Shown piece by piece: positions 1-64,000 of a stretch of 64,000 nt of DNA. Location: positions 4,922 through 68,921 of the forward strand of contig CAYZTZ010000005.1 of NCBI GenBank assembly GCA_964481255.1, read 5' to 3'. The first letter of the stretch is position 1. Every line of letters starts with the position of its first letter. The notes under the pieces are model-generated. The model searched no databases. It saw only the letters and a program-made list of their open reading frames with translations, and was not told the DNA's origin. Both the position numbers and the translations under genes were made by a program. Source of the DNA: an uncultured Acidobacteriota bacterium (GTDB taxonomy: Bacteria > Acidobacteriota > UBA6911).

Positions 1-243
1 GCCAGTAGCCTGCATCCCCAAATTTTCGACATACGGAAGAAGATTTTGTTGGAACCGGCAGCGAAGCGCACCGATGAATCCGTAAGCTTACGGAAAAATG
101 TGTCGTATGAGTCCATTACGTGGTTATCAAATTCTCAGCTGCTTCTAAAAGGCCGCATGTGGAATTGCATGAATGTTGAAGCCATTGATGAAGTCCCAAT
201 AGAGGCAATTGTTAATCTGGATGACAGCCCGGTTCAGCAATAG
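1..243 (+). CDS. 3' end of an unidentified protein-coding gene entering from upstream of the window (partial)
   Basis: Frame +1 is open from base 1 to TAG at 241-243; track ORF 46..243 is its tail. Visibly AT-richer than the following 33 kb. No motif recognised. Confidence 0.3.
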   Translation, partial: ASSLHPQIFDIRKKILLEPAAKRTDESVSLRKNVSYESITWLSNSQLLLKGRMWNCMNVEAIDEVPIEAIVNLDDSPVQQ

Positions 244-446
244 AGCTTAAATCCCGAACTCATAATATCGTCCTTTAAGAAATCTGATCCAATTCTTGGT
301 TTCCCTCAGGCCGTTTGCAGTGACACGCGATTACAGGCTCTAAAGTTAAAGAATTCCCGAGAGCTTACACAAGAGGACCTTACCGGAAATCCAGGGGCAA
401 ACCCGAGAAAGGGACCGATGGGCAGCCGATTGGACAAAACCGCCGC

Positions 447-530
447 TTGTTTTTCCTGTCGGCCGTGCGACGGGCGGAGGCAGCCGGTTATGACGGCGTT
501 CAACTTCATGCCGCCCGGGGTACGCTCTTC
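447..530 (+). pseudogene. Short relic resembling the Old Yellow Enzyme / NADH:flavin oxidoreductase active-site strand
   Basis: Translation RRAEAAGYDGVQLHAARGTL (468-527) resembles the OYE-family block A..AGFDGVE.H.AHGYL. The resemblance ends where the 33-bp repeat starts. No plausible full-length frame. Confidence 0.25.
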
Positions 531-557
531 AACATCCGGAGTTCGACATTCTGCGGT
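527..557. repeat. Copy A of a ~31-33 bp intergenic repeat (CTTCRACATYCGGAGTTCGACATTCTGCGGT)
   Basis: ttcaacatccggagttcgacattctgcggtc is nearly identical to 6034-6065. It contains an internal direct repeat TTCGACATTC x2 and lies just 3' of pdxA. Confidence 0.6.
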
Positions 558-638
558 CGGGGAGCGACTCTCCTGAACGCATTCGCGATGCGATGCATCG
601 CGCAGGAATCCGGGTATCTTCTGCGCCCCCGGCCTCTA

Positions 639-1652
639 TCAATCGGCCCGGCGCATGAGGCGCAAAGCCCAGAGCATCGCGTGAACCATGCTGTCGGGCC
701 GCGCAACCCCCTTCCCCGCGATATCGAAAGCCGTGCCGTGGTCCACGGAGGTGCGGATAAAAGGGAGCCCCAGCGTCACGTTGACCGCTTCGCCGAAACC
801 CATCAATTTGATCGGCGCCAGGCCCTGATCGTGATACATGGCCAGGATGACATCGAACTCGCCGTTGCCGGCTCTCCAGAACAGGGTGTCTGCGGGAAGC
901 GGCCCCTCGATCGCCGCGTCCGGGAAATCGGCGCGGGCCCTCCGAAGGCCTGGTTCCATGCATTCCGTCTCCTCGGCGCCGAGGATCCCAGATTCCCCCG
1001 CGTGCGGGTTGATCCCCGCGACCGCCACTCTCGAGCAGGGCAGACCCAGGCGCGGGAATTCCGTCAGGATGATGCGGAGTTTCCCATAGATCAGTTCGGG
1101 CGTGATGCTTTGCGCAACGGCGCGCAGAGGGATATGGATGGTCGCGAGCACCACTCTGAGCCGCTCCGTCAGAAAGCCCATGGCGAATTCCGAAACGCCC
1201 GAAAGATGGGCGAGGAATTCGGTGTGGCCCGGATAGGGGTAGCCCGCCTCTTGAAGGAATTTCTTGCTGATGGGCGCCGTGACCATCGCGTCGAGGCATC
1301 CTCTGGCACAGGCGGCGGCGCACTGCAATATATTCCGGGCGGCCGCGGAGCCCGTCGCCGCCGAACCCCTCCCGGCCGGCGCAGGCGCGGCGGGGATGTC
1401 GACGATGCCGAATTCCGGCAGATCCTCCCCCTTTTCAAGCGCTTCGGCGGGAATTCGGTGAAAATCGAACGGTATTCCGAGGTCCCGCGCCCTGGATTCG
1501 AGAATGTCCCAGCCGCCGAAAAGAATTTTACGGCACGATCCCGACAGACGAGGGTCACGGGCGGCACGCAGGGATATTTCCGGGCCGATGCCGGCCGGAT
1601 CCCCCGTTGTGATTCCCAGCCTGGGTGGAATGGTTCGAAGGGAGTTTGGCAA
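639..1652 (-). CDS. pdxA: 4-hydroxythreonine-4-phosphate dehydrogenase PdxA
   Basis: Blocks GITTGDPAGIGPEI, HTEFLA, NPHAGE and DHGTAFDIAGKG are typical of PdxA. Track ORF start 1721 adds an Arg-rich 35-aa extension; TTG at 1652 gives a canonical N-terminus (start uncertain). Confidence 0.85.
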   Translation of the reverse strand: MPNSLRTIPPRLGITTGDPAGIGPEISLRAARDPRLSGSCRKILFGGWDILESRARDLGIPFDFHRIPAEALEKGEDLPEFGIVDIPAAPAPAGRGSAATGSAAARNILQCAAACARGCLDAMVTAPISKKFLQEAGYPYPGHTEFLAHLSGVSEFAMGFLTERLRVVLATIHIPLRAVAQSITPELIYGKLRIILTEFPRLGLPCSRVAVAGINPHAGESGILGAEETECMEPGLRRARADFPDAAIEGPLPADTLFWRAGNGEFDVILAMYHDQGLAPIKLMGFGEAVNVTLGLPFIRTSVDHGTAFDIAGKGVARPDSMVHAMLWALRLMRRAD

Positions 1653-1735
1653 GATTGGCGACGTCCGCCGACAGCCGGGTAGGCGTCCGTTCGTTGCGCG
1701 CGACGCCCCCCTGCCCGGCATGCCGGGAATTCCTT

Positions 1736-2071
1736 TTATTCCATTTGCTCCAGATCCACCTCATCCGGCTCCTGATCCTCGTTCTGCTTGTACATATACT
1801 TGATCACGTGTTTCAGGATGAGAAGATTGGGTGCGTCGCTTCGATGCACCTTTATGCAGTTCTTGTCATACCACTCGATGACGCCCCGAATTTCCTCGCC
1901 GTCGATGAGTTTTACGATCATCGGGGTCTTCGCGGCCATCTGCTTGATATAGTAGTAATTTTCAGCGTTGGTCACTTCCGGCGGCACGCGTTTTCGAGGC
2001 ATCGGAGCATAACGGGGCATCTGATCCTTGATTTCAGACAAACTTGGACGAATTAGTTTTCGGTTCACCAT
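1736..2071 (-). CDS. Hfq-like Sm-fold RNA-binding protein
   Basis: 111 aa. Core [26 protein letters not shown]...LILKHVIKY aligns by eye with Hfq Sm1/Sm2 ([22 protein letters not shown]...YKHAIS). Acidic C-tail. Same strand, directly upstream of pdxA. Confidence 0.55.
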
Positions 2072-2203
2072 TTATAGTCCTCCAAGGGGAGGTGACAAAC
2101 CGGCTGGGCCGATCCTGCGAAAATGATCCCTTTTCAAAAGCACTTAGGAATTAATGAGATCGGTAGGCCGATGCAAGCTTTATTATAAACCGGTGTTGTT
2201 TTT

Positions 2204-2232
2204 TTGACAAGAAAAAAGTAATCCGCTAGATT
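2204..2232 (+). promoter_or_regulatory. Sigma70-type promoter TTGACA-17 nt-TAGATT
   Basis: ttgaca at 2204-2209, 17-nt spacer, tagatt at 2227-2232, in the AT-rich divergent gap between the Hfq-like gene and the TPR gene. Confidence 0.5.
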
Positions 2233-2238
2233 GTTCAT

Positions 2239-2709
2239 GTGTCTGTTCAAGTCCGCGAATCCGATACGCCGACGGCAAAAAGGGCCCTTCTCTGCCTTGC
2301 CGGCCTGGTTGTTTTCCTTCCGCCCCTGAGTCTCGAATCCTTCCCTCAATCCGGCCCGTCCCGAAAGCCCGCGCTTATCCGGGACACGGCCGCGGCGGAG
2401 GAAAAGGAAGAGGCCGAGGCCGAGCCGACGAAGGAATACAACCCCATGCTGGCCGAGCAAAATATCTCTATCGGAAACTTCTACCTGAAACGGAAGAACT
2501 ATGGCGCGGCGATCCAGAGATTTATTTCGGCATTGGAATACCAGCCGGATTCCGTCCCGGCCTGGGAAGCTTTAGCCCGTACTTACGAGAAGAGCGGGGA
2601 TCGCGCCAAGGCCATCCAGACCTACCGGGATTTTATAGAAAAAAACCCGGACTCGCCGAAATCGGCCCAATTCCGCGCCAGGCTGGCCAAGCTGGAAAAG
2701 AAGCCCTGA
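2239..2709 (+). CDS. Small exported TPR-repeat protein
   Basis: Hydrophobic N-terminal segment (ALLCLAGLVVFLPP) followed by TPR-like repeats (GNFYLKRKNYGAAIQRFISALEYQPD, AWEALARTYEKSGDRAKAIQTYRDFIEKNPD). GTG start at 2239 is uncertain. Confidence 0.6.
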   Translation: MSVQVRESDTPTAKRALLCLAGLVVFLPPLSLESFPQSGPSRKPALIRDTAAAEEKEEAEAEPTKEYNPMLAEQNISIGNFYLKRKNYGAAIQRFISALEYQPDSVPAWEALARTYEKSGDRAKAIQTYRDFIEKNPDSPKSAQFRARLAKLEKKP

Positions 2710-2727
2710 AGCAAGCGTCCGCCGCCT

Positions 2728-3831
2728 TCACGGACGCAGCGTCCCGGATTCGCCGGGAGAACCCCTGGTCAGGGCAATGAAAACGGCCTCCAGCGCCAGC
2801 TGACGGTTCACATTGACCCGCAGATCGTTCCTGAGTTTCGCAAAAGCCTCGATCGCGGCGACCACCGTCGACCGAGGCACGGCGCGGGCCAGCGGCTTCA
2901 GTTCGTCTGCGAGATCCCTCTGCCCGACGCGCCCGGGCCATATGGCGGCATAGTAGATATCCTGCAGGAGCGCCGTCGCGGCCTCCAGCCAGGCTTGAAA
3001 GATCTGCTTCTCTTTTGTCGCCCGCGCGATCAGGGCGCTCGCATCCGAAAAGCTTCCGCGCCTGAAGATCAGGCTCATGAACCGAAGAGCCTGTTGCCGA
3101 ATCTCCCGGTACTGCTGCGTGTTGAGATCAAGGGCGGCCGCGAGGCTTCCCCCGCTGAGGGCGGCCGCGAGACGCGCTTCCTCCGGCGCGCGACCCTCAT
3201 AGTCCACGAGATACCTCTCAATCTGATCCTGGGGGATTCCGCCGAACTGCAGTATTCGCGAGCGCGAACGGATCGTCTCCAGCAACATGTACGGGTTCGT
3301 GGTCACAAGGACGAGGACCGTGCGGCTGGGCGGCTCCTCCAGGGTCTTGAGCAGGCTGTTATGCGCCTCGATTTTCATCTGTTCCGCGGGATCGAAAATC
3401 ACCACGCGGCAGCGCGCTTCAAGAGGCTGGAAGGCGATTTCATTAATAAGGTCCCGGACCTGTTCGATGCTGATGGTCGTTTTTTCGGGCTCGACGAGCC
3501 GGATGTCCGGATGGCGCTTCGCCCTGGCCCTGCAGTTCGCGCAGTCGCCGCAAAATCCTTCGCCTTTCAAAGACAGGCATTCCAGGTGCCGTCCCTCGAT
3601 CATCGCCAGGATTCTCCTGCAGGCGGAGCACCTGCCGCAGGCCTCGCCCTGAACGGGAGAAAGGCAGTTCAGGGATTGGGCGACGAGGAGCGCCAGAGTG
3701 CATTTGCCGACTCCCGCGGGTCCCGCGAAAATCATGGCGTGGGGAAGACGGTCCCTCTCCATGGCGCGCTTCAGTATTTCCACCACGCGCGCGTTGCCCA
3801 AAAAGGTTCTCAGGCTCAGGGGAGTTTTCAT
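2728..3831 (-). CDS. holB: DNA polymerase III delta-prime subunit
   Basis: N-terminus LPHAMIFAGPAGVGKCTLALLVAQSLNC with a Cys-rich zinc module (CGRCSACRR) and an AAA+ clamp-loader layout. ATG at 3831 (MKTPLSL) sits 5 nt after the tmk stop; the longer track ORF overlaps tmk. Confidence 0.85.
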   Translation of the reverse strand: MKTPLSLRTFLGNARVVEILKRAMERDRLPHAMIFAGPAGVGKCTLALLVAQSLNCLSPVQGEACGRCSACRRILAMIEGRHLECLSLKGEGFCGDCANCRARAKRHPDIRLVEPEKTTISIEQVRDLINEIAFQPLEARCRVVIFDPAEQMKIEAHNSLLKTLEEPPSRTVLVLVTTNPYMLLETIRSRSRILQFGGIPQDQIERYLVDYEGRAPEEARLAAALSGGSLAAALDLNTQQYREIRQQALRFMSLIFRRGSFSDASALIARATKEKQIFQAWLEAATALLQDIYYAAIWPGRVGQRDLADELKPLARAVPRSTVVAAIEAFAKLRNDLRVNVNRQLALEAVFIALTRGSPGESGTLRP

Positions 3832-3835
3832 TCGG

Positions 3836-4474
3836 TCAGCGATGCCTCGCGATCCATTCGTCGAGCAGAAGCGCGATTCCTGAAAAAACCTCGTCCGGCG
3901 TTCCGGAAGCGCCGATGACGTGGATCCTCGCCGGATAGCGTGAAGCGAGCGCCAGATAGGCTTCCCGGACTCTGCGGTGAAACGCGATATCCTCCGCTTC
4001 AAATCTCCCTTCGGCGGCGGCCGACGGGCTGGCCGCGTTGCGCCGGCGCGCCCTTGAAAGACCCTCCGCGGGGTCCAGATCCAGAAGCACGGTCTTATCC
4101 GGTTCGATGATGCCCAGCAGCCGTCTCAGCTCCTCGACCTCGACTTCCGGGATTCCCCGCGCAGCCCCCTGGTAGGCCCTCGTCGCGTCCTGATAGCGAT
4201 CCGAAAGCACCCATTGACCGCGTCCCAGGGCGGGTTCGATCACTTCCTTCAAATGTTGATATCTGTCTGCAAGATACAGGAGCAGTTCGCACCGCGGCTG
4301 CCTCGGGACCCCGTCGGACGCAAGCAGGACTCGGCGGAGCGCGCGGCCGAATTCCGTGCCGCCGGGCTCCCTGGTGGCGACGCAGTCGATACCCCTCGCC
4401 CGCAGATAGTCGACGGAGCGCCCCAGCTGCAGGCTTTTACCCGATCCCTCCACTCCCTCAAACGTTATAAACAC
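3836..4474 (-). CDS. tmk: Thymidylate kinase
   Basis: MFITFEGVEGSGKS P-loop, DRY motif and ~210 aa length; in an operon with holB. Confidence 0.9.
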   Translation of the reverse strand: MFITFEGVEGSGKSLQLGRSVDYLRARGIDCVATREPGGTEFGRALRRVLLASDGVPRQPRCELLLYLADRYQHLKEVIEPALGRGQWVLSDRYQDATRAYQGAARGIPEVEVEELRRLLGIIEPDKTVLLDLDPAEGLSRARRRNAASPSAAAEGRFEAEDIAFHRRVREAYLALASRYPARIHVIGASGTPDEVFSGIALLLDEWIARHR

Positions 4475-4660
4475 CGAGGATCCTTGCCAGCTTTACAGAA
4501 GGCCGTTAGAATTGCAGTGAATTCGCGCCATGGAGCCGGCTCGGTCCCATAGCATATTCCAGAGTAGCAAAGGGACATCGGCAACTCAACGCGAATCATC
4601 GCGGTTTCCGCAAAATCCGGACTCGCGATTGCACGATGCCAACCGGGAGATTTCCGCCCC

Positions 4661-5362
4661 GTGGACGATATCGCCGTAAACATCCGGGAGGTCCGGGAAA
4701 GAATGGCGAAGGCCGCGGCCGCATGCGGCCGCGACCCGCAGGAGATCACCCTGCTCCCAGTATCCAAGACGTTCCCCGTGGAATCCATTTCAAGGGCGGT
4801 TGCGGCCGGGATCCGTCAGTTCGGAGAAAACCGGGTCCAGGAAGCCGAAGCCAAAATTCTCCATTTCAGGGGCGTCGACGATCTGGAGTGGCACCTGGTC
4901 GGACACCTGCAATCCAATAAGACACGCCGCGCCGCCGAGCTGTTCGACGTGATTCACTCCATCGACAGCGCCAGAGTGGCCGTCCGGCTCGATCAGGCCG
5001 CGAAGGAAAACAGGAAGATCCTTTCCGTCCTGCTGCAGGTCGACCTGGGGTCGGAGGAGACCAAATTCGGCGTACCGCCCGACAAGATCCGGGACCTGGT
5101 CGACGCGGTGTCGGGTCTGAAGCAACTGCGTCTCGACGGACTGATGACAATCCCTCCGTTTTTCGAAAACCCGCAGGAGACACGCCCCTATTTCGCCCGG
5201 TTGCGCCGACTGAGCGAGTCCCTGGAGAGCGAGAGGCCCCGCTGCCTCGGGCGGCGGCATCTGTCGATGGGCATGAGCCATGATTTCGAGGCGGCCATCA
5301 TGGAGGGGGCGACGATAATCAGGGTCGGCACGGCGATTTTCGGGGCGCGTCGGTATGCCTGA
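4661..5362 (+). CDS. yggS: YggS-family pyridoxal-phosphate homeostasis protein
   Basis: LLPVSKT (PLP-binding Lys), HLVGHLQSNK, LSMGMSHDFEAAI and RVGTAIFG blocks. Confidence 0.9.
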   Translation: MDDIAVNIREVRERMAKAAAACGRDPQEITLLPVSKTFPVESISRAVAAGIRQFGENRVQEAEAKILHFRGVDDLEWHLVGHLQSNKTRRAAELFDVIHSIDSARVAVRLDQAAKENRKILSVLLQVDLGSEETKFGVPPDKIRDLVDAVSGLKQLRLDGLMTIPPFFENPQETRPYFARLRRLSESLESERPRCLGRRHLSMGMSHDFEAAIMEGATIIRVGTAIFGARRYA

Positions 5363-5657
5363 AACGCAATTGCAGGTGCGGGAGACAGCGGAGGGGCTGG
5401 AAGTCCGCGTCCATGTCCAGCCACGCGCCGGCCGGCGCGGGATCGCGGGCGTATTCAACGGCGCGCTCAAAGTCAAGGTGACCGCGCCGCCCGTGGACGA
5501 CGCCGCAAACCGCGCGGTTGTGGAGCTTTTTGCGGATCTGCTGGGCATTCCCAAATCCGCCTGCAGGATTCTCTATGGGGAAAAATCACGGGATAAAACT
5601 CTGCTTATCCGCGGCATTTCCATTCAGGATTTTCTCAAGCGAACCCATGCCCTGTGA
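5355..5657 (+). CDS. yggU: DUF167 / YggU-family protein
   Basis: 100 aa. VHVQPRAGRRGI...LKVKVTAPPVDDAANRAVVELFADLLGI pattern of UPF0235. Overlaps the yggS stop by 8 nt. Confidence 0.8.
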   Translation: MPETQLQVRETAEGLEVRVHVQPRAGRRGIAGVFNGALKVKVTAPPVDDAANRAVVELFADLLGIPKSACRILYGEKSRDKTLLIRGISIQDFLKRTHAL

Positions 5658-5706
5658 GATTTTGGTCCCGGGACTCGGAGATAGAGGCCGAATAAGCATG
5701 AGGGTA

Positions 5707-5809
5707 TGTGGAAAACCTGTGAAAAAGCTGTGGAACGAGTACCCTTTATTTATTGCCGCAAAATGATTTAAAGCGCTTTTTCACAAGAGCCCCCGCCCTG
5801 TGGAAAACG
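5707..5809 (+). promoter_or_regulatory. Helically phased direct repeats TGTGRAAAA (3 copies at exact 11-bp spacing, plus a fourth copy 70 bp downstream) flanking an AT-rich tract
   Basis: tgtggaaaacc (5707), tgtgaaaaagc (5718), tgtggaacgag (5729), AT-rich 5741-5786, tgtggaaaacg (5799). Each is one mismatch or so from the reverse-complement DnaA box TGTGNATAA. Lies in a 500-bp gene-free convergent gap. Confidence 0.35.
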
Positions 5810-6033
5810 TGCGTGGGAGGAGGCGTTGGTTTAACAGAAGCCGGAGTGCGTCTTCTCCCCCCGCTCTTACGCAACCGGGAAGAAAGGCACGCGAAGCACC
5901 CGGTCAAGGAGCTTCGCCCCCTGAAATCCCCGCAAAGTGCCGGGGCCCCGGAGCATCGGGTGGGTCCTGCAGGCTGGAAGATCTCAAATCCCCAATATTT
6001 TTCCCCCGGGTGAAAATGCCGCACCGTACGCAC

Positions 6034-6065
6034 TTCGACATTCGGAGTTCGACATTCTGCGGTTC
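6034..6065. repeat. Copy B of the ~33-bp intergenic repeat
   Basis: ttcgacattcggagttcgacattctgcggttc. Looser similarity to copy A extends about 20 bp upstream (atgccgc..tacgc). Confidence 0.6.
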
Positions 6066-6157
6066 AGAAGGCTTATGAATCAAGAATAGCGCCGGACGCG
6101 GTCCCGCCTCCTTGAGTCGCCGGCAACCTCAAGGCAGGCGGCTTTGCCTGTGGACGC

Positions 6158-6889
6158 CTAATCCGGAAGCAGGCGGACCACGACGACGGTCACGTTGTCC
6201 GGCCCGCCGCCGGAGTTCGCCGCCGAAACGAGCATGTCGCTTATATCCTGAGGGCTTTGGGTCTTGATCGAAAGTATTTCCAGAATCTCACGGTCGGTGA
6301 GGACGTCGGTCAGACCGTCCGAGCAGACGAGGTAAATGTCCCCTTCCTTCGCGTCGCCGGCCTGCAGGTCCGCCTCCACTTCGGAGTGGGTGCCGATGGA
6401 ACGGGTAATCAGATTCTTTTGCGGATGCCGGGAGATATCGTCCTTCGAAATAACGCCGCTTTCGAACAGCGGCCAGACAAGGGAATGATCCTGCGTCAGC
6501 TGGCGAAGGACCCCGTCCCTGAGGAGGTACGCCCGAGAATCCCCAACCTGGGCGACAAAGTAGCGCCCGCCGCGGAAAGCCAGCACGGTCAGCGTGCTGC
6601 CCATGCCGCGGCATTCGGGCTGCACCCTCTGTGTTTCAAAAACACGGGCGTTGGCCAGCTTCACCGCGATCTGCAGGAGGGCGTCCATCTCGTCGTGGTT
6701 CCCGGCGCCGCCCGACACCACTTCCTCCACGGTCGAGGCGGTGATTCTGCTCGCGATTTCCCCGGCGGCGTGTCCGCCCATTCCGTCGGCAACGATGAAA
6801 AAGCCTCCGGTGCCGTCGGCGACACAGGCGTCTTCGTTCGATGTCCGAACCCTTCCCTGATCGCTGCGAATTCCGTATTCGATACGCAC
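6158..6889 (-). CDS. PP2C-family Ser/Thr protein phosphatase
   Basis: RTSNEDA, ADGMGGHAAGEIAS, VCSDGL and GGPDNVTVVVV motifs; 243 aa. Confidence 0.9.
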   Translation of the reverse strand: MRIEYGIRSDQGRVRTSNEDACVADGTGGFFIVADGMGGHAAGEIASRITASTVEEVVSGGAGNHDEMDALLQIAVKLANARVFETQRVQPECRGMGSTLTVLAFRGGRYFVAQVGDSRAYLLRDGVLRQLTQDHSLVWPLFESGVISKDDISRHPQKNLITRSIGTHSEVEADLQAGDAKEGDIYLVCSDGLTDVLTDREILEILSIKTQSPQDISDMLVSAANSGGGPDNVTVVVVRLLPD

Positions 6890-7124
6890 TTTGCGGCTCC
6901 AAAACGCAATGGGGCTGGAATAAGCGTCCCGGGGCCGTCCTGGAAGGAAAAGAACCCCTCCCGGCCCCTAAGGACTGAATTATGTTACTCCGCCGCCTTC
7001 ATCTTCCAGACCATTAATTGTATTCCGTCGGCCCGGATCCTCCGCAGCGCCGGGCTTTGATATCCGGATGCAGCGGCTCCAGCCTATGTTATCATTTATG
7101 TTTTAGGTTCTTTCGAGGAAATTC

Positions 7125-8906
7125 ATGAAGCTTGACCCGCAATCTTGCCGCCGGTTCCGGATCCTTTGTCTCGTGATGTCCATTCTGGGGCCGGCCCTCG
7201 GGGTTTTCGCCGGCGTCTCGCGCTCCATCCAGGAAGAGTACAAGCGGGACTATGAAAACAAGGCTTTGTTCCTGAAAACCCCCATCTACTCGGAAAAGCA
7301 GCGCGTTTACATCACGGGTCAGTCCTTCAGGACCGAGCGGGGGAGCGGCCCGCCCCGCTTCAAGGTGGGGGACCAGCTCCGCGTCCTGCTCGTCGATTTC
7401 GGCGGGGACGAAATAAGGTTCAGGATGAGCGGCATTGAAACAGCCGGCCTGGTGGAGCTCGGCTTCAAGTTCGACGCCGAACTCCAGGAGAATTTCCCGA
7501 ACAAGGATGTCTTCGACCGGGCGCTCCGGTCCACTTTCACCGAAGGTCTGAGATACACGGATATTGAAGACGCCAAACAGGCCTTTGTGGTGGAGCAGTT
7601 CGAGCGGTCGGTGAGCGAGATCGCGGGCTCGGCCTCGGTCAGCCGTGAAACGGTCCTGAAAAGCCTCGCGCCGCACGTCCCGGCCTACCAGGAAGCGCAG
7701 CGCGAGATCGAAAACCTGAGGGGCAGGCTCCAGGACGTCTCCGCGCAGCTCGCCCAGTCGCAGGCCGAAAACCGGAAACGGGAATCGGAGCTGAAGGCGC
7801 TGCAGGCGGAATTCTCGCGCTTGAAGAGTGCGCACGCGGCGCTGCAGGAAAAGATGGAGAATTCGGCGCTGCAGGTATCCAGACTGGGCGAGGAGCTTCG
7901 CGACGCCAGAGGAACCGCGCAAGGTTATCAGAAGGAACTGGCCAGTCTTCAGAGATCCCTGAACCTGAAGGTGGACCCGGCGCGCGATCTTTCCGCGCAA
8001 ATCGCGGACCTCGGTCTGGCGACGCGCAAGCTGCAGAAGGATAATGAGGGCCTCAAAGCCCAGCTCGAGTCGCTGCAGAACGGCTTTGACGCCCAGAGGA
8101 CGGCTCAGGAGCGTCTCGTCAAGGAAAATGAGGGGCTGAAATCCGCCAACCGCCAGATGCAAAGCACGATCCAGGCTCTGACCTCCAAGGAGGACTCGCT
8201 CGCCCGGCAATATCTCGATTTACGGAACACGAAAGAGAAGCTCGATCTCTTCGCCCGGACGGTGCGGGCCCTGCGCACGCGCGTCACGCAGGAGACGACC
8301 GCAAGGGGATTCCGCCGAGGCAAAGCCGAGGTGTACCTCGGGAACATTCCCCTGGGCTCCCTGGACTGGAGCCTGCCCGTTTTCCTGAATCACAACGCAA
8401 CCGCCGGCGGCGAGGCGGTTTTTTCGGCCGAATCGATCGACTACGTGCGCCTCGCGCCGGAGGAGAGGCAGGTCCTGCGTTCCCTCGGAGACCGTCTGAA
8501 AATGCGGCTGGAACTGTTCTCCGACACGGCCACGGTAAGCGCGACCCCGGTCCTGAAGGAACCCGTTCAGGAAATCGGAGAACGCGACCGCCGCGCCTGG
8601 AAGTGGGACATCCACAATCGCGGGACCCAGAACGCCCGGCTGGTCCTCACCGCCCGGCTGGTCAACGCGAACTCCGACGAAATTCCATTGCTGCAACAGC
8701 ATCATGCCGTCGCGTCCTCGAACATCGTTCGCCGGGCGCGAGGCTACCTCCAGCCCATCCCTCTGGCTGTGGGGATAATCCTCGGCTTCCTCCTGTTCGG
8801 CATCGCCGGGATATTCCGCCGCGCCAGGAGAGAACGCGGCGCCGCAAAACAGGATGCCGGCGGCCGACCCGATCCCCGCGGTCCCATGGGGCGGAAGCAG
8901 CTGTGA
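7125..8906 (+). CDS. Membrane-anchored coiled-coil protein, function unknown
   Basis: N-terminal TM (ILCLVMSILGPALGVFAGV), ~200-aa heptad-rich Q/E/L/K/R segment, C-terminal TM (IPLAVGIILGFLLFGIAGIF). No catalytic motif. Confidence 0.6.
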   Translation: MKLDPQSCRRFRILCLVMSILGPALGVFAGVSRSIQEEYKRDYENKALFLKTPIYSEKQRVYITGQSFRTERGSGPPRFKVGDQLRVLLVDFGGDEIRFRMSGIETAGLVELGFKFDAELQENFPNKDVFDRALRSTFTEGLRYTDIEDAKQAFVVEQFERSVSEIAGSASVSRETVLKSLAPHVPAYQEAQREIENLRGRLQDVSAQLAQSQAENRKRESELKALQAEFSRLKSAHAALQEKMENSALQVSRLGEELRDARGTAQGYQKELASLQRSLNLKVDPARDLSAQIADLGLATRKLQKDNEGLKAQLESLQNGFDAQRTAQERLVKENEGLKSANRQMQSTIQALTSKEDSLARQYLDLRNTKEKLDLFARTVRALRTRVTQETTARGFRRGKAEVYLGNIPLGSLDWSLPVFLNHNATAGGEAVFSAESIDYVRLAPEERQVLRSLGDRLKMRLELFSDTATVSATPVLKEPVQEIGERDRRAWKWDIHNRGTQNARLVLTARLVNANSDEIPLLQQHHAVASSNIVRRARGYLQPIPLAVGIILGFLLFGIAGIFRRARRERGAAKQDAGGRPDPRGPMGRKQL

Positions 8907-9044
8907 ACCTCGAATTCCACAAAGAAAGAACCGTTCGTCCAATGCGCGGTTATTCCGGCAATCACCTGCCGGCCGGGAGGAATCCGCCGTTGGCGGTCCG
9001 GGCGGAACGAACGGCCGCGCCCTTTGCCTTTCGGCGCGGAGGAA

Positions 9045-10862
9045 TCACTCGGGCCGGCCGGGCTGCATCCTGCCGGTGGACAGCCCCCAGGCCCGCACGC
9101 GGGCCGCGTCGCCGGCATTGAGAAAGCGGAAGTTGTACCTCTTGTTGTTGCGCGTTCGTATCGACAGCTCGCCCCCCTCGATCACAAAGGAGCGCAATTC
9201 CCGGTAGGACTCATAGAAGCTGTGATCCGTCTCGGCCGTCCTGTACTCGATGCCCTCGTCGCTCAAATAGAGATTCCCCCTGCAGCTGGAAAAGGCATGC
9301 CGATGTTCCACCGCGATGGGCGTCTGGACCAGGGCGCCGGCCTGAGCCCGGTCCCGCAGGTCCTGGATCATCGCCTGAATCCGCTCGGGTCCGTATCTTT
9401 CGGCCCCGCCGAGCTCCTTCGCCTTTTGAAGATGTTCCTCCGCCTGCTTGAGATTCCCCCGATGGTAATCGTAGAGCAGTCCCAGGTTCAGGTGCGCGAG
9501 CGTGTGGTTGGGATTGATGGAAAGGCATTTTTCGAAATGGAGGATGGCGGTGTCCAGCTGCTTCTGATCCTGGTAGTTGGCGCCCAGGTAGAAATACGCC
9601 TCGTCGCTGTTGGGTTCAAGCTTCAGGTACTCCTGCCATTCGGAGATGGATTTCTGATACAGCCCCGCGCGATAGGAGCCGATCGCGGCCTGCCGCAACG
9701 CCGAGATTCTCTGCCTCGACTGCTGTTCCTCCACCGTCCGCTGGAGCCGCTGTTGTTCCAGCTGAGCCGTCTCCGCGATTCTGGATTCAACGAACGCCAT
9801 CCTCGCCTTGCTGTAGCTGTCTTCGGGGAAGTACTGCAGCAGGAGCCTGAAATCATTCCGGGCGCCGCTCCAGTCGGAGGCCGCGATCTTGGTGTCGCCG
9901 CGGTTTTGAAGCAGCTCTTTGAGATGGGCTATAGCCTGCCTCGCGTAGATGTTGTTGCCGTCCAGGCGCTGGATGCTCCGGATGGCTTCATACGCGTTGT
10001 CTTTTTCCGGAGGCAGCAGGCTCCCCACTTTGATCGCGGCCTCGGCCTTCGTGATCCATTCCTGGATCTGCTTTTCCCGGTCCTTGACGCTCTGGTCGAT
10101 TTTGACCGCGACATCCGCAAGGCGTTCTCCGACGGAAGCATCGTCGGGATAGACCAGGGCGAGGTTCTTGTACTGCTTCTCGGACTCCAGCCAGTCCTCG
10201 CGGGCGTAGGCCGATTCCGCCAGCCTCCGGAACGTCTCGGCAAGTTTCGCCTTCGCCTCCGTCGCGTAGCTGTTGGCGGGATCGATGGAGAGGATCCTGT
10301 CGGCGAAAAAGAGCACGTTGTAATCCTCGGGAGGAGGAAGCAGGATATTCTCCTTCCGGGCGTTTTCCAGCTTTCGGCGCAACGCTTCCACTTCCGCCAG
10401 CTGTTCGTTGGTCAATTGCGGCACGATCGGCTCCAGGTTCCAGTGGAGATTCTCCGTGGAATAGGGCATGACCGCCACCTGCTGGACGACATCCTTGTAG
10501 CCTTCCTTGGCGCCTCGCACCGTGTGCGCGCCGCTGCGCAGACCCTGAAGAGTGAGGGGGGACGTGCCCCGCATCCGGCCGTCCACCCAGATGGCGGCGC
10601 CCGGAGGCGTCGTCTTGACGACCAGCCCGCCGTATTTCGGCTTCCAGTACTGGTAAAAGAAGACGGCGGTAAAAGCGAGGATGAAGCTGAGGACGAGAAC
10701 GGCGAAGCCGAGGATCAGGGTTCTAACGCGGATTTGCGCGGGCTCACGCCTTTGGGCCTGCGAAGCGTCGGCGGGCTCGCCTCCATCCAGCGGCGAACCG
10801 TCCACGGGGCAATAGAGATAGGTCTCGGGATAGGAATTCCGGCACCGTGGACACTCTTTCAT
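9045..10862 (-). CDS. Zinc-ribbon / TM / PEGA-like / TPR multi-domain protein, function unknown
   Basis: MKECPRCRNSYPETYLYCPVDGSPL zinc ribbon, one TM, PEGA-like VVKTTPPGAAIWVDGRMRGTSPLTLQGL, then multiple TPR repeats and a C-terminal ~90-aa beta-rich module. Confidence 0.65.
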   Translation of the reverse strand: MKECPRCRNSYPETYLYCPVDGSPLDGGEPADASQAQRREPAQIRVRTLILGFAVLVLSFILAFTAVFFYQYWKPKYGGLVVKTTPPGAAIWVDGRMRGTSPLTLQGLRSGAHTVRGAKEGYKDVVQQVAVMPYSTENLHWNLEPIVPQLTNEQLAEVEALRRKLENARKENILLPPPEDYNVLFFADRILSIDPANSYATEAKAKLAETFRRLAESAYAREDWLESEKQYKNLALVYPDDASVGERLADVAVKIDQSVKDREKQIQEWITKAEAAIKVGSLLPPEKDNAYEAIRSIQRLDGNNIYARQAIAHLKELLQNRGDTKIAASDWSGARNDFRLLLQYFPEDSYSKARMAFVESRIAETAQLEQQRLQRTVEEQQSRQRISALRQAAIGSYRAGLYQKSISEWQEYLKLEPNSDEAYFYLGANYQDQKQLDTAILHFEKCLSINPNHTLAHLNLGLLYDYHRGNLKQAEEHLQKAKELGGAERYGPERIQAMIQDLRDRAQAGALVQTPIAVEHRHAFSSCRGNLYLSDEGIEYRTAETDHSFYESYRELRSFVIEGGELSIRTRNNKRYNFRFLNAGDAARVRAWGLSTGRMQPGRPE

Positions 10863-11052
10863 CAGAGATTCACCTCAGCCTGGTTGAGCCCCTCCCGCCG
10901 GCGCGCCGCCCCCGGCCGCAAAGTCCGCGCATTTCCCGCAAATCCCTGCGTTCCGCTTTGAAAGCCCTATCGACCTGAGGCCGCCCGGCGGAGCTTCCGG
11001 GAGGCGCCCGCCGACGGGGGGCCGCTGAAGCGCGAGCCGGGCGGCCTGCGTC

Positions 11053-12429
11053 TTAAGGCATGGCGAACCTGGAGCGGGGCAGGAACTCGCCGCTTCCGGC
11101 GCGGCTCAGGACCCTGCCCTCGCGGGCGATCACCCTCCCCTTCTGCAGGACGAGCCACGTCGAGCCCCGCACCCTGATGCCCTCGTACGGCGTGTAATCC
11201 GAGCGGGACAGGCTCATGGATTTCGAGAGCGTGATCTCAGCCCTGGGATCAAAGATGACCATGTCGGCGTCACTCCCCACCGCCAGCGTCCCCTTCCTTG
11301 GGAAAAGCCCGAAAAGCTTGGCCGGGGTCGTGCATGCCAGGTCCACGAGCCGATTGGGCGACAGCTTCCCGCTTTGGATCCCGGCCGAGAAGAGCACGCC
11401 CAGCCGCTCCTGGATGCCGGGAAAGCCGCGCGGCGCCAGGGTGAAATTATCCCGGCCCAGGTCCTTCTGTCCCGCGTAATTGAAAGCCCAGTGATCGCTG
11501 CCGATCATATGGATGTCGCCGGCGGCGATCGCCTTCCAGAGGATTTCCTCATGCCATGCGGGGCGCAGGGGAGGCGCGCAGTAGTATTTGATCCCTTCCG
11601 GCTCCTCGTAGCGGTCGCTCCGCATCACGAGATAATGCGCGCAGGTTTCCGCGTAGACCACCTGTCCGCGGTCCCTGGCCGCCTTGACTTTTTCCACCGC
11701 GTGGGCGGACGAGAGACTCGTCAGGCACATCGGGGATTTCGCCATATCCGCCATGCTGATGGCGCGGGCCGTCGCCTGCGCCTCCACTTCCGGCGGCCGG
11801 GCTGCGGGGATATGCCTGGCCGCCGTCTTCCCTTCGGCGGCGAGCCGCCGCTCGAACAGATCGATGACCTCCCCGTTTTCCGCGTGGATGCAGGGGAGCG
11901 CGCCGGCGCCGCTTGCGCGCTGAAGGAATTCCAGAAGTTCGGCATCATTGATGTGCCGCTTCCCGCATCCGTCGAGCCTCAGGTGGAAACTGCTCACCCC
12001 CGCCTCGACCATGGCGGGAATCTCCCGCAGCAGGCCTTCGTTCACTTCGCTCAGGGCGATATGGAAACCATAGTCCACGATGGCCCGCGGCGCGGCCTTG
12101 GACTTCCACTCCTCGAGCGTTTGGGCCAGGGTCGCTCCCGGCGCCTGTTCCGCGAAATCGATGACGGTCGTGGTCCCGCCTGCGGCCGCCGCGGCCGTGG
12201 CCGTCTCGAAATCGTCCACGGTCGTCATTCCATCCGACTGCGTATCGATATGGGTGTGCATGTCCACGGCGCCGGGCAGAATCCATTTGTCCGCGGCGTC
12301 GATGATCTCGCTGGCTATCTTCGAGATCTCCCTGCCGATTTCCGATATGACGCCGTTCTTCACCAGAAGATCCGCCTTGTACGTGTCCGTGGCCGTGATG
12401 ATGGTTCCGTTCTTGATCAATGTCGTCAT
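11053..12429 (-). CDS. D-hydantoinase / dihydropyrimidinase homolog with a non-canonical metal site
   Basis: Near-collinear by eye with bacterial D-hydantoinases (MTTLIKNGTIITATDTYKADLLVKNG, DMHTH, IHAENGE, GSDH, VGSDADMVIFDP). It has His149 where the carboxylated Lys is expected and Ser238 where a His ligand is expected. Confidence 0.8.
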   Translation of the reverse strand: MTTLIKNGTIITATDTYKADLLVKNGVISEIGREISKIASEIIDAADKWILPGAVDMHTHIDTQSDGMTTVDDFETATAAAAAGGTTTVIDFAEQAPGATLAQTLEEWKSKAAPRAIVDYGFHIALSEVNEGLLREIPAMVEAGVSSFHLRLDGCGKRHINDAELLEFLQRASGAGALPCIHAENGEVIDLFERRLAAEGKTAARHIPAARPPEVEAQATARAISMADMAKSPMCLTSLSSAHAVEKVKAARDRGQVVYAETCAHYLVMRSDRYEEPEGIKYYCAPPLRPAWHEEILWKAIAAGDIHMIGSDHWAFNYAGQKDLGRDNFTLAPRGFPGIQERLGVLFSAGIQSGKLSPNRLVDLACTTPAKLFGLFPRKGTLAVGSDADMVIFDPRAEITLSKSMSLSRSDYTPYEGIRVRGSTWLVLQKGRVIAREGRVLSRAGSGEFLPRSRFAMP

Positions 12430-12706
12430 AAGCTCTCCCGCATGATGTTTCCGAGGGACGCCGGGAAAGGGTCCGTCCTTCCGTTTCCCCGACGCGCCGC
12501 GGGCCTCCCGCGGCCCTGCGCGCGGCTCGGGGATTCTTCGGCCTCATGAAGCGCCCCTCGCTCCGGACGCGAGCCAATGCGCCGATTATACCAGAGCCGG
12601 ACGCCGCTGTCTCTGCGGGCTCCGGGCCGCGGCGGGGATTTTATGCGCGCCGGGAGCGGGAATCCAGGGCTTTCCGGCCCGCGCGGATCGCGCGGCCTCG
12701 GGCGGC

Positions 12707-14002
12707 TCACCGTTCGAACACGCGGCTGAAAACGGCGTCGACGTTGCGCAGCTGAAGTTCCGGGTTCACCACGGAGCGGATCTCGTCGCGGGACAGGACC
12801 TTTGTAATGTCGGGGTCCTCGAGCAGGATCTCGATAAAGTCCCTGTCCTCGTCCCACACCTTCATGGAACAGCGCTGGACCCAGCGATAGGCCTCCTCCC
12901 GCGAGACTCCCCTGCGCGTAAGGTCCAGCAGCAGCTGCCCGGAGTAGGCCAGGCCCCGGGTCTGCTGGATGTTCCGGAGCATCCGTTCCGGATAGACGAC
13001 CATGGCCCCGATGATGCGCGTCATCGAGCGCAACATATAGGCGAGGACGGAGGTCGCGTCCGGCAGGATGACCCTTTCGGCCGAGGAGTGGGAAATATCG
13101 CGCTCGTGCCAGAGCGCGACATTCTCAAGGGCGGCGACCGCGTATCCCCGAAGCAGACGCGACAGGCCGGACACCTGCTCGCATTTCACCGGGTTCCTCT
13201 TGTGAGGCATGGCGGACGACCCCTTCTGACCCGCAGCGAACGGTTCTTCCACTTCCCGGACTTCGGTCCTCTGAAGATGGCGTATTTCGGTCGCGAACTT
13301 GTCGAGGGAACTCCCGATCACGGCGAGGGTGCACAGGTATTCCGCGTGCCGGTCCCGCTGCAGCGTCTGGGTGGACACGGGCGCGGCCTTCAACCCCAGA
13401 CGCTCGCAGACGCGCGCCTCCACGTCCGGGTCGAGGTGGGCGAAGGTTCCGACGGCGCCGGATATCTTGCCGACCGACACGGTCTCCGCCGCGCGCAGCA
13501 TCCGCTCGCGGTTGCGCCGCATCTCGTCGTACCAAACGGCAAGCTTCAGGCCGAAGGTGGTCACCTCGGCGTGCACCCCGTGAGTGCGGCCCATGATCAG
13601 GGTCTTGCGGTGCTCGCGCGCCCGGTCTCCCAGGACCATCCTGAGCTCGTCGATCGCGGCGATGATTTTTTCGCTGGCCTGCTTCAGCTGGAGGCCGCGC
13701 GCCGTGTCGATCACGTCGGTCGACGTGAGCCCCCAATGGATATAGCGGGCCTCGGGCCCGACGAATTCGGCGACGCTGGTCGTGAAAGCGATCAGGTCGT
13801 GGTGCGTCGTCTTCTCGATCTCCTTGATTCTCGCGACGGAAAAAGCGGCCTTCCTTTCGATCGTCTCCATCGCGTCCCCCGGGATCCAGCCTTTCTCGGC
13901 CAGAACCCGGCATACCTCCAGCTCGACCCGGAGCCAGGTCCGGAACATGTTCTCCTCGGACCAGATCTCCGCGAAATCTTCAGGCATGTACCGATCAATC
14001 AT
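12707..14002 (-). CDS. purB: Adenylosuccinate lyase
   Basis: 431 aa. HWGLTSTDV, GRTHGVHAE and fumarate-lyase signature SSAMPHKRNP. Confidence 0.92.
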   Translation of the reverse strand: MIDRYMPEDFAEIWSEENMFRTWLRVELEVCRVLAEKGWIPGDAMETIERKAAFSVARIKEIEKTTHHDLIAFTTSVAEFVGPEARYIHWGLTSTDVIDTARGLQLKQASEKIIAAIDELRMVLGDRAREHRKTLIMGRTHGVHAEVTTFGLKLAVWYDEMRRNRERMLRAAETVSVGKISGAVGTFAHLDPDVEARVCERLGLKAAPVSTQTLQRDRHAEYLCTLAVIGSSLDKFATEIRHLQRTEVREVEEPFAAGQKGSSAMPHKRNPVKCEQVSGLSRLLRGYAVAALENVALWHERDISHSSAERVILPDATSVLAYMLRSMTRIIGAMVVYPERMLRNIQQTRGLAYSGQLLLDLTRRGVSREEAYRWVQRCSMKVWDEDRDFIEILLEDPDITKVLSRDEIRSVVNPELQLRNVDAVFSRVFER

Positions 14003-14048
14003 GGCGTACCGTCCCCAGTCTCCGGTGAATCCAATTCAAGAGCCTGTT

Positions 14049-14834
14049 TCAATAGCGGTAGGTCCTGCTGACCCGGTCCTGCCCGGCCAGCTCCAGCCGC
14101 GTCTGGCAGGCCAGCAGGCTCGACCGTTCCTCGAGAGCCCTCTGCGCGGACAGCAGGGCGAGCTCCGGCAGATTGTTTTTCCGGCTGAGGTGGGCCAGGA
14201 CCACGTGCGCGGCGCGCCCGTCGAAATCCTTCGCGAGGTATTGCGCCACGGCATCGTTGGAAAGATGGCCCCGCCGGCTCATGACGCGCTGCTTCAGCGC
14301 CCAGGGATAGGGGCCCACCTTGAGCATCCGGACGTCGTGGTTGGATTCCAGGATGATGCCGTCACAGCCCTTCAGCCGCTCGACGACAAGATTGGATACA
14401 TAGCCCAGATCCATGACGATGCCGATTTTCACCCCGTCCTTCTCGATCAGGAAGGCGAGCGGATCGATGGCGTCATGAGGCACCGAGAAGCTGGTGAAAC
14501 GAAAGCCGTGCACTTCGAAGCACTCGCCGGAGCCGATCTTCCGGTGCCTGCGCGCGTCCAGAGACATCCCGAAACCGGCCCAGGCGGATTCCGTCATGAA
14601 AACCGGGATGTCCAGATCCTTCGCGAACGGCCCGACGCCGCGGCAGTGATCGCCGTGCTCGTGGGACACGACGATGGCCGAAACCTGATGCGGCTCAAGC
14701 CCGCATTCCCTCAGCCGCCGCGCGGTCTCGCGGCCGCTCAGTCCGACGTCCACCAGGATGTGCGTCGACCCGTCGCTCACCAGCGTGGTGTTGCCCGAAC
14801 TGCCGCTTCCCAGCAGAGTAAAACTGAGTCCCAT
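14049..14834 (-). CDS. MBL-fold metallo-hydrolase
   Basis: LLGSGSSGN, VSHEHGDH (HxHxDH) and a C-terminal HLS motif. Follows the M16 peptidase gene by 3 nt. Confidence 0.8.
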   Translation of the reverse strand: MGLSFTLLGSGSSGNTTLVSDGSTHILVDVGLSGRETARRLRECGLEPHQVSAIVVSHEHGDHCRGVGPFAKDLDIPVFMTESAWAGFGMSLDARRHRKIGSGECFEVHGFRFTSFSVPHDAIDPLAFLIEKDGVKIGIVMDLGYVSNLVVERLKGCDGIILESNHDVRMLKVGPYPWALKQRVMSRRGHLSNDAVAQYLAKDFDGRAAHVVLAHLSRKNNLPELALLSAQRALEERSSLLACQTRLELAGQDRVSRTYRY

Positions 14835-14837
14835 GGA

Positions 14838-16100
14838 TCACAGTCCCGTCTTCACCGAGTCCGGGCCCAGGCCGTCCGGACTTCCGAGCGCCGCCAGGGC
14901 CAGATGGGAACCATCAAATAATCCATTGGCGAGGCGCCGGATGTCCCGCGCCGTCACGCGCTCCACGGCCCTGAGGATTTCCTCCAGCCTGTAAAAGCGC
15001 CCGAAGTAGATCAGTTGCTGCGCAAGATGCGTCATGCGGCTGCTGGAGCTTTCGAGGCTCAGCATCAAGGAGCCCTTGATGCTCTCCTTGGCCCTTTTCA
15101 GTTCCCGGTGCGGCACGAGCTCCTCGCGCAGTCTCCGGAATTCCCTCAGCGTCAGGTCCACCACCTGCGCGGCCTTTTCGGGGGCCGTCCCGGCGTACAC
15201 CATCAGGGAACCCGCGTCGCGATAAAGGTTCAGCATCGAAAAAATCGAATAGACGAGGCCGCGCTTCTCGCGGATGTTCTGAAAGAGCCTGGAGCTCAGG
15301 CCGCCGCCGAGGATGCTGCTCAGGAGATGGCAGCAGTAGCGGTCCTCCGACGTGATGGGGGGGGAGACAGTCCCCAGGCAAAGGTGCGTTTGTTCCAGCT
15401 GGTCCTTCCGGCGCACGACAAGGCCGGCGTGCGCCCGGGGCGGCGGGCCCGGATCCGCCGCATCGCCCGGCTGCAGCGCCGAGAAATAGCGTTCGGCCAG
15501 CTCCTGCACCTCCCGGTGACGGATGTTGCCGGCGACCGCCACAATCATGTTTCCGGCGTTGTAGTTTTTTCTGAAGAACTCCAGGACGTCGCGGCGGCTG
15601 ATCCGACCGACGGTCTTTTTCGTCCCTGAAATGGGGCGGCCCAGCGGGTGGCCCTTCCAGAACTTCTCGAGGTAAATGTCGAGGATCAGCTCCTGAGGCG
15701 AGTCCTCCACCATGCGGATCTCTTCAAAAATCACCTCCCGCTCGCGTTTCATCTCGACAGGCGGGAACGCGGGATTCAAAACGATGTCGGACAGGAGTTC
15801 AAAAGCAAACGGGAGATGCTCATCCAGAACCTTGGCGTAAAAGCCCACGTACTCCTTTTCGGTGAAGGCGTTGAGCTGTCCGCCCACCGAATCGATGGCC
15901 TCGGCGATATCCTTGGCCGAACGCTTCCGCGTGCCCTTGAAAAGCAGGTGCTCGATAAAGTGGGACAGGCCCGTCTTGTCGGCCTCCTCGACGCGCGAAC
16001 CGCATTTTACCCAGACTCCCAGCGACACGGAACGCAGATGCGGCATAACCTCGGAAGCGATCGTGAGGCCGTTCTTCAGTACCTTTTTGCGGACATCCAT
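14838..16100 (-). CDS. M16-family (pitrilysin/insulinase-like) zinc peptidase
   Basis: GLSHFIEHLLFKGT (HxxEH zinc motif) and typical two-lobe length from ATG 16100 (MDVRKKVLKNGL). The 143-aa upstream extension of the track ORF has no peptidase similarity. Confidence 0.85.
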   Translation of the reverse strand: MDVRKKVLKNGLTIASEVMPHLRSVSLGVWVKCGSRVEEADKTGLSHFIEHLLFKGTRKRSAKDIAEAIDSVGGQLNAFTEKEYVGFYAKVLDEHLPFAFELLSDIVLNPAFPPVEMKREREVIFEEIRMVEDSPQELILDIYLEKFWKGHPLGRPISGTKKTVGRISRRDVLEFFRKNYNAGNMIVAVAGNIRHREVQELAERYFSALQPGDAADPGPPPRAHAGLVVRRKDQLEQTHLCLGTVSPPITSEDRYCCHLLSSILGGGLSSRLFQNIREKRGLVYSIFSMLNLYRDAGSLMVYAGTAPEKAAQVVDLTLREFRRLREELVPHRELKRAKESIKGSLMLSLESSSSRMTHLAQQLIYFGRFYRLEEILRAVERVTARDIRRLANGLFDGSHLALAALGSPDGLGPDSVKTGL

Positions 16101-16262
16101 GGGCTTATCGGGGCGCGGCCATTGTGCCAGCCGTATTACTACCACAGAGTATCCCATGCCAGGAAGACTCAAACGCAAAATCTTTGCCCGCGTTCGAATT
16201 CCTGTACTCGAAGACTCCCCCGGGGAAATGGTATTGTTGCAGCAGCGGATGCAGACGGAGCC

Positions 16263-17357
16263 ATGGAAGCCGTGAACCTGGTCGGGGCGTGTCTGGAGGA
16301 GATCGAGGAGGCGGTGCGCCGCCTGGGGGAGCCCGTCTACCGGGCGCGCCAGATTTACGCCGGCATCTACCGGCGGAGGCTCCGCCGCTGGGACGAGTTC
16401 TCCGATCTTGGGAAAGAGTTCCGCCGGAAACTTGCCGGGCGGTTCGTCCTGGAATACCCTCCCGTGCGCAAGGTCTTCGTCTCGCGGGACGGAACGCGCC
16501 GCTATCTGTTCGAGATCGACGGCGGACATAAGATCGAATCGGTTTTCATACCCGAAGAAAGGCGCGACACGGTCTGCGTCTCCACGCAGGTCGGATGCGC
16601 GGTCGGCTGCCTTTTCTGCGCGACCGGCAGGCTGCCCCTGAGGCGCAATCTGTCCGCAGGCGAGATTGTGGGACAGGTTCTGTCCCTGTCGGCGGACAGG
16701 GGGTCGGCCGCCCGGCGCCTGAACATCGTGATGATGGGAATGGGCGAGCCGCTCTACAACTACGACAACGTGATGAGGGCGATACGCCTGATGACGGACT
16801 CCCGCGGCATGTCCGTCTCGCCGCGGCGCGTGACCCTGTCCACTTCGGGCGTTGTCCCCGGCATCCGGAAGCTTTCGATGGAGCCCGTGATCCCCAACCT
16901 TGCCATTTCACTCAACGCCGCAACCGATGAGGTGCGCGACCGGATCATGCCGATCAATAAAAGGTGGAACCTCGAGGCCTTGCTGGACGCCTGCCGCGCC
17001 TTCCCTATGGACCGGAGACGGCGCATCACCTTCGAATATGTTCTGATAGAAGCAATCAACGATACGCCGGAGGACGCCCGGCGGCTGGCCAGCCTTCTGC
17101 GCGGGCTGAAGAAGAAGATCAACCTGATCCCGCTGAACCCGGACCCCTGGATCTCGCTGAAAACGCCGGATCCGGAACGGGTGCTGGAGTTCGAGAAGAT
17201 CCTCGCGTCGCAACACATTACCGTCAGCATCCGCCGTCCGCGCGGCGACGACATCTCGGCTGCGTGCGGGACACTGGCGGGCCGGGAGGCGGCTCAAGGC
17301 GAAAGCCTGCCGATGACGGCCATCATCCGTCCCGAGCGCTCCCCCTCCGCGCGATAG
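16263..17357 (+). CDS. rlmN: 23S rRNA / tRNA (adenine-C2)-methyltransferase RlmN
   Basis: Radical-SAM CAVGCLFCATG, MGMGEPL and C-terminal DDISAACGTL. ATG at 16263 (MEAVNL) is in frame with track ORF 15648..17357. Confidence 0.9.
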   Translation: MEAVNLVGACLEEIEEAVRRLGEPVYRARQIYAGIYRRRLRRWDEFSDLGKEFRRKLAGRFVLEYPPVRKVFVSRDGTRRYLFEIDGGHKIESVFIPEERRDTVCVSTQVGCAVGCLFCATGRLPLRRNLSAGEIVGQVLSLSADRGSAARRLNIVMMGMGEPLYNYDNVMRAIRLMTDSRGMSVSPRRVTLSTSGVVPGIRKLSMEPVIPNLAISLNAATDEVRDRIMPINKRWNLEALLDACRAFPMDRRRRITFEYVLIEAINDTPEDARRLASLLRGLKKKINLIPLNPDPWISLKTPDPERVLEFEKILASQHITVSIRRPRGDDISAACGTLAGREAAQGESLPMTAIIRPERSPSAR

Positions 17358-18103
17358 GAAAAGAACTCCTGCGGATTGCACCGCGTGCACAGGCCCAGAT
17401 CGTGCCGGTGCTGCGGGGCGACGCCGGAATCGTCCAGATCCCTCTCGAGCGCTCCGCCGAGGTCCAGCAGGTATTTCCCGGGGGCCGCCGCGGGACGGCT
17501 CAGGCGGCATCCCGGGAACTCTTTCTCGAAGAGTTCGGCCACTTCGGGCCCGACCTCGCAGCAACAGGCCCTTATTCCCGGACCCACGGCGACGAGCAGA
17601 TTCGACGGATCCGCGCCGAAAGTTCTCTGCATTTCCCGCACGGCCTCGCGGAGAACCCGGGCCAGAGTCCCCCTCCAGCCGGCGTGAACCGCCGCTATCG
17701 CCCTGGTCGCCGGATCCGCGATCAGGACCGGCAGACAATCGGCGACCTGCACCGCCAGGGCTATGCCGGGCAGACGGCAGATCAGGGCGTCGCCTTCCGG
17801 CGGGTTCCATTCCGCGGGCCTATCCTTTATGATATGGACACGATTGGAATGAACCTGACGCAAGACGGCAAGATGCGCCTCCATGAGACGGAGCGCGCGC
17901 AGGAAGCGGCGCCGGTTCGCATCGACCCGTTCCGGCGGGTCCCAGGACACATAGCCGAGGTTCAGGGAACTCCCGGCGGCGTCGGGCGTTCCGCCCCGGC
18001 GGGTCGAGAAGCCATGACAAAGGTTCGGCAGCTCTTCCAGCGCCCGGCAGCTGTAATACGCCGTCTCTCCTGCTTGGCGAAGAACGAACGCACCGTTTCG
18101 CAT
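17294..18103 (-). CDS. pgeF: Peptidoglycan editing factor PgeF (YfiH / DUF152 laccase-domain protein)
   Basis: QVHSNRVH, ADCLPVL, HAGWRG and CTRCNPQEFFSYR blocks. The 3' end overlaps the rlmN 3' end convergently by 64 nt. Confidence 0.85.
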   Translation of the reverse strand: MRNGAFVLRQAGETAYYSCRALEELPNLCHGFSTRRGGTPDAAGSSLNLGYVSWDPPERVDANRRRFLRALRLMEAHLAVLRQVHSNRVHIIKDRPAEWNPPEGDALICRLPGIALAVQVADCLPVLIADPATRAIAAVHAGWRGTLARVLREAVREMQRTFGADPSNLLVAVGPGIRACCCEVGPEVAELFEKEFPGCRLSRPAAAPGKYLLDLGGALERDLDDSGVAPQHRHDLGLCTRCNPQEFFSYRAEGERSGRMMAVIGRLSP

Positions 18104-18159
18104 AAATGGAATATTGAAAAGTCGCGCCGCCTTCTGTCAACCTGCTTTCGGAGCCTCCA

Positions 18160-18537
18160 ATGATCATCGGCACGGGCATTGATGTGGTGGATATCGCGCG
18201 GTTCCGCAGCGTCATGGACAGGCTGAAGGACCGTTTCGTCTTGAAGGTTTTCGCGCCCGCGGAAAGAGACTTCTGCCTCGGCCACCGGGACCCGGTTCCG
18301 CATTTCGCGGCGCGTTTCGCGGCGAAAGAGGCCCTGTTCAAGGCTCTCGGCACCGGCTGGACCCAGGGGGTGACCTGGCTGGACGCGGAAGTTCGCAGGG
18401 AAAGGGCCGGGGCTCCGGTTCTTTTGCTGCACGGGGAGGCGGAAAGACTCAGCCTGGGCAAGGGAACCACCCGGGTGCACCTCAGCCTTTCGCACACCAG
18501 CCAGTGGGCCGTCGCAACGGTAATTCTGGAGAAGTAG
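18160..18537 (+). CDS. acpS: Holo-[acyl-carrier-protein] synthase
   Basis: MIIGTGIDVVDIARF, FAAKEALFKALG and SLSHT blocks; 125 aa. Confidence 0.9.
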   Translation: MIIGTGIDVVDIARFRSVMDRLKDRFVLKVFAPAERDFCLGHRDPVPHFAARFAAKEALFKALGTGWTQGVTWLDAEVRRERAGAPVLLLHGEAERLSLGKGTTRVHLSLSHTSQWAVATVILEK

Positions 18538-18864
18538 TCTTGGCCGGGGACGCCGTCTTTTGCGGGAGCCTGCCCTCCCGCTCCTCGCCGCCGCCCTTGC
18601 CCGGGGAGGCCGGGACCTCCGCACGGAACATGGCGGCGCCGGATCCGCGGGCCGGCGGAAGCGGCGACGCCCCCGCGAGTGTTTGGATTGAAACTTGCTG
18701 ATTTTCGGATAAGCTATCCACTCAGGGAGTCCGGGGGCTAGATCCGCCGAAGCCCGAAAGATCCCTCGGCCCGATAGATTCGCACGGGGAGCTTCCGGGA
18801 TCGAAGAGGGCGCGGTTCTCCCGAGGGCGGTCTTTCGCGGGCTTTGGATCATTCGAGAGTCCTT

Positions 18865-19917
18865 ATGGCAAAACCTCACAGGAAATCCGTGCTTGCAGGG
18901 GCGGCCGTCGCTCTGTTTCTCTTCATGGGATGGGCGGACGCGAAAACGCGCATGGCGGAGTTTACGGCTTTTTCCCTGTCCATAGCGGAGGACCAGGGCG
19001 CCGGTGAATTCGAGAGTTTGCTCCAGGCGCTTCAGGGAAGCGACTCCTATGAGAGACATCGCGCCGCGATCGGCCTCGGGAGATCCGGAAACCCCAGGGC
19101 CGTGGATCCGCTCATCCGAGCTCTCGCCGACCAGGATCCTTTCGTTCGCAGTTTCGCGGCGACGGCCCTGGGGAATCTCGGAGACCGCAGGGCGGTGCCG
19201 TCTCTTATAAAGGCGCTGGCCGACCGGGAGATGATCGTGCGGCGCGCCGCCGTCGCGGCGCTGGGCGGCCTTAAAGATAAGGACGCCGTCGAGCCGCTGA
19301 TTCAGAAACTGGACGATGAAAGCCCCCTGGTGCAGCGCGCCGCGGCGGAGGCTCTGGGCGACCTTGGAGACCCGAGGGCGGTGCCTGCTCTTCTGAAGGC
19401 CTTGAAGAGCGGCGATATTTACATCAGGAACGGCGCTTCGCTCGCGCTTGCCAGAATCGGCGAAGCGGGAATCCCCAAGCTCGTGGAAGCGCTCGCAGAC
19501 TGGACGGCGGGCCCCGGAGCCGCGGATGCTTTGAAAAGCCTGAAATGGCAGCCTGCCTCCCAGGAAGAGAGAGTCCGGTTCGATGTCGCCGGGAGAGACA
19601 TCCGGGCCCTGCTGCAGACTTGGGACGCTGCCCGGAAAGTGCTGCTGTCCGACGCCGAGAGCGGCGAGGAACGGCGGGCCGAAAATGCCGTTTATGCCCT
19701 TATCGGAATCGGGCAGGAGGAAACCCTGGACGCGCTGGAAAGGATCCTGCAGGCAAAAGGCTCCGTGAAAATCGCGGCGGCGTTTCTTCAATCCGGCAAC
19801 GAACGCCTGTCGAAAGCCGCGGAGGCCTGGGCGAAGGAACAGGGAAAGGAAATCAAGCCCGAAAGCAACCCCGAACGGGTCCTCTGGGCGGGCTGGAAAA
19901 CTTCCGCGGGATCTTAG
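18865..19917 (+). CDS. HEAT-repeat (PBS-lyase-type) protein with N-terminal signal/anchor
   Basis: Reiterated ~31-aa units R..AA.ALG..GD.RAV.PLI.AL.D. ATG at 18865 is preferred over TTG at 18844. Confidence 0.7.
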   Translation: MAKPHRKSVLAGAAVALFLFMGWADAKTRMAEFTAFSLSIAEDQGAGEFESLLQALQGSDSYERHRAAIGLGRSGNPRAVDPLIRALADQDPFVRSFAATALGNLGDRRAVPSLIKALADREMIVRRAAVAALGGLKDKDAVEPLIQKLDDESPLVQRAAAEALGDLGDPRAVPALLKALKSGDIYIRNGASLALARIGEAGIPKLVEALADWTAGPGAADALKSLKWQPASQEERVRFDVAGRDIRALLQTWDAARKVLLSDAESGEERRAENAVYALIGIGQEETLDALERILQAKGSVKIAAAFLQSGNERLSKAAEAWAKEQGKEIKPESNPERVLWAGWKTSAGS

Positions 19918-19947
19918 GGAGGGCCGCGAAAGCCCCTGCGATGCCGT

Positions 19948-21282
19948 TTAATCCCCTGCCTTCGGCGGCGTCGGTTTTTCACCCCCTGCGGACCGGATCA
20001 CCAGATCAAAAGGTTTGCTGGCCTCGCCGAAATAGACGCTGACGTGCGGGAAAGGGATCTCGATTCCCCGGCTGTCGAAGGTGTTTTTGATGCGGCGGCG
20101 CAGCTCGCGCCCCACCATCCATTGCTTTTGAGGCGCCGTCTTGATACGGATCTTGATGGTCACCCGGGAATCGCCGAAGTCGTCGATTCCCATAATCTCC
20201 AGAGGCGCCAGAATATGCGGGCTGAAATCCGCATCCCCGGCAAGCTCCTCTCCAATGGACCGCAACACTTCCATGACCCCGTCTACGTTCTCCTTATATG
20301 CGACCGCGACATTGATGAGGGCATAGGAGAAATCCTTTGTCAAATTGGATACCTGTTTGATTTCACCGTTGGGGAAAATGTGAACCACGCCTTCCAGGTC
20401 GCGCAAGACCGTCGTCCGCAGCTTGATGGCTTCCACAAGCCCTCCGACTCCATTGATTCTTACGACGTCGCCCACCCGGAGCTGGTCTTCCAGGATCAGG
20501 AAGAATCCGCTGATGACGTCGCGCACGAGGTTTTGGGCCCCAAATCCGACGGCCAGTCCGGCGATGCCGGCGCCGGTTATGATCGGCATGATATTCATGC
20601 CGAATTCGCTGAGGATCATCATGACGGCGACGCCGATTATCAGAACAAATCCAACGCTGTTGATGATCTTCCCCAGAGTCTTCGCCCGCTTCTCGGCTTC
20701 GGACAGGCTTGTCTGATCCTCGTCCTCGACAAGGTGCTCCATGTGAGCGACCGCCAGTTTGAGGATTTTCAGCAGCACCAGCGCGCCCACCACAATGCCG
20801 ACGATGCGGACAATCCGTATCCCTTCGCCTGTCAGGTCGATGTGGAGGACCTTCAGAATCAGAGCCGCCGCAAACAGCGCCAAAAAGACGTTGGAGAGCG
20901 TCCGCAGCGGCGATAGAAATCGCTGAAGGTTCTCCCGGCGGGTTTGAAGGATTCCGAGAATGGACGATATCAGCTTCGCCGAATAGAGGGTCGTCAGAAG
21001 GACGGCGGCGGCAATAATGCCCTTCCGGATACCCCGGACAGCGCCGGCAGGAACGGGCAGCAGGGAGCTGAGGAAATACAAAACGGCCGCCAGAAGCAGC
21101 GGTGTCACCAGGCTTTCCAGATAGCCGATGAACCGATCGTCAATCCGGCTTTCGGTGCGCTTCGCCCATTTCCGCAGGTAAAAGTGGATCACAATCTTGA
21201 CCATTCCGCCTGCGGTCAGCGCGACAACGGGATAGACCACATACCGGGCCTCAAATCCGAACAGTTCCGTGAGTCTTTCCAT
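19948..21282 (-). CDS. MscS-family mechanosensitive ion channel
   Basis: Multiple N-terminal TM helices, pore-helix region GIAGLAVGFGAQNLVRDVISGFFLILEDQLRVGDVV and a C-terminal beta domain. Confidence 0.85.
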   Translation of the reverse strand: MERLTELFGFEARYVVYPVVALTAGGMVKIVIHFYLRKWAKRTESRIDDRFIGYLESLVTPLLLAAVLYFLSSLLPVPAGAVRGIRKGIIAAAVLLTTLYSAKLISSILGILQTRRENLQRFLSPLRTLSNVFLALFAAALILKVLHIDLTGEGIRIVRIVGIVVGALVLLKILKLAVAHMEHLVEDEDQTSLSEAEKRAKTLGKIINSVGFVLIIGVAVMMILSEFGMNIMPIITGAGIAGLAVGFGAQNLVRDVISGFFLILEDQLRVGDVVRINGVGGLVEAIKLRTTVLRDLEGVVHIFPNGEIKQVSNLTKDFSYALINVAVAYKENVDGVMEVLRSIGEELAGDADFSPHILAPLEIMGIDDFGDSRVTIKIRIKTAPQKQWMVGRELRRRIKNTFDSRGIEIPFPHVSVYFGEASKPFDLVIRSAGGEKPTPPKAGD

Positions 21283-21496
21283 CCTTTCTCCTTTATCCGG
21301 AAAAGAGAGTATGACGTTGCTGCAATCCTGGCAACAGGTTTAATCTCGCAGGACCTCCTCAGGACGGCGTCCTGCACCCAAGCCCAGGCCCGGCGAATGC
21401 TCCCACCGTCTACAGTCTTTTTCCCCGCAGAATCCCCCTCTCCGGGGATGCCTATAGCCGGCTGCTTTCTGCTAATAAGGGCCGAGGAGGTGCGCC

Positions 21497-22726
21497 ATGT
21501 CCGATTTTTATCAGACGGGAATGGTCGCCACGCTGCATCGCTTGAAACAGGACGGCACCGCCAGGCTGGAGGAAGGGCTGAACGAAATATCGAGACGCAC
21601 GGGAATAGCCCTCGTTCTGCCGGCGCTTTACCGGGAGTTCGAAACGCCTGCCATGGCGCGCATCGTGGAGGAACTGGCCCATGTCCGTTACATCCGCCGC
21701 ATCGTGCTGGCCCTGGGGGGCGCCGACGAGGCGGAATACCGCAAGGCCAAGTCCTTTTTCAAGGGCCTGCGCTGCCCCCTCGCCATCGTCTGGATGAACA
21801 GCGAGCCGATACAGGCTTTGCTGAAGCTTCTGGAGGACACCGGGATCCCGGCGGGCACCGACGGCAAGGGGCGCAGCTGCTGGATGGCCTACGGATATAT
21901 CCTTGCTCAGGGCGATTGCGACATCGTGGCCCTGCACGATTGCGATATCGTGAATTACGACCGGCGATTGCTCGCCCGGCTCGTCTACCCGGTGGCGCAC
22001 CCCAACCTCGGCTTCGAGTTCTGCAAGGGATACTACGCGCGCGTCACGGACCGGATGCACGGACGCGTCACGCGCCTTTTCATGACTCCGTTGATCCGCG
22101 CAATGGAGAACATGGCGCCCTCCGCCCATTTCCTCCGGTTCGTGGACAGCTTCCGCTACCCGCTGGCGGGGGAATTCGCCATGCAGGTCAACCTGGCGCG
22201 TATCAACCGCATCCCGTGGGACTGGGGTCTGGAGGTCGGGGTCCTCGCCGAAGTGTACCGGAACTGCTCCCTGTCGCGCATCTGCCAGGTGGACCTGGCG
22301 GATAACTATGAGCACAAGCACCAGGAGCTGTCCCACGAGGACCCCTCGCGGGGACTGAGGCGCATGGCGTGCGATGTCGCCAAATCGCTCATGCGCACGC
22401 TCGCCGCGGAGGGAGTCATTTTCACGCAGGACCACTTCCGGAGCCTTGAAGTGCGCTACGTGCGCATGGCGGAAGACACCATCGACCGCTACTGCGCGGA
22501 CGCGATGCTCAACGGCCTGGAATTCGACCGACACGCCGAGGAGCTCGCCGTCGCCACCTTCGCCCAGAGCCTCCACCAGGCGGCCCAGGAGTTCATCGAG
22601 AACCCTCTGGGCCTTCCGCTCATGCCCAGCTGGAACCGCGTCCTGGCGGCCGTTCCCGATTTCTTCAACCTCCTGTTCAACGCGGTGGAACCGGCCGCCG
22701 AACCGATCCCCAGGTTCGCCTTCTAA
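21497..22726 (+). CDS. Mannosyl-/glucosyl-3-phosphoglycerate synthase-like glycosyltransferase
   Basis: 409 aa. GKGRSCWMAYGYI and ALHDCDI (DxD) blocks with a layout like MpgS/GpgS-type enzymes. Clustered with an MpgP-like HAD phosphatase. Sugar specificity is not determinable by eye. Confidence 0.65.
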   Translation: MSDFYQTGMVATLHRLKQDGTARLEEGLNEISRRTGIALVLPALYREFETPAMARIVEELAHVRYIRRIVLALGGADEAEYRKAKSFFKGLRCPLAIVWMNSEPIQALLKLLEDTGIPAGTDGKGRSCWMAYGYILAQGDCDIVALHDCDIVNYDRRLLARLVYPVAHPNLGFEFCKGYYARVTDRMHGRVTRLFMTPLIRAMENMAPSAHFLRFVDSFRYPLAGEFAMQVNLARINRIPWDWGLEVGVLAEVYRNCSLSRICQVDLADNYEHKHQELSHEDPSRGLRRMACDVAKSLMRTLAAEGVIFTQDHFRSLEVRYVRMAEDTIDRYCADAMLNGLEFDRHAEELAVATFAQSLHQAAQEFIENPLGLPLMPSWNRVLAAVPDFFNLLFNAVEPAAEPIPRFAF

Positions 22727-22736
22727 GGGTCCGTAT

Positions 22737-24083
22737 ATGAGCGAGGGCTTGTTTTCGCGCGAGGCCGAGAAAGCAACCGAGAAAATCGGCGCCGCCGACA
22801 TCGTGGTCGGCGTCCCGAGTTACAACAACGGCCGAACCATCGGCCATGTGATCGCGGCGGCGCAGGCCGGCCTGGAAAAATATTTTCCGCAGTTCCGGAG
22901 CTTGATCCTCAACTCCGACGGCGGATCCAGCGACAACACGCGGGAAGCCGTCCTGCAGACCGGACTGGACAAGACGCGTCTTCTGCTTTTGACCACGCCC
23001 ATGTACCCCGTGCACAGGCTCTCCTTCCCCTACCACGGAGTCCCGGGCAAGGGGAGCGCGTTCCGGCTGATCTTTCAGATCGCTCAAAGGCTCGGCGCGC
23101 GGGCCTGCGCGGTCGTGGACTCGGATCTGAGGTCGATCACGCCGGAGTGGATCGACCTGCTGCTGAGGCCCGTCCTCCACGCCGATTTCGATTTTGTGGG
23201 GCCCTATTACCACCGGCACAAATACGACGGGACCATTACCAACAGCATCGTGTACCCGCTGACGCGCTCTCTTTACGGACTGCGCCTGCGCCAGCCGATC
23301 GGGGGCGATTTCGGAATCTCCCGTCGGATACTGGAGCGTTATCTCGCCAGAAAGGACTGGGAAACGGACACGGCCCGATTCGGCATCGACATCTGGATGT
23401 CGACCATCGCGATGGCGGAGGGCTATCGGGTCTGTCAGAGCTTCCTCGGAGCCAAGCTGCACGACGCCAAGGATCCCGGCCTTCATCTGAGCGACATGCT
23501 GTATCAGGTCGTGGGCAGCGTGTTCCGGCTCATGCAGGAATACGAGCCGGTATGGAGCGCCGTCACGGGCAGCCGTGAGGTGGATTTGTTCGGTTTCCGA
23601 TACGGAGTCGGCCTGGATCCTATCGAAGTCAACACAGAGCGCATGGTCGCGACGTTCCGGCGCGGCTGCGAGGAGCTGGGCGAAGTCTGGTCCGCGGCCC
23701 TCTCCCCGGAGACCTACGCGGCCGTCCTCAACATCGGATGCCGGAGCTCCGGCGCCGGCGGAACATTCAACATGGACGACGACCTGTGGTCCCGGGCGGT
23801 GCTCGATTTCGCCGTCGCCTATAAACGGCAGCCGGTGGAACGCGGCCATCTTCTGCGCGCTCTCACGCCCCTGTACCTGGCCCGCGTCGCGTCCTTCGTC
23901 CATCAGACGCGGGCCCTCGGCTCCGACGAAGTCGAGGAAAAAATCGAGCGTCTATGCTTGTCTTTCGAGCGGAAAAAACCGGATCTGATCCGGCGCTGGC
24001 GCAAAGAGCCGGATGCCGCGTCGCGGCCGCAGGCCGTCAGGCCTGATCGAGCAGCGGATCCGAAGCGGAGCATGGAGGTTTAA
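22737..24083 (+). CDS. GT-A-fold glycosyltransferase-like protein (second transferase of the glycosyl-glycerate cluster)
   Basis: ADIVVGVPSYNNGRTIGHVIAAAQ...NSDGGSSDNT is a GT2-like nucleotide-sugar binding start, with VVDSDL as a DxD-like motif. ATG 22737 lies 10 nt after the upstream stop. Confidence 0.55.
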   Translation: MSEGLFSREAEKATEKIGAADIVVGVPSYNNGRTIGHVIAAAQAGLEKYFPQFRSLILNSDGGSSDNTREAVLQTGLDKTRLLLLTTPMYPVHRLSFPYHGVPGKGSAFRLIFQIAQRLGARACAVVDSDLRSITPEWIDLLLRPVLHADFDFVGPYYHRHKYDGTITNSIVYPLTRSLYGLRLRQPIGGDFGISRRILERYLARKDWETDTARFGIDIWMSTIAMAEGYRVCQSFLGAKLHDAKDPGLHLSDMLYQVVGSVFRLMQEYEPVWSAVTGSREVDLFGFRYGVGLDPIEVNTERMVATFRRGCEELGEVWSAALSPETYAAVLNIGCRSSGAGGTFNMDDDLWSRAVLDFAVAYKRQPVERGHLLRALTPLYLARVASFVHQTRALGSDEVEEKIERLCLSFERKKPDLIRRWRKEPDAASRPQAVRPDRAADPKRSMEV

Positions 24084-24087
24084 GCTT

Positions 24088-24795
24088 ATGCTGGGTTTCC
24101 TGGAACAGATTTTAAAACAGGCGGTCGAGCGGGTTTCATCCGAGATCATGGCCTACGCGCCCGGTCTGCTGGCCGCTCTATTCATACTCCTGGTCGCCTA
24201 TTTGATCGCCCGGTTGGCGCGCTGGTGCATCGTCAAGATATTCAAGGGAGTAACCCTCGACCGCTTTTTGCGGCTGACGGGGATCACGTCGATGATCGAT
24301 CAGGCGGGCCGCCTGCAGACGACCACCATCGTGGCAAAATCGGTCTACTGGATTATCCTCATCGTGGGGATTCTTCTGGCGCTCGATTCCTTCAACTCCG
24401 ACCTTTCCTCGCGCTTGACCGAAACCCTCGTTCTTCTGTTCCCCAAGCTGCTGGTCGCGGCGGCCATCATCGTCGTCGGGGCCTGGGTCGGCAAATACCT
24501 CGGACGGACCATCCTGATCTGGGCGGTCAATGAAGGGATGCCGTGGCCGCGAAAGCTCGCCGCATTCGTCCGGGCTTTGTTCACTTTCGGGGGAGTGGTG
24601 GCGGCCGCGGATCACCTTAATTTCGCGAAAGATGTCTTCCTGGCGGCCTTTATTCTGGTCGGGGGAGGAATCGTGCTCACGGCCAGTCTCGCTCTGGGTC
24701 TGAGCGCAAGGGAATCCGTCCGCCGCTACCTGCAGGAGGGGAAAGGACGCGCCCAAGAGGATGCCGACGACAAGCCCCTATGGAAGCACCTGTAA
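24088..24795 (+). CDS. Multi-pass membrane protein with repeated conserved-TM-helix units (mechanosensitive-channel-related)
   Basis: Repeated pattern of a hydrophobic helix followed by a basic stretch (LLAALFILLVAYLIARLARWCIVKI; LLVAAAIIVVGAWVGKYLGRTI). ATG lies 4 nt after the upstream stop. Confidence 0.5.
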   Translation: MLGFLEQILKQAVERVSSEIMAYAPGLLAALFILLVAYLIARLARWCIVKIFKGVTLDRFLRLTGITSMIDQAGRLQTTTIVAKSVYWIILIVGILLALDSFNSDLSSRLTETLVLLFPKLLVAAAIIVVGAWVGKYLGRTILIWAVNEGMPWPRKLAAFVRALFTFGGVVAAADHLNFAKDVFLAAFILVGGGIVLTASLALGLSARESVRRYLQEGKGRAQEDADDKPLWKHL

Positions 24796-24805
24796 ACCCG
24801 GGCCC

Positions 24806-25669
24806 CTATCGGCCGCCGGCGTGGAATTCGAACCGCGGGGGCGCCGCCGAATCGCCGTACCGCCGCTCATCCCGAAGACGCCGGAGGACGGTATCCAGGA
24901 CGGCTGCGTTCCAGGCTTCGGGGCCTCCGCCCGAGCACAGGCGCCCGCGCGGGACGGCGGACGCGAGCTGCCCGCTGACGCGGGACTCGAGAAGGAGAGC
25001 CTCGTCCACCAGTCGCAAAAAGCCCGCGTCGTTGAGCCCGTCGCCGAGCCCGACCGTGGTGATACGGCCGAAAGCCCTGCGGTAATAGTGAATCAGAAGG
25101 TTGACGCAGTGCGCCTTGTCGTTGGCTCCCAGGACGTGATAGAAGCGCCCGCCGCGCGTCCAGCGTTTCTTTTGCCTCTCGATCGCCGAAAGGAGACTCG
25201 GCGCGTCTCCGTCCAGAATCTCGAAAGGCTCGTCGTATTCGCGTTGCTTCGCAAGACGGGCGATTTCAGGAGGCATATTGCAGCACAGTGCGACTTCCTC
25301 GGCGCTCATCTGATGAAAACCCTTCACGGCGCACCGGCTTTCATCCGCCGCCAGGCGCAGGCTTTCAACAAGTTCCGGATACCTGCTGCCGAATTCGATC
25401 ACCGCGTATCCGCCCCGGCGCACGGGGGTCTGGATCTCGACGGGAAAATAACCTTCAGGGATATAGAGAGCCCCTCCGTTTTCAACAATAAAGGGATCGC
25501 GGTTGCCGAGACGGCGGCGGACCGCCTCCACCTCGGAGCGGGTCTTGCTGGTGCACAGCACCAGCGGCACGCCCAGCTCCTCGAGGAGCACCAATGCAGG
25601 GACGGCGGCCTTGCAGGAGTAGTCGCCGTCCAGGAGCGTTCCATCAAGATCTGTGATAAAGACCAGCAT
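24806..25669 (-). CDS. HAD-IIB mannosyl-3-phosphoglycerate phosphatase family protein
   Basis: MLVFITDLDGTLL (DxDGT), LCTSKT, and GLGDGLND at the C-terminal end; ~285 aa like MpgP/YedP. Confidence 0.75.
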   Translation of the reverse strand: MLVFITDLDGTLLDGDYSCKAAVPALVLLEELGVPLVLCTSKTRSEVEAVRRRLGNRDPFIVENGGALYIPEGYFPVEIQTPVRRGGYAVIEFGSRYPELVESLRLAADESRCAVKGFHQMSAEEVALCCNMPPEIARLAKQREYDEPFEILDGDAPSLLSAIERQKKRWTRGGRFYHVLGANDKAHCVNLLIHYYRRAFGRITTVGLGDGLNDAGFLRLVDEALLLESRVSGQLASAVPRGRLCSGGGPEAWNAAVLDTVLRRLRDERRYGDSAAPPRFEFHAGGR

Positions 25670-25759
25670 ACGCTTATAATTAAACCAGGCAGCCGTCGAA
25701 TGGTATCCCCTGGATAAGGGAATTTCCGTCAGAAAAGCCTTGAGCCGGGGCGGGACAGC

Positions 25760-27106
25760 ATGAAATATCGAACGATTCTTATCCTGCTGATCGGATTCGG
25801 AAGCCTGCTCGCGCTGATCGGCATCCTGGGTTTCGGCGGATTACGAAGAGCCGAACGCATCTACAATGAAGTCGCCGCCATACACGAAGCCCATCGAGAA
25901 ACGGCTCTCATGCTGGAGGATATTCAGAGCGATAACTACCTTTCCGGAATTCTCGTGCGCGATTATCTCCTGGACCCGACTCCGGGAACCGGCCCCCAGT
26001 ACCGCAAGGAGCTACTGGAACTCCGCTCCGCCCTCTCCAAACACCTTACGGCCCTCAGTCGGTCCCTGAGCCATGACGAGGGCAGAGTTCTGGAACGGCT
26101 GCGCCGGGAAATGGACATCTACTGGGAATCGCTGGATCCGGTCTTCGAATGGACTCCCCAGGAAAAGGCCGCCCGAGGCTCGGCTTTTCTAAGGAGGCAG
26201 GTGATCCCGCGGCGCTACGCCATCGTATCCATTACCCGCGAAATAGATGATCTGAACGCGAAGAACCTCCGCCGGGAGGAGGAGAGAATACGCCTCAACC
26301 GTGTCGAGCTTCGGGCCTATTTCCTGAAACTGTTCGCGTTCTCCGCGATGGTCGCCGCGGCGGTGGCCGGCATGAGCATCTTCCGCGTATTGCGTCTGGA
26401 GCAGCGTTCGGAGGAGCAGCGCCGCAGGGCGGAGCGCGCGGAGAGGGAGCTTCGATACCTCTCTCAAAAGCTTGTGCAGGCTCAGGAAGAAGAACGGAAG
26501 TCGATCTCGCGCGAGCTGCACGACGAGATCGGCCAGCTCCTGACCGCCCTTAAAATGGAATTGGGCAACCTTTCCCAGCTCCGCGAAAGCTCCGGCAACG
26601 AATTTCAGGAGCACCTGGCCGAGGCGAAGGCTGTGACGGAAAGGACGATGCGGGCCGTGCGCGATCTGGCGATGGGATTGCGCCCCTCCATGCTTGACGA
26701 CCTTGGGCTCGGGCCGGCGCTGCAGTGGCAGGTCCGCGAGTTCTCAAGCCGAAGCAGCATTCCCGTGTCGCTCGAGATCGACGGAGATCCCGGCGGCATT
26801 CCCGAGAGCGTGAGCACCTGCATCTACCGAGTCACCCAGGAAGCTCTGACGAACTGCGCGCGCCACGCCCAGGCGCAGAACGTCCGGATCACGGTTCACG
26901 GGAGCACGGACCGGATCTTCCTGACCGTGACCGACGACGGAGTAGGCTTTGATTTTTCCGACTCCGTCGGCGCGGGCCTGGGCCTGATCGGAATGGAGGA
27001 AAGGGTGAAAAAACTGGGCGGCACTTTATCCATCTCCTCCCGGGCCCAGAGGGGCACCGTCCTGGAAGTGCAGCTTCCCCTGAAGGAACCGGAGGCGGAA
27101 CCATGA
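25760..27106 (+). CDS. Sensor histidine kinase, HisKA_3 (NarX/LiaS-like) type
   Basis: Two TM segments, coiled-coil linker, H-box SRELHDEIGQLLTAL, N-box EALTNCARHA, G-box DDGVGF..GLGLIGMEERV. Confidence 0.85.
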   Translation: MKYRTILILLIGFGSLLALIGILGFGGLRRAERIYNEVAAIHEAHRETALMLEDIQSDNYLSGILVRDYLLDPTPGTGPQYRKELLELRSALSKHLTALSRSLSHDEGRVLERLRREMDIYWESLDPVFEWTPQEKAARGSAFLRRQVIPRRYAIVSITREIDDLNAKNLRREEERIRLNRVELRAYFLKLFAFSAMVAAAVAGMSIFRVLRLEQRSEEQRRRAERAERELRYLSQKLVQAQEEERKSISRELHDEIGQLLTALKMELGNLSQLRESSGNEFQEHLAEAKAVTERTMRAVRDLAMGLRPSMLDDLGLGPALQWQVREFSSRSSIPVSLEIDGDPGGIPESVSTCIYRVTQEALTNCARHAQAQNVRITVHGSTDRIFLTVTDDGVGFDFSDSVGAGLGLIGMEERVKKLGGTLSISSRAQRGTVLEVQLPLKEPEAEP

Positions 27107-27753
27107 GCGATACCCGCATTTTGCTGGCCGATGATCACGGTGTTGTGAGGAAGGGGCTCCGCTTCCTGTTGGAGCGGCAACCTGGAATGGAGGTTGTCGG
27201 CGAGGCCTCGGACGGCCGCGAGGCCGTGAAGCTGGCCGGGGAGCTCGCGCCGCATGTCGTCATCATGGACGTCGCCATGCCGCTTCTCAACGGGATAGAC
27301 GCAACCGCCCAGATCGTCAAGAGCAATCCGAGAACGGGCGTCATCATGCTCAGCATGCACTCCGACGAGGCCTACCTGGTGCGGGCCCTGAGCGCCGGCG
27401 CCAAAGGTTATCTGTTAAAAGACTCCGCAGAGACGGATCTTGTCAGGGCTGTCCAGGTTGTGGCCCAGGGGCGCCCCTTTTTCAGTCCCCAGATCGCCCA
27501 GACCCTGCTCGAAGACTATATGCGGACGCTGCAGCAGAGGGGGCTCGAGGATTCCTATGATATCCTGACGGAGCGCGAGCGGGAGGTGCTCCAGCTTCTC
27601 GCGGAAGGGAAGTCCAACAAGGAAGTCGCGTCGATCCTCAACCTGAGCCCCTATACCGTCGAAACGCACCGCACCAACCTCATGCAGAAACTCAACCTCC
27701 ACAATACCGCGGAGATCGTGCTTTACGCCGTGCGCAAAAAGATCATCGCCTGA
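27103..27753 (+). CDS. NarL/LuxR-family response regulator
   Basis: Receiver domain (ILLADDH...VIMDVAMP), C-terminal HTH TEREREVLQLLAEGKSNKEVASILNLSPYTVETHR. ATGA overlap with the kinase gene. Confidence 0.9.
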   Translation: MSDTRILLADDHGVVRKGLRFLLERQPGMEVVGEASDGREAVKLAGELAPHVVIMDVAMPLLNGIDATAQIVKSNPRTGVIMLSMHSDEAYLVRALSAGAKGYLLKDSAETDLVRAVQVVAQGRPFFSPQIAQTLLEDYMRTLQQRGLEDSYDILTEREREVLQLLAEGKSNKEVASILNLSPYTVETHRTNLMQKLNLHNTAEIVLYAVRKKIIA

Positions 27754-27847
27754 GCCGCACTCCGCACGGAACAACGCGGCGCGATAGCGCCCATCGGACC
27801 GGTTTTCGAACCGCGAAGGGGGCGTCCCTATCTCCCGCGCTCCGAAA

Positions 27848-27872
27848 TTCGATATTCGACATTCTGAGGGTC
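27848..27872. repeat. Copy C (partial, diverged) of the intergenic repeat
   Basis: ttcgatattcgacattctgagggtc shares TTCGACATTCTG and the preceding half-repeat with copies A and B. Lies in the convergent gap between the response regulator and mtaB. Confidence 0.45.
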
Positions 27873-27969
27873 AATGCCGCGTTACGAAAGCTCACCGGCT
27901 ATGCGGCCCTTTGAGCGATTATCCGATGGGCGATGAGCTCCTGCGTCTTCGCACCCGCAGGCCGGAGCT

Positions 27970-29289
27970 TCAGGCGCATACGCCGTCCTGCTCGATGCTC
28001 GCGAGTGTAGCGTCCGCGCGGACGTCCTCGATGCGGACGTTCACCAGGCGGTTGGGAGGCACCATGAGGCGGGGCACGCGCGCGTGGATGTAGTTTCCGG
28101 TGAGCACCACTCCGGCGCCGAGGTCTTCCTCTTTCGCCAGGGTGATCGCGGGCAGAACCTTCCCGAGAAAGCGGCGTCGGAAGGCGAGACTCTTGGAGCG
28201 GGAGATTTCAAGCAATTGAGCGAGGCGCCGCTTCACCACCGCCGGCGGGACGCGGCCCGGCATGGAACAGGCTTCCGTTCCCTCCCGCGGCGAGAAGGGG
28301 AAGACGTGGAGATACGCCAGCGGCGACTCCTCAATCAGAGCGCACGTCTCGGAAAAATCCTGGTCCGTCTCTCCGGGAAATCCTACAAGGACATCCGTGC
28401 CGAGCCCGACATCCGGTATCGCTTCCCGGATCGACCGCAGCAGGGCGCGGAAGCGCGCGGCGGTGTAAGGCCGGCGCATGCGGCGCAGCAAGCGGTCGCT
28501 GCCGCTCTGCAGCGGAATATGAAAGTGACGGGCGAAAAGCGGACTCCCGGCCGCGAGGCCGATGAGCTCGAGGTCAAAATGCATCGGCTCAATACTGCTC
28601 AGACGTATTCGCCCGAGACCGGGGACCTTCAGAATCCGCCGAAGCAGATCGGCCAGTCGCGGGTGGCCCTTGATCTTGAGCCCGTAGGCCCCGAGGTGAA
28701 CCCCGGTGAGGACTATTTCCTGAAAGCCCCTGCCGACGAGAGCGCGGATTTCGGCCAGAACCTCCCCGGGCCGGGCGCTTCTCCCGGGCCCGCGGACATG
28801 CGGGACGATGCAGTAGGAACAACACGCGTCGCACCCGTCCTGCAGTTTGACCAGGGGGCGCGTTTTCCCTCCCGTCCGCGCCATGGGCGGGAGGCTAAAA
28901 GCGGGTTCCGTTCCGAAAGGGGAATGAAAAATCCCGTTCGTGGAAGGCGGCGCGTGGTCTCCAATAATCTCCGGCAGGCGATCCCTGTCGGCGTTTCCCG
29001 CGACGATACTCACGCCGGGGACGGCGGCCAGTGTCTCCGGATCGCGCTGGGCGTAGCATCCTGTCACGGCCAGGCGCGCCGCGGGATTTTCGCGATGCAG
29101 GCGCCTCAAGGCCTGGCGCGCCTGCTGATCCGAACGGTGCGTGACGGTGCATGTATTGACGATAATCCAGTCCGCGTCGCGCGCGCTTTCGCATTCCGTC
29201 ATGGCCGCACGGCAGAGACCTTCGCGGATCGCGGCGCTGTCGGCCTGGTTGCAGCGGCATCCGAAAGTCCGGACGCAAAACCTAGACAT
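27970..29289 (-). CDS. mtaB: MiaB-like tRNA methylthiotransferase (MtaB type)
   Basis: MSRFCVRTFGCRCNQADS, VNTCTVT, radical-SAM DGCDACCSYCIVP and a C-terminal TRAM-like domain. ATG 29289 overlaps the purE stop by 8 nt; the longer track ORF runs antisense through purE. Confidence 0.85.
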   Translation of the reverse strand: MSRFCVRTFGCRCNQADSAAIREGLCRAAMTECESARDADWIIVNTCTVTHRSDQQARQALRRLHRENPAARLAVTGCYAQRDPETLAAVPGVSIVAGNADRDRLPEIIGDHAPPSTNGIFHSPFGTEPAFSLPPMARTGGKTRPLVKLQDGCDACCSYCIVPHVRGPGRSARPGEVLAEIRALVGRGFQEIVLTGVHLGAYGLKIKGHPRLADLLRRILKVPGLGRIRLSSIEPMHFDLELIGLAAGSPLFARHFHIPLQSGSDRLLRRMRRPYTAARFRALLRSIREAIPDVGLGTDVLVGFPGETDQDFSETCALIEESPLAYLHVFPFSPREGTEACSMPGRVPPAVVKRRLAQLLEISRSKSLAFRRRFLGKVLPAITLAKEEDLGAGVVLTGNYIHARVPRLMVPPNRLVNVRIEDVRADATLASIEQDGVCA

Positions 29290-29812
29290 TTTTCGCCTTC
29301 TTGAGCTCGGCGTCCTGCCGCGCGACCCTGTCCGCCAGCTTTTTTTTGTACTGATGCAGGCTTTCCGCCAGAGCGGGATCGCTTCGGGCGAGGATTTGCG
29401 CCGCCAGCACGGCGGCGTTGGAGGCGCCCATTTTGCCGATGCCCATGGTCGCCACGGGGACACCCGCGGGCATCATGGAGGTCGACAGCAGTGCGTCCAG
29501 CCCTTTCAACGGCGAGGAATCGATCGGGACGCCGATCACGGGCAGAATCGTATGCGCGGCGATCACGCCGGCAAGGTGGGCGGCGGCGCCGGCGCAGGCG
29601 ATAACGGCCTGGACGCCCCGCTTCTCGAGTGCGGCCGCGTACCGGCGCGTCCGGTCCGGGGACCTGTGGGCGCTTGCAACCGTCCATTCGAACGCAATGT
29701 TGAAATCCTTCAGGATTTGAATCATGTCCTGAATGACAGGGTAGTCGGATTCGCTTCCGAGAACGATTGCGACCTTGGGTTGAGTCACCGCTGCCTCCAT
29801 TAGGATGGACAC
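29282..29812 (-). CDS. purE: N5-carboxyaminoimidazole ribonucleotide mutase
   Basis: KVAIVLGSESDYPV, SAHRSP and AGAAAHLAGV blocks. Confidence 0.92.
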   Translation of the reverse strand: MSILMEAAVTQPKVAIVLGSESDYPVIQDMIQILKDFNIAFEWTVASAHRSPDRTRRYAAALEKRGVQAVIACAGAAAHLAGVIAAHTILPVIGVPIDSSPLKGLDALLSTSMMPAGVPVATMGIGKMGASNAAVLAAQILARSDPALAESLHQYKKKLADRVARQDAELKKAKNV

Positions 29813-29826
29813 GCCGGGCGCCGTTT

Positions 29827-31125
29827 CTAGTTGAGCTTCGGGACCCGACCGGCGCCCAGACCCTTGGCCCCGATATCCCGGCGGTAGTGCATTCCCTCAA
29901 AGTGAATCTTATTGACGGCATCGTAAGCCGCCATCATGGCCGATGCAAGATTCCTGTCCGTCGCCGTCACGCCCAGGACCCTGCCGCCGTCGGTCAGCAA
30001 TCTGCCGTTTTCCAGACGGGTGCCCGCGTGAAACACGGCGACGCGGGGATCTTCCTCCGCCATTTCGAGCCCCGTAATGACCTTGCCTTTGGCGTAGGAT
30101 CCCGGGTAGCCGCCCGAGGCCAGCACCACGCAGACGGCGGCGCCGTCGTCCCAGACGGCCCTGTAATCCTTCAGGCGACCTTCGCAGAGGGCTTCGCCAA
30201 GCTCCCCGAAATCGCTCTTCAGCCGCGGCAGGATCACCTGGCATTCCGGGTCGCCCATCCGGACATTAAATTCCAGGACTTTCACCCCGCCGGGGGTCAG
30301 CATCAGGCCCGCGTACAGAATCCCCTGAAAAGGGGACCCCTCGTCGCGCATCCCATGGATCACGGGCTTTATGACCCTCGCGAGAATCTCGCTCTCGAGC
30401 CGCGGGCCAAGGATATCGTCGGTCGAATAAGCCCCCATACCCCCCGTATTGGGCCCCTGGTCGGCGTCAAAAACGGCCTTGTGATCGCGGGCGGCGACGG
30501 CCGGCAGAATCGTTTCACCGTCGGTGAACACGATATAGGAGGCCTCTACCCCCTCCAGGCATTCCTCGATGATGACGCGGTCCCCGGAATCGCCGAACTC
30601 CCTGTCGATCATGATCCGCCGGACGGCATCCCGCGCTTCGTCCCGGGTGCGCGAGACCACCACTCCCTTACCCGCCGCCAGCCCGTCGGCCTTGACGACG
30701 AGGGGGTAGCGCGCCTCCTGCGAGTCCAGATACGCGAGCGCGTCCCGCGCCCCGCCGAAAACGGCATAGGCGGCGGTGGGGACTCCATGCCGGGCCATGA
30801 AATCCTTGGCGAAGACCTTGCTGGATTCCAGACGGGCGGCCTCCCGCGTCGGGCCGAGAACCCTGATGCCGGCCGCCTTCAGCTGATCCGCCAAACCCGC
30901 GGCAAGAGGCGCCTCGGGACCGACGATGACGTAGTCGATCCTTTCCCGCAGCGCGAGATCGCGGACGGCGGCGGAATCGTGCGGCTGTACGGGCACGCAC
31001 CGGGCGTCGCGCGAGATCCCGCCGTTGCCCGGCGCGCAGAAAACCGCCTGGACGCGCGGGCTCCGCCGGAGTTTCCACGCGAGCGTGTGTTCTCTCCCCC
31101 CGGAGCCGATGACAAGTATTCTCAT
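29827..31125 (-). CDS. purD: Phosphoribosylamine-glycine ligase
   Basis: MRILVIGSGGREH, ATP-grasp blocks, and PNTGGMGAYS with EFNVRMGDPE. Confidence 0.93.
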   Translation of the reverse strand: MRILVIGSGGREHTLAWKLRRSPRVQAVFCAPGNGGISRDARCVPVQPHDSAAVRDLALRERIDYVIVGPEAPLAAGLADQLKAAGIRVLGPTREAARLESSKVFAKDFMARHGVPTAAYAVFGGARDALAYLDSQEARYPLVVKADGLAAGKGVVVSRTRDEARDAVRRIMIDREFGDSGDRVIIEECLEGVEASYIVFTDGETILPAVAARDHKAVFDADQGPNTGGMGAYSTDDILGPRLESEILARVIKPVIHGMRDEGSPFQGILYAGLMLTPGGVKVLEFNVRMGDPECQVILPRLKSDFGELGEALCEGRLKDYRAVWDDGAAVCVVLASGGYPGSYAKGKVITGLEMAEEDPRVAVFHAGTRLENGRLLTDGGRVLGVTATDRNLASAMMAAYDAVNKIHFEGMHYRRDIGAKGLGAGRVPKLN

Positions 31126-31213
31126 AAAAATCCTCGGCCTAATTCACGCGTTTTTCCAGAACAAAATTCGTATCCCGCGCCGGCCCTCGATCCGGCGCCG
31201 GGAAGGACGGGCG

Positions 31214-32131
31214 CTAAAACCTGTCGAGGTCCAGGCTTTTCAGGTAGGAACGCAGGGCGGGCCCCAGTTCCTCGTTGGCCAGGGCGACCTCGATCGTCGC
31301 CCGCAGGAAGCCGAGTTTGTCGCCCGCGTCGTGCCGTTTCCCCTGAAACCTGCAGGCCAGGACCCTTTCGCGGCCAAGCAGGCGGCGGAGCCCGTCCGTC
31401 AGCTGTATCTCCCCGCCGCTGCCCGTCTCGGTTTCCTCAAGGGCGTTAAAGATCGACGGCGTCAGGACATACCTCCCGATAATGGCCAGGTTGGAGGGCG
31501 CTTCCTCCGGTCTCGGCTTCTCCACCATATCGCGGACATCAAACAGCCTGCCCGCGCTCCCCGGCACCGGCCGGCCCTGAATGATCCCGTACCTCCCCGC
31601 TTCCTGAACGGGGATCTCCGTGATCGCCACAACGCTGGTCCCGTACCGCTCATAAACGTCCATCAGCTGGCGGATGCAGGGCACCTCGGACACGATGACG
31701 TCGTCGCCGAGGAGCACCGCGAAAGGCTCGTCGTTCATCAGATTGCGGGCCACAAGAACGGCGTGCCCGAGCCCGAGAGCCTCTTTCTGCCGCACATACG
31801 CGATATGGACCATTTCGGATACGGCGCGCACGCGGTTCAGCAGATCGGATTTGCCCCGCTCCTCGAGAGTCTTTTCCAGTTCATAGGAAACATCGAAATG
31901 GTCCTCGATGGCGTTTTTCCCGCGCCCGGTCACGATGACAAGGGTTTCGAGCCCCGAGGCGACGGCCTCCTCCACCACGTACTGGATGATGGGCTTGTCC
32001 ACCAGAGGCAGCATCTCCTTGGGCTGAGCTTTTGTCGCCGGGAGAAACCGGGTGCCCAAACCCGCGGCGGGGAAAACGGCTCTCCGGATCGGCGTCCTCT
32101 TGTATTTCCTGCCCGGCGGTCTGTCTTTCAT
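31214..32131 (-). CDS. galU: UTP-glucose-1-phosphate uridylyltransferase
   Basis: AVFPAAGLGTRFLPATKAQPKEMLPLVDKPIIQYVVEEA. ATG 32131 is preferred over the 19-aa longer track ORF. Confidence 0.9.
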   Translation of the reverse strand: MKDRPPGRKYKRTPIRRAVFPAAGLGTRFLPATKAQPKEMLPLVDKPIIQYVVEEAVASGLETLVIVTGRGKNAIEDHFDVSYELEKTLEERGKSDLLNRVRAVSEMVHIAYVRQKEALGLGHAVLVARNLMNDEPFAVLLGDDVIVSEVPCIRQLMDVYERYGTSVVAITEIPVQEAGRYGIIQGRPVPGSAGRLFDVRDMVEKPRPEEAPSNLAIIGRYVLTPSIFNALEETETGSGGEIQLTDGLRRLLGRERVLACRFQGKRHDAGDKLGFLRATIEVALANEELGPALRSYLKSLDLDRF

Positions 32132-32370
32132 AGGCCTCTTCCCGATATTCGGCAAGCTTTTTTCCCTTCTAAAACGTGATTGAAACAACGGCCTTCGGCA
32201 ATGTCAATGGAAGAATGCAAACACCCCTGCAGGCGGGCCGGCGGTCCAGGCGCGCAGAACCCCGGGCTTCCAATTGCCGGCCCTTTTCGGGCGCAGGGGG
32301 AACGCATTCGCCGCGAGGCCGGGAAAAGGAGGCGTTTCAATGATAGAATGCCGGATGGGGGAGAGCGCTT

Positions 32371-33648
32371 ATGCTGGACAAAAACTTTATTCGCGAGAAC
32401 CTGGACTATGTGCGCGAAAGGCTGGCCGCGCGCGGAGGCCGGTATCCCTTGGACGAGCTCATGGCGGCCGACGCGGAGTGGAAAGGCGTCCTTCTTCGCT
32501 GCGAAGAGCTCCGCCGGCAGCGCAACGAAGCCTCCGAAGCCATCGGAAGGATGAAGCGCGCCGGAGAAGACACCGCCAACCAGCAGGCGAAGGTGAAGGA
32601 GATTTCGAACGAGATCAAATCGCTGGAAGAGGCGGCGCGCCTTCTCGAGGAACGCCTGAATTCCTTTCTCCACAACATCCCCAACCTGCCGCACAGCTCG
32701 GTTCCCGTGGGGTGCGACGAAACCGTAAACCGGGAAGTCCGGCGCTGGGGGAGCGCCCCGGAGTTCGACTTCGAGCCGCTGGACCACGTGGATATCGGAA
32801 CTTCCCTGGGAATCCTGGACATGGAGCGGGCGGCCAAGATCGCGGGCGGGCGTTTTTCGCTCCTGCGCGGGGCCGGGGCCCTCATGGAAAGGGCCCTGAT
32901 CAACTTCATGCTGGACGTCCACACCAGGCATCACGGGTATCAGGAAGTGCTCCCGCCTTTTATGGCCAATTCCGCCAGCCTGTTCGGGACGGGGAACCTC
33001 CCCAAGTTCGCCGAGGATCTCTTCAAGGTCGAAGGGACGGACTATTACCTCATCCCCACGGCCGAGGTCCCCGTCACCAACATCTACCAGAACGAAGTCC
33101 TGGAGAAGGCGGAGCTGCCGAAAAAATTCGCGGCCTACACCCCCTGCTTCCGCAGCGAGGCCGGTTCCTACGGCAAGGACGTGCGCGGTCTCATACGCCA
33201 GCATCAATTCAACAAGGTGGAGCTCGTCAAGTTCGCCGAGCCGTCCGTTTCCTACGATGAGCTGGAGTCCCTGACCCGCGACGCGGAGGACATCCTTCAG
33301 CGCCTGGGCCTGCACTACCGCGTCGTGGTCCTCTGCACGGGGGATATGGGATTCGCAAGCGCCAAGACCTACGACCTGGAAGTGTGGCTGCCGAGCCAGC
33401 GGCGCTTCCGCGAGATCTCCTCCTGCAGCAATTTCGAGGCCTTTCAGGCCAGGCGCGCCAACATCCGGTTCCGGGGCGAAGACGGTAAACGGCACTATGT
33501 GCACACCCTGAACGGCTCGGGCGTCGCCATCGGGAGGACCTGGCTTGCCATCGTCGAAAACTACCAGCAACGGGACGGCTCCGTCGTTATTCCGGAAGCC
33601 TTGAGACCGTATATGGGGGGCATGGAGGTCATTCGGAAAGGAGATTAG
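32371..33648 (+). CDS. serS: Seryl-tRNA synthetase
   Basis: [13 protein letters not shown]-terminal coiled-coil arm, and class II motifs ([34 protein letters not shown]). Confidence 0.95.
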
Positions 33649-33975
33649 GCGATCCGTCACCTGCCATCGCCGCCGGACTCCGCCGACGAGCTTGCCCAGG
33701 CCGCTTCGCAGGAAAATTAGAGAGACCACGGGGTTATGGAGGTCGTGCAGCTGCCGCCAGTGACGGGCGTCCGGGCGCCCCATCATGGAATGAGGTGAGC
33801 CCATAATGACATCCCCCGCTGAGATGGAAAAGTACCGGAAAGAGTCCGAGGGGGACGACGCGGATACGGCGAGAGAATAAAATTTATCTGAAGAACTGCA
33901 GGGCGGGCGCAGGAATACCTGTCCGGACCTCTTGCGGGCCGGATCCTGCCGCTCCACTGTCTATAGAGCGAACTG

Positions 33976-34896
33976 ATGAGCCATTCGGAAGATGGAATCA
34001 TATTCAACATCCAGGGCTATTGCCTCCACGACGGCCCCGGCATTCGCACGACGGTGTTTCTGAAAGGATGCCCTCTGCGCTGCCTTTGGTGCCAGAATCC
34101 GGAATCTCATTCCTTCAGTCCCGAACTTCTCTTTACGGAGGAAAGGTGCACGGCGTGCGGGAAGTGCGTCCAGGCCTGCCCCGAGCATGCAATCCGCCTG
34201 CACGGGAAAGCGTCGCAAACCGACCGAAGGCTCTGCAAAGGCACAGGGTTGTGTGTCGATGCCTGTCCCAACGAAGCCAGAGCCATAATCGGGCGCCGGG
34301 CAACGGCCGACGAGGTTTTCAAAGAGATCGCCGCCGATTCATTGTTCTACCAGGCGTCGGGCGGCGGCGTGACATTGAGCGGAGGAGAGCCTCTGGCGCA
34401 ACCTGAGTTCGCGGCCGGCATTCTAAAGAAATGCCGGGACGCAGGGTTTCACACCGCGCTGGACACTTGCGGACACGCCGACTGGACGGCGGCACGAGAG
34501 GTCCTGCGCTATGTCGACCTTGTGCTCTTTGATTTCAAGCACATGAATCCCGAAATGCATAGGAGACATACAGGGGTAACCAATGAACGGATCCTGCAGA
34601 ACGCGGAAAAGATCCACCATGAGATGTCGATACCGATGCAAGCCCGCGTGACCCTCGTTCCCGGTTTCAACGATTCCCCTGAAAACCTCGAGGCCACCGC
34701 CCGATTCATCGCCGGCACACTCTCGAACGCCGTCCCTGTTCATCTGCTTCCCTACCACCGCCTTGGAGAGGCAAAATGGGAGAGGTTGGGAAGGAAAAAT
34801 GAGACCGCGGCCATCGAGATTCCCGGCGAGCGGCAGTTGATGGAATGCCGCCGGATTTTTGAGTCCTTCGGCCTGACTGTAACGACGGGCGGTTGA
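33976..34896 (+). CDS. Glycyl-radical enzyme activating protein (radical SAM, with two auxiliary ferredoxin-like clusters)
   Basis: HDGPGIRTTVFLKGCPLRCLWCQNPES (Cx3Cx2C), CTACGKCVQACP, CKGTGLCVDACP and GGVTLSGGEPL. Confidence 0.9.
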   Translation: MSHSEDGIIFNIQGYCLHDGPGIRTTVFLKGCPLRCLWCQNPESHSFSPELLFTEERCTACGKCVQACPEHAIRLHGKASQTDRRLCKGTGLCVDACPNEARAIIGRRATADEVFKEIAADSLFYQASGGGVTLSGGEPLAQPEFAAGILKKCRDAGFHTALDTCGHADWTAAREVLRYVDLVLFDFKHMNPEMHRRHTGVTNERILQNAEKIHHEMSIPMQARVTLVPGFNDSPENLEATARFIAGTLSNAVPVHLLPYHRLGEAKWERLGRKNETAAIEIPGERQLMECRRIFESFGLTVTTGG

Positions 34897-34946
34897 TCCG
34901 CAATTCCGGCATTGGGATTCCATGTCGGGAACAGGAGAGGCGTCTT

Positions 34947-37337
34947 ATGGAAACACCGGCAGACAGAATACGCAGGAGAGGCTTTCCCTTATGTATAGAG
35001 AAGGCCCGCCTGATTACCGAATCCTATCAACAAACGGAAGGCGAGCCGCCCATCCTCCGGTGCGCCAAGGCGTTCTCCCATATGCTGGAGAATATGCCCG
35101 TATTGATAGATAAAGACGAGCTTTTCGTCGGCGAAGGAGCCAGCAAACCCTGGGGGGCCGAAATGGACCCATTTCTGGGGGTGTGGCGGGAAGAGGAGGT
35201 CCGGGCTGCAGCGGAGGAGGGGATTATCACCGTTGACGAAATGGACTGGCCCCTGTTCAGAGAGCTCGGCAGGTACTGGGAAAGGAAGTGCTCGGAGTAC
35301 GTTCAATCGAAGCTGTACGACGAGAGAATATTCCGATACCTGCAGCTCGGCATTACGCTTCCGCCGATGAAAAGAAAGGACGAATTCCGAGGAGCCTACG
35401 CCGGAAGCGGACTCTGCCTGTCCTTTGCCTTTACCGATTGCTATACGGACTTCTCCAGGTGGCTGAACGGATTGAATCCGATAATTCTGGAAGCGGAAGA
35501 AGAACTCCGGAACCTGAGGTTTTTCAATCTGGACGACGTGGGGAAAAAACTGTTTTTGGAATCGGCCATCATGGTCCTTAAAGCCGTCATCCGGCTGGCC
35601 GAAAGATATGCCGAGGCCGCCGAGGCACTGGCGGAAAAAGAGGGAAACTCCCGGCGGAAAGAAGAGCTGCGGAGAATTGCGCAAGCATGCCGTCGGACGC
35701 CGGCGCATCGTCCCGACGGATTTTACCAGGCGATGCAGTCGCTATGGTTCAATCAACTCCTGTCCGCCCCCACCTCGACCCATAATCTGGGCCGATTCGA
35801 TCAGTATATGTACCCGTTTTATAAAAAGGACATCGAGGAAGGCCGCATCGACAATGAGGAAGTCTTGCGCCTGTTGTGCGAATTGCGCATCAAATGCATG
35901 CGGCCGGAGAATATAAAGCTCTCAAGCGCCAAGCGATCGCAGCATGCAGGCTTTGCCAAATGGCGGAACATGACCATCGGGGGCGTCACAGCGGACGGGA
36001 AAGACGCCGGCAATGAATTGACCTACCTGGTCCTGGAGGCGGCCTGCAGGCTCAGAACGGCGCATCACACCATTACGCTGCGAGTTCACGAAGAAACGCC
36101 GGAAGACCTGCTGATAAAGGCCCTGGAGGTCGTCAAAACGGGCATCGGCATGCCGGCCCTGGCGCTGGACAAATCCTTCCTGGATTATCTGACCTCCGGG
36201 GGCGTACCGGCGGAGGATGCCCGGAATTACCACCTTGCCGGGTGTGTGGATCCGGCCATTCCGGGAAAAGCGAGTTTCCTGGCGGGCGGTTTTTTCGTGG
36301 TGCCCAAGGTTCTGGAAATCTTCCTCTATGACGGAGTGGATCCGCGCACAGGCCTGGAAGCCTATTCCGTCAAGCGCCCGGTTGAGGATATTGAAACGTT
36401 CGAAGAGTTCTACGAGGCGTTCAAAAACGCTCTGTCCTATTTTATCGGTCTGTGGCATGAACACAGCTTCCTCAGCGGACATCCCCAGGACTACTACGAT
36501 GCGGTTGAAATTCTGGAAACGGTCCTTCTGCAGGATGGAATCAAGACCGGCAAGCCCCTGTCGAGGAGAAGGCCGGTCCCGCCGTATGACTTCAGGGCGG
36601 CGATGGTGCCTGTCGGCGCCATCAATGCGGCGGACTCTCTGGCGACTATCAGGATGCTGGTCTTCGACGAAAAGAAGTTTTCCATGAAGGCGCTGAAACA
36701 GGCATTGTCTGCGAACTGGGAAGGACACGAAAATATCAGGAAAATGTGCCTGCAGGCGCCCAAGTATGGAAACGACGACGACTTTGCGGACTCCATCGCC
36801 AGGGAACTCTACAGGTTTCTTATCGACGAGGAAGCGAAATATCTCACCTTCGGCCGCCCCGAACATGGAAAAATCCGGGGGATTGGAGGAGCCTCCATCT
36901 CATCCATGTTTGCAGGCGGCACCATCGTCGGAGCAACTCCCGACGGCAGATACGCCGGAACAACCTTGGCCGATGGAACAGCCTCTCCCGCCCAGGGCCG
37001 GGACACCCGCGGGCCCACCGCAATGCTCCGGAGCGCGGCCAAGATCGACCAGTCTCTGTGCGCATCCACGCTGCTGAACGTAAAGCTTCACCCGTCGTGC
37101 CTGTCAAGCCGGGAGGACCTGAAAAAACTGGGGAGCCTCGTCAAGGCCTACGCTGCCATGGGAGGCAAATGGATTCAGTTCAACGTCGTCGGAAACGACC
37201 AGCTGCTCGAAGCCCAGAAGTTCCCCGAAAAGCATCGCGACTTGATTGTGAGAGTGGCCGGATACAGCGCCTATTTTGTGGACCTGAATAAAGGCGTCCA
37301 GGATGACATTATCCGGCGAATGGAGGTCAGCATTTAA
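34947..37337 (+). CDS. Glycyl radical enzyme, PFL2 / dehydratase-eliminase-like clade, substrate unknown
   Basis: ~797 aa. Thiyl loop HLAGCVDPAIPGK (Cys codon 36243-36245), glycyl-radical motif RVAGYSAYF (Gly codon 37260-37262), YGNDDD block. ATG 34947 (METPADR) lies inside track ORF 34893..37337. Confidence 0.9.
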   Translation: METPADRIRRRGFPLCIEKARLITESYQQTEGEPPILRCAKAFSHMLENMPVLIDKDELFVGEGASKPWGAEMDPFLGVWREEEVRAAAEEGIITVDEMDWPLFRELGRYWERKCSEYVQSKLYDERIFRYLQLGITLPPMKRKDEFRGAYAGSGLCLSFAFTDCYTDFSRWLNGLNPIILEAEEELRNLRFFNLDDVGKKLFLESAIMVLKAVIRLAERYAEAAEALAEKEGNSRRKEELRRIAQACRRTPAHRPDGFYQAMQSLWFNQLLSAPTSTHNLGRFDQYMYPFYKKDIEEGRIDNEEVLRLLCELRIKCMRPENIKLSSAKRSQHAGFAKWRNMTIGGVTADGKDAGNELTYLVLEAACRLRTAHHTITLRVHEETPEDLLIKALEVVKTGIGMPALALDKSFLDYLTSGGVPAEDARNYHLAGCVDPAIPGKASFLAGGFFVVPKVLEIFLYDGVDPRTGLEAYSVKRPVEDIETFEEFYEAFKNALSYFIGLWHEHSFLSGHPQDYYDAVEILETVLLQDGIKTGKPLSRRRPVPPYDFRAAMVPVGAINAADSLATIRMLVFDEKKFSMKALKQALSANWEGHENIRKMCLQAPKYGNDDDFADSIARELYRFLIDEEAKYLTFGRPEHGKIRGIGGASISSMFAGGTIVGATPDGRYAGTTLADGTASPAQGRDTRGPTAMLRSAAKIDQSLCASTLLNVKLHPSCLSSREDLKKLGSLVKAYAAMGGKWIQFNVVGNDQLLEAQKFPEKHRDLIVRVAGYSAYFVDLNKGVQDDIIRRMEVSI

Positions 37338-37753
37338 GGAGCGTGGCCCTTATTCTTCGAAAGGGCTGAGGGGTCGTGCGCCGGTATCCTTGCGCCGAGG
37401 AGCCGCCGGCAGCGCGCAGGCCGATCTTTGACGGCTGTTTCCCCGCCAGGCAAAACCGGGGCTGCAACAACCGGCAAAATTCATTCGTCGTAAAAGGGAG
37501 GGCCCGCGGTCCGGCCCGCAGAGGCCGTTCACCGGCTTGATCGGCCGTCGAAGGGAAAACGGACGGAAGGCGGTTGGTTCCCCGCCGCAGATTGCCGCTT
37601 GCGCCGCGATACACGCCGGACCGCCGGGCAGTTCGTCCAGCCTCGATCCAGAAGCGGGATGAAGGAATAAGTCTTTCGGAGCTACGGCTCCTCAACCCCA
37701 GCCGGTGCGGATTCCGCGAAACAATCTCCCGCATCATCCGGCGGCAAGTCCGC

Positions 37754-38689
37754 CTATTTGCAGATCGGCTCGCTCGGCCAGCCCATGGATTTGGAGCCGG
37801 CGCCGACGACGGCTTGGATCAAATCCACTTTGCCGTTTCTCATCCGGAACATATGGAAATCCGGCAGGCTGCCCGCGAAATGCACATAGGCGACAACCGT
37901 TCCCGCTTCGACATCCACCAGGAAGCGCCGCGGGCCGTGGTTGGTAATAACCAAGCCCTTCGGAGAGCAATCATGGGCCGTCATCTTGACGCCGCCCATC
38001 ATTCCCCCGCCTCTGGTGGTCTGAAAGCCGTTCTCCCAGCGATCACAAACCTCGGCAAACGGCGTGTGCACCTTGGGATTTTGGGCGAACATATCAAAAT
38101 AATCGTCCGCGGCCGCCATCATGGCCAGCCGGCTGCTTCGCTGTTCCTCGGGGATGATGCTTTCCCAATCCTGGTCTCTGGTTTCCAGCACGTTTGCGGC
38201 ATTGAACGCAAATTCCGTCTCCCGGGCGACGAATGTTTCAATTTCCGTAATCTGCCGGTCTTCAACCTTGAGCCGGACCCCGTAGAGAATGGGCCGGATG
38301 GCGCCGTCTGCAGGCGGTTTCGCCGAAAGGCCGGCAAAAGGTGATTTGGAGGCCGGCGCGGGTGTCTTGGGGGCTGTGTATTTCTCTTCAATCACGACGT
38401 TGGAATGGGTGCCGCACTTATAGGTGTCGATCAGATCGCGCTTGAGAAGAGTTTTTCCTGCGGTTTTCCAAAAGCCCTCTCCTACGGGCATCTCGACGCC
38501 GTTTTCCGTGAATCTCACCCTGGCGGCGAGCGGGAGACTCGATGGATTGTGCGCCTCGAGGGCGCGGAAATACTGTCCGATAATTTCCTTCAGGCCGTCG
38601 CGTGTGCAGGCCGATTGCGCGTAGGCAGAGACGAGACTGCCGCAGGCCATCATTGCTAAAACCCAAGAGTATCGTGCAATTTGTTTCAT
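37754..38689 (-). CDS. Exported protein of unknown function (possibly tandem NTF2/SnoaL-like folds)
   Basis: Signal peptide MKQIARYSWVLAMMACGSLVSAYAQ. LKEIIGQYFRALEAHNP and MMAAADDYFDMF resemble SnoaL-like N-terminal helices. No catalytic motif recognised. Confidence 0.45.
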   Translation of the reverse strand: MKQIARYSWVLAMMACGSLVSAYAQSACTRDGLKEIIGQYFRALEAHNPSSLPLAARVRFTENGVEMPVGEGFWKTAGKTLLKRDLIDTYKCGTHSNVVIEEKYTAPKTPAPASKSPFAGLSAKPPADGAIRPILYGVRLKVEDRQITEIETFVARETEFAFNAANVLETRDQDWESIIPEEQRSSRLAMMAAADDYFDMFAQNPKVHTPFAEVCDRWENGFQTTRGGGMMGGVKMTAHDCSPKGLVITNHGPRRFLVDVEAGTVVAYVHFAGSLPDFHMFRMRNGKVDLIQAVVGAGSKSMGWPSEPICK

Positions 38690-38753
38690 TCCCTAATTCT
38701 CCTGAAAAAAGTTGACAGAGCCGTCATGGATTATTCCCTGCCCTATTGCCGGT

Positions 38754-39056
38754 TTATGCCATTCCCCTAGCTACTATATCACAGCAAGAGTGAACTCCGA
38801 GGGAGGCATTCCCGGCTTCCAGGCAGGACCCTCGGACCTCGCCCCGGCCCATTTTTGAAACAATCAGGAAACGGCCATCCGGGGTCCTTTCAAAGTCTTC
38901 CGGCGCAATCGTGCCGCAGATAATCTCAACCTCGCCATGCCGGCCGCATTCAAGCAGCGAGGGATTGAACGCCCCCGGTTGGGCGGCGGGCGGCGTTCGA
39001 ACCGGTACGAGGCACAAGAATAGAAACAGAGCGTATGGAGCAGCTTTCATAACCAT
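38754..39056 (-). pseudogene. Truncated N-terminal fragment (~100 aa) of an SMP-30 / arylesterase-like exported beta-propeller
   Basis: AAGGAG RBS plus ATG and a signal peptide (MKAAPYALFLFLCLVPV). APEDFERTPDGRFLIVSKMG parallels AEDIQPLGDSQWLVTSGLNG of the full-length 359-aa homolog at 59888..60967. Stops after ~100 aa. Confidence 0.35.
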
Positions 39057-39409
39057 CTCCTTCTCTAGGACGGACGTCCGTTGCTCTGCCGGTACCGATC
39101 TCGCCTGAACACAGAGAAAAACCGTCGTCCCCGCATGAATAGAATGGAACCGGCCATCGCAAAGGCCGGGGCGGCTCCTGGCAGAATCCCATCCTTTTTC
39201 CATGGTTGACTTCCATGCATTCCTGAGTCAGCATGTTCGTCATACATCTATGGCGCCCATTATCCGGCAAATACTCCTGCTTTTCCACCTCCGCTTCGCA
39301 TGCCCCGGCTGTCCCTTCGGATTCGGCAGGCACATCGGAGATTCATGCCCAAATATATTTCATGACGGATCGAGTTAAATGCAAAATCCATCTGCAGGGA
39401 AAATCCATC

Positions 39410-39862
39410 ATGGCACAAACCAATGATTGCCGCTGCACCGTGAAATCCAGATGGAGCCTGCCGGCTGTGCTCACCGCTTTGGTATTTATAGCCGCCTTTC
39501 CCGGAGCGCCTGCAACGCCGCAGCCTCAACTGACGGAGCTGGCGGGCCGCGCCGCTATCGAGGACCTTTTCAACGACTACTACTCGCAGTTCGGGCCGGA
39601 CAGCAAGCATGATTTTGCGTCCTTCTTTACCGCCGACGGCAGACTCGAGGTCAACGGGCTGGTCGCGAATAATCCTGAAGAGATCAAAGCCATGTATGCC
39701 CTGGCCGGAGCAGGCAGGGAGGGAAGAGAGAAGAAGGCTGAAGGCGCCGTGCCGGAGGGCGTATCCGGGATGATGGACACGAATCCGAGGATCCGGTTGG
39801 AGGGCGACAGGGCTGTGGCAACCCTGCTTTGGCACAGCGTCAGGTCGGACCCGTGGAGATGA
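39410..39862 (+). CDS. SnoaL/NTF2-like domain protein with N-terminal signal/anchor
   Basis: AAIEDLFNDYYSQFG...FFTADGRLEVNG...RIRLEGDRAVATLLWH is typical of SnoaL-like folds. ATGA overlap with the next gene. Confidence 0.5.
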   Translation: MAQTNDCRCTVKSRWSLPAVLTALVFIAAFPGAPATPQPQLTELAGRAAIEDLFNDYYSQFGPDSKHDFASFFTADGRLEVNGLVANNPEEIKAMYALAGAGREGREKKAEGAVPEGVSGMMDTNPRIRLEGDRAVATLLWHSVRSDPWR

Positions 39863-40683
39863 ATATGAAATACCAAGAAGGCCATGTCGTCATCGATGGG
39901 ATAAAAATCCACTATTACCGTTCCGGCGGGAACAAGCCGCCTATGGTGTTGCTGCACGGCGCAACGGACGACGGGCTCTGCTGGGGGCGGACGGCGCAAG
40001 AACTTGCCGAACGATATGACGTCATCATGCCGGACGCGCAAGGGCATGGACTTTCCGACAGATTAGGCCCCGATTTTTCTTTCGAAAACCATACGAAACA
40101 GACCGTCGGCCTGGTCAAGAAACTGGGGCTTCAAAAGCCGATCCTTATGGGGCATTCCATGGGTGCCGGGACAACCTGCAACGTCGCGATGGAATACCCC
40201 GACTTGCCCAAAGCCATTGTCCTGGAAGACCCGGCCTGGGGCATGTTTCCGCCAAAGCCGGAAAATGCGGCCGCCGTAAGAAAAAATCACGAGGAAATAC
40301 GGGCTTATCAAATGGAAGTAGCCCGGCTGCCCCTGGAAGATATTAAAGCCAGATGCCGCAAGGACAACCCGGCCTGGCCCGAGGATGAAGTCATGACCTG
40401 GGCCAATTCCAGAAAACTGTGGGACAAGGCTCTTTTTGACAGGATCGGCTTCCCCTCACGCCCCTATGAAGAGATCGTCACCCGGATTGATTGCCCTGCA
40501 TTACTCATCATTGCGGAAAGGGGCATCGTGTCCAGAGAAACGGCGGAAAATGCGGCCAAGCTCTGGAAGTCCAAGGCGCCGTTTAAGTGGGTCTACATCC
40601 AGGATGCGGGACATAGCATACGCCGTGAGCAGTACGCGGCTTTCAAAAAGGCGCTCCATGACTGGCTGGATACGCTGAAATAG
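39859..40683 (+). CDS. Alpha/beta-fold hydrolase
   Basis: PPMVLLHGATDD (oxyanion HG), nucleophile elbow GHSMGAG and C-terminal DAGHSI (catalytic His). Confidence 0.8.
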   Translation: MNMKYQEGHVVIDGIKIHYYRSGGNKPPMVLLHGATDDGLCWGRTAQELAERYDVIMPDAQGHGLSDRLGPDFSFENHTKQTVGLVKKLGLQKPILMGHSMGAGTTCNVAMEYPDLPKAIVLEDPAWGMFPPKPENAAAVRKNHEEIRAYQMEVARLPLEDIKARCRKDNPAWPEDEVMTWANSRKLWDKALFDRIGFPSRPYEEIVTRIDCPALLIIAERGIVSRETAENAAKLWKSKAPFKWVYIQDAGHSIRREQYAAFKKALHDWLDTLK

Positions 40684-40972
40684 CCGGCAGCCGGGTTACA
40701 GCGAGGGCAAACATGCCCCGGGGGCAGACAGAGTGCCCTCCAATTCGGGAAACAACGCCAAGCTCCACAGCGCGACCCGCCGCGGCTTTGGCGCGAAAGC
40801 GTTGGAGCCGCCTGCGCCGGCAAGCCGGCGACCTCAAAACGCCTCAAACGGATTCAGCAGCCCTGCCGAGGGCACATGCCTAACGGGATGCATTATCGCC
40901 CGGGCCAGGATTGATATTTCCTATCTTGCTTCCTGGAAATACAAAACCTGCAAACACTGCTCCTGCGGTGTA

Positions 40973-42808
40973 TCAATAACCCCATAAATCTTTGATGACT
41001 TCCTCAAGACCCAAGCTTGACAATGTGCTTCTATAAGGTTTCCCGGTTTTTGAGTCCCATCCCATAAGTCTATAATAATCATATATCATTGCTTTTATGG
41101 GTACGACCCTTCCCTTGGAACCCCCATCAGGAAGCGGCACCGCCGTATATTTATGCGGAAGGGTATCATCTTCCGGTCTCAGACCGTGTCGAATGTTGAA
41201 TCCCCGGCGCAGGTTAATGACCCTTCGAGCCGTCATCCTCGCTTCCTTTTCGTCAATTTGCAGCCCCGTCGCAGCGGCGAGGGTTTCAACTATCTTCGCC
41301 AACGGAACGCCGATGGTTCCAAAGGCACAGATTCCTAAAGTGTTAATAAAGCATCTCGCCTCCTGACCGCGTATCACAGCTTCTGCTTTCCCCGCGACTG
41401 AAAACCTAGGCAATTCTCCCGTTAGCTCAAGTCGAAGCGGGCCTCCTTCGTGGGCGGGACCGGCGCTTCCCACGGCATACTGCAACGCGTATCCCCAGGC
41501 ACTGCGATGATCATGCATGGGAAGAGGCATTCCTTTGACCTGCACCACAAGATCCTCCGCACCCTGCCCGATATATCGTGCCGCGAACAAAGGGCCCTCC
41601 GCCAAAACCCGGCCGATTCCTTCCCTTTTCGCGGTTCTTTCTATCAACTTCCATGCAACTTCGTAATTGCCAAAGGTTGCTTCCAGTCCCTCCACGTCCG
41701 CAGCCGAAATGAGGCCTTTCTCATAACACTCCATCAGAAGGGCTATCCCATTGCCCATCCCTAATCCATCAAGACCTAATCGATCCGCCAGTTCCGTCAG
41801 TCTAGCGACCACCGTTGGATCCGTGACCCCGATATTGCTTCCCATAGCGCTCATCAACTCGTATTCGGGTGATTCACACTCCCCCTCAAAGGCACCGTTT
41901 TTCAGATTTAGAAGCTTGCCATGACGGATCGTGCAACCAGGGCATGTGATATCCCGCTTGAACATACTTTCGACAACGTATTCACCGGTCAACTTTTCCC
42001 AACCCTTCAGCGTGCCATATCCCCAGTTCTTTATGGGCAGATCCCCCGCTGTATAGCACATTTGAACCAACGCAGCCGTGCCGAACTTACTGAAAGCTTG
42101 AGCCTCTAAATGCTGCATGTTTAACCTGCGCCACTCACGTGCAAGCTTCGCAAACGGACCCGGATGCGCAATGGGCACTGAGCGGTCGCCGCCGATCGCT
42201 ATCGCCTTCAGTCTCTTTGCTCCCATTACAGCCCCAAGCCCACCCCTGCCCGCTACATGGGAGCCATCGTTCACTATGGAGGAAATCATGACCCCATTTT
42301 CACCCGCCGGCCCGATACACAGGCAGCTCGTCCGGCTCTTGCCGGACTCTCGCCTCAAGATTTCCTGCGTTTCCACCGTGTCCCTTCCCCACAGTAACGA
42401 CGCATCAAGCAATTGGGCTTTGCCGTTGTCTATCACCAGGTTCACAGGCTCTTCCGAAGCCCCCTCAACCACGATGGCATCATAACCGGCAAATTTCAGC
42501 ATGCGCGCAAAATTGCCGTTCGAATGTGCATCATATACTGTAAAGCCCGTAACTGGGGATTTTGCCGCAACGGAGACATTACACGAGGCCTGGACCGACG
42601 TACCGGCCAGGGGGCCGGCGGATATCACAAGTTTGTTACCGGGTTCGAGAGCTCCGATACCGGGCGGAACTTCGTCGTAAAGGATTCTTGCCGCTATCCC
42701 ATCTCCCCCGATATATTTTTCAATATAGGAGCCATGCAGTTCTTCATCCTTCAGAGTCCCATCCGTCAGGTTCACACGCAAAAGTTTGCCCATAACACCT
42801 GAATACAT
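40973..42808 (-). CDS. Aldehyde:ferredoxin oxidoreductase family (tungstopterin) enzyme
   Basis: GKLLRVNLTDGTL N-terminus, SPEYELMSAMGSNIGV and LGICAFG blocks. Cluster motif reads CPGCTIRH. Strong RBS AAGGAGG upstream of ATG 42808. Confidence 0.9.
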   Translation of the reverse strand: MYSGVMGKLLRVNLTDGTLKDEELHGSYIEKYIGGDGIAARILYDEVPPGIGALEPGNKLVISAGPLAGTSVQASCNVSVAAKSPVTGFTVYDAHSNGNFARMLKFAGYDAIVVEGASEEPVNLVIDNGKAQLLDASLLWGRDTVETQEILRRESGKSRTSCLCIGPAGENGVMISSIVNDGSHVAGRGGLGAVMGAKRLKAIAIGGDRSVPIAHPGPFAKLAREWRRLNMQHLEAQAFSKFGTAALVQMCYTAGDLPIKNWGYGTLKGWEKLTGEYVVESMFKRDITCPGCTIRHGKLLNLKNGAFEGECESPEYELMSAMGSNIGVTDPTVVARLTELADRLGLDGLGMGNGIALLMECYEKGLISAADVEGLEATFGNYEVAWKLIERTAKREGIGRVLAEGPLFAARYIGQGAEDLVVQVKGMPLPMHDHRSAWGYALQYAVGSAGPAHEGGPLRLELTGELPRFSVAGKAEAVIRGQEARCFINTLGICAFGTIGVPLAKIVETLAAATGLQIDEKEARMTARRVINLRRGFNIRHGLRPEDDTLPHKYTAVPLPDGGSKGRVVPIKAMIYDYYRLMGWDSKTGKPYRSTLSSLGLEEVIKDLWGY

Positions 42809-43360
42809 CGTTGTTTCCTCCTTCATTCTTTCTGACACCGGAATTCCCCTCGGGCATGAAATCCGCCAAGGCCCGCGGACCCAACGGCTTCGTACCCCTC
42901 CACATGATCCTGCCTCTCCATATCACAGTCCTGGCCAAACCCTTGAACCGCCGGACCGAATAGATTCTGAAGCCGCCGGTGCACCGGTAGAGATCTTCTG
43001 TCACCGGAACCTACTTTTCCGGATCTAAAAGGCTGATATCTCAGGCCGGACAACCGCCGCTTCCATCGATTGCGGCGCTGGTCGATTACATTTGGGGCCG
43101 GGTAGCGGCCAATTTGCATTACAGTCAGAGATCCCTGGAAAAAGAGACGCCTCCGAAATGCGTAAAACCCGCGTCGCTGCGGTAAACAAGGACGCTTCTC
43201 GCTGCTTGTCGCATTTTGCCGCAATCGAATCAAAAGTCAGGTATCGGCGAAAACCATAAGGCTATGCGAATGGCATGTCCATACTGCGTTGTTGTCGAAA
43301 TGCGCCGGGATAAAGTCCCGTGAATGGCCGACAGCATATTGCCATCCCGCCATAGCGGCT

Positions 43361-44587
43361 CTAGGAAGTCACTGGACCGAATGCGCCGGCCATAAGATAC
43401 CGATCATATTCGGCCTCTGACATCCCCAAAATCTCAAGACAGATGTATTCATTATGCTCTCCCAAAAGGGGAGCCTCCCGATAAAGCCTCGCGGGAGTCC
43501 TTGACAATCGGGACGGCTGCCCTAAATAGGAGAAACTTCCCAGTTCCCTATGATTTCCTTTCCAGAAACACTCTCTTTCCTGCAGCTGCACATCCCTGCA
43601 AATATCTCTTGCATCCTGCACAACGCCCGCGGCAACTCCTTCCTGCTGCAGCAGAAACATGACATGTTCCGGTTCGAACCGGGATGTCCATTGCTCCACA
43701 AGATGGTTTAGCCTTACTTCATTTTTCTTCCTTGCCGGAAGCGTCGAGAATTCAGGATCTTTTGTCCATTCAGGATCTCCCATGGCTTTACACATGGATT
43801 GCCACTCGGCGTCCGTAAAGACAGTGATTGCGCACCAACGATCCTCCCCTTTGCAGCGAAAAACCCCATGCGGGGCGGCATATTCACAGGAGTTGCCGCT
43901 GGCCTGTGCCTGCGTGCCGCTCGTTGCATAATCAAGCAGAAGCGGGGCTATGAGCTGCAAACCGGCTTCGAATTGAGACACGTCAATCAGCTGGCCTTTG
44001 CCCGTTTTGTCCCTGTGATCGAGGGCGCTTAGGAGGGCGCTGGCTGCAAAGTGAGGGACGCAATAATCCGTATAGGCCACCATCGGGGATATCGGTTCTT
44101 CGTCGGGGAAGCCCACAAGATTGACGATTCCTCCCAACCCGTTAATATGGTGTCCCAGGCCGGGCTGAGTGGCCGAAGGGCCTGTTAATCCCTGATTGGA
44201 GCTTCGAATCACGACAATATCCGGCTTGATTCTGCTCAATTCATCATAGCCCAAGCCCCAGCTTTCCAGCACGCCGGGCCTGTGGCTGTCGGCCACAATA
44301 TCCGCCAGGGCCACCAATTTTATCGCGATCTCCTTCCCCGCCGCATTCTTTAAATCGAGGCTGATGCTGTATTTATTGGCTGCAAGATAGCTGAAGAACC
44401 CGGCCCGGTTTATGTTTGTTACACCATCCTTGAAAGGAGCGGAAGTCCGCAATAAGTCCGGCCTCTCCATGGATTCGACGCAGATCACGGTTGCTCCGTA
44501 ATCGGCCAAGTATTTGAGAGTCAGCGGACCGGCAATCGCCCACCCGAAATCAATCACATGAATTCCGGCAAAGACCTTTGGATCCAA
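43361..44587 (-). CDS. Family III (CaiB/BaiF-type) CoA-transferase
   Basis: GIHVIDFGWAIAGPLTLKYLADYGATVICVE N-terminal Rossmann block, Asp-containing TDYCVP at the catalytic position, C-terminal PLLGEHN. Confidence 0.85.
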   Translation of the reverse strand: MDPKVFAGIHVIDFGWAIAGPLTLKYLADYGATVICVESMERPDLLRTSAPFKDGVTNINRAGFFSYLAANKYSISLDLKNAAGKEIAIKLVALADIVADSHRPGVLESWGLGYDELSRIKPDIVVIRSSNQGLTGPSATQPGLGHHINGLGGIVNLVGFPDEEPISPMVAYTDYCVPHFAASALLSALDHRDKTGKGQLIDVSQFEAGLQLIAPLLLDYATSGTQAQASGNSCEYAAPHGVFRCKGEDRWCAITVFTDAEWQSMCKAMGDPEWTKDPEFSTLPARKKNEVRLNHLVEQWTSRFEPEHVMFLLQQEGVAAGVVQDARDICRDVQLQERECFWKGNHRELGSFSYLGQPSRLSRTPARLYREAPLLGEHNEYICLEILGMSEAEYDRYLMAGAFGPVTS

Positions 44588-44614
44588 GCGAATCCCTTCC
44601 TTTCACCAAAACAT

Positions 44615-45868
44615 CTAGATAGTTCCGGATTGCTGTAAGAGCTCCAGATCTCCTTTTGAAAAGCCGAGCTCCCCTTCATAAATGTCCCGGTTGTGCTCTC
44701 CCGGCAAAGGAGCTTTCCTCAACATCGTGAGCGGCGTTTCCGATAATTTTGCGAATGGGCCGGGATAGGTGATCCGTGCCTGAATTTCCGGATGATCAAC
44801 CTTGACCCAGAAGTCCCTGGCCTTTAATTGTGTGTTTTCAAAAATGTCTCGAGCTGTGGACACCGGGCAAAGCATGATCTTTCTTTCCAGGGCCTGGCTA
44901 TACAATTCAGCCTTTGTGTATCTCAAAAAAAGCTCCGCGATGGGGGCCTCCATTTGATCCTGCATTTCCTGGGTCTGACAGGACATGTCGAACACCGTCC
45001 AATCAAAATTTTCCATAAGCCCCGAAGCTAGACCCTCTTCCTGCAGCCACGCCGCCATGGCTCGATTGGTTTTAAGGCCGAAATCGCCGCCCAAAATATA
45101 AAAAATGACGTATCCATCCTTGCACCGCCATAACAGCTTCTGTTTTGTGTCCGTCCATCGGCCTGTGAGATAGGACCCCACGCGCCTGAGAATTTTATGA
45201 TTTAACTCCCACAGCGGAACTGCATTGGAGAGCTCCCATAGGACACACTCCTGCGCCGATACATCAACAAATTGCCCTTGCCCGGTCTTTTCACGATGGA
45301 AATAGGCGATAAGGCTCGCAGCGGCCGCATGGGCGCTGGCTAACATAAAGGACTGAGGAAAACTGATCCTCACGGGAGGCGCCTCCGGTCTTCCCGTGAT
45401 ATACAACAAGCCGCTCATAGCCATGACCACGAGGTCGGATGCTTTGAAGTTCCTGTAAGGTCCCGTTTGTCCAAACGGACTAATGGAGGTATAAATCATG
45501 CGCGGATTGAGCCCCTGGAGATCGGCGTACCCTAGTCCCAACGCATCCATATGTCCGGGAGGAAACGATTCAATGACAAAGTCGGCCTTGCTTGCCAGAG
45601 TTTTGAAAATTAGCCGTCCATCTCCGGAATCCAGATTTAAAGTAATCCCTCTTTTGCTCGCATTGTACGCGAACCATATAAGGCTTCTTTCCGGATCCGG
45701 GGTGTGACCATAGAAGGGACCGACACGCCTGTCCGGATCGCCTCCGGGCCTTTCGATTTTTATGACATCCGCTCCCAGGTCGGCCAGAATCCTGCCGCAC
45801 AGGTAGCCGTTCCCGTTCGTCAGATCCAGCACCCGCGGCGATCGAACCAGGCATTTCTTCTCTTCCAT
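44615..45868 (-). CDS. Family III CoA-transferase paralog (catalytic Asp position appears to be Ser)
   Basis: RVLDLTNGNGYLCGRILADLGADVIKIERPGGD, C-terminal PLPGEHN. The by-eye catalytic position reads PQSFMLAS. Confidence 0.8.
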   Translation of the reverse strand: MEEKKCLVRSPRVLDLTNGNGYLCGRILADLGADVIKIERPGGDPDRRVGPFYGHTPDPERSLIWFAYNASKRGITLNLDSGDGRLIFKTLASKADFVIESFPPGHMDALGLGYADLQGLNPRMIYTSISPFGQTGPYRNFKASDLVVMAMSGLLYITGRPEAPPVRISFPQSFMLASAHAAAASLIAYFHREKTGQGQFVDVSAQECVLWELSNAVPLWELNHKILRRVGSYLTGRWTDTKQKLLWRCKDGYVIFYILGGDFGLKTNRAMAAWLQEEGLASGLMENFDWTVFDMSCQTQEMQDQMEAPIAELFLRYTKAELYSQALERKIMLCPVSTARDIFENTQLKARDFWVKVDHPEIQARITYPGPFAKLSETPLTMLRKAPLPGEHNRDIYEGELGFSKGDLELLQQSGTI

Positions 45869-45872
45869 CCGC

Positions 45873-47057
45873 TCAATTTCCTTTACGGCCTAATCGTTTA
45901 TCCAGCGGGGAGGCATTATTCCGCCTGGATGGCAGAGCCACAATGGCATAGCCCGGCATTACGTTTTCCTGCCTTTGATTGATCGCAGATCGTTCGATAC
46001 GAACGCAGTAATCTCCATCTGCATCCATGTACTTGTCGGTAACCTTGCCCTTGACCCAAACGACGTCCGACAAATAGACGAACTTGTGGTACTCCGTATA
46101 ACTTCTCTTCAGCCAGCCGTCGTCTCCCATCCAATTCGTGATTAAATGAATACCCCAGCAGTGCCTTTGAACACCCACATCATAGGAATGTGGAAGTCCC
46201 ATTGCCTTTGCCGCCGCCCTGTTATAATGAACGGCAAAAATCGGTTCCAGCGCCGAGGTGTTGGGATCCCGGAAAGCCCAGGCCGGGTGTTTTCGATAGG
46301 ACCGCAAGGCCACGCCATGAGCCTGCAATCTCGGGATAGGAACCCCTCCGCCGATCACATAGGCTATCTCATCCGTGACTCCGAGCGGCCCTTTCACTAC
46401 CGGTTTCAGCTCATCTCCGATTTCAACGTCTTCCCAATACCGCGGCGTGGAACCTCGGACCTCCTCAGAAAGAATCTCCTGCTCAATCTGCCGCAATTGT
46501 TCCTCGGTCCAAGGATGCGGCAATTCAAGGTTGGCATACTTTTTTTTCTCGCGGGCCTTCGCTCTGGCGAAATGTACCACCCACCAATGATACCGGGCGA
46601 TCAGATCTCCGTGCTGGTTCCAATATTGATTTTGAAAATGGTCTATTACGGTCTCCTCAGCGTAGCTGCTTTTCTTTGGCCCGTCAAAGCTCTTGAATAC
46701 GCACTCTGCCGATATTTTATCCCCCATAAAAATCGGTTTCATGAATTCCACGTCGCAGCCGGCGTGAAATCCGCCCAGTCCCCTCCAGCCAAATATCACA
46801 TGAGAAAAACAGGCCCAGACGAACGAGGGGGGGGCGACAATACAGCCATACCGGCTCTTTTTTGCATATTCCGCATTACTCCACAGGGGATTCCAATCTC
46901 CTATTCCTTCGCTGAATTTTAGAATCGCCATTCTGGTCGCATACTCATTGTGCGTGCTTTCGTCCACGCGCAGTTTGAAGCCCAGTTTGGCGCGCATGTC
47001 CTCTATCATGTCTTGAGTGATTGTCGAATCGGGCATCACCACTTTTTTCTCGGGCAT
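45873..47057 (-). CDS. Double hot-dog (MaoC-like) acyl-CoA hydratase/dehydratase
   Basis: 394 aa, two hot-dog-sized halves. The N-terminal half (YATRMAILKFSEGIGDWNPLWSNAEYAKKSRYGCIVAPPSF) resembles the MaoC/FAS1-like dehydratase N-domain. Embedded between CoA-transferase genes with 4- and 49-nt gaps. Confidence 0.7.
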   Translation of the reverse strand: MPEKKVVMPDSTITQDMIEDMRAKLGFKLRVDESTHNEYATRMAILKFSEGIGDWNPLWSNAEYAKKSRYGCIVAPPSFVWACFSHVIFGWRGLGGFHAGCDVEFMKPIFMGDKISAECVFKSFDGPKKSSYAEETVIDHFQNQYWNQHGDLIARYHWWVVHFARAKAREKKKYANLELPHPWTEEQLRQIEQEILSEEVRGSTPRYWEDVEIGDELKPVVKGPLGVTDEIAYVIGGGVPIPRLQAHGVALRSYRKHPAWAFRDPNTSALEPIFAVHYNRAAAKAMGLPHSYDVGVQRHCWGIHLITNWMGDDGWLKRSYTEYHKFVYLSDVVWVKGKVTDKYMDADGDYCVRIERSAINQRQENVMPGYAIVALPSRRNNASPLDKRLGRKGN

Positions 47058-47106
47058 CCGTCACCTCTTTGGCTCGGTCGGACCGTTCCGGCCTTATGCC
47101 GCCGGG

Positions 47107-48465
47107 CTACCCCTCGCCAATTCCAATACCAAAGTGTTTTCTCAGTTCGGTGAGATAGTCCGGATCCATGGACCCTGCCTGTTGTTTTTCCAACAAATCA
47201 AGCCGCGTGGGCCTTCCGGGTGGAAAATCCGGAGTTCTGGAAATGACCTTATCCTTCTCCAGACGCACGAGCTCCTGCTTCGACATGCCCAACAATGAAC
47301 AAAAAACGTATTCGTTGTCCTCTCCGAAATGAGGAGCTCGCGTCAGGGCCAATTCCCTAAATCCTCGGAACTTTGCCGGCATCTGGCTGGGGATGGGCCT
47401 TGGACCGATGGCTTCTCCATGATCGATACACTGAAAGAAGCCTCGCTTCTTGAGGTGAGGATTCAGGTTGATTTCTTTCATGTTGAGCACGGCTCCGGCC
47501 GGGATCCTCAACCTCTGCAGGGTGTTCATTATTTCGAATTTGTCCCGGCGCATGGTCCATTGTTCCATCAGACAATCCAATTCAGGCTGTCGCGCAAGCC
47601 TGCCCTCCCTCGATGCGAACGCCCGGTCCCTTAACGCCTCAGGTTCATGGATCTCCCGGACAAAGCGCTTCCACTGGCCGTCGGTCTCTATAGCAATCGC
47701 CACCCACTCGTCGTCTCCCTTACAGCGATAACAGCCGTGAGGGGCGCATCCCGGATGCCGATTGCCCATGCGCCGGCGCTCGCGCTTATTCAGGATGCAA
47801 TCGAGAACTATGTCGCCCAGGTGGCAAAGAGTGGCTTCTCTTCCGGAAACATCCACGTACTGTCCCTTGCCGGTTATCTTCTGGTGGAATAGTGCGGTGA
47901 CCAGCGCCATGGCGGCATTGGCGCCTGTGACCCAGTCCCCGTAAGCGAAACCGGATAGAAGAGGCGGCTCATCCGGGTTGCCGGTGTTGTGCGTCAAACC
48001 GCTCATCCCCTCCATGCCCGGCACGTACATGTAGTAGTCCTTAAGCGGGCCGTCGTGTCCCAAGCCGCTCACCGAAACCATGATGATTCGAGGATTGATC
48101 TTCTTCAGGCGTTCGTAATTCAATCCCCAATGGGTCATTACCCTGGGCGAATAATTCTCGATGACCGCGTTGCTTATTCTTAAAAGCTGCCGGAAGATAT
48201 CGCGTCCCTTTTCGGTAGCCATATTGAGAGAGATGGCCCGTTTCCCTGCATTGAGGGAGTGAAACAGGCAGCCGCGATTCCAGGGATCGGCCCCCGGGTT
48301 GTTTTCGGGATAGACATTGGCTCGCGTAAATACATCCGGGCGTTGCCATGATTCTATCTTGAGAACCTCCGCTCCCAGTTCCGCCAATATCTTTGTGGCA
48401 ACGGGCCCGGCAAAAACCATGGTCAGATCGATAATTCTTATGCCGTCTAATATCTTGTATGCCAT
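47107..48465 (-). CDS. Family III CoA-transferase
   Basis: IRIIDLTMVFAGPVATKILAELGAEVLKIE, catalytic-position GDWVTG, C-terminal PHFGEDN. Confidence 0.85.
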   Translation of the reverse strand: MAYKILDGIRIIDLTMVFAGPVATKILAELGAEVLKIESWQRPDVFTRANVYPENNPGADPWNRGCLFHSLNAGKRAISLNMATEKGRDIFRQLLRISNAVIENYSPRVMTHWGLNYERLKKINPRIIMVSVSGLGHDGPLKDYYMYVPGMEGMSGLTHNTGNPDEPPLLSGFAYGDWVTGANAAMALVTALFHQKITGKGQYVDVSGREATLCHLGDIVLDCILNKRERRRMGNRHPGCAPHGCYRCKGDDEWVAIAIETDGQWKRFVREIHEPEALRDRAFASREGRLARQPELDCLMEQWTMRRDKFEIMNTLQRLRIPAGAVLNMKEINLNPHLKKRGFFQCIDHGEAIGPRPIPSQMPAKFRGFRELALTRAPHFGEDNEYVFCSLLGMSKQELVRLEKDKVISRTPDFPPGRPTRLDLLEKQQAGSMDPDYLTELRKHFGIGIGEG

Positions 48466-48480
48466 TATCGTTCCGATCGT

Positions 48481-49686
48481 TTATAGGATACCGGCACTCC
48501 GCAATCTCTCGATATCTTTTTGGGTGTACCCCAATCCTCGATAGATCTCACGGTTGTGTTCTCCCAGCAAAGGGGCTCGTCCGGAAAGCCATGGCGTCCT
48601 GCATAGTCTGGCAGGCGGGCCCGGGCTGGTGAATTCACCTAAACGTGGATGACGGATCGTGTCGAAGAACTTCCTGGCTCTCAATTGCGGGTCCTCTAAG
48701 AGTTCATGGACGCTCAAAACGGGAGTAAAAGCGAGCCGCAATTGCTGGGCTTCCGCCGTAATGTCCCATTTGTTGCGACTTATCAGCCACGGAATGACCA
48801 GGGCATCAAATCCTTCAGGATCGGCCATGCGGGTTCTTGGGTCGGTAAAAAACTCGCTGTCCTGTAATTCAGGTTTGTTGATCAGAAAAGGAATATTCGG
48901 CGCCCCTCCGATCCCGGGGGTGAGGCTGATCCAGCCATCCTTGCAGGGAACGCTGTAGCCGACGGGGTAACCGTGGATGGCAAACGGATTGGTCCGTCTG
49001 CTGAATCCCAGGTATGAATATTCCGTAATATGTCCCATGAGGGTGCTGGCGACACACTCCATCATTCCCACATCGATCGAAACGATATCCGGATTATTCG
49101 CTCGGCCCAGAAGCGCCGCCACCGTTGCTATATAGCTCAGCAGCCCCGTCGAGAATTCCGCCTGCACCCCCCCCAGCACGGAAGGTCTTGTTTTGGGTTT
49201 AGTCCCGGGTCTCATCGGATAGATCGCCCCGCCGAGGGCCGATACGGTGAGATTATTCGCGCGATAGCGGCGGTACGGCCCGGTTTTGCCAAAGGCTGAA
49301 ATTGAAGTCACAAGGATGCGGGGATTGATCTTCCGCAGTTTCTTCCTGGATAAACCCAATCTTCGGAGCCCTCCGGGGGCATAGCTTTCCACAAGGATAT
49401 CCGCGGTTTTCAGAATCCGCTTTGCTATTTCAATCCCCCTTTTGCTGTTGAGGTTTAAGGTAATGCTCTTCTTATTGGTGTTCAGATAGTGGAAAGTACC
49501 GCTCTTCTCGAGGTCATACTGATCATTGGGGAATGGTCCTATTTTCCGGGTGATATCCCCTTTGTTCGGTCTTTCAACTTTAATGACTTCGGCGCCGAAA
49601 GAACCGAACAGTTTTGTGCAATAGGGGCCTGCAATCCCCTGAGTCAGGTCCAGTATTCGCACCCCGCTGAATACCCGTTCGCCCAT
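48481..49686 (-). CDS. Family III CoA-transferase paralog (Glu at the catalytic Asp position)
   Basis: VRILDLTQGIAGPYCTKLFGSFGAEVIKVERP, catalytic-position QAEFSTG, C-terminal PLLGEHN. ATG 49686 (MGERVF) is preferred over the 23-aa longer track ORF. Confidence 0.8.
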   Translation of the reverse strand: MGERVFSGVRILDLTQGIAGPYCTKLFGSFGAEVIKVERPNKGDITRKIGPFPNDQYDLEKSGTFHYLNTNKKSITLNLNSKRGIEIAKRILKTADILVESYAPGGLRRLGLSRKKLRKINPRILVTSISAFGKTGPYRRYRANNLTVSALGGAIYPMRPGTKPKTRPSVLGGVQAEFSTGLLSYIATVAALLGRANNPDIVSIDVGMMECVASTLMGHITEYSYLGFSRRTNPFAIHGYPVGYSVPCKDGWISLTPGIGGAPNIPFLINKPELQDSEFFTDPRTRMADPEGFDALVIPWLISRNKWDITAEAQQLRLAFTPVLSVHELLEDPQLRARKFFDTIRHPRLGEFTSPGPPARLCRTPWLSGRAPLLGEHNREIYRGLGYTQKDIERLRSAGIL

Positions 49687-50345
49687 AAAATCACGCCCTT
49701 CTGCCAACGTGCGATGGATGCGTATCCCAAGACGCACACGTCCATGAGGACTCAAAACAAGTTTCCTGCACTTTGCTTGATCTCATGTTGCACACCGTTG
49801 ATATTTGACGATATTATTCCGCCGACAGAATCTGTTTCCAGTTTGCCGGCAATTGGATCCGTTGGCTGACCGGGAGCCCCTGCTGCGATTTCGGCCGGAG
49901 TCGCCGAGAGCGCAATCCAATACGCCCTTCCGCTCCTATTCCCTCCTTGAGCGGGGCAAAACAATATTATCATTGCAGGCAAAGCGTCGGACGCTCCAAT
50001 TCCACAACGGAAGGAGCTTATTGACGGATCGCTAACAGGCAACAGAAATTGCTTTATCTCCACAAAAATGATGCACCTAAACGCAGTTGCACATGAATTT
50101 ATTTGTAACATGGCGAAGCTTGTTTTAAAATGAAAAAAGAAGAACTGACCATCAGGCAAAGCAGGTCTTAGTTCTGGGAACCATTATGTTTATTGCTGCC
50201 AGGTTTCCCTCAAATGGTTGGGCTGTCTTGCCGTCCCCAATAGAAGGATTCGAAATGACAGCCGCGGATGAAGGTCAAAGCAAAACGCCGGAGGAGCGAG
50301 GCTTAAGGAATACTTGGGTTCCATAGAGCGTGGAGGGCGGAACAG

Positions 50346-51398
50346 ATGGCGGAATTTTCCAAGGATGAAGCCAAGGCCTGGGCAAAAAAGAACTTGAAAG
50401 GACTGGAAGCAGTAATTTTCCCGTCCTTTACACCGGATTTGAAAGAACTCGACGAAGAGGGTATTCGATATGATGTCAATCACCTCATTGCCAACGGTTT
50501 TACGTCCGTATTGGCAGCGCCGGAAGTTTGCGGAATGACCTTTGAAGAGCGAAAAAGGCTTGTCGAAATAGTATGCGACGAAGCAAAGGGTAAAATGCAC
50601 ACGTCGGTCGCTGTGATGCAGGATACCGTCGAGGAAGATATCGAGATGCTGCAGCATCTCGAAAAAGTCGGAGGAACTTTCGCCCTGCTCGGCCATCCGG
50701 TACAGTACCATCCCTGGTCGGTCGAGGATATTTTCCGGATGTATAAACACATGTGCGATTCGACAAATATCGCGATAGTGTTTTACGCCGGTCGACTCCA
50801 CACCAGGAAATTTCATCCGAGCTATTTTCCTCCGCAGCTCCTGCCACGTATAGCTGATATCCCTAACGTCGTGGCTATGAAAGTCGGCGGAGGGAGTTCG
50901 ATGGCCATTACGGTGATGTCTTTTCGTCTGTGCGGCGATAAAATCCTGGTCAACGACCCGACGCCTGAGAGGTGGTTTGTTACCGTGCCCCAATACGGTC
51001 AGCAATGGGCAGGCGCCGGCCCTTATTACGGAATGCAAACTCCCGAAAGACCGCGTATGGTCCATATGTTTAATCTGCTGGTGAAGGGTGAAATAGATAA
51101 AGCAATGGATATTTACTGGGAGGCGGCTCCTCCGGCAGAAGGCGGAGAAGGGCCGGCCGACTCCTATTTTCATACGGGCATTGTTACCGCTCTGAGCGAT
51201 AAATATTCACACTGGTGCAACGGGGGCAACGGCGGTACCGTCAGGCAACCTACAGGCCGGCTCCACGACTACCAGAAAGAGAGAATAAGGGCGGGGCTGA
51301 GAGCGCTGGGATTCACTCCTCGCGAACCCGAAGAAGAATTTTACGTCGGCAGGGTTAACTACGCCAAGGGAGCCAGATTGAAAAAATACAGTTCATAG
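50346..51398 (+). CDS. Divergent DHDPS/NAL-family (class I aldolase-like) protein, paralog 1
   Basis: TIM-barrel-sized (350 aa). Lys context IPNVVAMKV matches the DapA Schiff-base lysine strand. The GTTGE loop is replaced by PEVCGMT. RBS GGAGGG upstream. Confidence 0.7.
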   Translation: MAEFSKDEAKAWAKKNLKGLEAVIFPSFTPDLKELDEEGIRYDVNHLIANGFTSVLAAPEVCGMTFEERKRLVEIVCDEAKGKMHTSVAVMQDTVEEDIEMLQHLEKVGGTFALLGHPVQYHPWSVEDIFRMYKHMCDSTNIAIVFYAGRLHTRKFHPSYFPPQLLPRIADIPNVVAMKVGGGSSMAITVMSFRLCGDKILVNDPTPERWFVTVPQYGQQWAGAGPYYGMQTPERPRMVHMFNLLVKGEIDKAMDIYWEAAPPAEGGEGPADSYFHTGIVTALSDKYSHWCNGGNGGTVRQPTGRLHDYQKERIRAGLRALGFTPREPEEEFYVGRVNYAKGARLKKYSS

Positions 51399-51481
51399 CG
51401 GCAGATTGAATGAACGTATACCATATATATATATGCGGGACACCCGCCTCTATCCCGCACTATAAAGGAAGGGAGTTAACA

Positions 51482-52510
51482 ATGGAATTTACGAAATCAG
51501 AGGCCAAACAGTGGGCGAAAGAAAATTATAAGGGACTCGAGGGAGTATTAAGCCCTTCCTTTACGCCGGACCTGAGTCGACTGGACGAAGAAGGAATCCG
51601 ATATGATGTCCGGCATAACATAGACAAGGGGATGTTCAGCTTCCTTTGCCAGACAGAAGTTTGCGCAATGACTATGGAGGAGCGCAAGAGGTTCGTAGAA
51701 ATAGCCTGTGACGAAGCCAAAGGCAAGGTCCTGGTCTCCATGTTCACCGGCATCGATACTATGGAGCAGGATATCGAATTGTTACAGCATTTCGAGAAGG
51801 TCGGGGGAACTCATACCTTGCTTGGCTGGCCGGGAATGTTTTACGCTACGTCGGAAGAAGATATTTACCAGGCAACCAAAAAAGTATGCGATGCGACTAA
51901 TGTCGCCGTAGACCTCTGGCCAAAACCCAAGTTCGATTTCGGCAGATTTCATCCCAGCCATTTTAATCCCGAGCTGGTAGAAAGAATAACCGAAATACCC
52001 AACGTGGTTTCCATAAAAGCCTATATAAGCGACGGACTTGGAAAGTGGGCCGATATTCAACACCGTGTCGGCGATAAAGTTCTGCTACAGTCGGCTGAAG
52101 TAGAAGAGTGGCCTATTACAGTTGCAAAATATAAGCAGCAGTGGGCCGGACCGATAGATTACGTTATTTTCGATGAAACCGCCGATAATCCGCGCATCGT
52201 CAGAATGTTCAACCTGTTCAGGGAAGGCGAATTTTCAAAGGCGATGGAGCTTTACTGGGAACTGGCCCCGATAACGATTGGAGCCCGGGCTGCAATGCTT
52301 CAATCAGGTATGATGGGCGTGAAATACATGCAGTGGTTAACTGGGGGCAACGGCGGAATGTACAGACAGCCGACAATGCCGATATTTCAGCGCCAGAAAG
52401 ACGCAATGAGAGCGGGTCTGAAAGCCGCCGGTATCACCCCGCGGGAGCCCGAGGAAGAGTTCTATGTAGGAAGACTAAATTACGCCAAAGGCGCGAGGCT
52501 AAAGTATTAG
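51482..52510 (+). CDS. Divergent DHDPS/NAL-family protein, paralog 2
   Basis: About half the residues are identical by eye to paralog 1 (SEAKQWAKENYKGLEGV, LDEEGIRYDV, IPNVVSIK, TPREPEEEFYVGRLNYAKGARLK). ATG 51482 has a GGAAGGGAG RBS. Confidence 0.7.
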   Translation: MEFTKSEAKQWAKENYKGLEGVLSPSFTPDLSRLDEEGIRYDVRHNIDKGMFSFLCQTEVCAMTMEERKRFVEIACDEAKGKVLVSMFTGIDTMEQDIELLQHFEKVGGTHTLLGWPGMFYATSEEDIYQATKKVCDATNVAVDLWPKPKFDFGRFHPSHFNPELVERITEIPNVVSIKAYISDGLGKWADIQHRVGDKVLLQSAEVEEWPITVAKYKQQWAGPIDYVIFDETADNPRIVRMFNLFREGEFSKAMELYWELAPITIGARAAMLQSGMMGVKYMQWLTGGNGGMYRQPTMPIFQRQKDAMRAGLKAAGITPREPEEEFYVGRLNYAKGARLKY

Positions 52511-52627
52511 ACTACATTCCCACATTTCCCATAGATACAGCGTATACGTACGGCAATTCTTTTATTCCTGACACCGTATGCTCTGCATGGGAACAGGGAC
52601 GGAATAACGACGAGGAGACGGTCAAAA

Positions 52628-55129
52628 ATGGCGCTTAATTCCGGCGGCAAGTATGCCAAAGAAGTTGGGTCATGGCAGGAGATTTTTAAACCTGTCCGTT
52701 CCGCGCGGGTGGAAAAGGCCAGGGAAAGAGTGCGCAAAGAAGCCGAAATCTGCCTGGAACGCATTCGAGCCGAACTCAAAGCCTGTAACCAGTATAAAGA
52801 CCAGCCCTCCATCATTCGGCGAGCCCGCTTTCTTGAGACTTTCCTGAGGGAGAAAAGCATACTTATCCAGGAGGATGAACTCATTGTAGGCACCGTAGGA
52901 AGTAAGCCTCGCTCCGCTTTTATAACAACGGCGAATATCGCCTCCATCGAACAAGAGCTGGACGATCCCGTCAAGGACTTCTCCACTCGGCCATATGACA
53001 GGATTTTAGTTCATCCTGAGGAGAGAAAAGAATTAAGGGAAGAAATCATTCCGGCGGTTAAAGGCGGGGCCATCTCTCTTTTCGAACATAATTTGAAAAC
53101 TGTCGACCGGGATATTCTCGAACATACCGCTCCCGGAGTCTCATCCTGTCCGCATATACCCATTATCGGCGACGTATCGATGGCAAGAGAGGCCGGCCAC
53201 ATGTTCCTCAACTTTGAAAAGGCCCTTTATAAAGGGCTTCGAGGAATCAAGGATGAGGTCAGGGAGAAGATGGCGGAACTCGACCAGCCCTATCGCGGAT
53301 TTGACCGAAAACAGAGACGAGAGTTTTACGAATCCGTGCTCATCACCCTTGATGCGGCTACGGAATATTTCCAGAAATATGCCGGACGGGCGCGTGAGAT
53401 GGCGGCAAAAGAAGCCGCGCCGAATCGAAAGACGGAACTGGAACGTATCGCCGAGGTATGCGACCGGGTACCGGAAAATCCCGCTCGGGATTGGTGGGAA
53501 GCTCTACAGTCCATTTGGTTCCTGTTCACTCTGAGCTGGATGGAACACGCCACTTTTGCAGTACATTTTCTCGGCCGAATCGACCAGATTCTGTATCCCT
53601 TCTACAAGAAAACCGTGGAAGATGAGAAGAAAATGACCCGGGAAGAAGCCCTGGAGCTTCTGGAGTGTTTCCTGGTGAAATTCAACGAACCGGCCTGGGC
53701 GCTCAACTACGAGTGGTCGCAATGGGCAACCGGCCAGGGACTTTCCCAGACAATGGTCATCGGCGGACAGACCAGAGAGGGCAAAGATGCCTGCAACGAG
53801 GTGACCATGCTCGTGCTGGAAGCCATGGAGCAATTGCGTCTGAATCAGCCGGAATTCGCCATGAGGATATGGGAAGGGACCCCCGATAGATATCTTAAAA
53901 AGGCAACCCAGCTTATCCGCCTCGGGCTCGGCTATCCGAAATTCATCGGCGACCGGAAAGGAATTCAGATGGCAGCCAGGGGCTATCCGGACCTGGCCAT
54001 CGAGGACTGGCGCCAGTTCGCTGTTGCCGGATGTTCGGAGATAGGCCTGCCTTATATCACTATGGATAACGGCTATGAAGCCATCGCGCTGGCCTCCAAG
54101 TGGATAGAGCTGGTCTTGAGCAACGGCAAGTGCGCGGTATGCGGCAAGCAGATCGGACTTGAAACTGGCGATCCCAGGAAATTTAAAACCATGGAACAGG
54201 TGAAAGACGCCTACCGCAAACAGGTATTCTACTGGGGCGAGTATATGGCAAAAGCCGAGAGGATTTTCAAGGAAGCCCAGAGCGAATGGTATCCTGCTCC
54301 ATTCTGCTCGGCCCTTGCCGAGGGACCACTCGACAGGGGGCGAGATATTACCCGGGGCGGCGCCTGGTACACCGTGTACGGTCTTTTGCTGGCCAGCCTC
54401 GCTGACGCGGCGGATTCTCTGGGAGTAATAGACAAGCTTATCTACTGTGATAAAAAGATCACCTGGGATCAGTTGATTGAAGCGGTGAACGCCAACTGGG
54501 AAGGTTATGAAAACTTAAGACAGCTATGCGTCAACGGTGTCCCGAAATACGGGAATGACGACGATTACGCCGACGGTTGGGCCATCTGGGTAGCCGATGT
54601 CTGGGCCGACCTGATAGACTGGCTCAATACCCGAAAAGACCTTATGCCGAAGTGGGGAGGCAGATATCTGGCAGGAGGCCTGGTAGCAATAGCCAGTACC
54701 CAGTTCGGAGAATCGGTCGGCGCCACACCCAACGGGCGTAAACATCCCCAGCCGGTGGCCGATACCTGCTCTCCTGTACAGGGTGTCGACCGGAACGGTC
54801 CCAGCGCCGTCGTCAAGTCATTCAGTAAATTGCCTACTCACCGATGGGCGCTCTGCAGTCTTATAAACCTCCGGTTAAATCCGAATCTGTTTACATCCGA
54901 TGCTGACCTTGAGAGGTTTGCAGCTTTTATTCGAGCATGTGAAGAGTTAGGTTTGTACCATTTTCAGTTCAATATAATTTCTGCGGAACTGCTGCGTCAT
55001 GCAATGAAAGAACCCGAAAAACACCGGGATCTGCTGGTCCGGGTGGCCAGCTATGTCGCTTATTTTGTTGAGTTGAGTCCGAACCAGCAGATGGACATCA
55101 TCCATAGAACCGAGCACCAGGGCTGGTAA
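52628..55129 (+). CDS. Glycyl-radical-enzyme homolog (PFL2-like clade) whose radical-site Gly codon reads Ser
   Basis: 833 aa. Thiyl loop FAVAGCSEIG (Cys codon 54032-54034; the C-x-E arrangement is kept), YGNDDDYAD block, C-terminal RVASYVAYF where GREs have RVxG(Y/F). AGC at 55049-55051. Confidence 0.85.
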   Translation: MALNSGGKYAKEVGSWQEIFKPVRSARVEKARERVRKEAEICLERIRAELKACNQYKDQPSIIRRARFLETFLREKSILIQEDELIVGTVGSKPRSAFITTANIASIEQELDDPVKDFSTRPYDRILVHPEERKELREEIIPAVKGGAISLFEHNLKTVDRDILEHTAPGVSSCPHIPIIGDVSMAREAGHMFLNFEKALYKGLRGIKDEVREKMAELDQPYRGFDRKQRREFYESVLITLDAATEYFQKYAGRAREMAAKEAAPNRKTELERIAEVCDRVPENPARDWWEALQSIWFLFTLSWMEHATFAVHFLGRIDQILYPFYKKTVEDEKKMTREEALELLECFLVKFNEPAWALNYEWSQWATGQGLSQTMVIGGQTREGKDACNEVTMLVLEAMEQLRLNQPEFAMRIWEGTPDRYLKKATQLIRLGLGYPKFIGDRKGIQMAARGYPDLAIEDWRQFAVAGCSEIGLPYITMDNGYEAIALASKWIELVLSNGKCAVCGKQIGLETGDPRKFKTMEQVKDAYRKQVFYWGEYMAKAERIFKEAQSEWYPAPFCSALAEGPLDRGRDITRGGAWYTVYGLLLASLADAADSLGVIDKLIYCDKKITWDQLIEAVNANWEGYENLRQLCVNGVPKYGNDDDYADGWAIWVADVWADLIDWLNTRKDLMPKWGGRYLAGGLVAIASTQFGESVGATPNGRKHPQPVADTCSPVQGVDRNGPSAVVKSFSKLPTHRWALCSLINLRLNPNLFTSDADLERFAAFIRACEELGLYHFQFNIISAELLRHAMKEPEKHRDLLVRVASYVAYFVELSPNQQMDIIHRTEHQGW

Positions 55130-55162
55130 CAGACCGAAAGCGTACCGGGTAGAGGCATCGGC

Positions 55163-56092
55163 TTGACGAATCCATCGGCTTCCTCTGCAAAGAAACGATC
55201 TGTCCTTAGCATTGCCCGGATGACAGTTCATAACGGACCCGGAATACGAACCTTGATACTTCTGAAAGGCTGTCCCTTACGCTGCATCTGGTGTTCCACG
55301 CCTGAATCCTGGGAGGAGTCCCCGGAAATCGCCTTCCACCCGGATAAGTGTATCCTATGTAACGACTGTCTTCCGGTTTGTCCGAAGAATGCGATAACAA
55401 CCGGCGATAAAGCGGTGGTCCTAGACAGGGAGTTATGCGATAAATGCGGAAGGTGTGCCGATGTATGCCATACGGAAGCCCTGAGACTCCTGGGACGGCA
55501 ATATACAGCAGACGAATTGGTCTACGAGGTGAAGAAGGACGAAATTATCTATAAACATTCCGGAGGCGGCGTAACCGTTTCGGGAGGAGAGCCCCTGCTT
55601 GAACCGGAGTTTGCCGCGGAATTGCTCCGCGCTCTTAAACAGAACGGAATGAATACCGGAGCGGATACCTGCGGTTTTGTCCCCCGGAAAAATATCGAGG
55701 CCGTCCTCCCCTATGTCGACTTTTTTCTCTGGGATATCAAGCACATGGATGAGGATACCCACCGCAAACTAACCGGAGTATCCAACCGTCTCATCCTGGA
55801 CAACCTGCTTTTTGTCTCGGGTAATAATATACCCGTCTATCTGAGAATACCGGTGATACCCGGCTGCAATGATTCGGAGGAAAACCTGAGGGCCGTCTGT
55901 GATTTCGCCGCAGACCTGCCCTCGCTGGTTGAGATAAACATCCTGCCGTTGCACCACCTGGGCAAGGCAAGATATGTCGCTCTGGGCCTCGAATACCCCA
56001 TAGACGATATTCCTCTAGTTAAGGATGGTGTTCTCACGGAGATGCAACGCCTGGTGGAATCATTCGGCTTAAAGTGCAGCATAATCGGCTAA
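55163..56092 (+). CDS. Glycyl-radical enzyme activating protein
   Basis: HNGPGIRTLILLKGCPLRCIWCSTPES (Cx3Cx2C), CILCNDCLPVCP, CDKCGRCADVCH, GGVTVSGGEPL. TTG start at 55163 is uncertain. Confidence 0.9.
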   Translation: MTNPSASSAKKRSVLSIARMTVHNGPGIRTLILLKGCPLRCIWCSTPESWEESPEIAFHPDKCILCNDCLPVCPKNAITTGDKAVVLDRELCDKCGRCADVCHTEALRLLGRQYTADELVYEVKKDEIIYKHSGGGVTVSGGEPLLEPEFAAELLRALKQNGMNTGADTCGFVPRKNIEAVLPYVDFFLWDIKHMDEDTHRKLTGVSNRLILDNLLFVSGNNIPVYLRIPVIPGCNDSEENLRAVCDFAADLPSLVEINILPLHHLGKARYVALGLEYPIDDIPLVKDGVLTEMQRLVESFGLKCSIIG

Positions 56093-56104
56093 AGAAGAAG
56101 AAAG

Positions 56105-56341
56105 GTGCTGAATCCCAATATCGACGAATTGTTTTCCGGCTCGATAGACATTCAACTTCATTCCGGTCCGGACCGGACGCCGGAGCGCGTGGATGCCGTT
56201 GAAGCCGCTGAACAGTCTGCCGATTTCGGAATGAAAGCCATCGTGCTGAAAAACCACAGTCATCCCACCGCTCCGGCGGCTATCATCGCCCGGGAGATGG
56301 TGCCTGAAGTTGAGATGTTCGATTTTTGCAACTGTTCATAG
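56105..56341 (+). pseudogene. N-terminal ~70-aa fragment of a metal-dependent (amidohydrolase/PHP-like) hydrolase
   Basis: IDIQLHSGPDRTPERVDAVEAAEQSADFGMKAIVLKNHSHPTA resembles the first beta-strands/HxH region of amidohydrolase-fold proteins of ~290 aa. Ends at 78 aa, 30 nt before the next gene. Confidence 0.4.
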
Positions 56342-56370
56342 AGAATAAAGTGAAAGAAAGGAGGGAAATC

Positions 56371-58209
56371 ATGCGACGTTTTAAAACGGCGTTAATCTGT
56401 TTATGTGCTCTGGTGATCGCGTTGGCCGCAAGCGTGGTGATCCAGGGAAATATAAAGAACACCATGACAAGCGAAAAAGTAACAGTGCTGAACCCTAGAG
56501 GCATACCTCCTCCAATAGAAATGATACCCATGGCCCCCCGGCTCGATACCCTGGAGGGCAAAACAATATACGTCGCAGGTATAAATTTCCAACCGTTGCA
56601 TCAAGGCATGATAGAAATCCACAGAATACTCACCGAAAAATATCCCAAAACCACATTTATACTCAAGGTCAAAAAAGGCTCTTACTTAGTTAATGACCAG
56701 GAGCTGTGGGATGAAATCAAAGAAAAAGGCGACGCAGCGATAGTCGGCATCGGGCAACTGGATACCAATGCGCCGGCGACCGTCATCTTCTCCTCCATAC
56801 TGGAAAAAATGGGGATACCCACGGCGCCTGTTGTCACCGCGGGGTTTCCGAATCTCACGAGAAGCTTCGCCTACAAGAAGGGAATGCCTGAACTGCGATT
56901 GACTTTTATTCCCCATCCTTTCACGGCCAGGCCAGTCGAAGTACAACGGGAATATATAAGGGGTAAAGATCCGATAAGCGGCAAACCAATCATTGAACAA
57001 ATCGTTGAGGCCCTTACCAAACCGCTGACTGATAAAGAACGAAAGACAGGTACCATAGAAAGACCGATACAAAGAGTGCTGGGACCTGATACTCCCGAGA
57101 AACTGGCCAAGCTCTTTCTTGAAAAAGGATGGACCGATGGTCTTCCGATAATTCTTCCTACGGAAGAAAGAGTCGCCGAAATGCTCAAGGGAACAGGCCA
57201 CAAGCCGGATGAGGTCATCGGCACGATGCAGCCCACTCCTCCTAACGAGGCATGGGAAGGCTCTCTAAGGCAACTTGGCAGTAGTCAGGCGAAAGGAGGA
57301 CCTGAATTACCGGTAACTATGCAGCCCTCCCCTCCCTATGAGTCCTGGGAATATACTGTAAAGCACGTCGCTATCAATGCCGTGATGGCGGGAGCCGGTA
57401 AAGAGCATTTCCCTGTAATACTTGCTATAGCATCCACAGGAGTAACCTCATTATTCAGTTCCTGTTCCTCTTTCGCCAGAATGGTTGTCGCCAACGGGCC
57501 AATTCGCAAAGAGATAAACATGAATTCCGGACTGGCCGCGTTGGGCCCCTTCAATCATGCCAATTCCGTCATCGGCAGGGCGTGGACGTTGATATCCAAG
57601 AATCTGGGAGGCTCGATACCGGGCGAAACATATCTGGGGGATCTGGGCAATGCCCTCAACTACAACAATTTGTGTTTTGCGGAGAATGAAGAGTCTCTGC
57701 CTAAAGGATGGAATCCTCTGCATGTGCAAAAGGGCTATAAAGCAAAAGAAAGCGTAGTTAGCATATTCAGCGGATGGAGCTTGATTAATTATGGTGCTTT
57801 TAAGCCGTACCCGATTCACGAGGTCATCAGGAAATTGTTGATAAGCTTTGAAACCAGCGGCCCCGGCAGTTGCAGGCCGACTCTGTTATTAAGCCCGGTA
57901 ACGGCCGAAGATCTTAGGAATGAAGGCTTCGAAAGCAAGGAGAAGTTGAGCCATTGGCTCAAGGAAAACACCTATATGAGCCTCTGGAACTATTGGGCAA
58001 CGAGGCCTGAGGACCTGGCGTCTGCAAAAGCAGGGCGCGAGCCATTCGCGTCTATGCTGAAGCAGCCTCCCGGGGCGGACTCACCACAAAAGGCTATGAT
58101 GCCCTTCACCCAGGCTGAGATTCTGGTTGTGGGTGGGGGAACCGAGGTCTCCTGGCAGGCCGGAGATTTCGGGTACGTGGTATCAGCATCAGTGGATAAG
58201 TGGAGGTAG
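56371..58209 (+). CDS. Exported ~610-aa protein of unrecognised family, paralog P1
   Basis: RBS AAAGGAGGG plus ATG 56371. Signal/anchor MRRFKTALICLCALVIALAAS. Blocks shared with P2: VLNP, PRL..L..K.I, GW.DGLP...PT, A(I/V)NAVMAGA, FPVI.A, NGPI/SGPI, AEN(E/D)E. Confidence 0.6.
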   Translation: MRRFKTALICLCALVIALAASVVIQGNIKNTMTSEKVTVLNPRGIPPPIEMIPMAPRLDTLEGKTIYVAGINFQPLHQGMIEIHRILTEKYPKTTFILKVKKGSYLVNDQELWDEIKEKGDAAIVGIGQLDTNAPATVIFSSILEKMGIPTAPVVTAGFPNLTRSFAYKKGMPELRLTFIPHPFTARPVEVQREYIRGKDPISGKPIIEQIVEALTKPLTDKERKTGTIERPIQRVLGPDTPEKLAKLFLEKGWTDGLPIILPTEERVAEMLKGTGHKPDEVIGTMQPTPPNEAWEGSLRQLGSSQAKGGPELPVTMQPSPPYESWEYTVKHVAINAVMAGAGKEHFPVILAIASTGVTSLFSSCSSFARMVVANGPIRKEINMNSGLAALGPFNHANSVIGRAWTLISKNLGGSIPGETYLGDLGNALNYNNLCFAENEESLPKGWNPLHVQKGYKAKESVVSIFSGWSLINYGAFKPYPIHEVIRKLLISFETSGPGSCRPTLLLSPVTAEDLRNEGFESKEKLSHWLKENTYMSLWNYWATRPEDLASAKAGREPFASMLKQPPGADSPQKAMMPFTQAEILVVGGGTEVSWQAGDFGYVVSASVDKWR

Positions 58210-58431
58210 AACAGCCGGGAGAGATTGATATGGCAATGATGGGCCTGTCTTCCCGCCACCAACCGGCCAGAAACCTCGATAGATTATGGTGTTCCTATTC
58301 GGGCACGCAGCCGGAAACGGCCGATACAGACAAAGCCACACCTAAAGACCTATCGTGGCCTCCCCTGCTCGGCGGGTCAAGATGGCAGCGTGTATTAGCT
58401 GGGAAGTCGGACACGAAGAAAGGAGAAGCTG

Positions 58432-59670
58432 ATGTCTGAAGAAAAGAAAATAACGGCAATAACCAACGGCTTATTAATCGATGGTACGGGCGCCGACCCT
58501 GTTAAGAACGCGACAGTCCTTATCGAGGGATCGATAATCAAGAAAGTGGGAAAGCGTCAAGATATTCCCAGGGGTGCGACAGTCCTGGATGTTTCCGGGA
58601 AGACGGTGATGCCGGGGCTGATAAACGCGCATATGCACCTGGCGGGAGGCAGTTCCGGGATCGGACCGTCTCCGTACCGCCCCAGAGAAGTCGCAATGTT
58701 CAAAGCGGCGGATGATGCCAAGAATATGCTGGCCTCGGGATACACGACCGTGAAGGACTGCGCCGGGAGAAACGCCCCTTTCCTGAAGCAGGCCGTCAAA
58801 GAGGGCGTCCTGACAGGGCTTCCTCGCATCGTGGCTGCCTGTTGTGTATTGAGCCAGACAGGTGGTCCGCAGGATCAAGCATCCAAAGCTGGGAAATCTC
58901 GGGATGCACGGGAGAATGATGAAGCAGAGTTTCTCATTTGTGATGGCGTGGACGAGTGTATTAAGGCGGCTCGCTACTCTCTGCGGTTGGGTGCGGACTT
59001 CATTAAGGTCTTTGCCAGCATGAGTTTCTGGAATGCGGATCACGATTCTCCAAGCGGTGTCACATTCAGTATGGATGAGATGGAGGCTTTTGTGAAGACA
59101 GCCGCCCAGGTTGGCAAATTCGTTACGGTTCATTCTCAGAATCGCCATAGTTCGAAGATTGCCATACTTGCCGGGGTAAAGACCATAGACCACGCCAGCG
59201 GCTCGGATGACGAAGTCGTGTCGTTGGGGAAGGCGCACGGTGCGATTTTCGTATCGACTCTCGCATATCTCAGGGTGATGCTTGATGGAAAACTGGCCTC
59301 TCAAGCCTCCGCAATGATACAAAAGGAGTGGGATGCTTCCGTTGAGGCATACAGGAAAATGCACGATGCAGGAGCTGTCCTGGCCGCCGGCACGGATAGC
59401 TTCGGAGATGCAAGAGAAGGTGCGATGGAAATTGAATTGTTGAAGAAATATTGCGGTTTCACCCCGATGGAAGCCATTGTAGCAGCGACCAAACACGGCG
59501 CCGAAGCTTGTTTTATGGGTGATAAAACGGGGACGATAGAAGCAGGTAAGTACGCCGATATTATCGTTGTCGATGGCAACCCGCTGGCGGACATAAAGAT
59601 ACTGCAGGATGTCAATAAGATTAAAATAGTGATGTTGGAAGGCGACATCTGTGTCCATCGAGGGCTTTAG
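58432..59670 (+). CDS. Amidohydrolase-superfamily metal-dependent hydrolase
   Basis: ITNGLLIDGTG...VLIEGSIIKKVG...VMPGLINAHMHL (HxH), HSQN, DHAS and GTDS blocks. RBS AAAGGAGAAG. Confidence 0.8.
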   Translation: MSEEKKITAITNGLLIDGTGADPVKNATVLIEGSIIKKVGKRQDIPRGATVLDVSGKTVMPGLINAHMHLAGGSSGIGPSPYRPREVAMFKAADDAKNMLASGYTTVKDCAGRNAPFLKQAVKEGVLTGLPRIVAACCVLSQTGGPQDQASKAGKSRDARENDEAEFLICDGVDECIKAARYSLRLGADFIKVFASMSFWNADHDSPSGVTFSMDEMEAFVKTAAQVGKFVTVHSQNRHSSKIAILAGVKTIDHASGSDDEVVSLGKAHGAIFVSTLAYLRVMLDGKLASQASAMIQKEWDASVEAYRKMHDAGAVLAAGTDSFGDAREGAMEIELLKKYCGFTPMEAIVAATKHGAEACFMGDKTGTIEAGKYADIIVVDGNPLADIKILQDVNKIKIVMLEGDICVHRGL

Positions 59671-59887
59671 CCCTAAAAACGAGAAAAACCAACATCATAG
59701 AGAATGAGCCTGCCGAGATCATCCAGGTCGGGCGAGAGGCTCTCGACAGCACGCCTGATTTTTGAAGATCTGAGATGTGCCGATATTCGAAGAGCTGGAT
59801 CTTGGGAGGATGATAAAGACACTCCGGGACAGTGGAAGACCAGGCACTGTATGAAAGGAATATATCCATCCATGGGAGGAACCACAG

Positions 59888-60967
59888 ATGAAAAATCTAA
59901 GGTTAAACAATATGCAAAAACTGCTGATATTCATCAGCTATATCCTAATTGTTTGCGGGAGCGCCGCTATCGCCGATGATCGTCCGGACTCGGGGGGCAT
60001 TAAATATCTTCACGGTCCCCGGAATGCCGAGGATATCCAACCGCTTGGTGATTCTCAATGGTTGGTTACCTCCGGCTTGAACGGTCAGGCTTCAAAAACC
60101 GATGATAACGGCCATATCTACCTGGTCCATCGCAAAGAGAAGACATTCGAAGAATTATTTCCGGGGGCAACGCCAAAATTTGATCATGATAAGGCATTGT
60201 TCAATGCCTGCCCAGGCCCGATAAACCCTAACAAGTTTTCCGCCCATGGACTGGCCGTGCAGCAACGGTCCTCAGGGCTGTATCGCCTGTACGTCGTCAA
60301 TCATGGAGAAAGGGAAGCCATAGAAGTATTTAATATCGACGCTCAAGGAACAAAGCCGGCGATCACTTGGGCGGGTTGTGTATTATTACCCAGAGAAGTC
60401 ATGGCGAACGGTGTCGCGATCCTGCCAGATGGCGGCTTTTTGACAACCAATTATTTCGATCCGACTGTGCCGAATTCCATAAGAGATCTCATCCAGGGCA
60501 AGATCAGCGGTGCCGTTTATGAATGGCATCCCGGCGGAAATGTAAAAGGCATACACGGTACCGAGCTATCAGGTCCAAACGGGATCGCGTTATCGCCGGA
60601 TAATGAATGGGTCTATGTGACGGCCTTTGGCACACGCGAGATAGCCCGGTTTAACCTTACAAAAAGCCCCATTACAATGGAGAGAGTTAAAATCGACATC
60701 ATGCCTGATAACATCCGTTGGGGTGATGATGGCATGCTTTACGTCGCGGGCAATAACTATGTGCCGCCGGAGCAATGCCCAAAACCACCATGTCGGACCG
60801 GATGGTCCGTTTATAGTGTCCATCCCCGAACCCTGGAATTGAAACGAGTCACCGGTGTTGATCAAACGGCAGCTCTGCAGAATGGCACGACGGCACTTGT
60901 CGTGGGCCATGAGATATGGGTCGGAACCTACTCGGGTGATAGGATTTGTTATTTGCCGAAGCCTTAA
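59888..60967 (+). CDS. Exported SMP-30/gluconolactonase/arylesterase-like beta-propeller protein
   Basis: Signal peptide (MQKLLIFISYILIVCGSAAIA). NGIALSPDNEWVYVTAFGTREIARFNL and PDNIRWGDDGMLYVAG are typical six-blade propeller repeats. Confidence 0.7.
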   Translation: MKNLRLNNMQKLLIFISYILIVCGSAAIADDRPDSGGIKYLHGPRNAEDIQPLGDSQWLVTSGLNGQASKTDDNGHIYLVHRKEKTFEELFPGATPKFDHDKALFNACPGPINPNKFSAHGLAVQQRSSGLYRLYVVNHGEREAIEVFNIDAQGTKPAITWAGCVLLPREVMANGVAILPDGGFLTTNYFDPTVPNSIRDLIQGKISGAVYEWHPGGNVKGIHGTELSGPNGIALSPDNEWVYVTAFGTREIARFNLTKSPITMERVKIDIMPDNIRWGDDGMLYVAGNNYVPPEQCPKPPCRTGWSVYSVHPRTLELKRVTGVDQTAALQNGTTALVVGHEIWVGTYSGDRICYLPKP

Positions 60968-61017
60968 ACTTCCTGAATCATGCGGATTAAAGGCAGTTCA
61001 CTATAATGGGAGGCCTT

Positions 61018-61356
61018 ATGAGCCTTAACACATCGAGGAGGACATTTCTAAAGGCTGCGGGTGCGGGAGTATTGCTGCCTGCCGCCGGACGTGCTTCAAC
61101 AACAGGCCCTAAAGCCGCATTTCAACCGCATACAGATGTTGTCAAGAACACTTTAGGCAAAACAGGCCCGAAGGTTTGCGGAATAGCCTGCGGAATCGGG
61201 TTCGTGCCTCTGACGGAAGAGGTTTCCCGCGCATTGGATATGGGGATTAATTATTTCGATACGTCACCGGATTGCGGTGACTGCGAAAAGATCCTTTCAG
61301 ACATTACAAGAAGCCGGAACCGGATGTGCGCCCCGTATTACATGATATATTCTTGA
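61018..61356 (+). pseudogene. Truncated Tat-signal aldo/keto reductase (N-terminal ~100 aa only)
   Basis: SRRTFLKAAGAG twin-arginine signal, then LGKTGPKVCGIACGIG...ALDMGINYFDTSPDCGDCEKIL (AKR N-terminal block LGKTG..VS..G.G / GIN.FDTA..YG). Stops after ~112 aa and is followed by 250 nt of non-coding DNA. Confidence 0.5.
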
Positions 61357-61604
61357 AGTTATAGTGTATTTCATTACCTGGAACGACGTAGATGCGTGCA
61401 GGAGACCAATGTCTATTCTCTCCATAAAGGCAGGCACGTGGCACGAAGCCGCCATAATACGTGCTTCGGGAATGAGTCCATGGCATTATGTGGGAAGTCT
61501 ATCCCCAAACGGGGTTGAGAGTCCAGAGATAGAGTCTAGGTACTATAAAGCCGCCACAGCAAAAAACCGTTCTCAATCTTCAGGCTATATAGAAGGAGGA
61601 AGAA

Positions 61605-63425
61605 ATGGGAAAGTTTAATGCAGTTGGGTTAAGATCATTAATAGGTTTTTTTGTCTGCCCTATAATCCTGGTGCATGCAAATACTTTTACTGCCGAGCCT
61701 GCACGGAAGGCAGAAGGTGTTTCGTTTGAAGTGCTTAATCCTGAGACCGAGATGATTATGCCATCTGAAATCTCACTGATTTCTCCGCGGCTTAAGGACC
61801 TGTCGCAGAAGAAGATCGGATTGCTCTACGCCGGCAAATCGGGTGGAGAGTTTTTTCTGGATGCGTTAGAGGTGCTTCTGAAGAAGAAATATCCTTCGAT
61901 CACCATCACCAGATATACCCGGTGGGTGGATAATGCAGAGGAGAGGATAGTGAAGGAAGAAGATGCCTTTGTTTATGCGGTGGGAGATGCCGGCCAGGCG
62001 GCCTGGGACAGCATAACCTGGACGGTAAAACTGGAAAAGCGCGGTAAACCCGGTGTCGCTGTTTTTGGCGACCGCGTGTTATATAACGCAAAAGTGGCCG
62101 CTACCCGTCTCGGCATGCCGTCGGTACGTATGGTGCCGCTGCCCAGCATGGAATTCTACCCGAACAGGGCAAGCGCAAAGAGCATGATACCTTGTGCCGA
62201 AATGGTTCTGGACGATATCATAAATGCGTTGACCCGCCCGATACAGCCTTCAGAGAAAAATGCCGTTTTGATACCGAAAAAGATGATGCCGGATTTTGTC
62301 AGAATTACAGGCGACAGCCTGGAATCCGCCTATGAGAAATTCTACCAGCTATTCATGGATTATGGCTGGGGCGACGGACTACCATTGGTCCCTCCCACAC
62401 GCCATAATGTCGAACAGATGCTAAAGGCAACCAGCCTTCCGCCTGATACGATCCTGGGTACAATACAAGTGCATGACGGGAGTTGCGACCTGGTGAATGT
62501 CACTGTGAAGAAGGTTGCTGTCAATGCTGTGATGGCCGGCGCCAAACCGGAATATTTCCCGGTTATTATCGCCGCCATGAAAGGGATATCCGATAAGGGA
62601 TTTTCCAGTCACGTGTTTTCTTCAGACGCCTCCTTTAACCTTTTGATAGCCGTGTCCGGTCCCATTGCGAAAAAAATCGGTATGCACTCCGGAACAGGTC
62701 TGTTGGGGCACGGATGGCGGGCCAACAATACCATTGGACGCGCTGTGAGGCTGTGCATGAACAATATCGGCAATTTGAAACCGGCAAAGCTGGATACGGC
62801 ATTAACCGGCAGGGCGTCATCCCATACTTTTTATGTGCTGGCTGAAAATGATGAATTAAGTCCCTGGGCTCCTTACCACACGGTTCATGGTTACCGGGCG
62901 GAAGACAGTTGTGTTACGGTGTCCGGTATAGGTTTGGGCGGCGATTTCACGGATTACGGCGGCGGAACCGGAGCCGCCTGGACAGTTGAGAGCGTTCTGG
63001 AAAGAATCGTTAAAAGAATAGCTTCCAACCGCAATATGTTTGCGGGAGCCGGTGTCAGGCCTCTCAACTATATTTTCGTATTGAGTCCCGATACGGCACA
63101 GGAACTGAAAAAACGGGGCTTTTCCAGGCAGAGCCTCCAGGATTACATTATCGACAAAACATCCGTACCCTATGAGGAGCTGAGCAAAGCTGAGATAGAA
63201 GGGCTTAAAAAGAAACTTTCGGAAAGGTCCGAAGCCTGGGGAGGAACCGGTAATATTCCTGAAGACCGCATCCCTGTGTTCTGGGAAAACCTTAAACCCG
63301 GAGGCAAAATACCTATTATCGTTTCACCGGACAACCTTAACATTTTTGTGTCGGGTGATGTGTCAGGCTATAATTTTGGAGCGGTTTATCTGCTCGGGGG
63401 CCACTCGATTAAACCCGTTCAATAA
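61605..63425 (+). CDS. Exported ~606-aa protein of unrecognised family, paralog P2
   Basis: RBS GAAGGAGGAAG plus ATG. Signal peptide MGKFNAVGLRSLIGFFVCPIILVHA. Collinear with P1 (GWGDGLPLVPPT, AVNAVMAGAKPEYFPVIIAA, SGPIAKKIGMHSG, LAENDE). Confidence 0.6.
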   Translation: MGKFNAVGLRSLIGFFVCPIILVHANTFTAEPARKAEGVSFEVLNPETEMIMPSEISLISPRLKDLSQKKIGLLYAGKSGGEFFLDALEVLLKKKYPSITITRYTRWVDNAEERIVKEEDAFVYAVGDAGQAAWDSITWTVKLEKRGKPGVAVFGDRVLYNAKVAATRLGMPSVRMVPLPSMEFYPNRASAKSMIPCAEMVLDDIINALTRPIQPSEKNAVLIPKKMMPDFVRITGDSLESAYEKFYQLFMDYGWGDGLPLVPPTRHNVEQMLKATSLPPDTILGTIQVHDGSCDLVNVTVKKVAVNAVMAGAKPEYFPVIIAAMKGISDKGFSSHVFSSDASFNLLIAVSGPIAKKIGMHSGTGLLGHGWRANNTIGRAVRLCMNNIGNLKPAKLDTALTGRASSHTFYVLAENDELSPWAPYHTVHGYRAEDSCVTVSGIGLGGDFTDYGGGTGAAWTVESVLERIVKRIASNRNMFAGAGVRPLNYIFVLSPDTAQELKKRGFSRQSLQDYIIDKTSVPYEELSKAEIEGLKKKLSERSEAWGGTGNIPEDRIPVFWENLKPGGKIPIIVSPDNLNIFVSGDVSGYNFGAVYLLGGHSIKPVQ

Positions 63426-63504
63426 GGAAGGCGAATTATAGAATCAGGTCATACCATCTCCTCATTATCGTCCGCATTATGTCCGTGTAGCTCCGCGTAT
63501 AAGC

Positions 63505-63801
63505 TTGTGCATGTATGGCCTTGTCGCTTCAACTTCCCCGGCCGGAGCGCACACGATGCAGCAGGACGGTTCCGACAGCAGCGCGGAATTCTCGCGCAAC
63601 CGCCGGCGCTCGTGGGCACGGTTGATCAAAAAAGTGTACGAAGCTGACCCCCTGGTTTGTCCCCGCTGCTCGGGTCCACTGAAAATCATCAGCCTGATCG
63701 GCGATGGCCCGGTCATAGAAAAGATCCTGCGCCACTTGAAGATTTGGGACCGCCCTGAGCGTCCGCCCCCCCTCTCCGCCTCCAGCGACTTTTCATTATG
63801 A
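63505..63801 (+). mobile_element. C-terminal remnant of an IS91-family (Y2/rolling-circle) transposase
   Basis: RRRSWARLIKKVYEADPLVCPRCSGPLKIISLIGDGPVIEKILRHLKIWDRPERPPP matches the conserved IS91-type C-terminal zinc-ribbon tail. The frame is open only from 63442, so about 300 aa of N-terminal catalytic region are absent. Confidence 0.6.
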
Positions 63802-64000
63802 GTTCGATCCGGATGCCGCCTGACAGGACGGCCCGCCGATGCATTCGTGAGCATGAAGGTTAGAAGCGCCCGCTATTTCAACTGCCGCGCGGCCGGGAAG
63901 CCTCTCTCCCGCCCAATTTGCGTATTTCGGAATCATTGGCGGCTCCAATCGCAGCGTAAAGTGACCCCCTTCACCGACCGCCGGCAGAATTCAGTTCGAT

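Follow-up and report, generated by a model that had tools for sequence, protein, structure and literature searches.

Two UGSC-domain paralogues without the redox motif near a glycyl radical enzyme gene in an Acidobacteriota contig

Glycine reductase and D-proline reductase rely on the selenoproteins GrdA, GrdB and PrdB, which are reduced via thioredoxin and thioredoxin reductase. Among selenoproteins first listed without an assigned function is the 'UGSC-containing protein' (PMC1976440, PMC2398784), for which a thioredoxin-like fold was suggested (PMC2398784). A 'UGSC/Unknown_1 fusion' was also noted in the Global Ocean Sampling (GOS) selenoproteome (PMC2398784, Fig. S1A). Our literature searches found no papers on DUF6282, PF24696 or PF19799, or on a glycyl radical enzyme (GRE) with URO-D and DHDPS, and nothing relevant on GREs in Dehalococcoidia or Acidobacteriota.

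Here we analysed a 64,000-nucleotide stretch of DNA from an uncultured Acidobacteriota bacterium (the window), which encodes two proteins, P1 and P2, that resemble the UGSC/Unknown_1 fusion in architecture: UGSC is joined to a conserved domain that also exists alone. The N-terminal ~180 residues of both proteins match the Pfam UGSC model well above threshold, but both lack the defining U/C-G-S-C, and both are ~600-aa fusions whereas UGSC proteins have ~150–180 aa. They also differ from the GOS fusions in not being selenoproteins. We lean, by a modest degree, towards the view that P1 and P2, though without the redox motif, are working members of a large and uncharacterised family of two-domain proteins and act as a heteromer in a catabolic module.

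Two collinear paralogues with a UGSC domain

56371–58209, + strand: P1 gene, start codon ATG 56371, stop codon ending at 58209; encodes 612 aa with a probable N-terminal anchor, UGSC-like domain and unnamed C-domain
61605–63425, + strand: P2 gene, start codon ATG 61605, stop codon ending at 63425; encodes 606 aa with a predicted signal peptide, UGSC-like domain and C-domain
56476–57018, + strand: P1 N-domain (residues ~36–216), UGSC family, flavodoxin/Rossmann-like α/β

Both genes are preceded by a strong ribosome-binding site (aaaGGAGGgaaatcATG for P1 and gaAGGAGGaagaaATG for P2), and reading of the ORFs revealed neither an internal stop nor a lipobox in either. BLASTP aligned P1 and P2 collinearly over 540 residues with 30% identity (E = 8e-51), which as a sequence match is far beyond chance. 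The alignment recovered the blocks GW(T/G)DGLP..PT, A(I/V)NAVMAGA..(H/Y)FPVI, (N/S)GPI..(E/K)I.M.SG and AEN(E/D)E. The AF2 model of P1 (pLDDT 86, pTM 0.86) consists of an alternating β/α N-domain (residues 37–215) and a separate C-domain (225–612). Much of a first-pass annotation of this DNA is thereby borne out, namely two ~600-aa paralogues of collinear two-part architecture, strong ribosome-binding sites and hydrophobic signal or anchor sequences on both, the quoted C-terminal blocks and, for P1, an alternating β/α pattern in the N-terminal part.

The same annotation had been unable to assign a family, which still describes the C-domain (no Pfam match) but not the N-domain. Pfam PF24696 (UGSC) matched P1 at residues 39–192 (64.1 bits, E = 2e-17) and P2 at residues 55–210 (55.6 bits, E = 9e-15), against a cut-off of 25. 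The equivalog model NCBIfam NF041046 scored 46.2 bits for P1 and 46.0 bits for P2, below its 125-bit cut-off. In direct comparisons, the P1 N-domain was 31% identical to the stand-alone UGSC selenoprotein of locus L093 (E = 7e-19), and P2 was 32% identical to a stand-alone UGSC selenoprotein (E = 1e-18, BLASTP). Judged by these matches, the N-terminal ~180 aa of P1 and P2 is a UGSC (seleno)protein domain. We rejected the thioredoxin-like fold proposed for this domain (PMC2398784), as the model points to a flavodoxin/Rossmann-like fold and its Foldseek matches do too. P1 has at least 5,969 database relatives.

A C-terminal domain shared with stand-alone proteins

57043–58206, + strand: P1 C-domain (residues 225–612), with GWTDGLPxxPPT, AINAVMAGA, NGPI, ANxxIGRA and AENEE
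62286–63422, + strand: P2 C-domain, collinear with that of P1, all family-invariant residues kept
57223–57365, + strand: in-frame 93-nt duplication in the P1 C-domain, MQPTPPNEAWEG... / MQPSPPYESWEY

P1 and P2 both carry the C-domain blocks that mark the two-domain fusion family (GWTDGLPxxPPT, NAVMAG, NGP, ANxxIGRA and AENEE), and both keep the invariant residues D256, T264, S364, S367, N398, R403, E438 and W447. These invariants are Asp, Thr, Ser, Asn, Arg, Glu and Trp; no His or Cys is conserved, so no metal site is apparent. The C-domain alone accounts for 3,467 cluster representatives at 50% identity and also exists as a stand-alone protein of ~350 aa. In L093/L094, a split UGSC selenoprotein gene lies directly upstream of such a stand-alone C-domain gene, whose product matches the P1 C-domain with E = 3e-37; a second C-domain paralogue lies alongside.

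For this domain of ~380 residues, the larger of the two, there is neither a Pfam model nor a solved structural relative. Pfam and NCBIfam gave no match to it (full proteins, 10 representatives and 20 C-domains at E ≤ 10), nor did single-sequence or profile searches of PDB sequences. Foldseek searches of the PDB with full and C-domain-only models returned nothing at E < 1e-3, the best C-domain match having E = 0.05 and a TM score of ~0.2. The sole recurring matches of the C-domain model were cyclic amide hydrolases of the Toblerone fold, YjgF-like repeats and the alpha subunit of class I fumarate hydratase; at E 0.05–9, probability ≤0.18, TM ~0.2 and rmsd >12 Å they are a lead only, and we did not accept them as relatives. 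Because no fold match is significant, the models do not tell an enzyme from a binding module.

The duplication in P1 comprises a direct repeat (57223–57272 and 57316–57365, 72% identity, spacing 93 nt). Its loop, at residues ~300–320, is modelled with a pLDDT of 40–47 (AF2), and the insert is missing from P2, P0083 and P0096.

Loss of the redox motif

56758–56769, + strand: degenerate redox motif of P1, L130-D-T-N133, at the U-S-T-C/U-G-S-C position
61989–62000, + strand: degenerate redox motif of P2, A129-G-Q-A132, aligned to U-G-S-C

In canonical members the U/CxxC motif sits at a helix start within the N-domain. The corresponding region of P1 aligns directly with GLGD-U-GSC of a canonical UGSC selenoprotein, and BLASTP aligned GLGD-CGSC-VSWSV of a UGSC selenoprotein with AVGD-AGQA-AWDSI of P2. 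With LDTN in P1 and AGQA in P2, neither protein is expected to be capable of thiol or selenol redox chemistry, and by this reading of their residues both are redox-dead. A Cys before AENEE is partly conserved (present in P1, Val in P2) and could support some thiol chemistry in P1.

We tabulated the motif in 84 family genes from related loci. An in-frame TGA (UxxC) was present in 42 and CxxC in 8, and the remainder were degenerate, which places P1 and P2 in the minority outside the 50 genes with U/CxxC. About half of the sampled family genes are thus selenoproteins that gene callers split at TGA. Each of the 42 upstream ORF fragments stops at a TGA, and STC, SSC or DGC comes next in frame, as in the homologues of L007 (GVGH-TGA-STC-APAV). 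By contrast, the motif was degenerate in every GRE- or DHDPS-linked copy in the table. The earlier remark that P1 and P2 show no cofactor motif and no TGA therefore holds for the two ORFs themselves, although the canonical family is UxxC/CxxC and the motif has been lost here.

Many Sec forms share a hairpin, its loop reading GGUC, that lies ~12 nt past the UGA; P1 has no such hairpin. SECIS z-scores from the folding energies of the 52 nt downstream of the UGA showed no overall significance (mean z −0.2), and this local hairpin is the one element that recurs. A scan of the window for tRNA-Sec found no tRNA at all.

A TrxR-like Pyr_redox_2 gene is present in 15 loci, mostly beside leaderless USTC/CSTC forms; in the Chelativorans locus (L072) it adjoins a CSTC form. 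From this neighbour, the U/CxxC motif and the split adjacent genes for the two domains, we infer that the ancestral proteins may have carried out redox chemistry dependent on a thiol or selenol, with the C-domain holding the substrate. Neighbours of canonical members would point to peptides or opines (SBP_bac_5) and tricarboxylates (TctC) as candidate substrates. The canonical members can to this extent be likened to glycine and D-proline reductase, sharing a selenol–thiol pair (UxxC/CxxU) and, for leaderless forms, an adjacent TrxR-like gene. The analogy does not extend to P1 and P2, which have no Sec or Cys pair; the window held no TrxR-like gene, and no URO-D gene or further family member was found in it either. 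Homology to GrdB/PrdB or GrdE/PrdA was rejected, with no match to PF07355 or PF09338 (full proteins at E ≤ 1, C-domains at E ≤ 10).

Gene neighbourhood and selection

50346–52510, + strand: two DHDPS-like genes (Pfam PF00701), the most constant neighbours of P1-type genes
52628–56092, + strand: GRE (833 aa) and activase (309 aa); PFL-like, Gly_radical, Radical_SAM and Fer4
56105–56341, + strand: DUF6282 remnant of 78 codons, between the GRE activase and P1
58432–59670, + strand: amidohydrolase, cytoplasmic (Pfam), between P1 and P2
59888–60967, + strand: SMP-30/gluconolactonase-like protein, exported (Pfam and reading of the N terminus), between P1 and P2
61006–61356, + strand: 116-codon ORF with a Tat leader, by eye like an aldo/keto-reductase N terminus

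The GRE and activase genes lie directly upstream of P1, and the nearest solved relatives of the GRE are eliminase-type enzymes such as CutC, IslA and HypD, about equally distant. A GRE occurs within 10 kb of 5 of 11 P1-type loci and of none of 42 redox-type loci (p = 1.6e-4), in a comparison of loci that are not phylogenetically independent. The pair of DHDPS-like genes occurs in 7 of the 11 and again in none of the 42 (Fisher p = 2e-6; the loci are likewise not phylogenetically independent). The tightest partner of P1-type genes is this pair, rather than the GRE. The same amidohydrolase follows the P1 orthologue in L005 and L010.

P2 has a different set of associations. Its orthologues (57–87% identity) are found in GRE-free tandem arrays of 2–4 exported paralogues with a MarR gene. 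The link to the GRE drawn in the first-pass annotation thus applies to the P1 type and not to P2 orthologues in these arrays. A promoter and terminator scan of 50–64 kb was uninformative, as its counts equalled the shuffled expectation.

We computed dN/dS against the L010 orthologues and obtained 0.155 for P1 (0.064 for its N-domain and 0.47 for its leader) and 0.218 for P2. Both genes are under purifying selection. These values bear on whether P1 and P2 are functionless, decaying pseudoenzymes left behind after loss of the selenocysteine motif, which we consider very improbable. Both residues of the U/CxxC motif are indeed gone from each protein, and two neighbours would suggest local gene decay: the 116-codon ORF before P2 may be a fragment, and DUF6282 is truncated. 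The remnant is 46% identical to the first 72 residues of the DUF6282 protein of L002 (E = 5e-22), where a full gene (292 aa) occupies the same position. However, the P1 and P2 ORFs are full length, their dN/dS values are low (rounded, 0.16 and 0.22, with 0.06 for the P1 N-domain), all invariant C-domain residues are still present, and redox-dead pairs of P1-type and P2-type genes are kept across Chloroflexota, Acidobacteriota and Desulfobacterota. The scaffold of P1 and P2 has outlived complete loss of the redox motif under strong purifying selection.

Leaders and predicted location

56371–56463, + strand: P1 leader (residues 1–31), MRRFK followed by a ~19-residue hydrophobic helix
61605–61679, + strand: P2 probable Sec-type signal peptide (residues 1–25), likely cleaved between VHA and NT

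Leader types were called with a home-made heuristic. P1 begins with the hydrophobic segment MRRFKTALICLCALVIALAASVVI, and AF2 predicts a helix at residues 2–26. The RR pair and the AxA site of this leader are not conserved among orthologues. A hydrophobic helix without a conserved cleavage site is anchor-like, and the P1 leader is probably an uncleaved signal anchor. Tat export of P1 was rejected, because RR is not conserved (RS in P0003 and P0005). P2 begins with MGKFNAVGLRSLIGFFVCPIILVHA, followed by the likely cleavage site and NT; its n/h/c layout and ..LVHA-NTFAAEP are kept in all orthologues of at least 57% identity. A test for the twin-arginine pattern S/T-R-R-x-F-L-K found no RR in the P2 leader. 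One P2 orthologue, P0314, has a Tat leader instead and is named by NCBI as Tat-signal-containing, and clear NRRKLL leaders occur in other family members.

The P1 leader is kept only in P0001–P0005 (87–100% identity) and L010. The orthologues P0007 and P0009, at 85% identity to P1, are without it, as are most P1 orthologues, including GRE-linked ones, which are hence predicted to be cytoplasmic. P1 itself might be cytoplasmic if translation started at the internal Met32 (MTSEKVTVLNPRG) or if the helix tethered it to the inner membrane face. Most homologues begin exactly at the Met32 position, and a cytoplasmic P1 would suit the neighbouring GRE, DHDPS-like and amidohydrolase genes. The charges flanking the helix also differ modestly (about +3 N-terminally, +1 to +2 C-terminally), and on this bias rests the anchor orientation predicted by the positive-inside rule. 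However, the ribosome-binding site before ATG 56371 is strong (GGAGG), whereas that before Met32 is weak. In addition, P0002–P0005 and L010 have no Met there, and their hydrophobic leader stays in frame, differing by conservative substitutions and an in-frame indel. With the internal Met missing from P0002–P0005, the upstream start must be used in these proteins, and we rejected the alternative start at Met32. A cytoplasmic P1 is, by either route, quite unlikely.

The first-pass annotation had described P1 and P2 as exported partners of a cytoplasmic GRE. Both do carry leaders, but most GRE-linked P1 orthologues are leaderless, so that the paradox of an exported partner for a cytoplasmic radical enzyme is limited to the lineage of P1. 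One reading of that description is that P1 and P2 bind or pre-process a substrate outside the cell and feed it to the cytoplasmic GRE pathway. Beyond the two leaders, this would fit the position of P1 immediately 3′ of the GRE and activase, the enrichment of P1-type genes near GREs, the exported lactonase-like gene and Tat-leader ORF between P1 and P2, and weak Foldseek matches of the N-domain to periplasmic sugar-binding proteins (E ~1e-2, TM 0.11–0.13). However, P1-type proteins are leaderless in the other GRE-linked loci with a callable leader (L002, L013 and L037), as are relatives 85% identical to P1; no transporter is adjacent in the window; there is no Pfam match to a solute-binding protein and no significant structural match; and P2 orthologues occur without a GRE. 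We consider this external role unlikely. A solute-binding protein as such was rejected: no Pfam or NCBIfam model of that kind matched, and the Foldseek matches were weak and confined to the N-domain.

P1–P2 pairing and proposed role

At least 10 independent loci have a P1-type gene next to a P2-type gene (pairs in L002, L004, L005, L008, L010, L011, L012, L013, L024, L032, L037 and the window). In the window, 3.4 kb and three genes separate P1 from P2. Such recurrent adjacency fits a heteromer, in agreement with the first-pass reading of the two diverged copies.

Alternatively, P1 and P2 may not cooperate, P1 belonging to the GRE/DHDPS-like module and P2 being a stray from a separate array of exported paralogues, to which the Tat-leader ORF and the exported lactonase-like gene would also belong. 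P2 may thus have no part in the pathway of P1, given that its orthologues occur in GRE-free tandem arrays. P2 also lies 3.4 kb away with its own 250-bp upstream region, just after an ORF that by eye combines a Tat leader with an aldo/keto-reductase-like start; the P2-orthologue array of L090 also holds an aldo/keto reductase. However, the syntenic L010 genome shows P1...P2 in the same arrangement, P1-type genes have a P2-type neighbour everywhere else, and P2 is the only P2-type gene within the window. On balance we regard separate roles as rather unlikely.

We therefore return to the modestly favoured reading of P1 and P2 as a functional, redox-motif-less pair. The two proteins would act together as a heteromer, as gene adjacency suggests. 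Their conserved C-domains may bind or convert a small organic molecule, probably a carboxylated one, with no redox step involved, and the N-domain may be kept as a structural or docking module; this putative chemistry is drawn from motifs and neighbours. The pair would belong to a conserved catabolic module, predicted to be cytoplasmic in most lineages, in which two DHDPS-like genes may or may not be joined by URO-D-like, DUF6282, and GRE and activase genes. In the Acidobacteriota-like lineage, P1 may have gained a signal anchor, with an adjoining deletion that truncated DUF6282. Given that anchor and an exported protein as the sole P2-type gene product, the pair would here act at the outer face of the membrane.

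A bolder reading, which probably overreaches, is that the UGSC and C-domain together form a new class of selenocysteine/cysteine-dependent enzyme whose fold has no solved relative, and that many bacteria of soil and sediment export through the Sec or Tat route. P1 and P2 would then be a redox-independent heteromeric offshoot, able to work on either side of the membrane and essential to a new catabolic GRE pathway that includes the DHDPS-like pair, URO-D-like and DUF6282. The family has thousands of members in Acidobacteriota, Chloroflexota, Desulfobacterota, Proteobacteria and other phyla, many of them predicted to be exported. Its Sec-less pairs are tied to an uncharacterised GRE/DHDPS-like cluster that is common in MAGs from anoxic soil and sediment. 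Solving either function would put names to a large set of genes now called 'hypothetical' and might reveal an anaerobic degradation route not described before. The family is experimentally tractable, because cysteine-form members occur in cultured bacteria: Terripilifer ovatus H3SJ34-1 encodes one with GVGH-CSTC-APAV.

P1 and P2 lack the redox motif of a selenoprotein family

P1 and P2 are encoded by uninterrupted open reading frames (ORFs), each with a GGAGG ribosome-binding site 7-9 nt 5' of the ATG:

56371-58209, + strand, P1 gene, 612 aa
61605-63425, + strand, P2 gene, 606 aa

BLASTP aligned the two proteins collinearly (30% identity across 540 residues, E 8e-51) and returned all the conserved blocks listed in the first-pass annotation. 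Both have a hydrophobic N terminus. An AlphaFold2 model of P1, made with an alignment of 80 sequences as input, was confident (pLDDT 86.4, pTM 0.86). In it, residues 2-26 form an N-terminal helix, residues 37-215 a domain in which beta and alpha elements alternate (N-domain), and residues 225-612 a separate alpha+beta C-domain. Within P1, an in-frame 93-nt duplication (57223-57365, + strand; copies 57223-57272 and 57316-57365, 72% identical) encodes MQPTPPNEAWEG.../MQPSPPYESWEY, a low-confidence loop common to the P1 clade and missing in P2 and more distant homologs.

By profile matching, the N-domains of both proteins are assignable to the UGSC family: Pfam PF24696 ('UGSC family') matched P1 at 64 bits and P2 at 56 bits (cut-off 25), and NCBIfam NF041046 ('UGSC family (seleno)protein') matched both at 46 bits, under its equivalog cut-off of 125. 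This domain family was already catalogued: surveys of an Olavius symbiont and of Global Ocean Sampling data listed UGSC-containing proteins among abundant selenoproteins of unknown function (PMC1976440, PMC2398784), and a 'UGSC/Unknown_1 fusion' was mentioned in 2008 (PMC2398784). Our literature searches found no function, structure or paper for either domain.

Many of the homologs in databases span ~450 aa, their start lying just past the position of P1 residue ~140. In the contigs encoding them, a 'UGSC' ORF of ~125 aa lies directly upstream in the same frame, and reading through the junction gives ...GVGH-TGA-STC-APAV.... We pooled earlier loci with 80 related ones drawn from GTDB species representatives. 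In this set, all upstream fragments (42/42) terminated in TGA, and the in-frame codons after it read STC, SSC, DGC, PGC or SYC. Many of these selenocysteine (Sec)-form genes carry, ~12 nt past the UGA, a small GGUC-loop hairpin that is missing in P1 and is SECIS-like by comparison with the E. coli fdhF element. We then aligned the four motif residues in 84 full-length genes:

Motif census (class; genes of 84; forms)
UxxC; 42; 32 are USTC
CxxC; 8; 7 are CSTC
Degenerate, P1 type; 13; LDTC, LDTN, MDTL, LDTL
Degenerate, P2 type; at least 16; NGMG, SGAA, AGQA, SGIG and similar

The motif position is L130-D-T-N133 in P1 and A129-G-Q-A132 in P2, and a canonical stand-alone UGSC selenoprotein (locus L093, GLGD-U-GSC-VSW) aligned there with both proteins (31-32% identity, E about 1e-18). 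These alignments identify the family as one of predicted selenoproteins and P1 and P2 as members without its redox motif, that is, motif-less variants of a known, uncharacterised kind of UGSC fusion. Both genes are free of internal TGA codons, and neither encodes a lipobox. The earlier remark that TGA and cofactor motifs are absent thus holds for P1 and P2 and misleads as a picture of the family, in which they are the exception. What emerges is a large selenoprotein family, often mis-called, with a domain lacking a solved relative. A cysteine form in the cultured bacterium Terripilifer ovatus (GVGH-CSTC-APAV) offers a route to experiments.

Public gene calls break the selenoprotein genes at the TGA into ~125-aa and ~450-aa ORFs (loci L007, L008, L014, L036 and others; in L007 the split genes lie at 804-2552, 2630-4396 and 5603-6241). 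A hairpin CCGGC-GGUC-GCCGG, 12-30 nt past the UGA (for example in L007, L008, L033 and L079), spans the codons for APAVVG and looks like the apical loop of a bacterial SECIS; in P1, the sequence at this position, GCGCCGGCGACCGTCATC, can no longer fold into such a hairpin. Up to five family paralogs occur on a single MAG contig (L014), and both L007 and L008 have, next to a rhodanese, an additional UGSC selenoprotein that stands alone and bears a signal peptide.

The C-domain is widespread and conserved in P1 and P2

No Pfam family matched any of 20 diverse C-domains, even at E<=10, and no PDB chain was matched by sequence or profile search. Foldseek against the PDB, run with the full P1 model and a C-domain-only model (pLDDT 83), gave nothing significant: the best N-domain matches were generic alpha/beta (E 1.5e-3, TM 0.16) and the best C-domain match had E 0.05 and TM about 0.2. 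Class I fumarate hydratase, Toblerone-fold cyclic amide hydrolases and YjgF-like proteins recurred as weak C-domain matches, which we treat as a lead only. The domain itself is widespread (3467 cluster representatives at 50% identity, E<=1e-3), occurring in ~560-600-aa fusions, ~350-aa stand-alone proteins and ~720-aa tandem duplicates.

Having lost the motif, P1 and P2 might be non-functional relics. We compared them with syntenic orthologs in an Acidobacteriota MAG (L010; 89% identity for P1, 87% for P2):

dN/dS against L010 (region; P1; P2)
Whole protein; 0.155; 0.218
N-domain; 0.064; 0.15
C-domain; 0.155; 0.24
Leader; 0.47; 0.29

Both genes are under purifying selection. All family-invariant C-domain residues are kept (D256, T264, S364, S367, N398, R403, E438 and W447), and a metal site is not indicated, as His and Cys are absent from the conserved positions. 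Because low dN/dS is combined with retention of every invariant residue, decaying pseudogenes are unlikely, and the family exposes repeated loss of a Sec/Cys motif under continuing constraint.

P1-type and P2-type genes recur as neighbours

P1-type genes, whose degenerate motif resembles that of P1, adjoin P2-type genes in the window and in L002, L004, L005, L008, L010, L011, L012, L013, L024, L032 and L037, loci that span Chloroflexota, Acidobacteriota and Desulfobacterota MAGs. This recurrent adjacency lends support to the two-subunit idea of the first-pass annotation, and P1 and P2 may form a heteromer. Alternatively, P2 could be unrelated to the P1 pathway; its own orthologs sit in tandem arrays of 2-4 paralogs each that are free of glycyl radical enzymes (GREs). 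We compared neighbours within 10 kb of non-redundant P1-type and redox-type (UxxC or CxxC) loci:

Neighbours by Fisher test, loci being phylogenetically non-independent (gene; P1-type; redox-type; p)
GRE; 5/11; 0/42; 1.6e-4
DHDPS-like pair; 7/11; 0/42; 2e-6
URO-D-like; 4/11; 2/42; 0.013
DUF6282; 3/11; 0/42; 0.007

The GRE association of P1-type loci is real, yet not universal, and their most constant partner is the DHDPS-like pair. The GRE of the window is eliminase-type and about equally far from CutC, IslA, HypD and others. These data expose a conserved tie of Sec-less pairs to an unexplored GRE/DHDPS-like cluster. The densest GRE-family association among the loci observed was in L037 ('bacterium SM23_31', 743-16700), where two GRE/activase pairs flank three family paralogs on one contig (P2-type, P1-type MDTL and an AGSC form).

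Leaders are confined to particular lineages

To call leaders, we used a simple heuristic together with the positive-inside rule. The majority of P1 homologs, among them Dehalococcoidales proteins of 82-85% identity, are leaderless and start MT..K(I/V)TVLNPRG, which would favour a cytoplasmic P1. An MRRFK plus hydrophobic-helix extension is found only in P1, L010 and four further homologs (P0002-P0005). Because the latter five have no internal Met and keep the extension in frame with conservative substitutions, and because neither the RR pair nor any AxA site is conserved among extension-bearing relatives, we read the P1 extension as a genuine, recently acquired and probably uncleaved signal anchor. 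Between the GRE activase and P1 lies a gene remnant:

56105-56341, + strand, remnant of a DUF6282 (amidohydrolase-like) gene, 78 codons

An intact 292-aa DUF6282 gene occupies the equivalent position in L002/L003 (remnant against L002, E 5e-22). The deletion abuts the start of the lineage-specific P1 anchor, which places this leader at a deletion scar.

Every P2 ortholog at >=57% identity shares the signal peptide (..LVHA|NTFAAEP), and one ortholog carries a Tat leader in its place; where P1-type genes lack a leader, so do their P2-type partners. The first-pass annotation had seen exported partners of a cytoplasmic radical enzyme and proposed extracytoplasmic substrate capture, which is an alternative to our reading. 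The leaders stand for the window lineage; elsewhere we predict a cytoplasmic pair, in keeping with the neighbouring genes, so the puzzle is limited to this lineage. With an anchored P1, the pair in the window organism would act on the outer face of its membrane.

Neighbours suggest a redox role for canonical members

L093/L094 encode the two domains separately: the UGSC selenoprotein gene stands alone, with a stand-alone C-domain gene (E 3e-37 against the P1 C-domain) directly downstream, and a second, divergently transcribed C-domain paralog adjoins a peptide-type ABC transporter. By Rosetta-stone logic, the two domains would work together whether fused or separate. In 15 loci there is a thioredoxin-reductase-like flavoprotein (Pyr_redox_2, CxxC), which in most cases lies immediately beside leaderless USTC/CSTC forms. 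Exported Sec forms have Sec-type or NRRKLL Tat leaders and neighbour small exported DUF4352-like proteins, PQQ dehydrogenases and rhodanese. Together, these observations suggest a thiol/selenol-dependent redox role for canonical members, exerted on something held by the C-domain. Glycine and proline reductases likewise use a selenol-thiol pair supplied by thioredoxin reductase, but have no sequence relationship to the family. In P1 and P2, no redox chemistry would be involved: the C-domain might bind or convert a small and probably carboxylated substrate, either as an enzyme or as a binding module.

Other features of the locus

Several further features were observed:

37754-38689, - strand, 311-aa exported protein without a Pfam family, clustering with proteins that L014 and L069 encode in the vicinity of exported Sec-containing family members
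40973-49755, - strand, upstream divergent block with aldehyde:ferredoxin oxidoreductase, four family III CoA-transferases and a double-hotdog MaoC-like hydratase, a homolog of which also lies beside the GRE/P1-type cluster in L002 and L030
59888-60967, + strand, SMP-30/gluconolactonase-like protein with a signal peptide
61006-61356, + strand, 116-codon ORF with a textbook Tat leader, SRRTFLKAAGAG

Across the window (1-64000), G+C is 0.59-0.65 over 1-34 kb and falls to 0.49-0.54 over 40-64 kb, where the CoA-transferase, GRE and P1/P2 genes lie. This drop, together with a closest named leaderless P1 relative from a Dehalococcoidales MAG (82% identity) where the syntenic genome is Acidobacteriota, suggests horizontal acquisition of the gene cluster. 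Past its leader, the 116-codon ORF resembles an aldo/keto reductase N terminus by eye only, with no Pfam support, and may be a truncated gene. L010 has a 116-codon ORF at the same position, and in L090 a 505-aa Aldo_ket_red gene adjoins a P2 ortholog pair.
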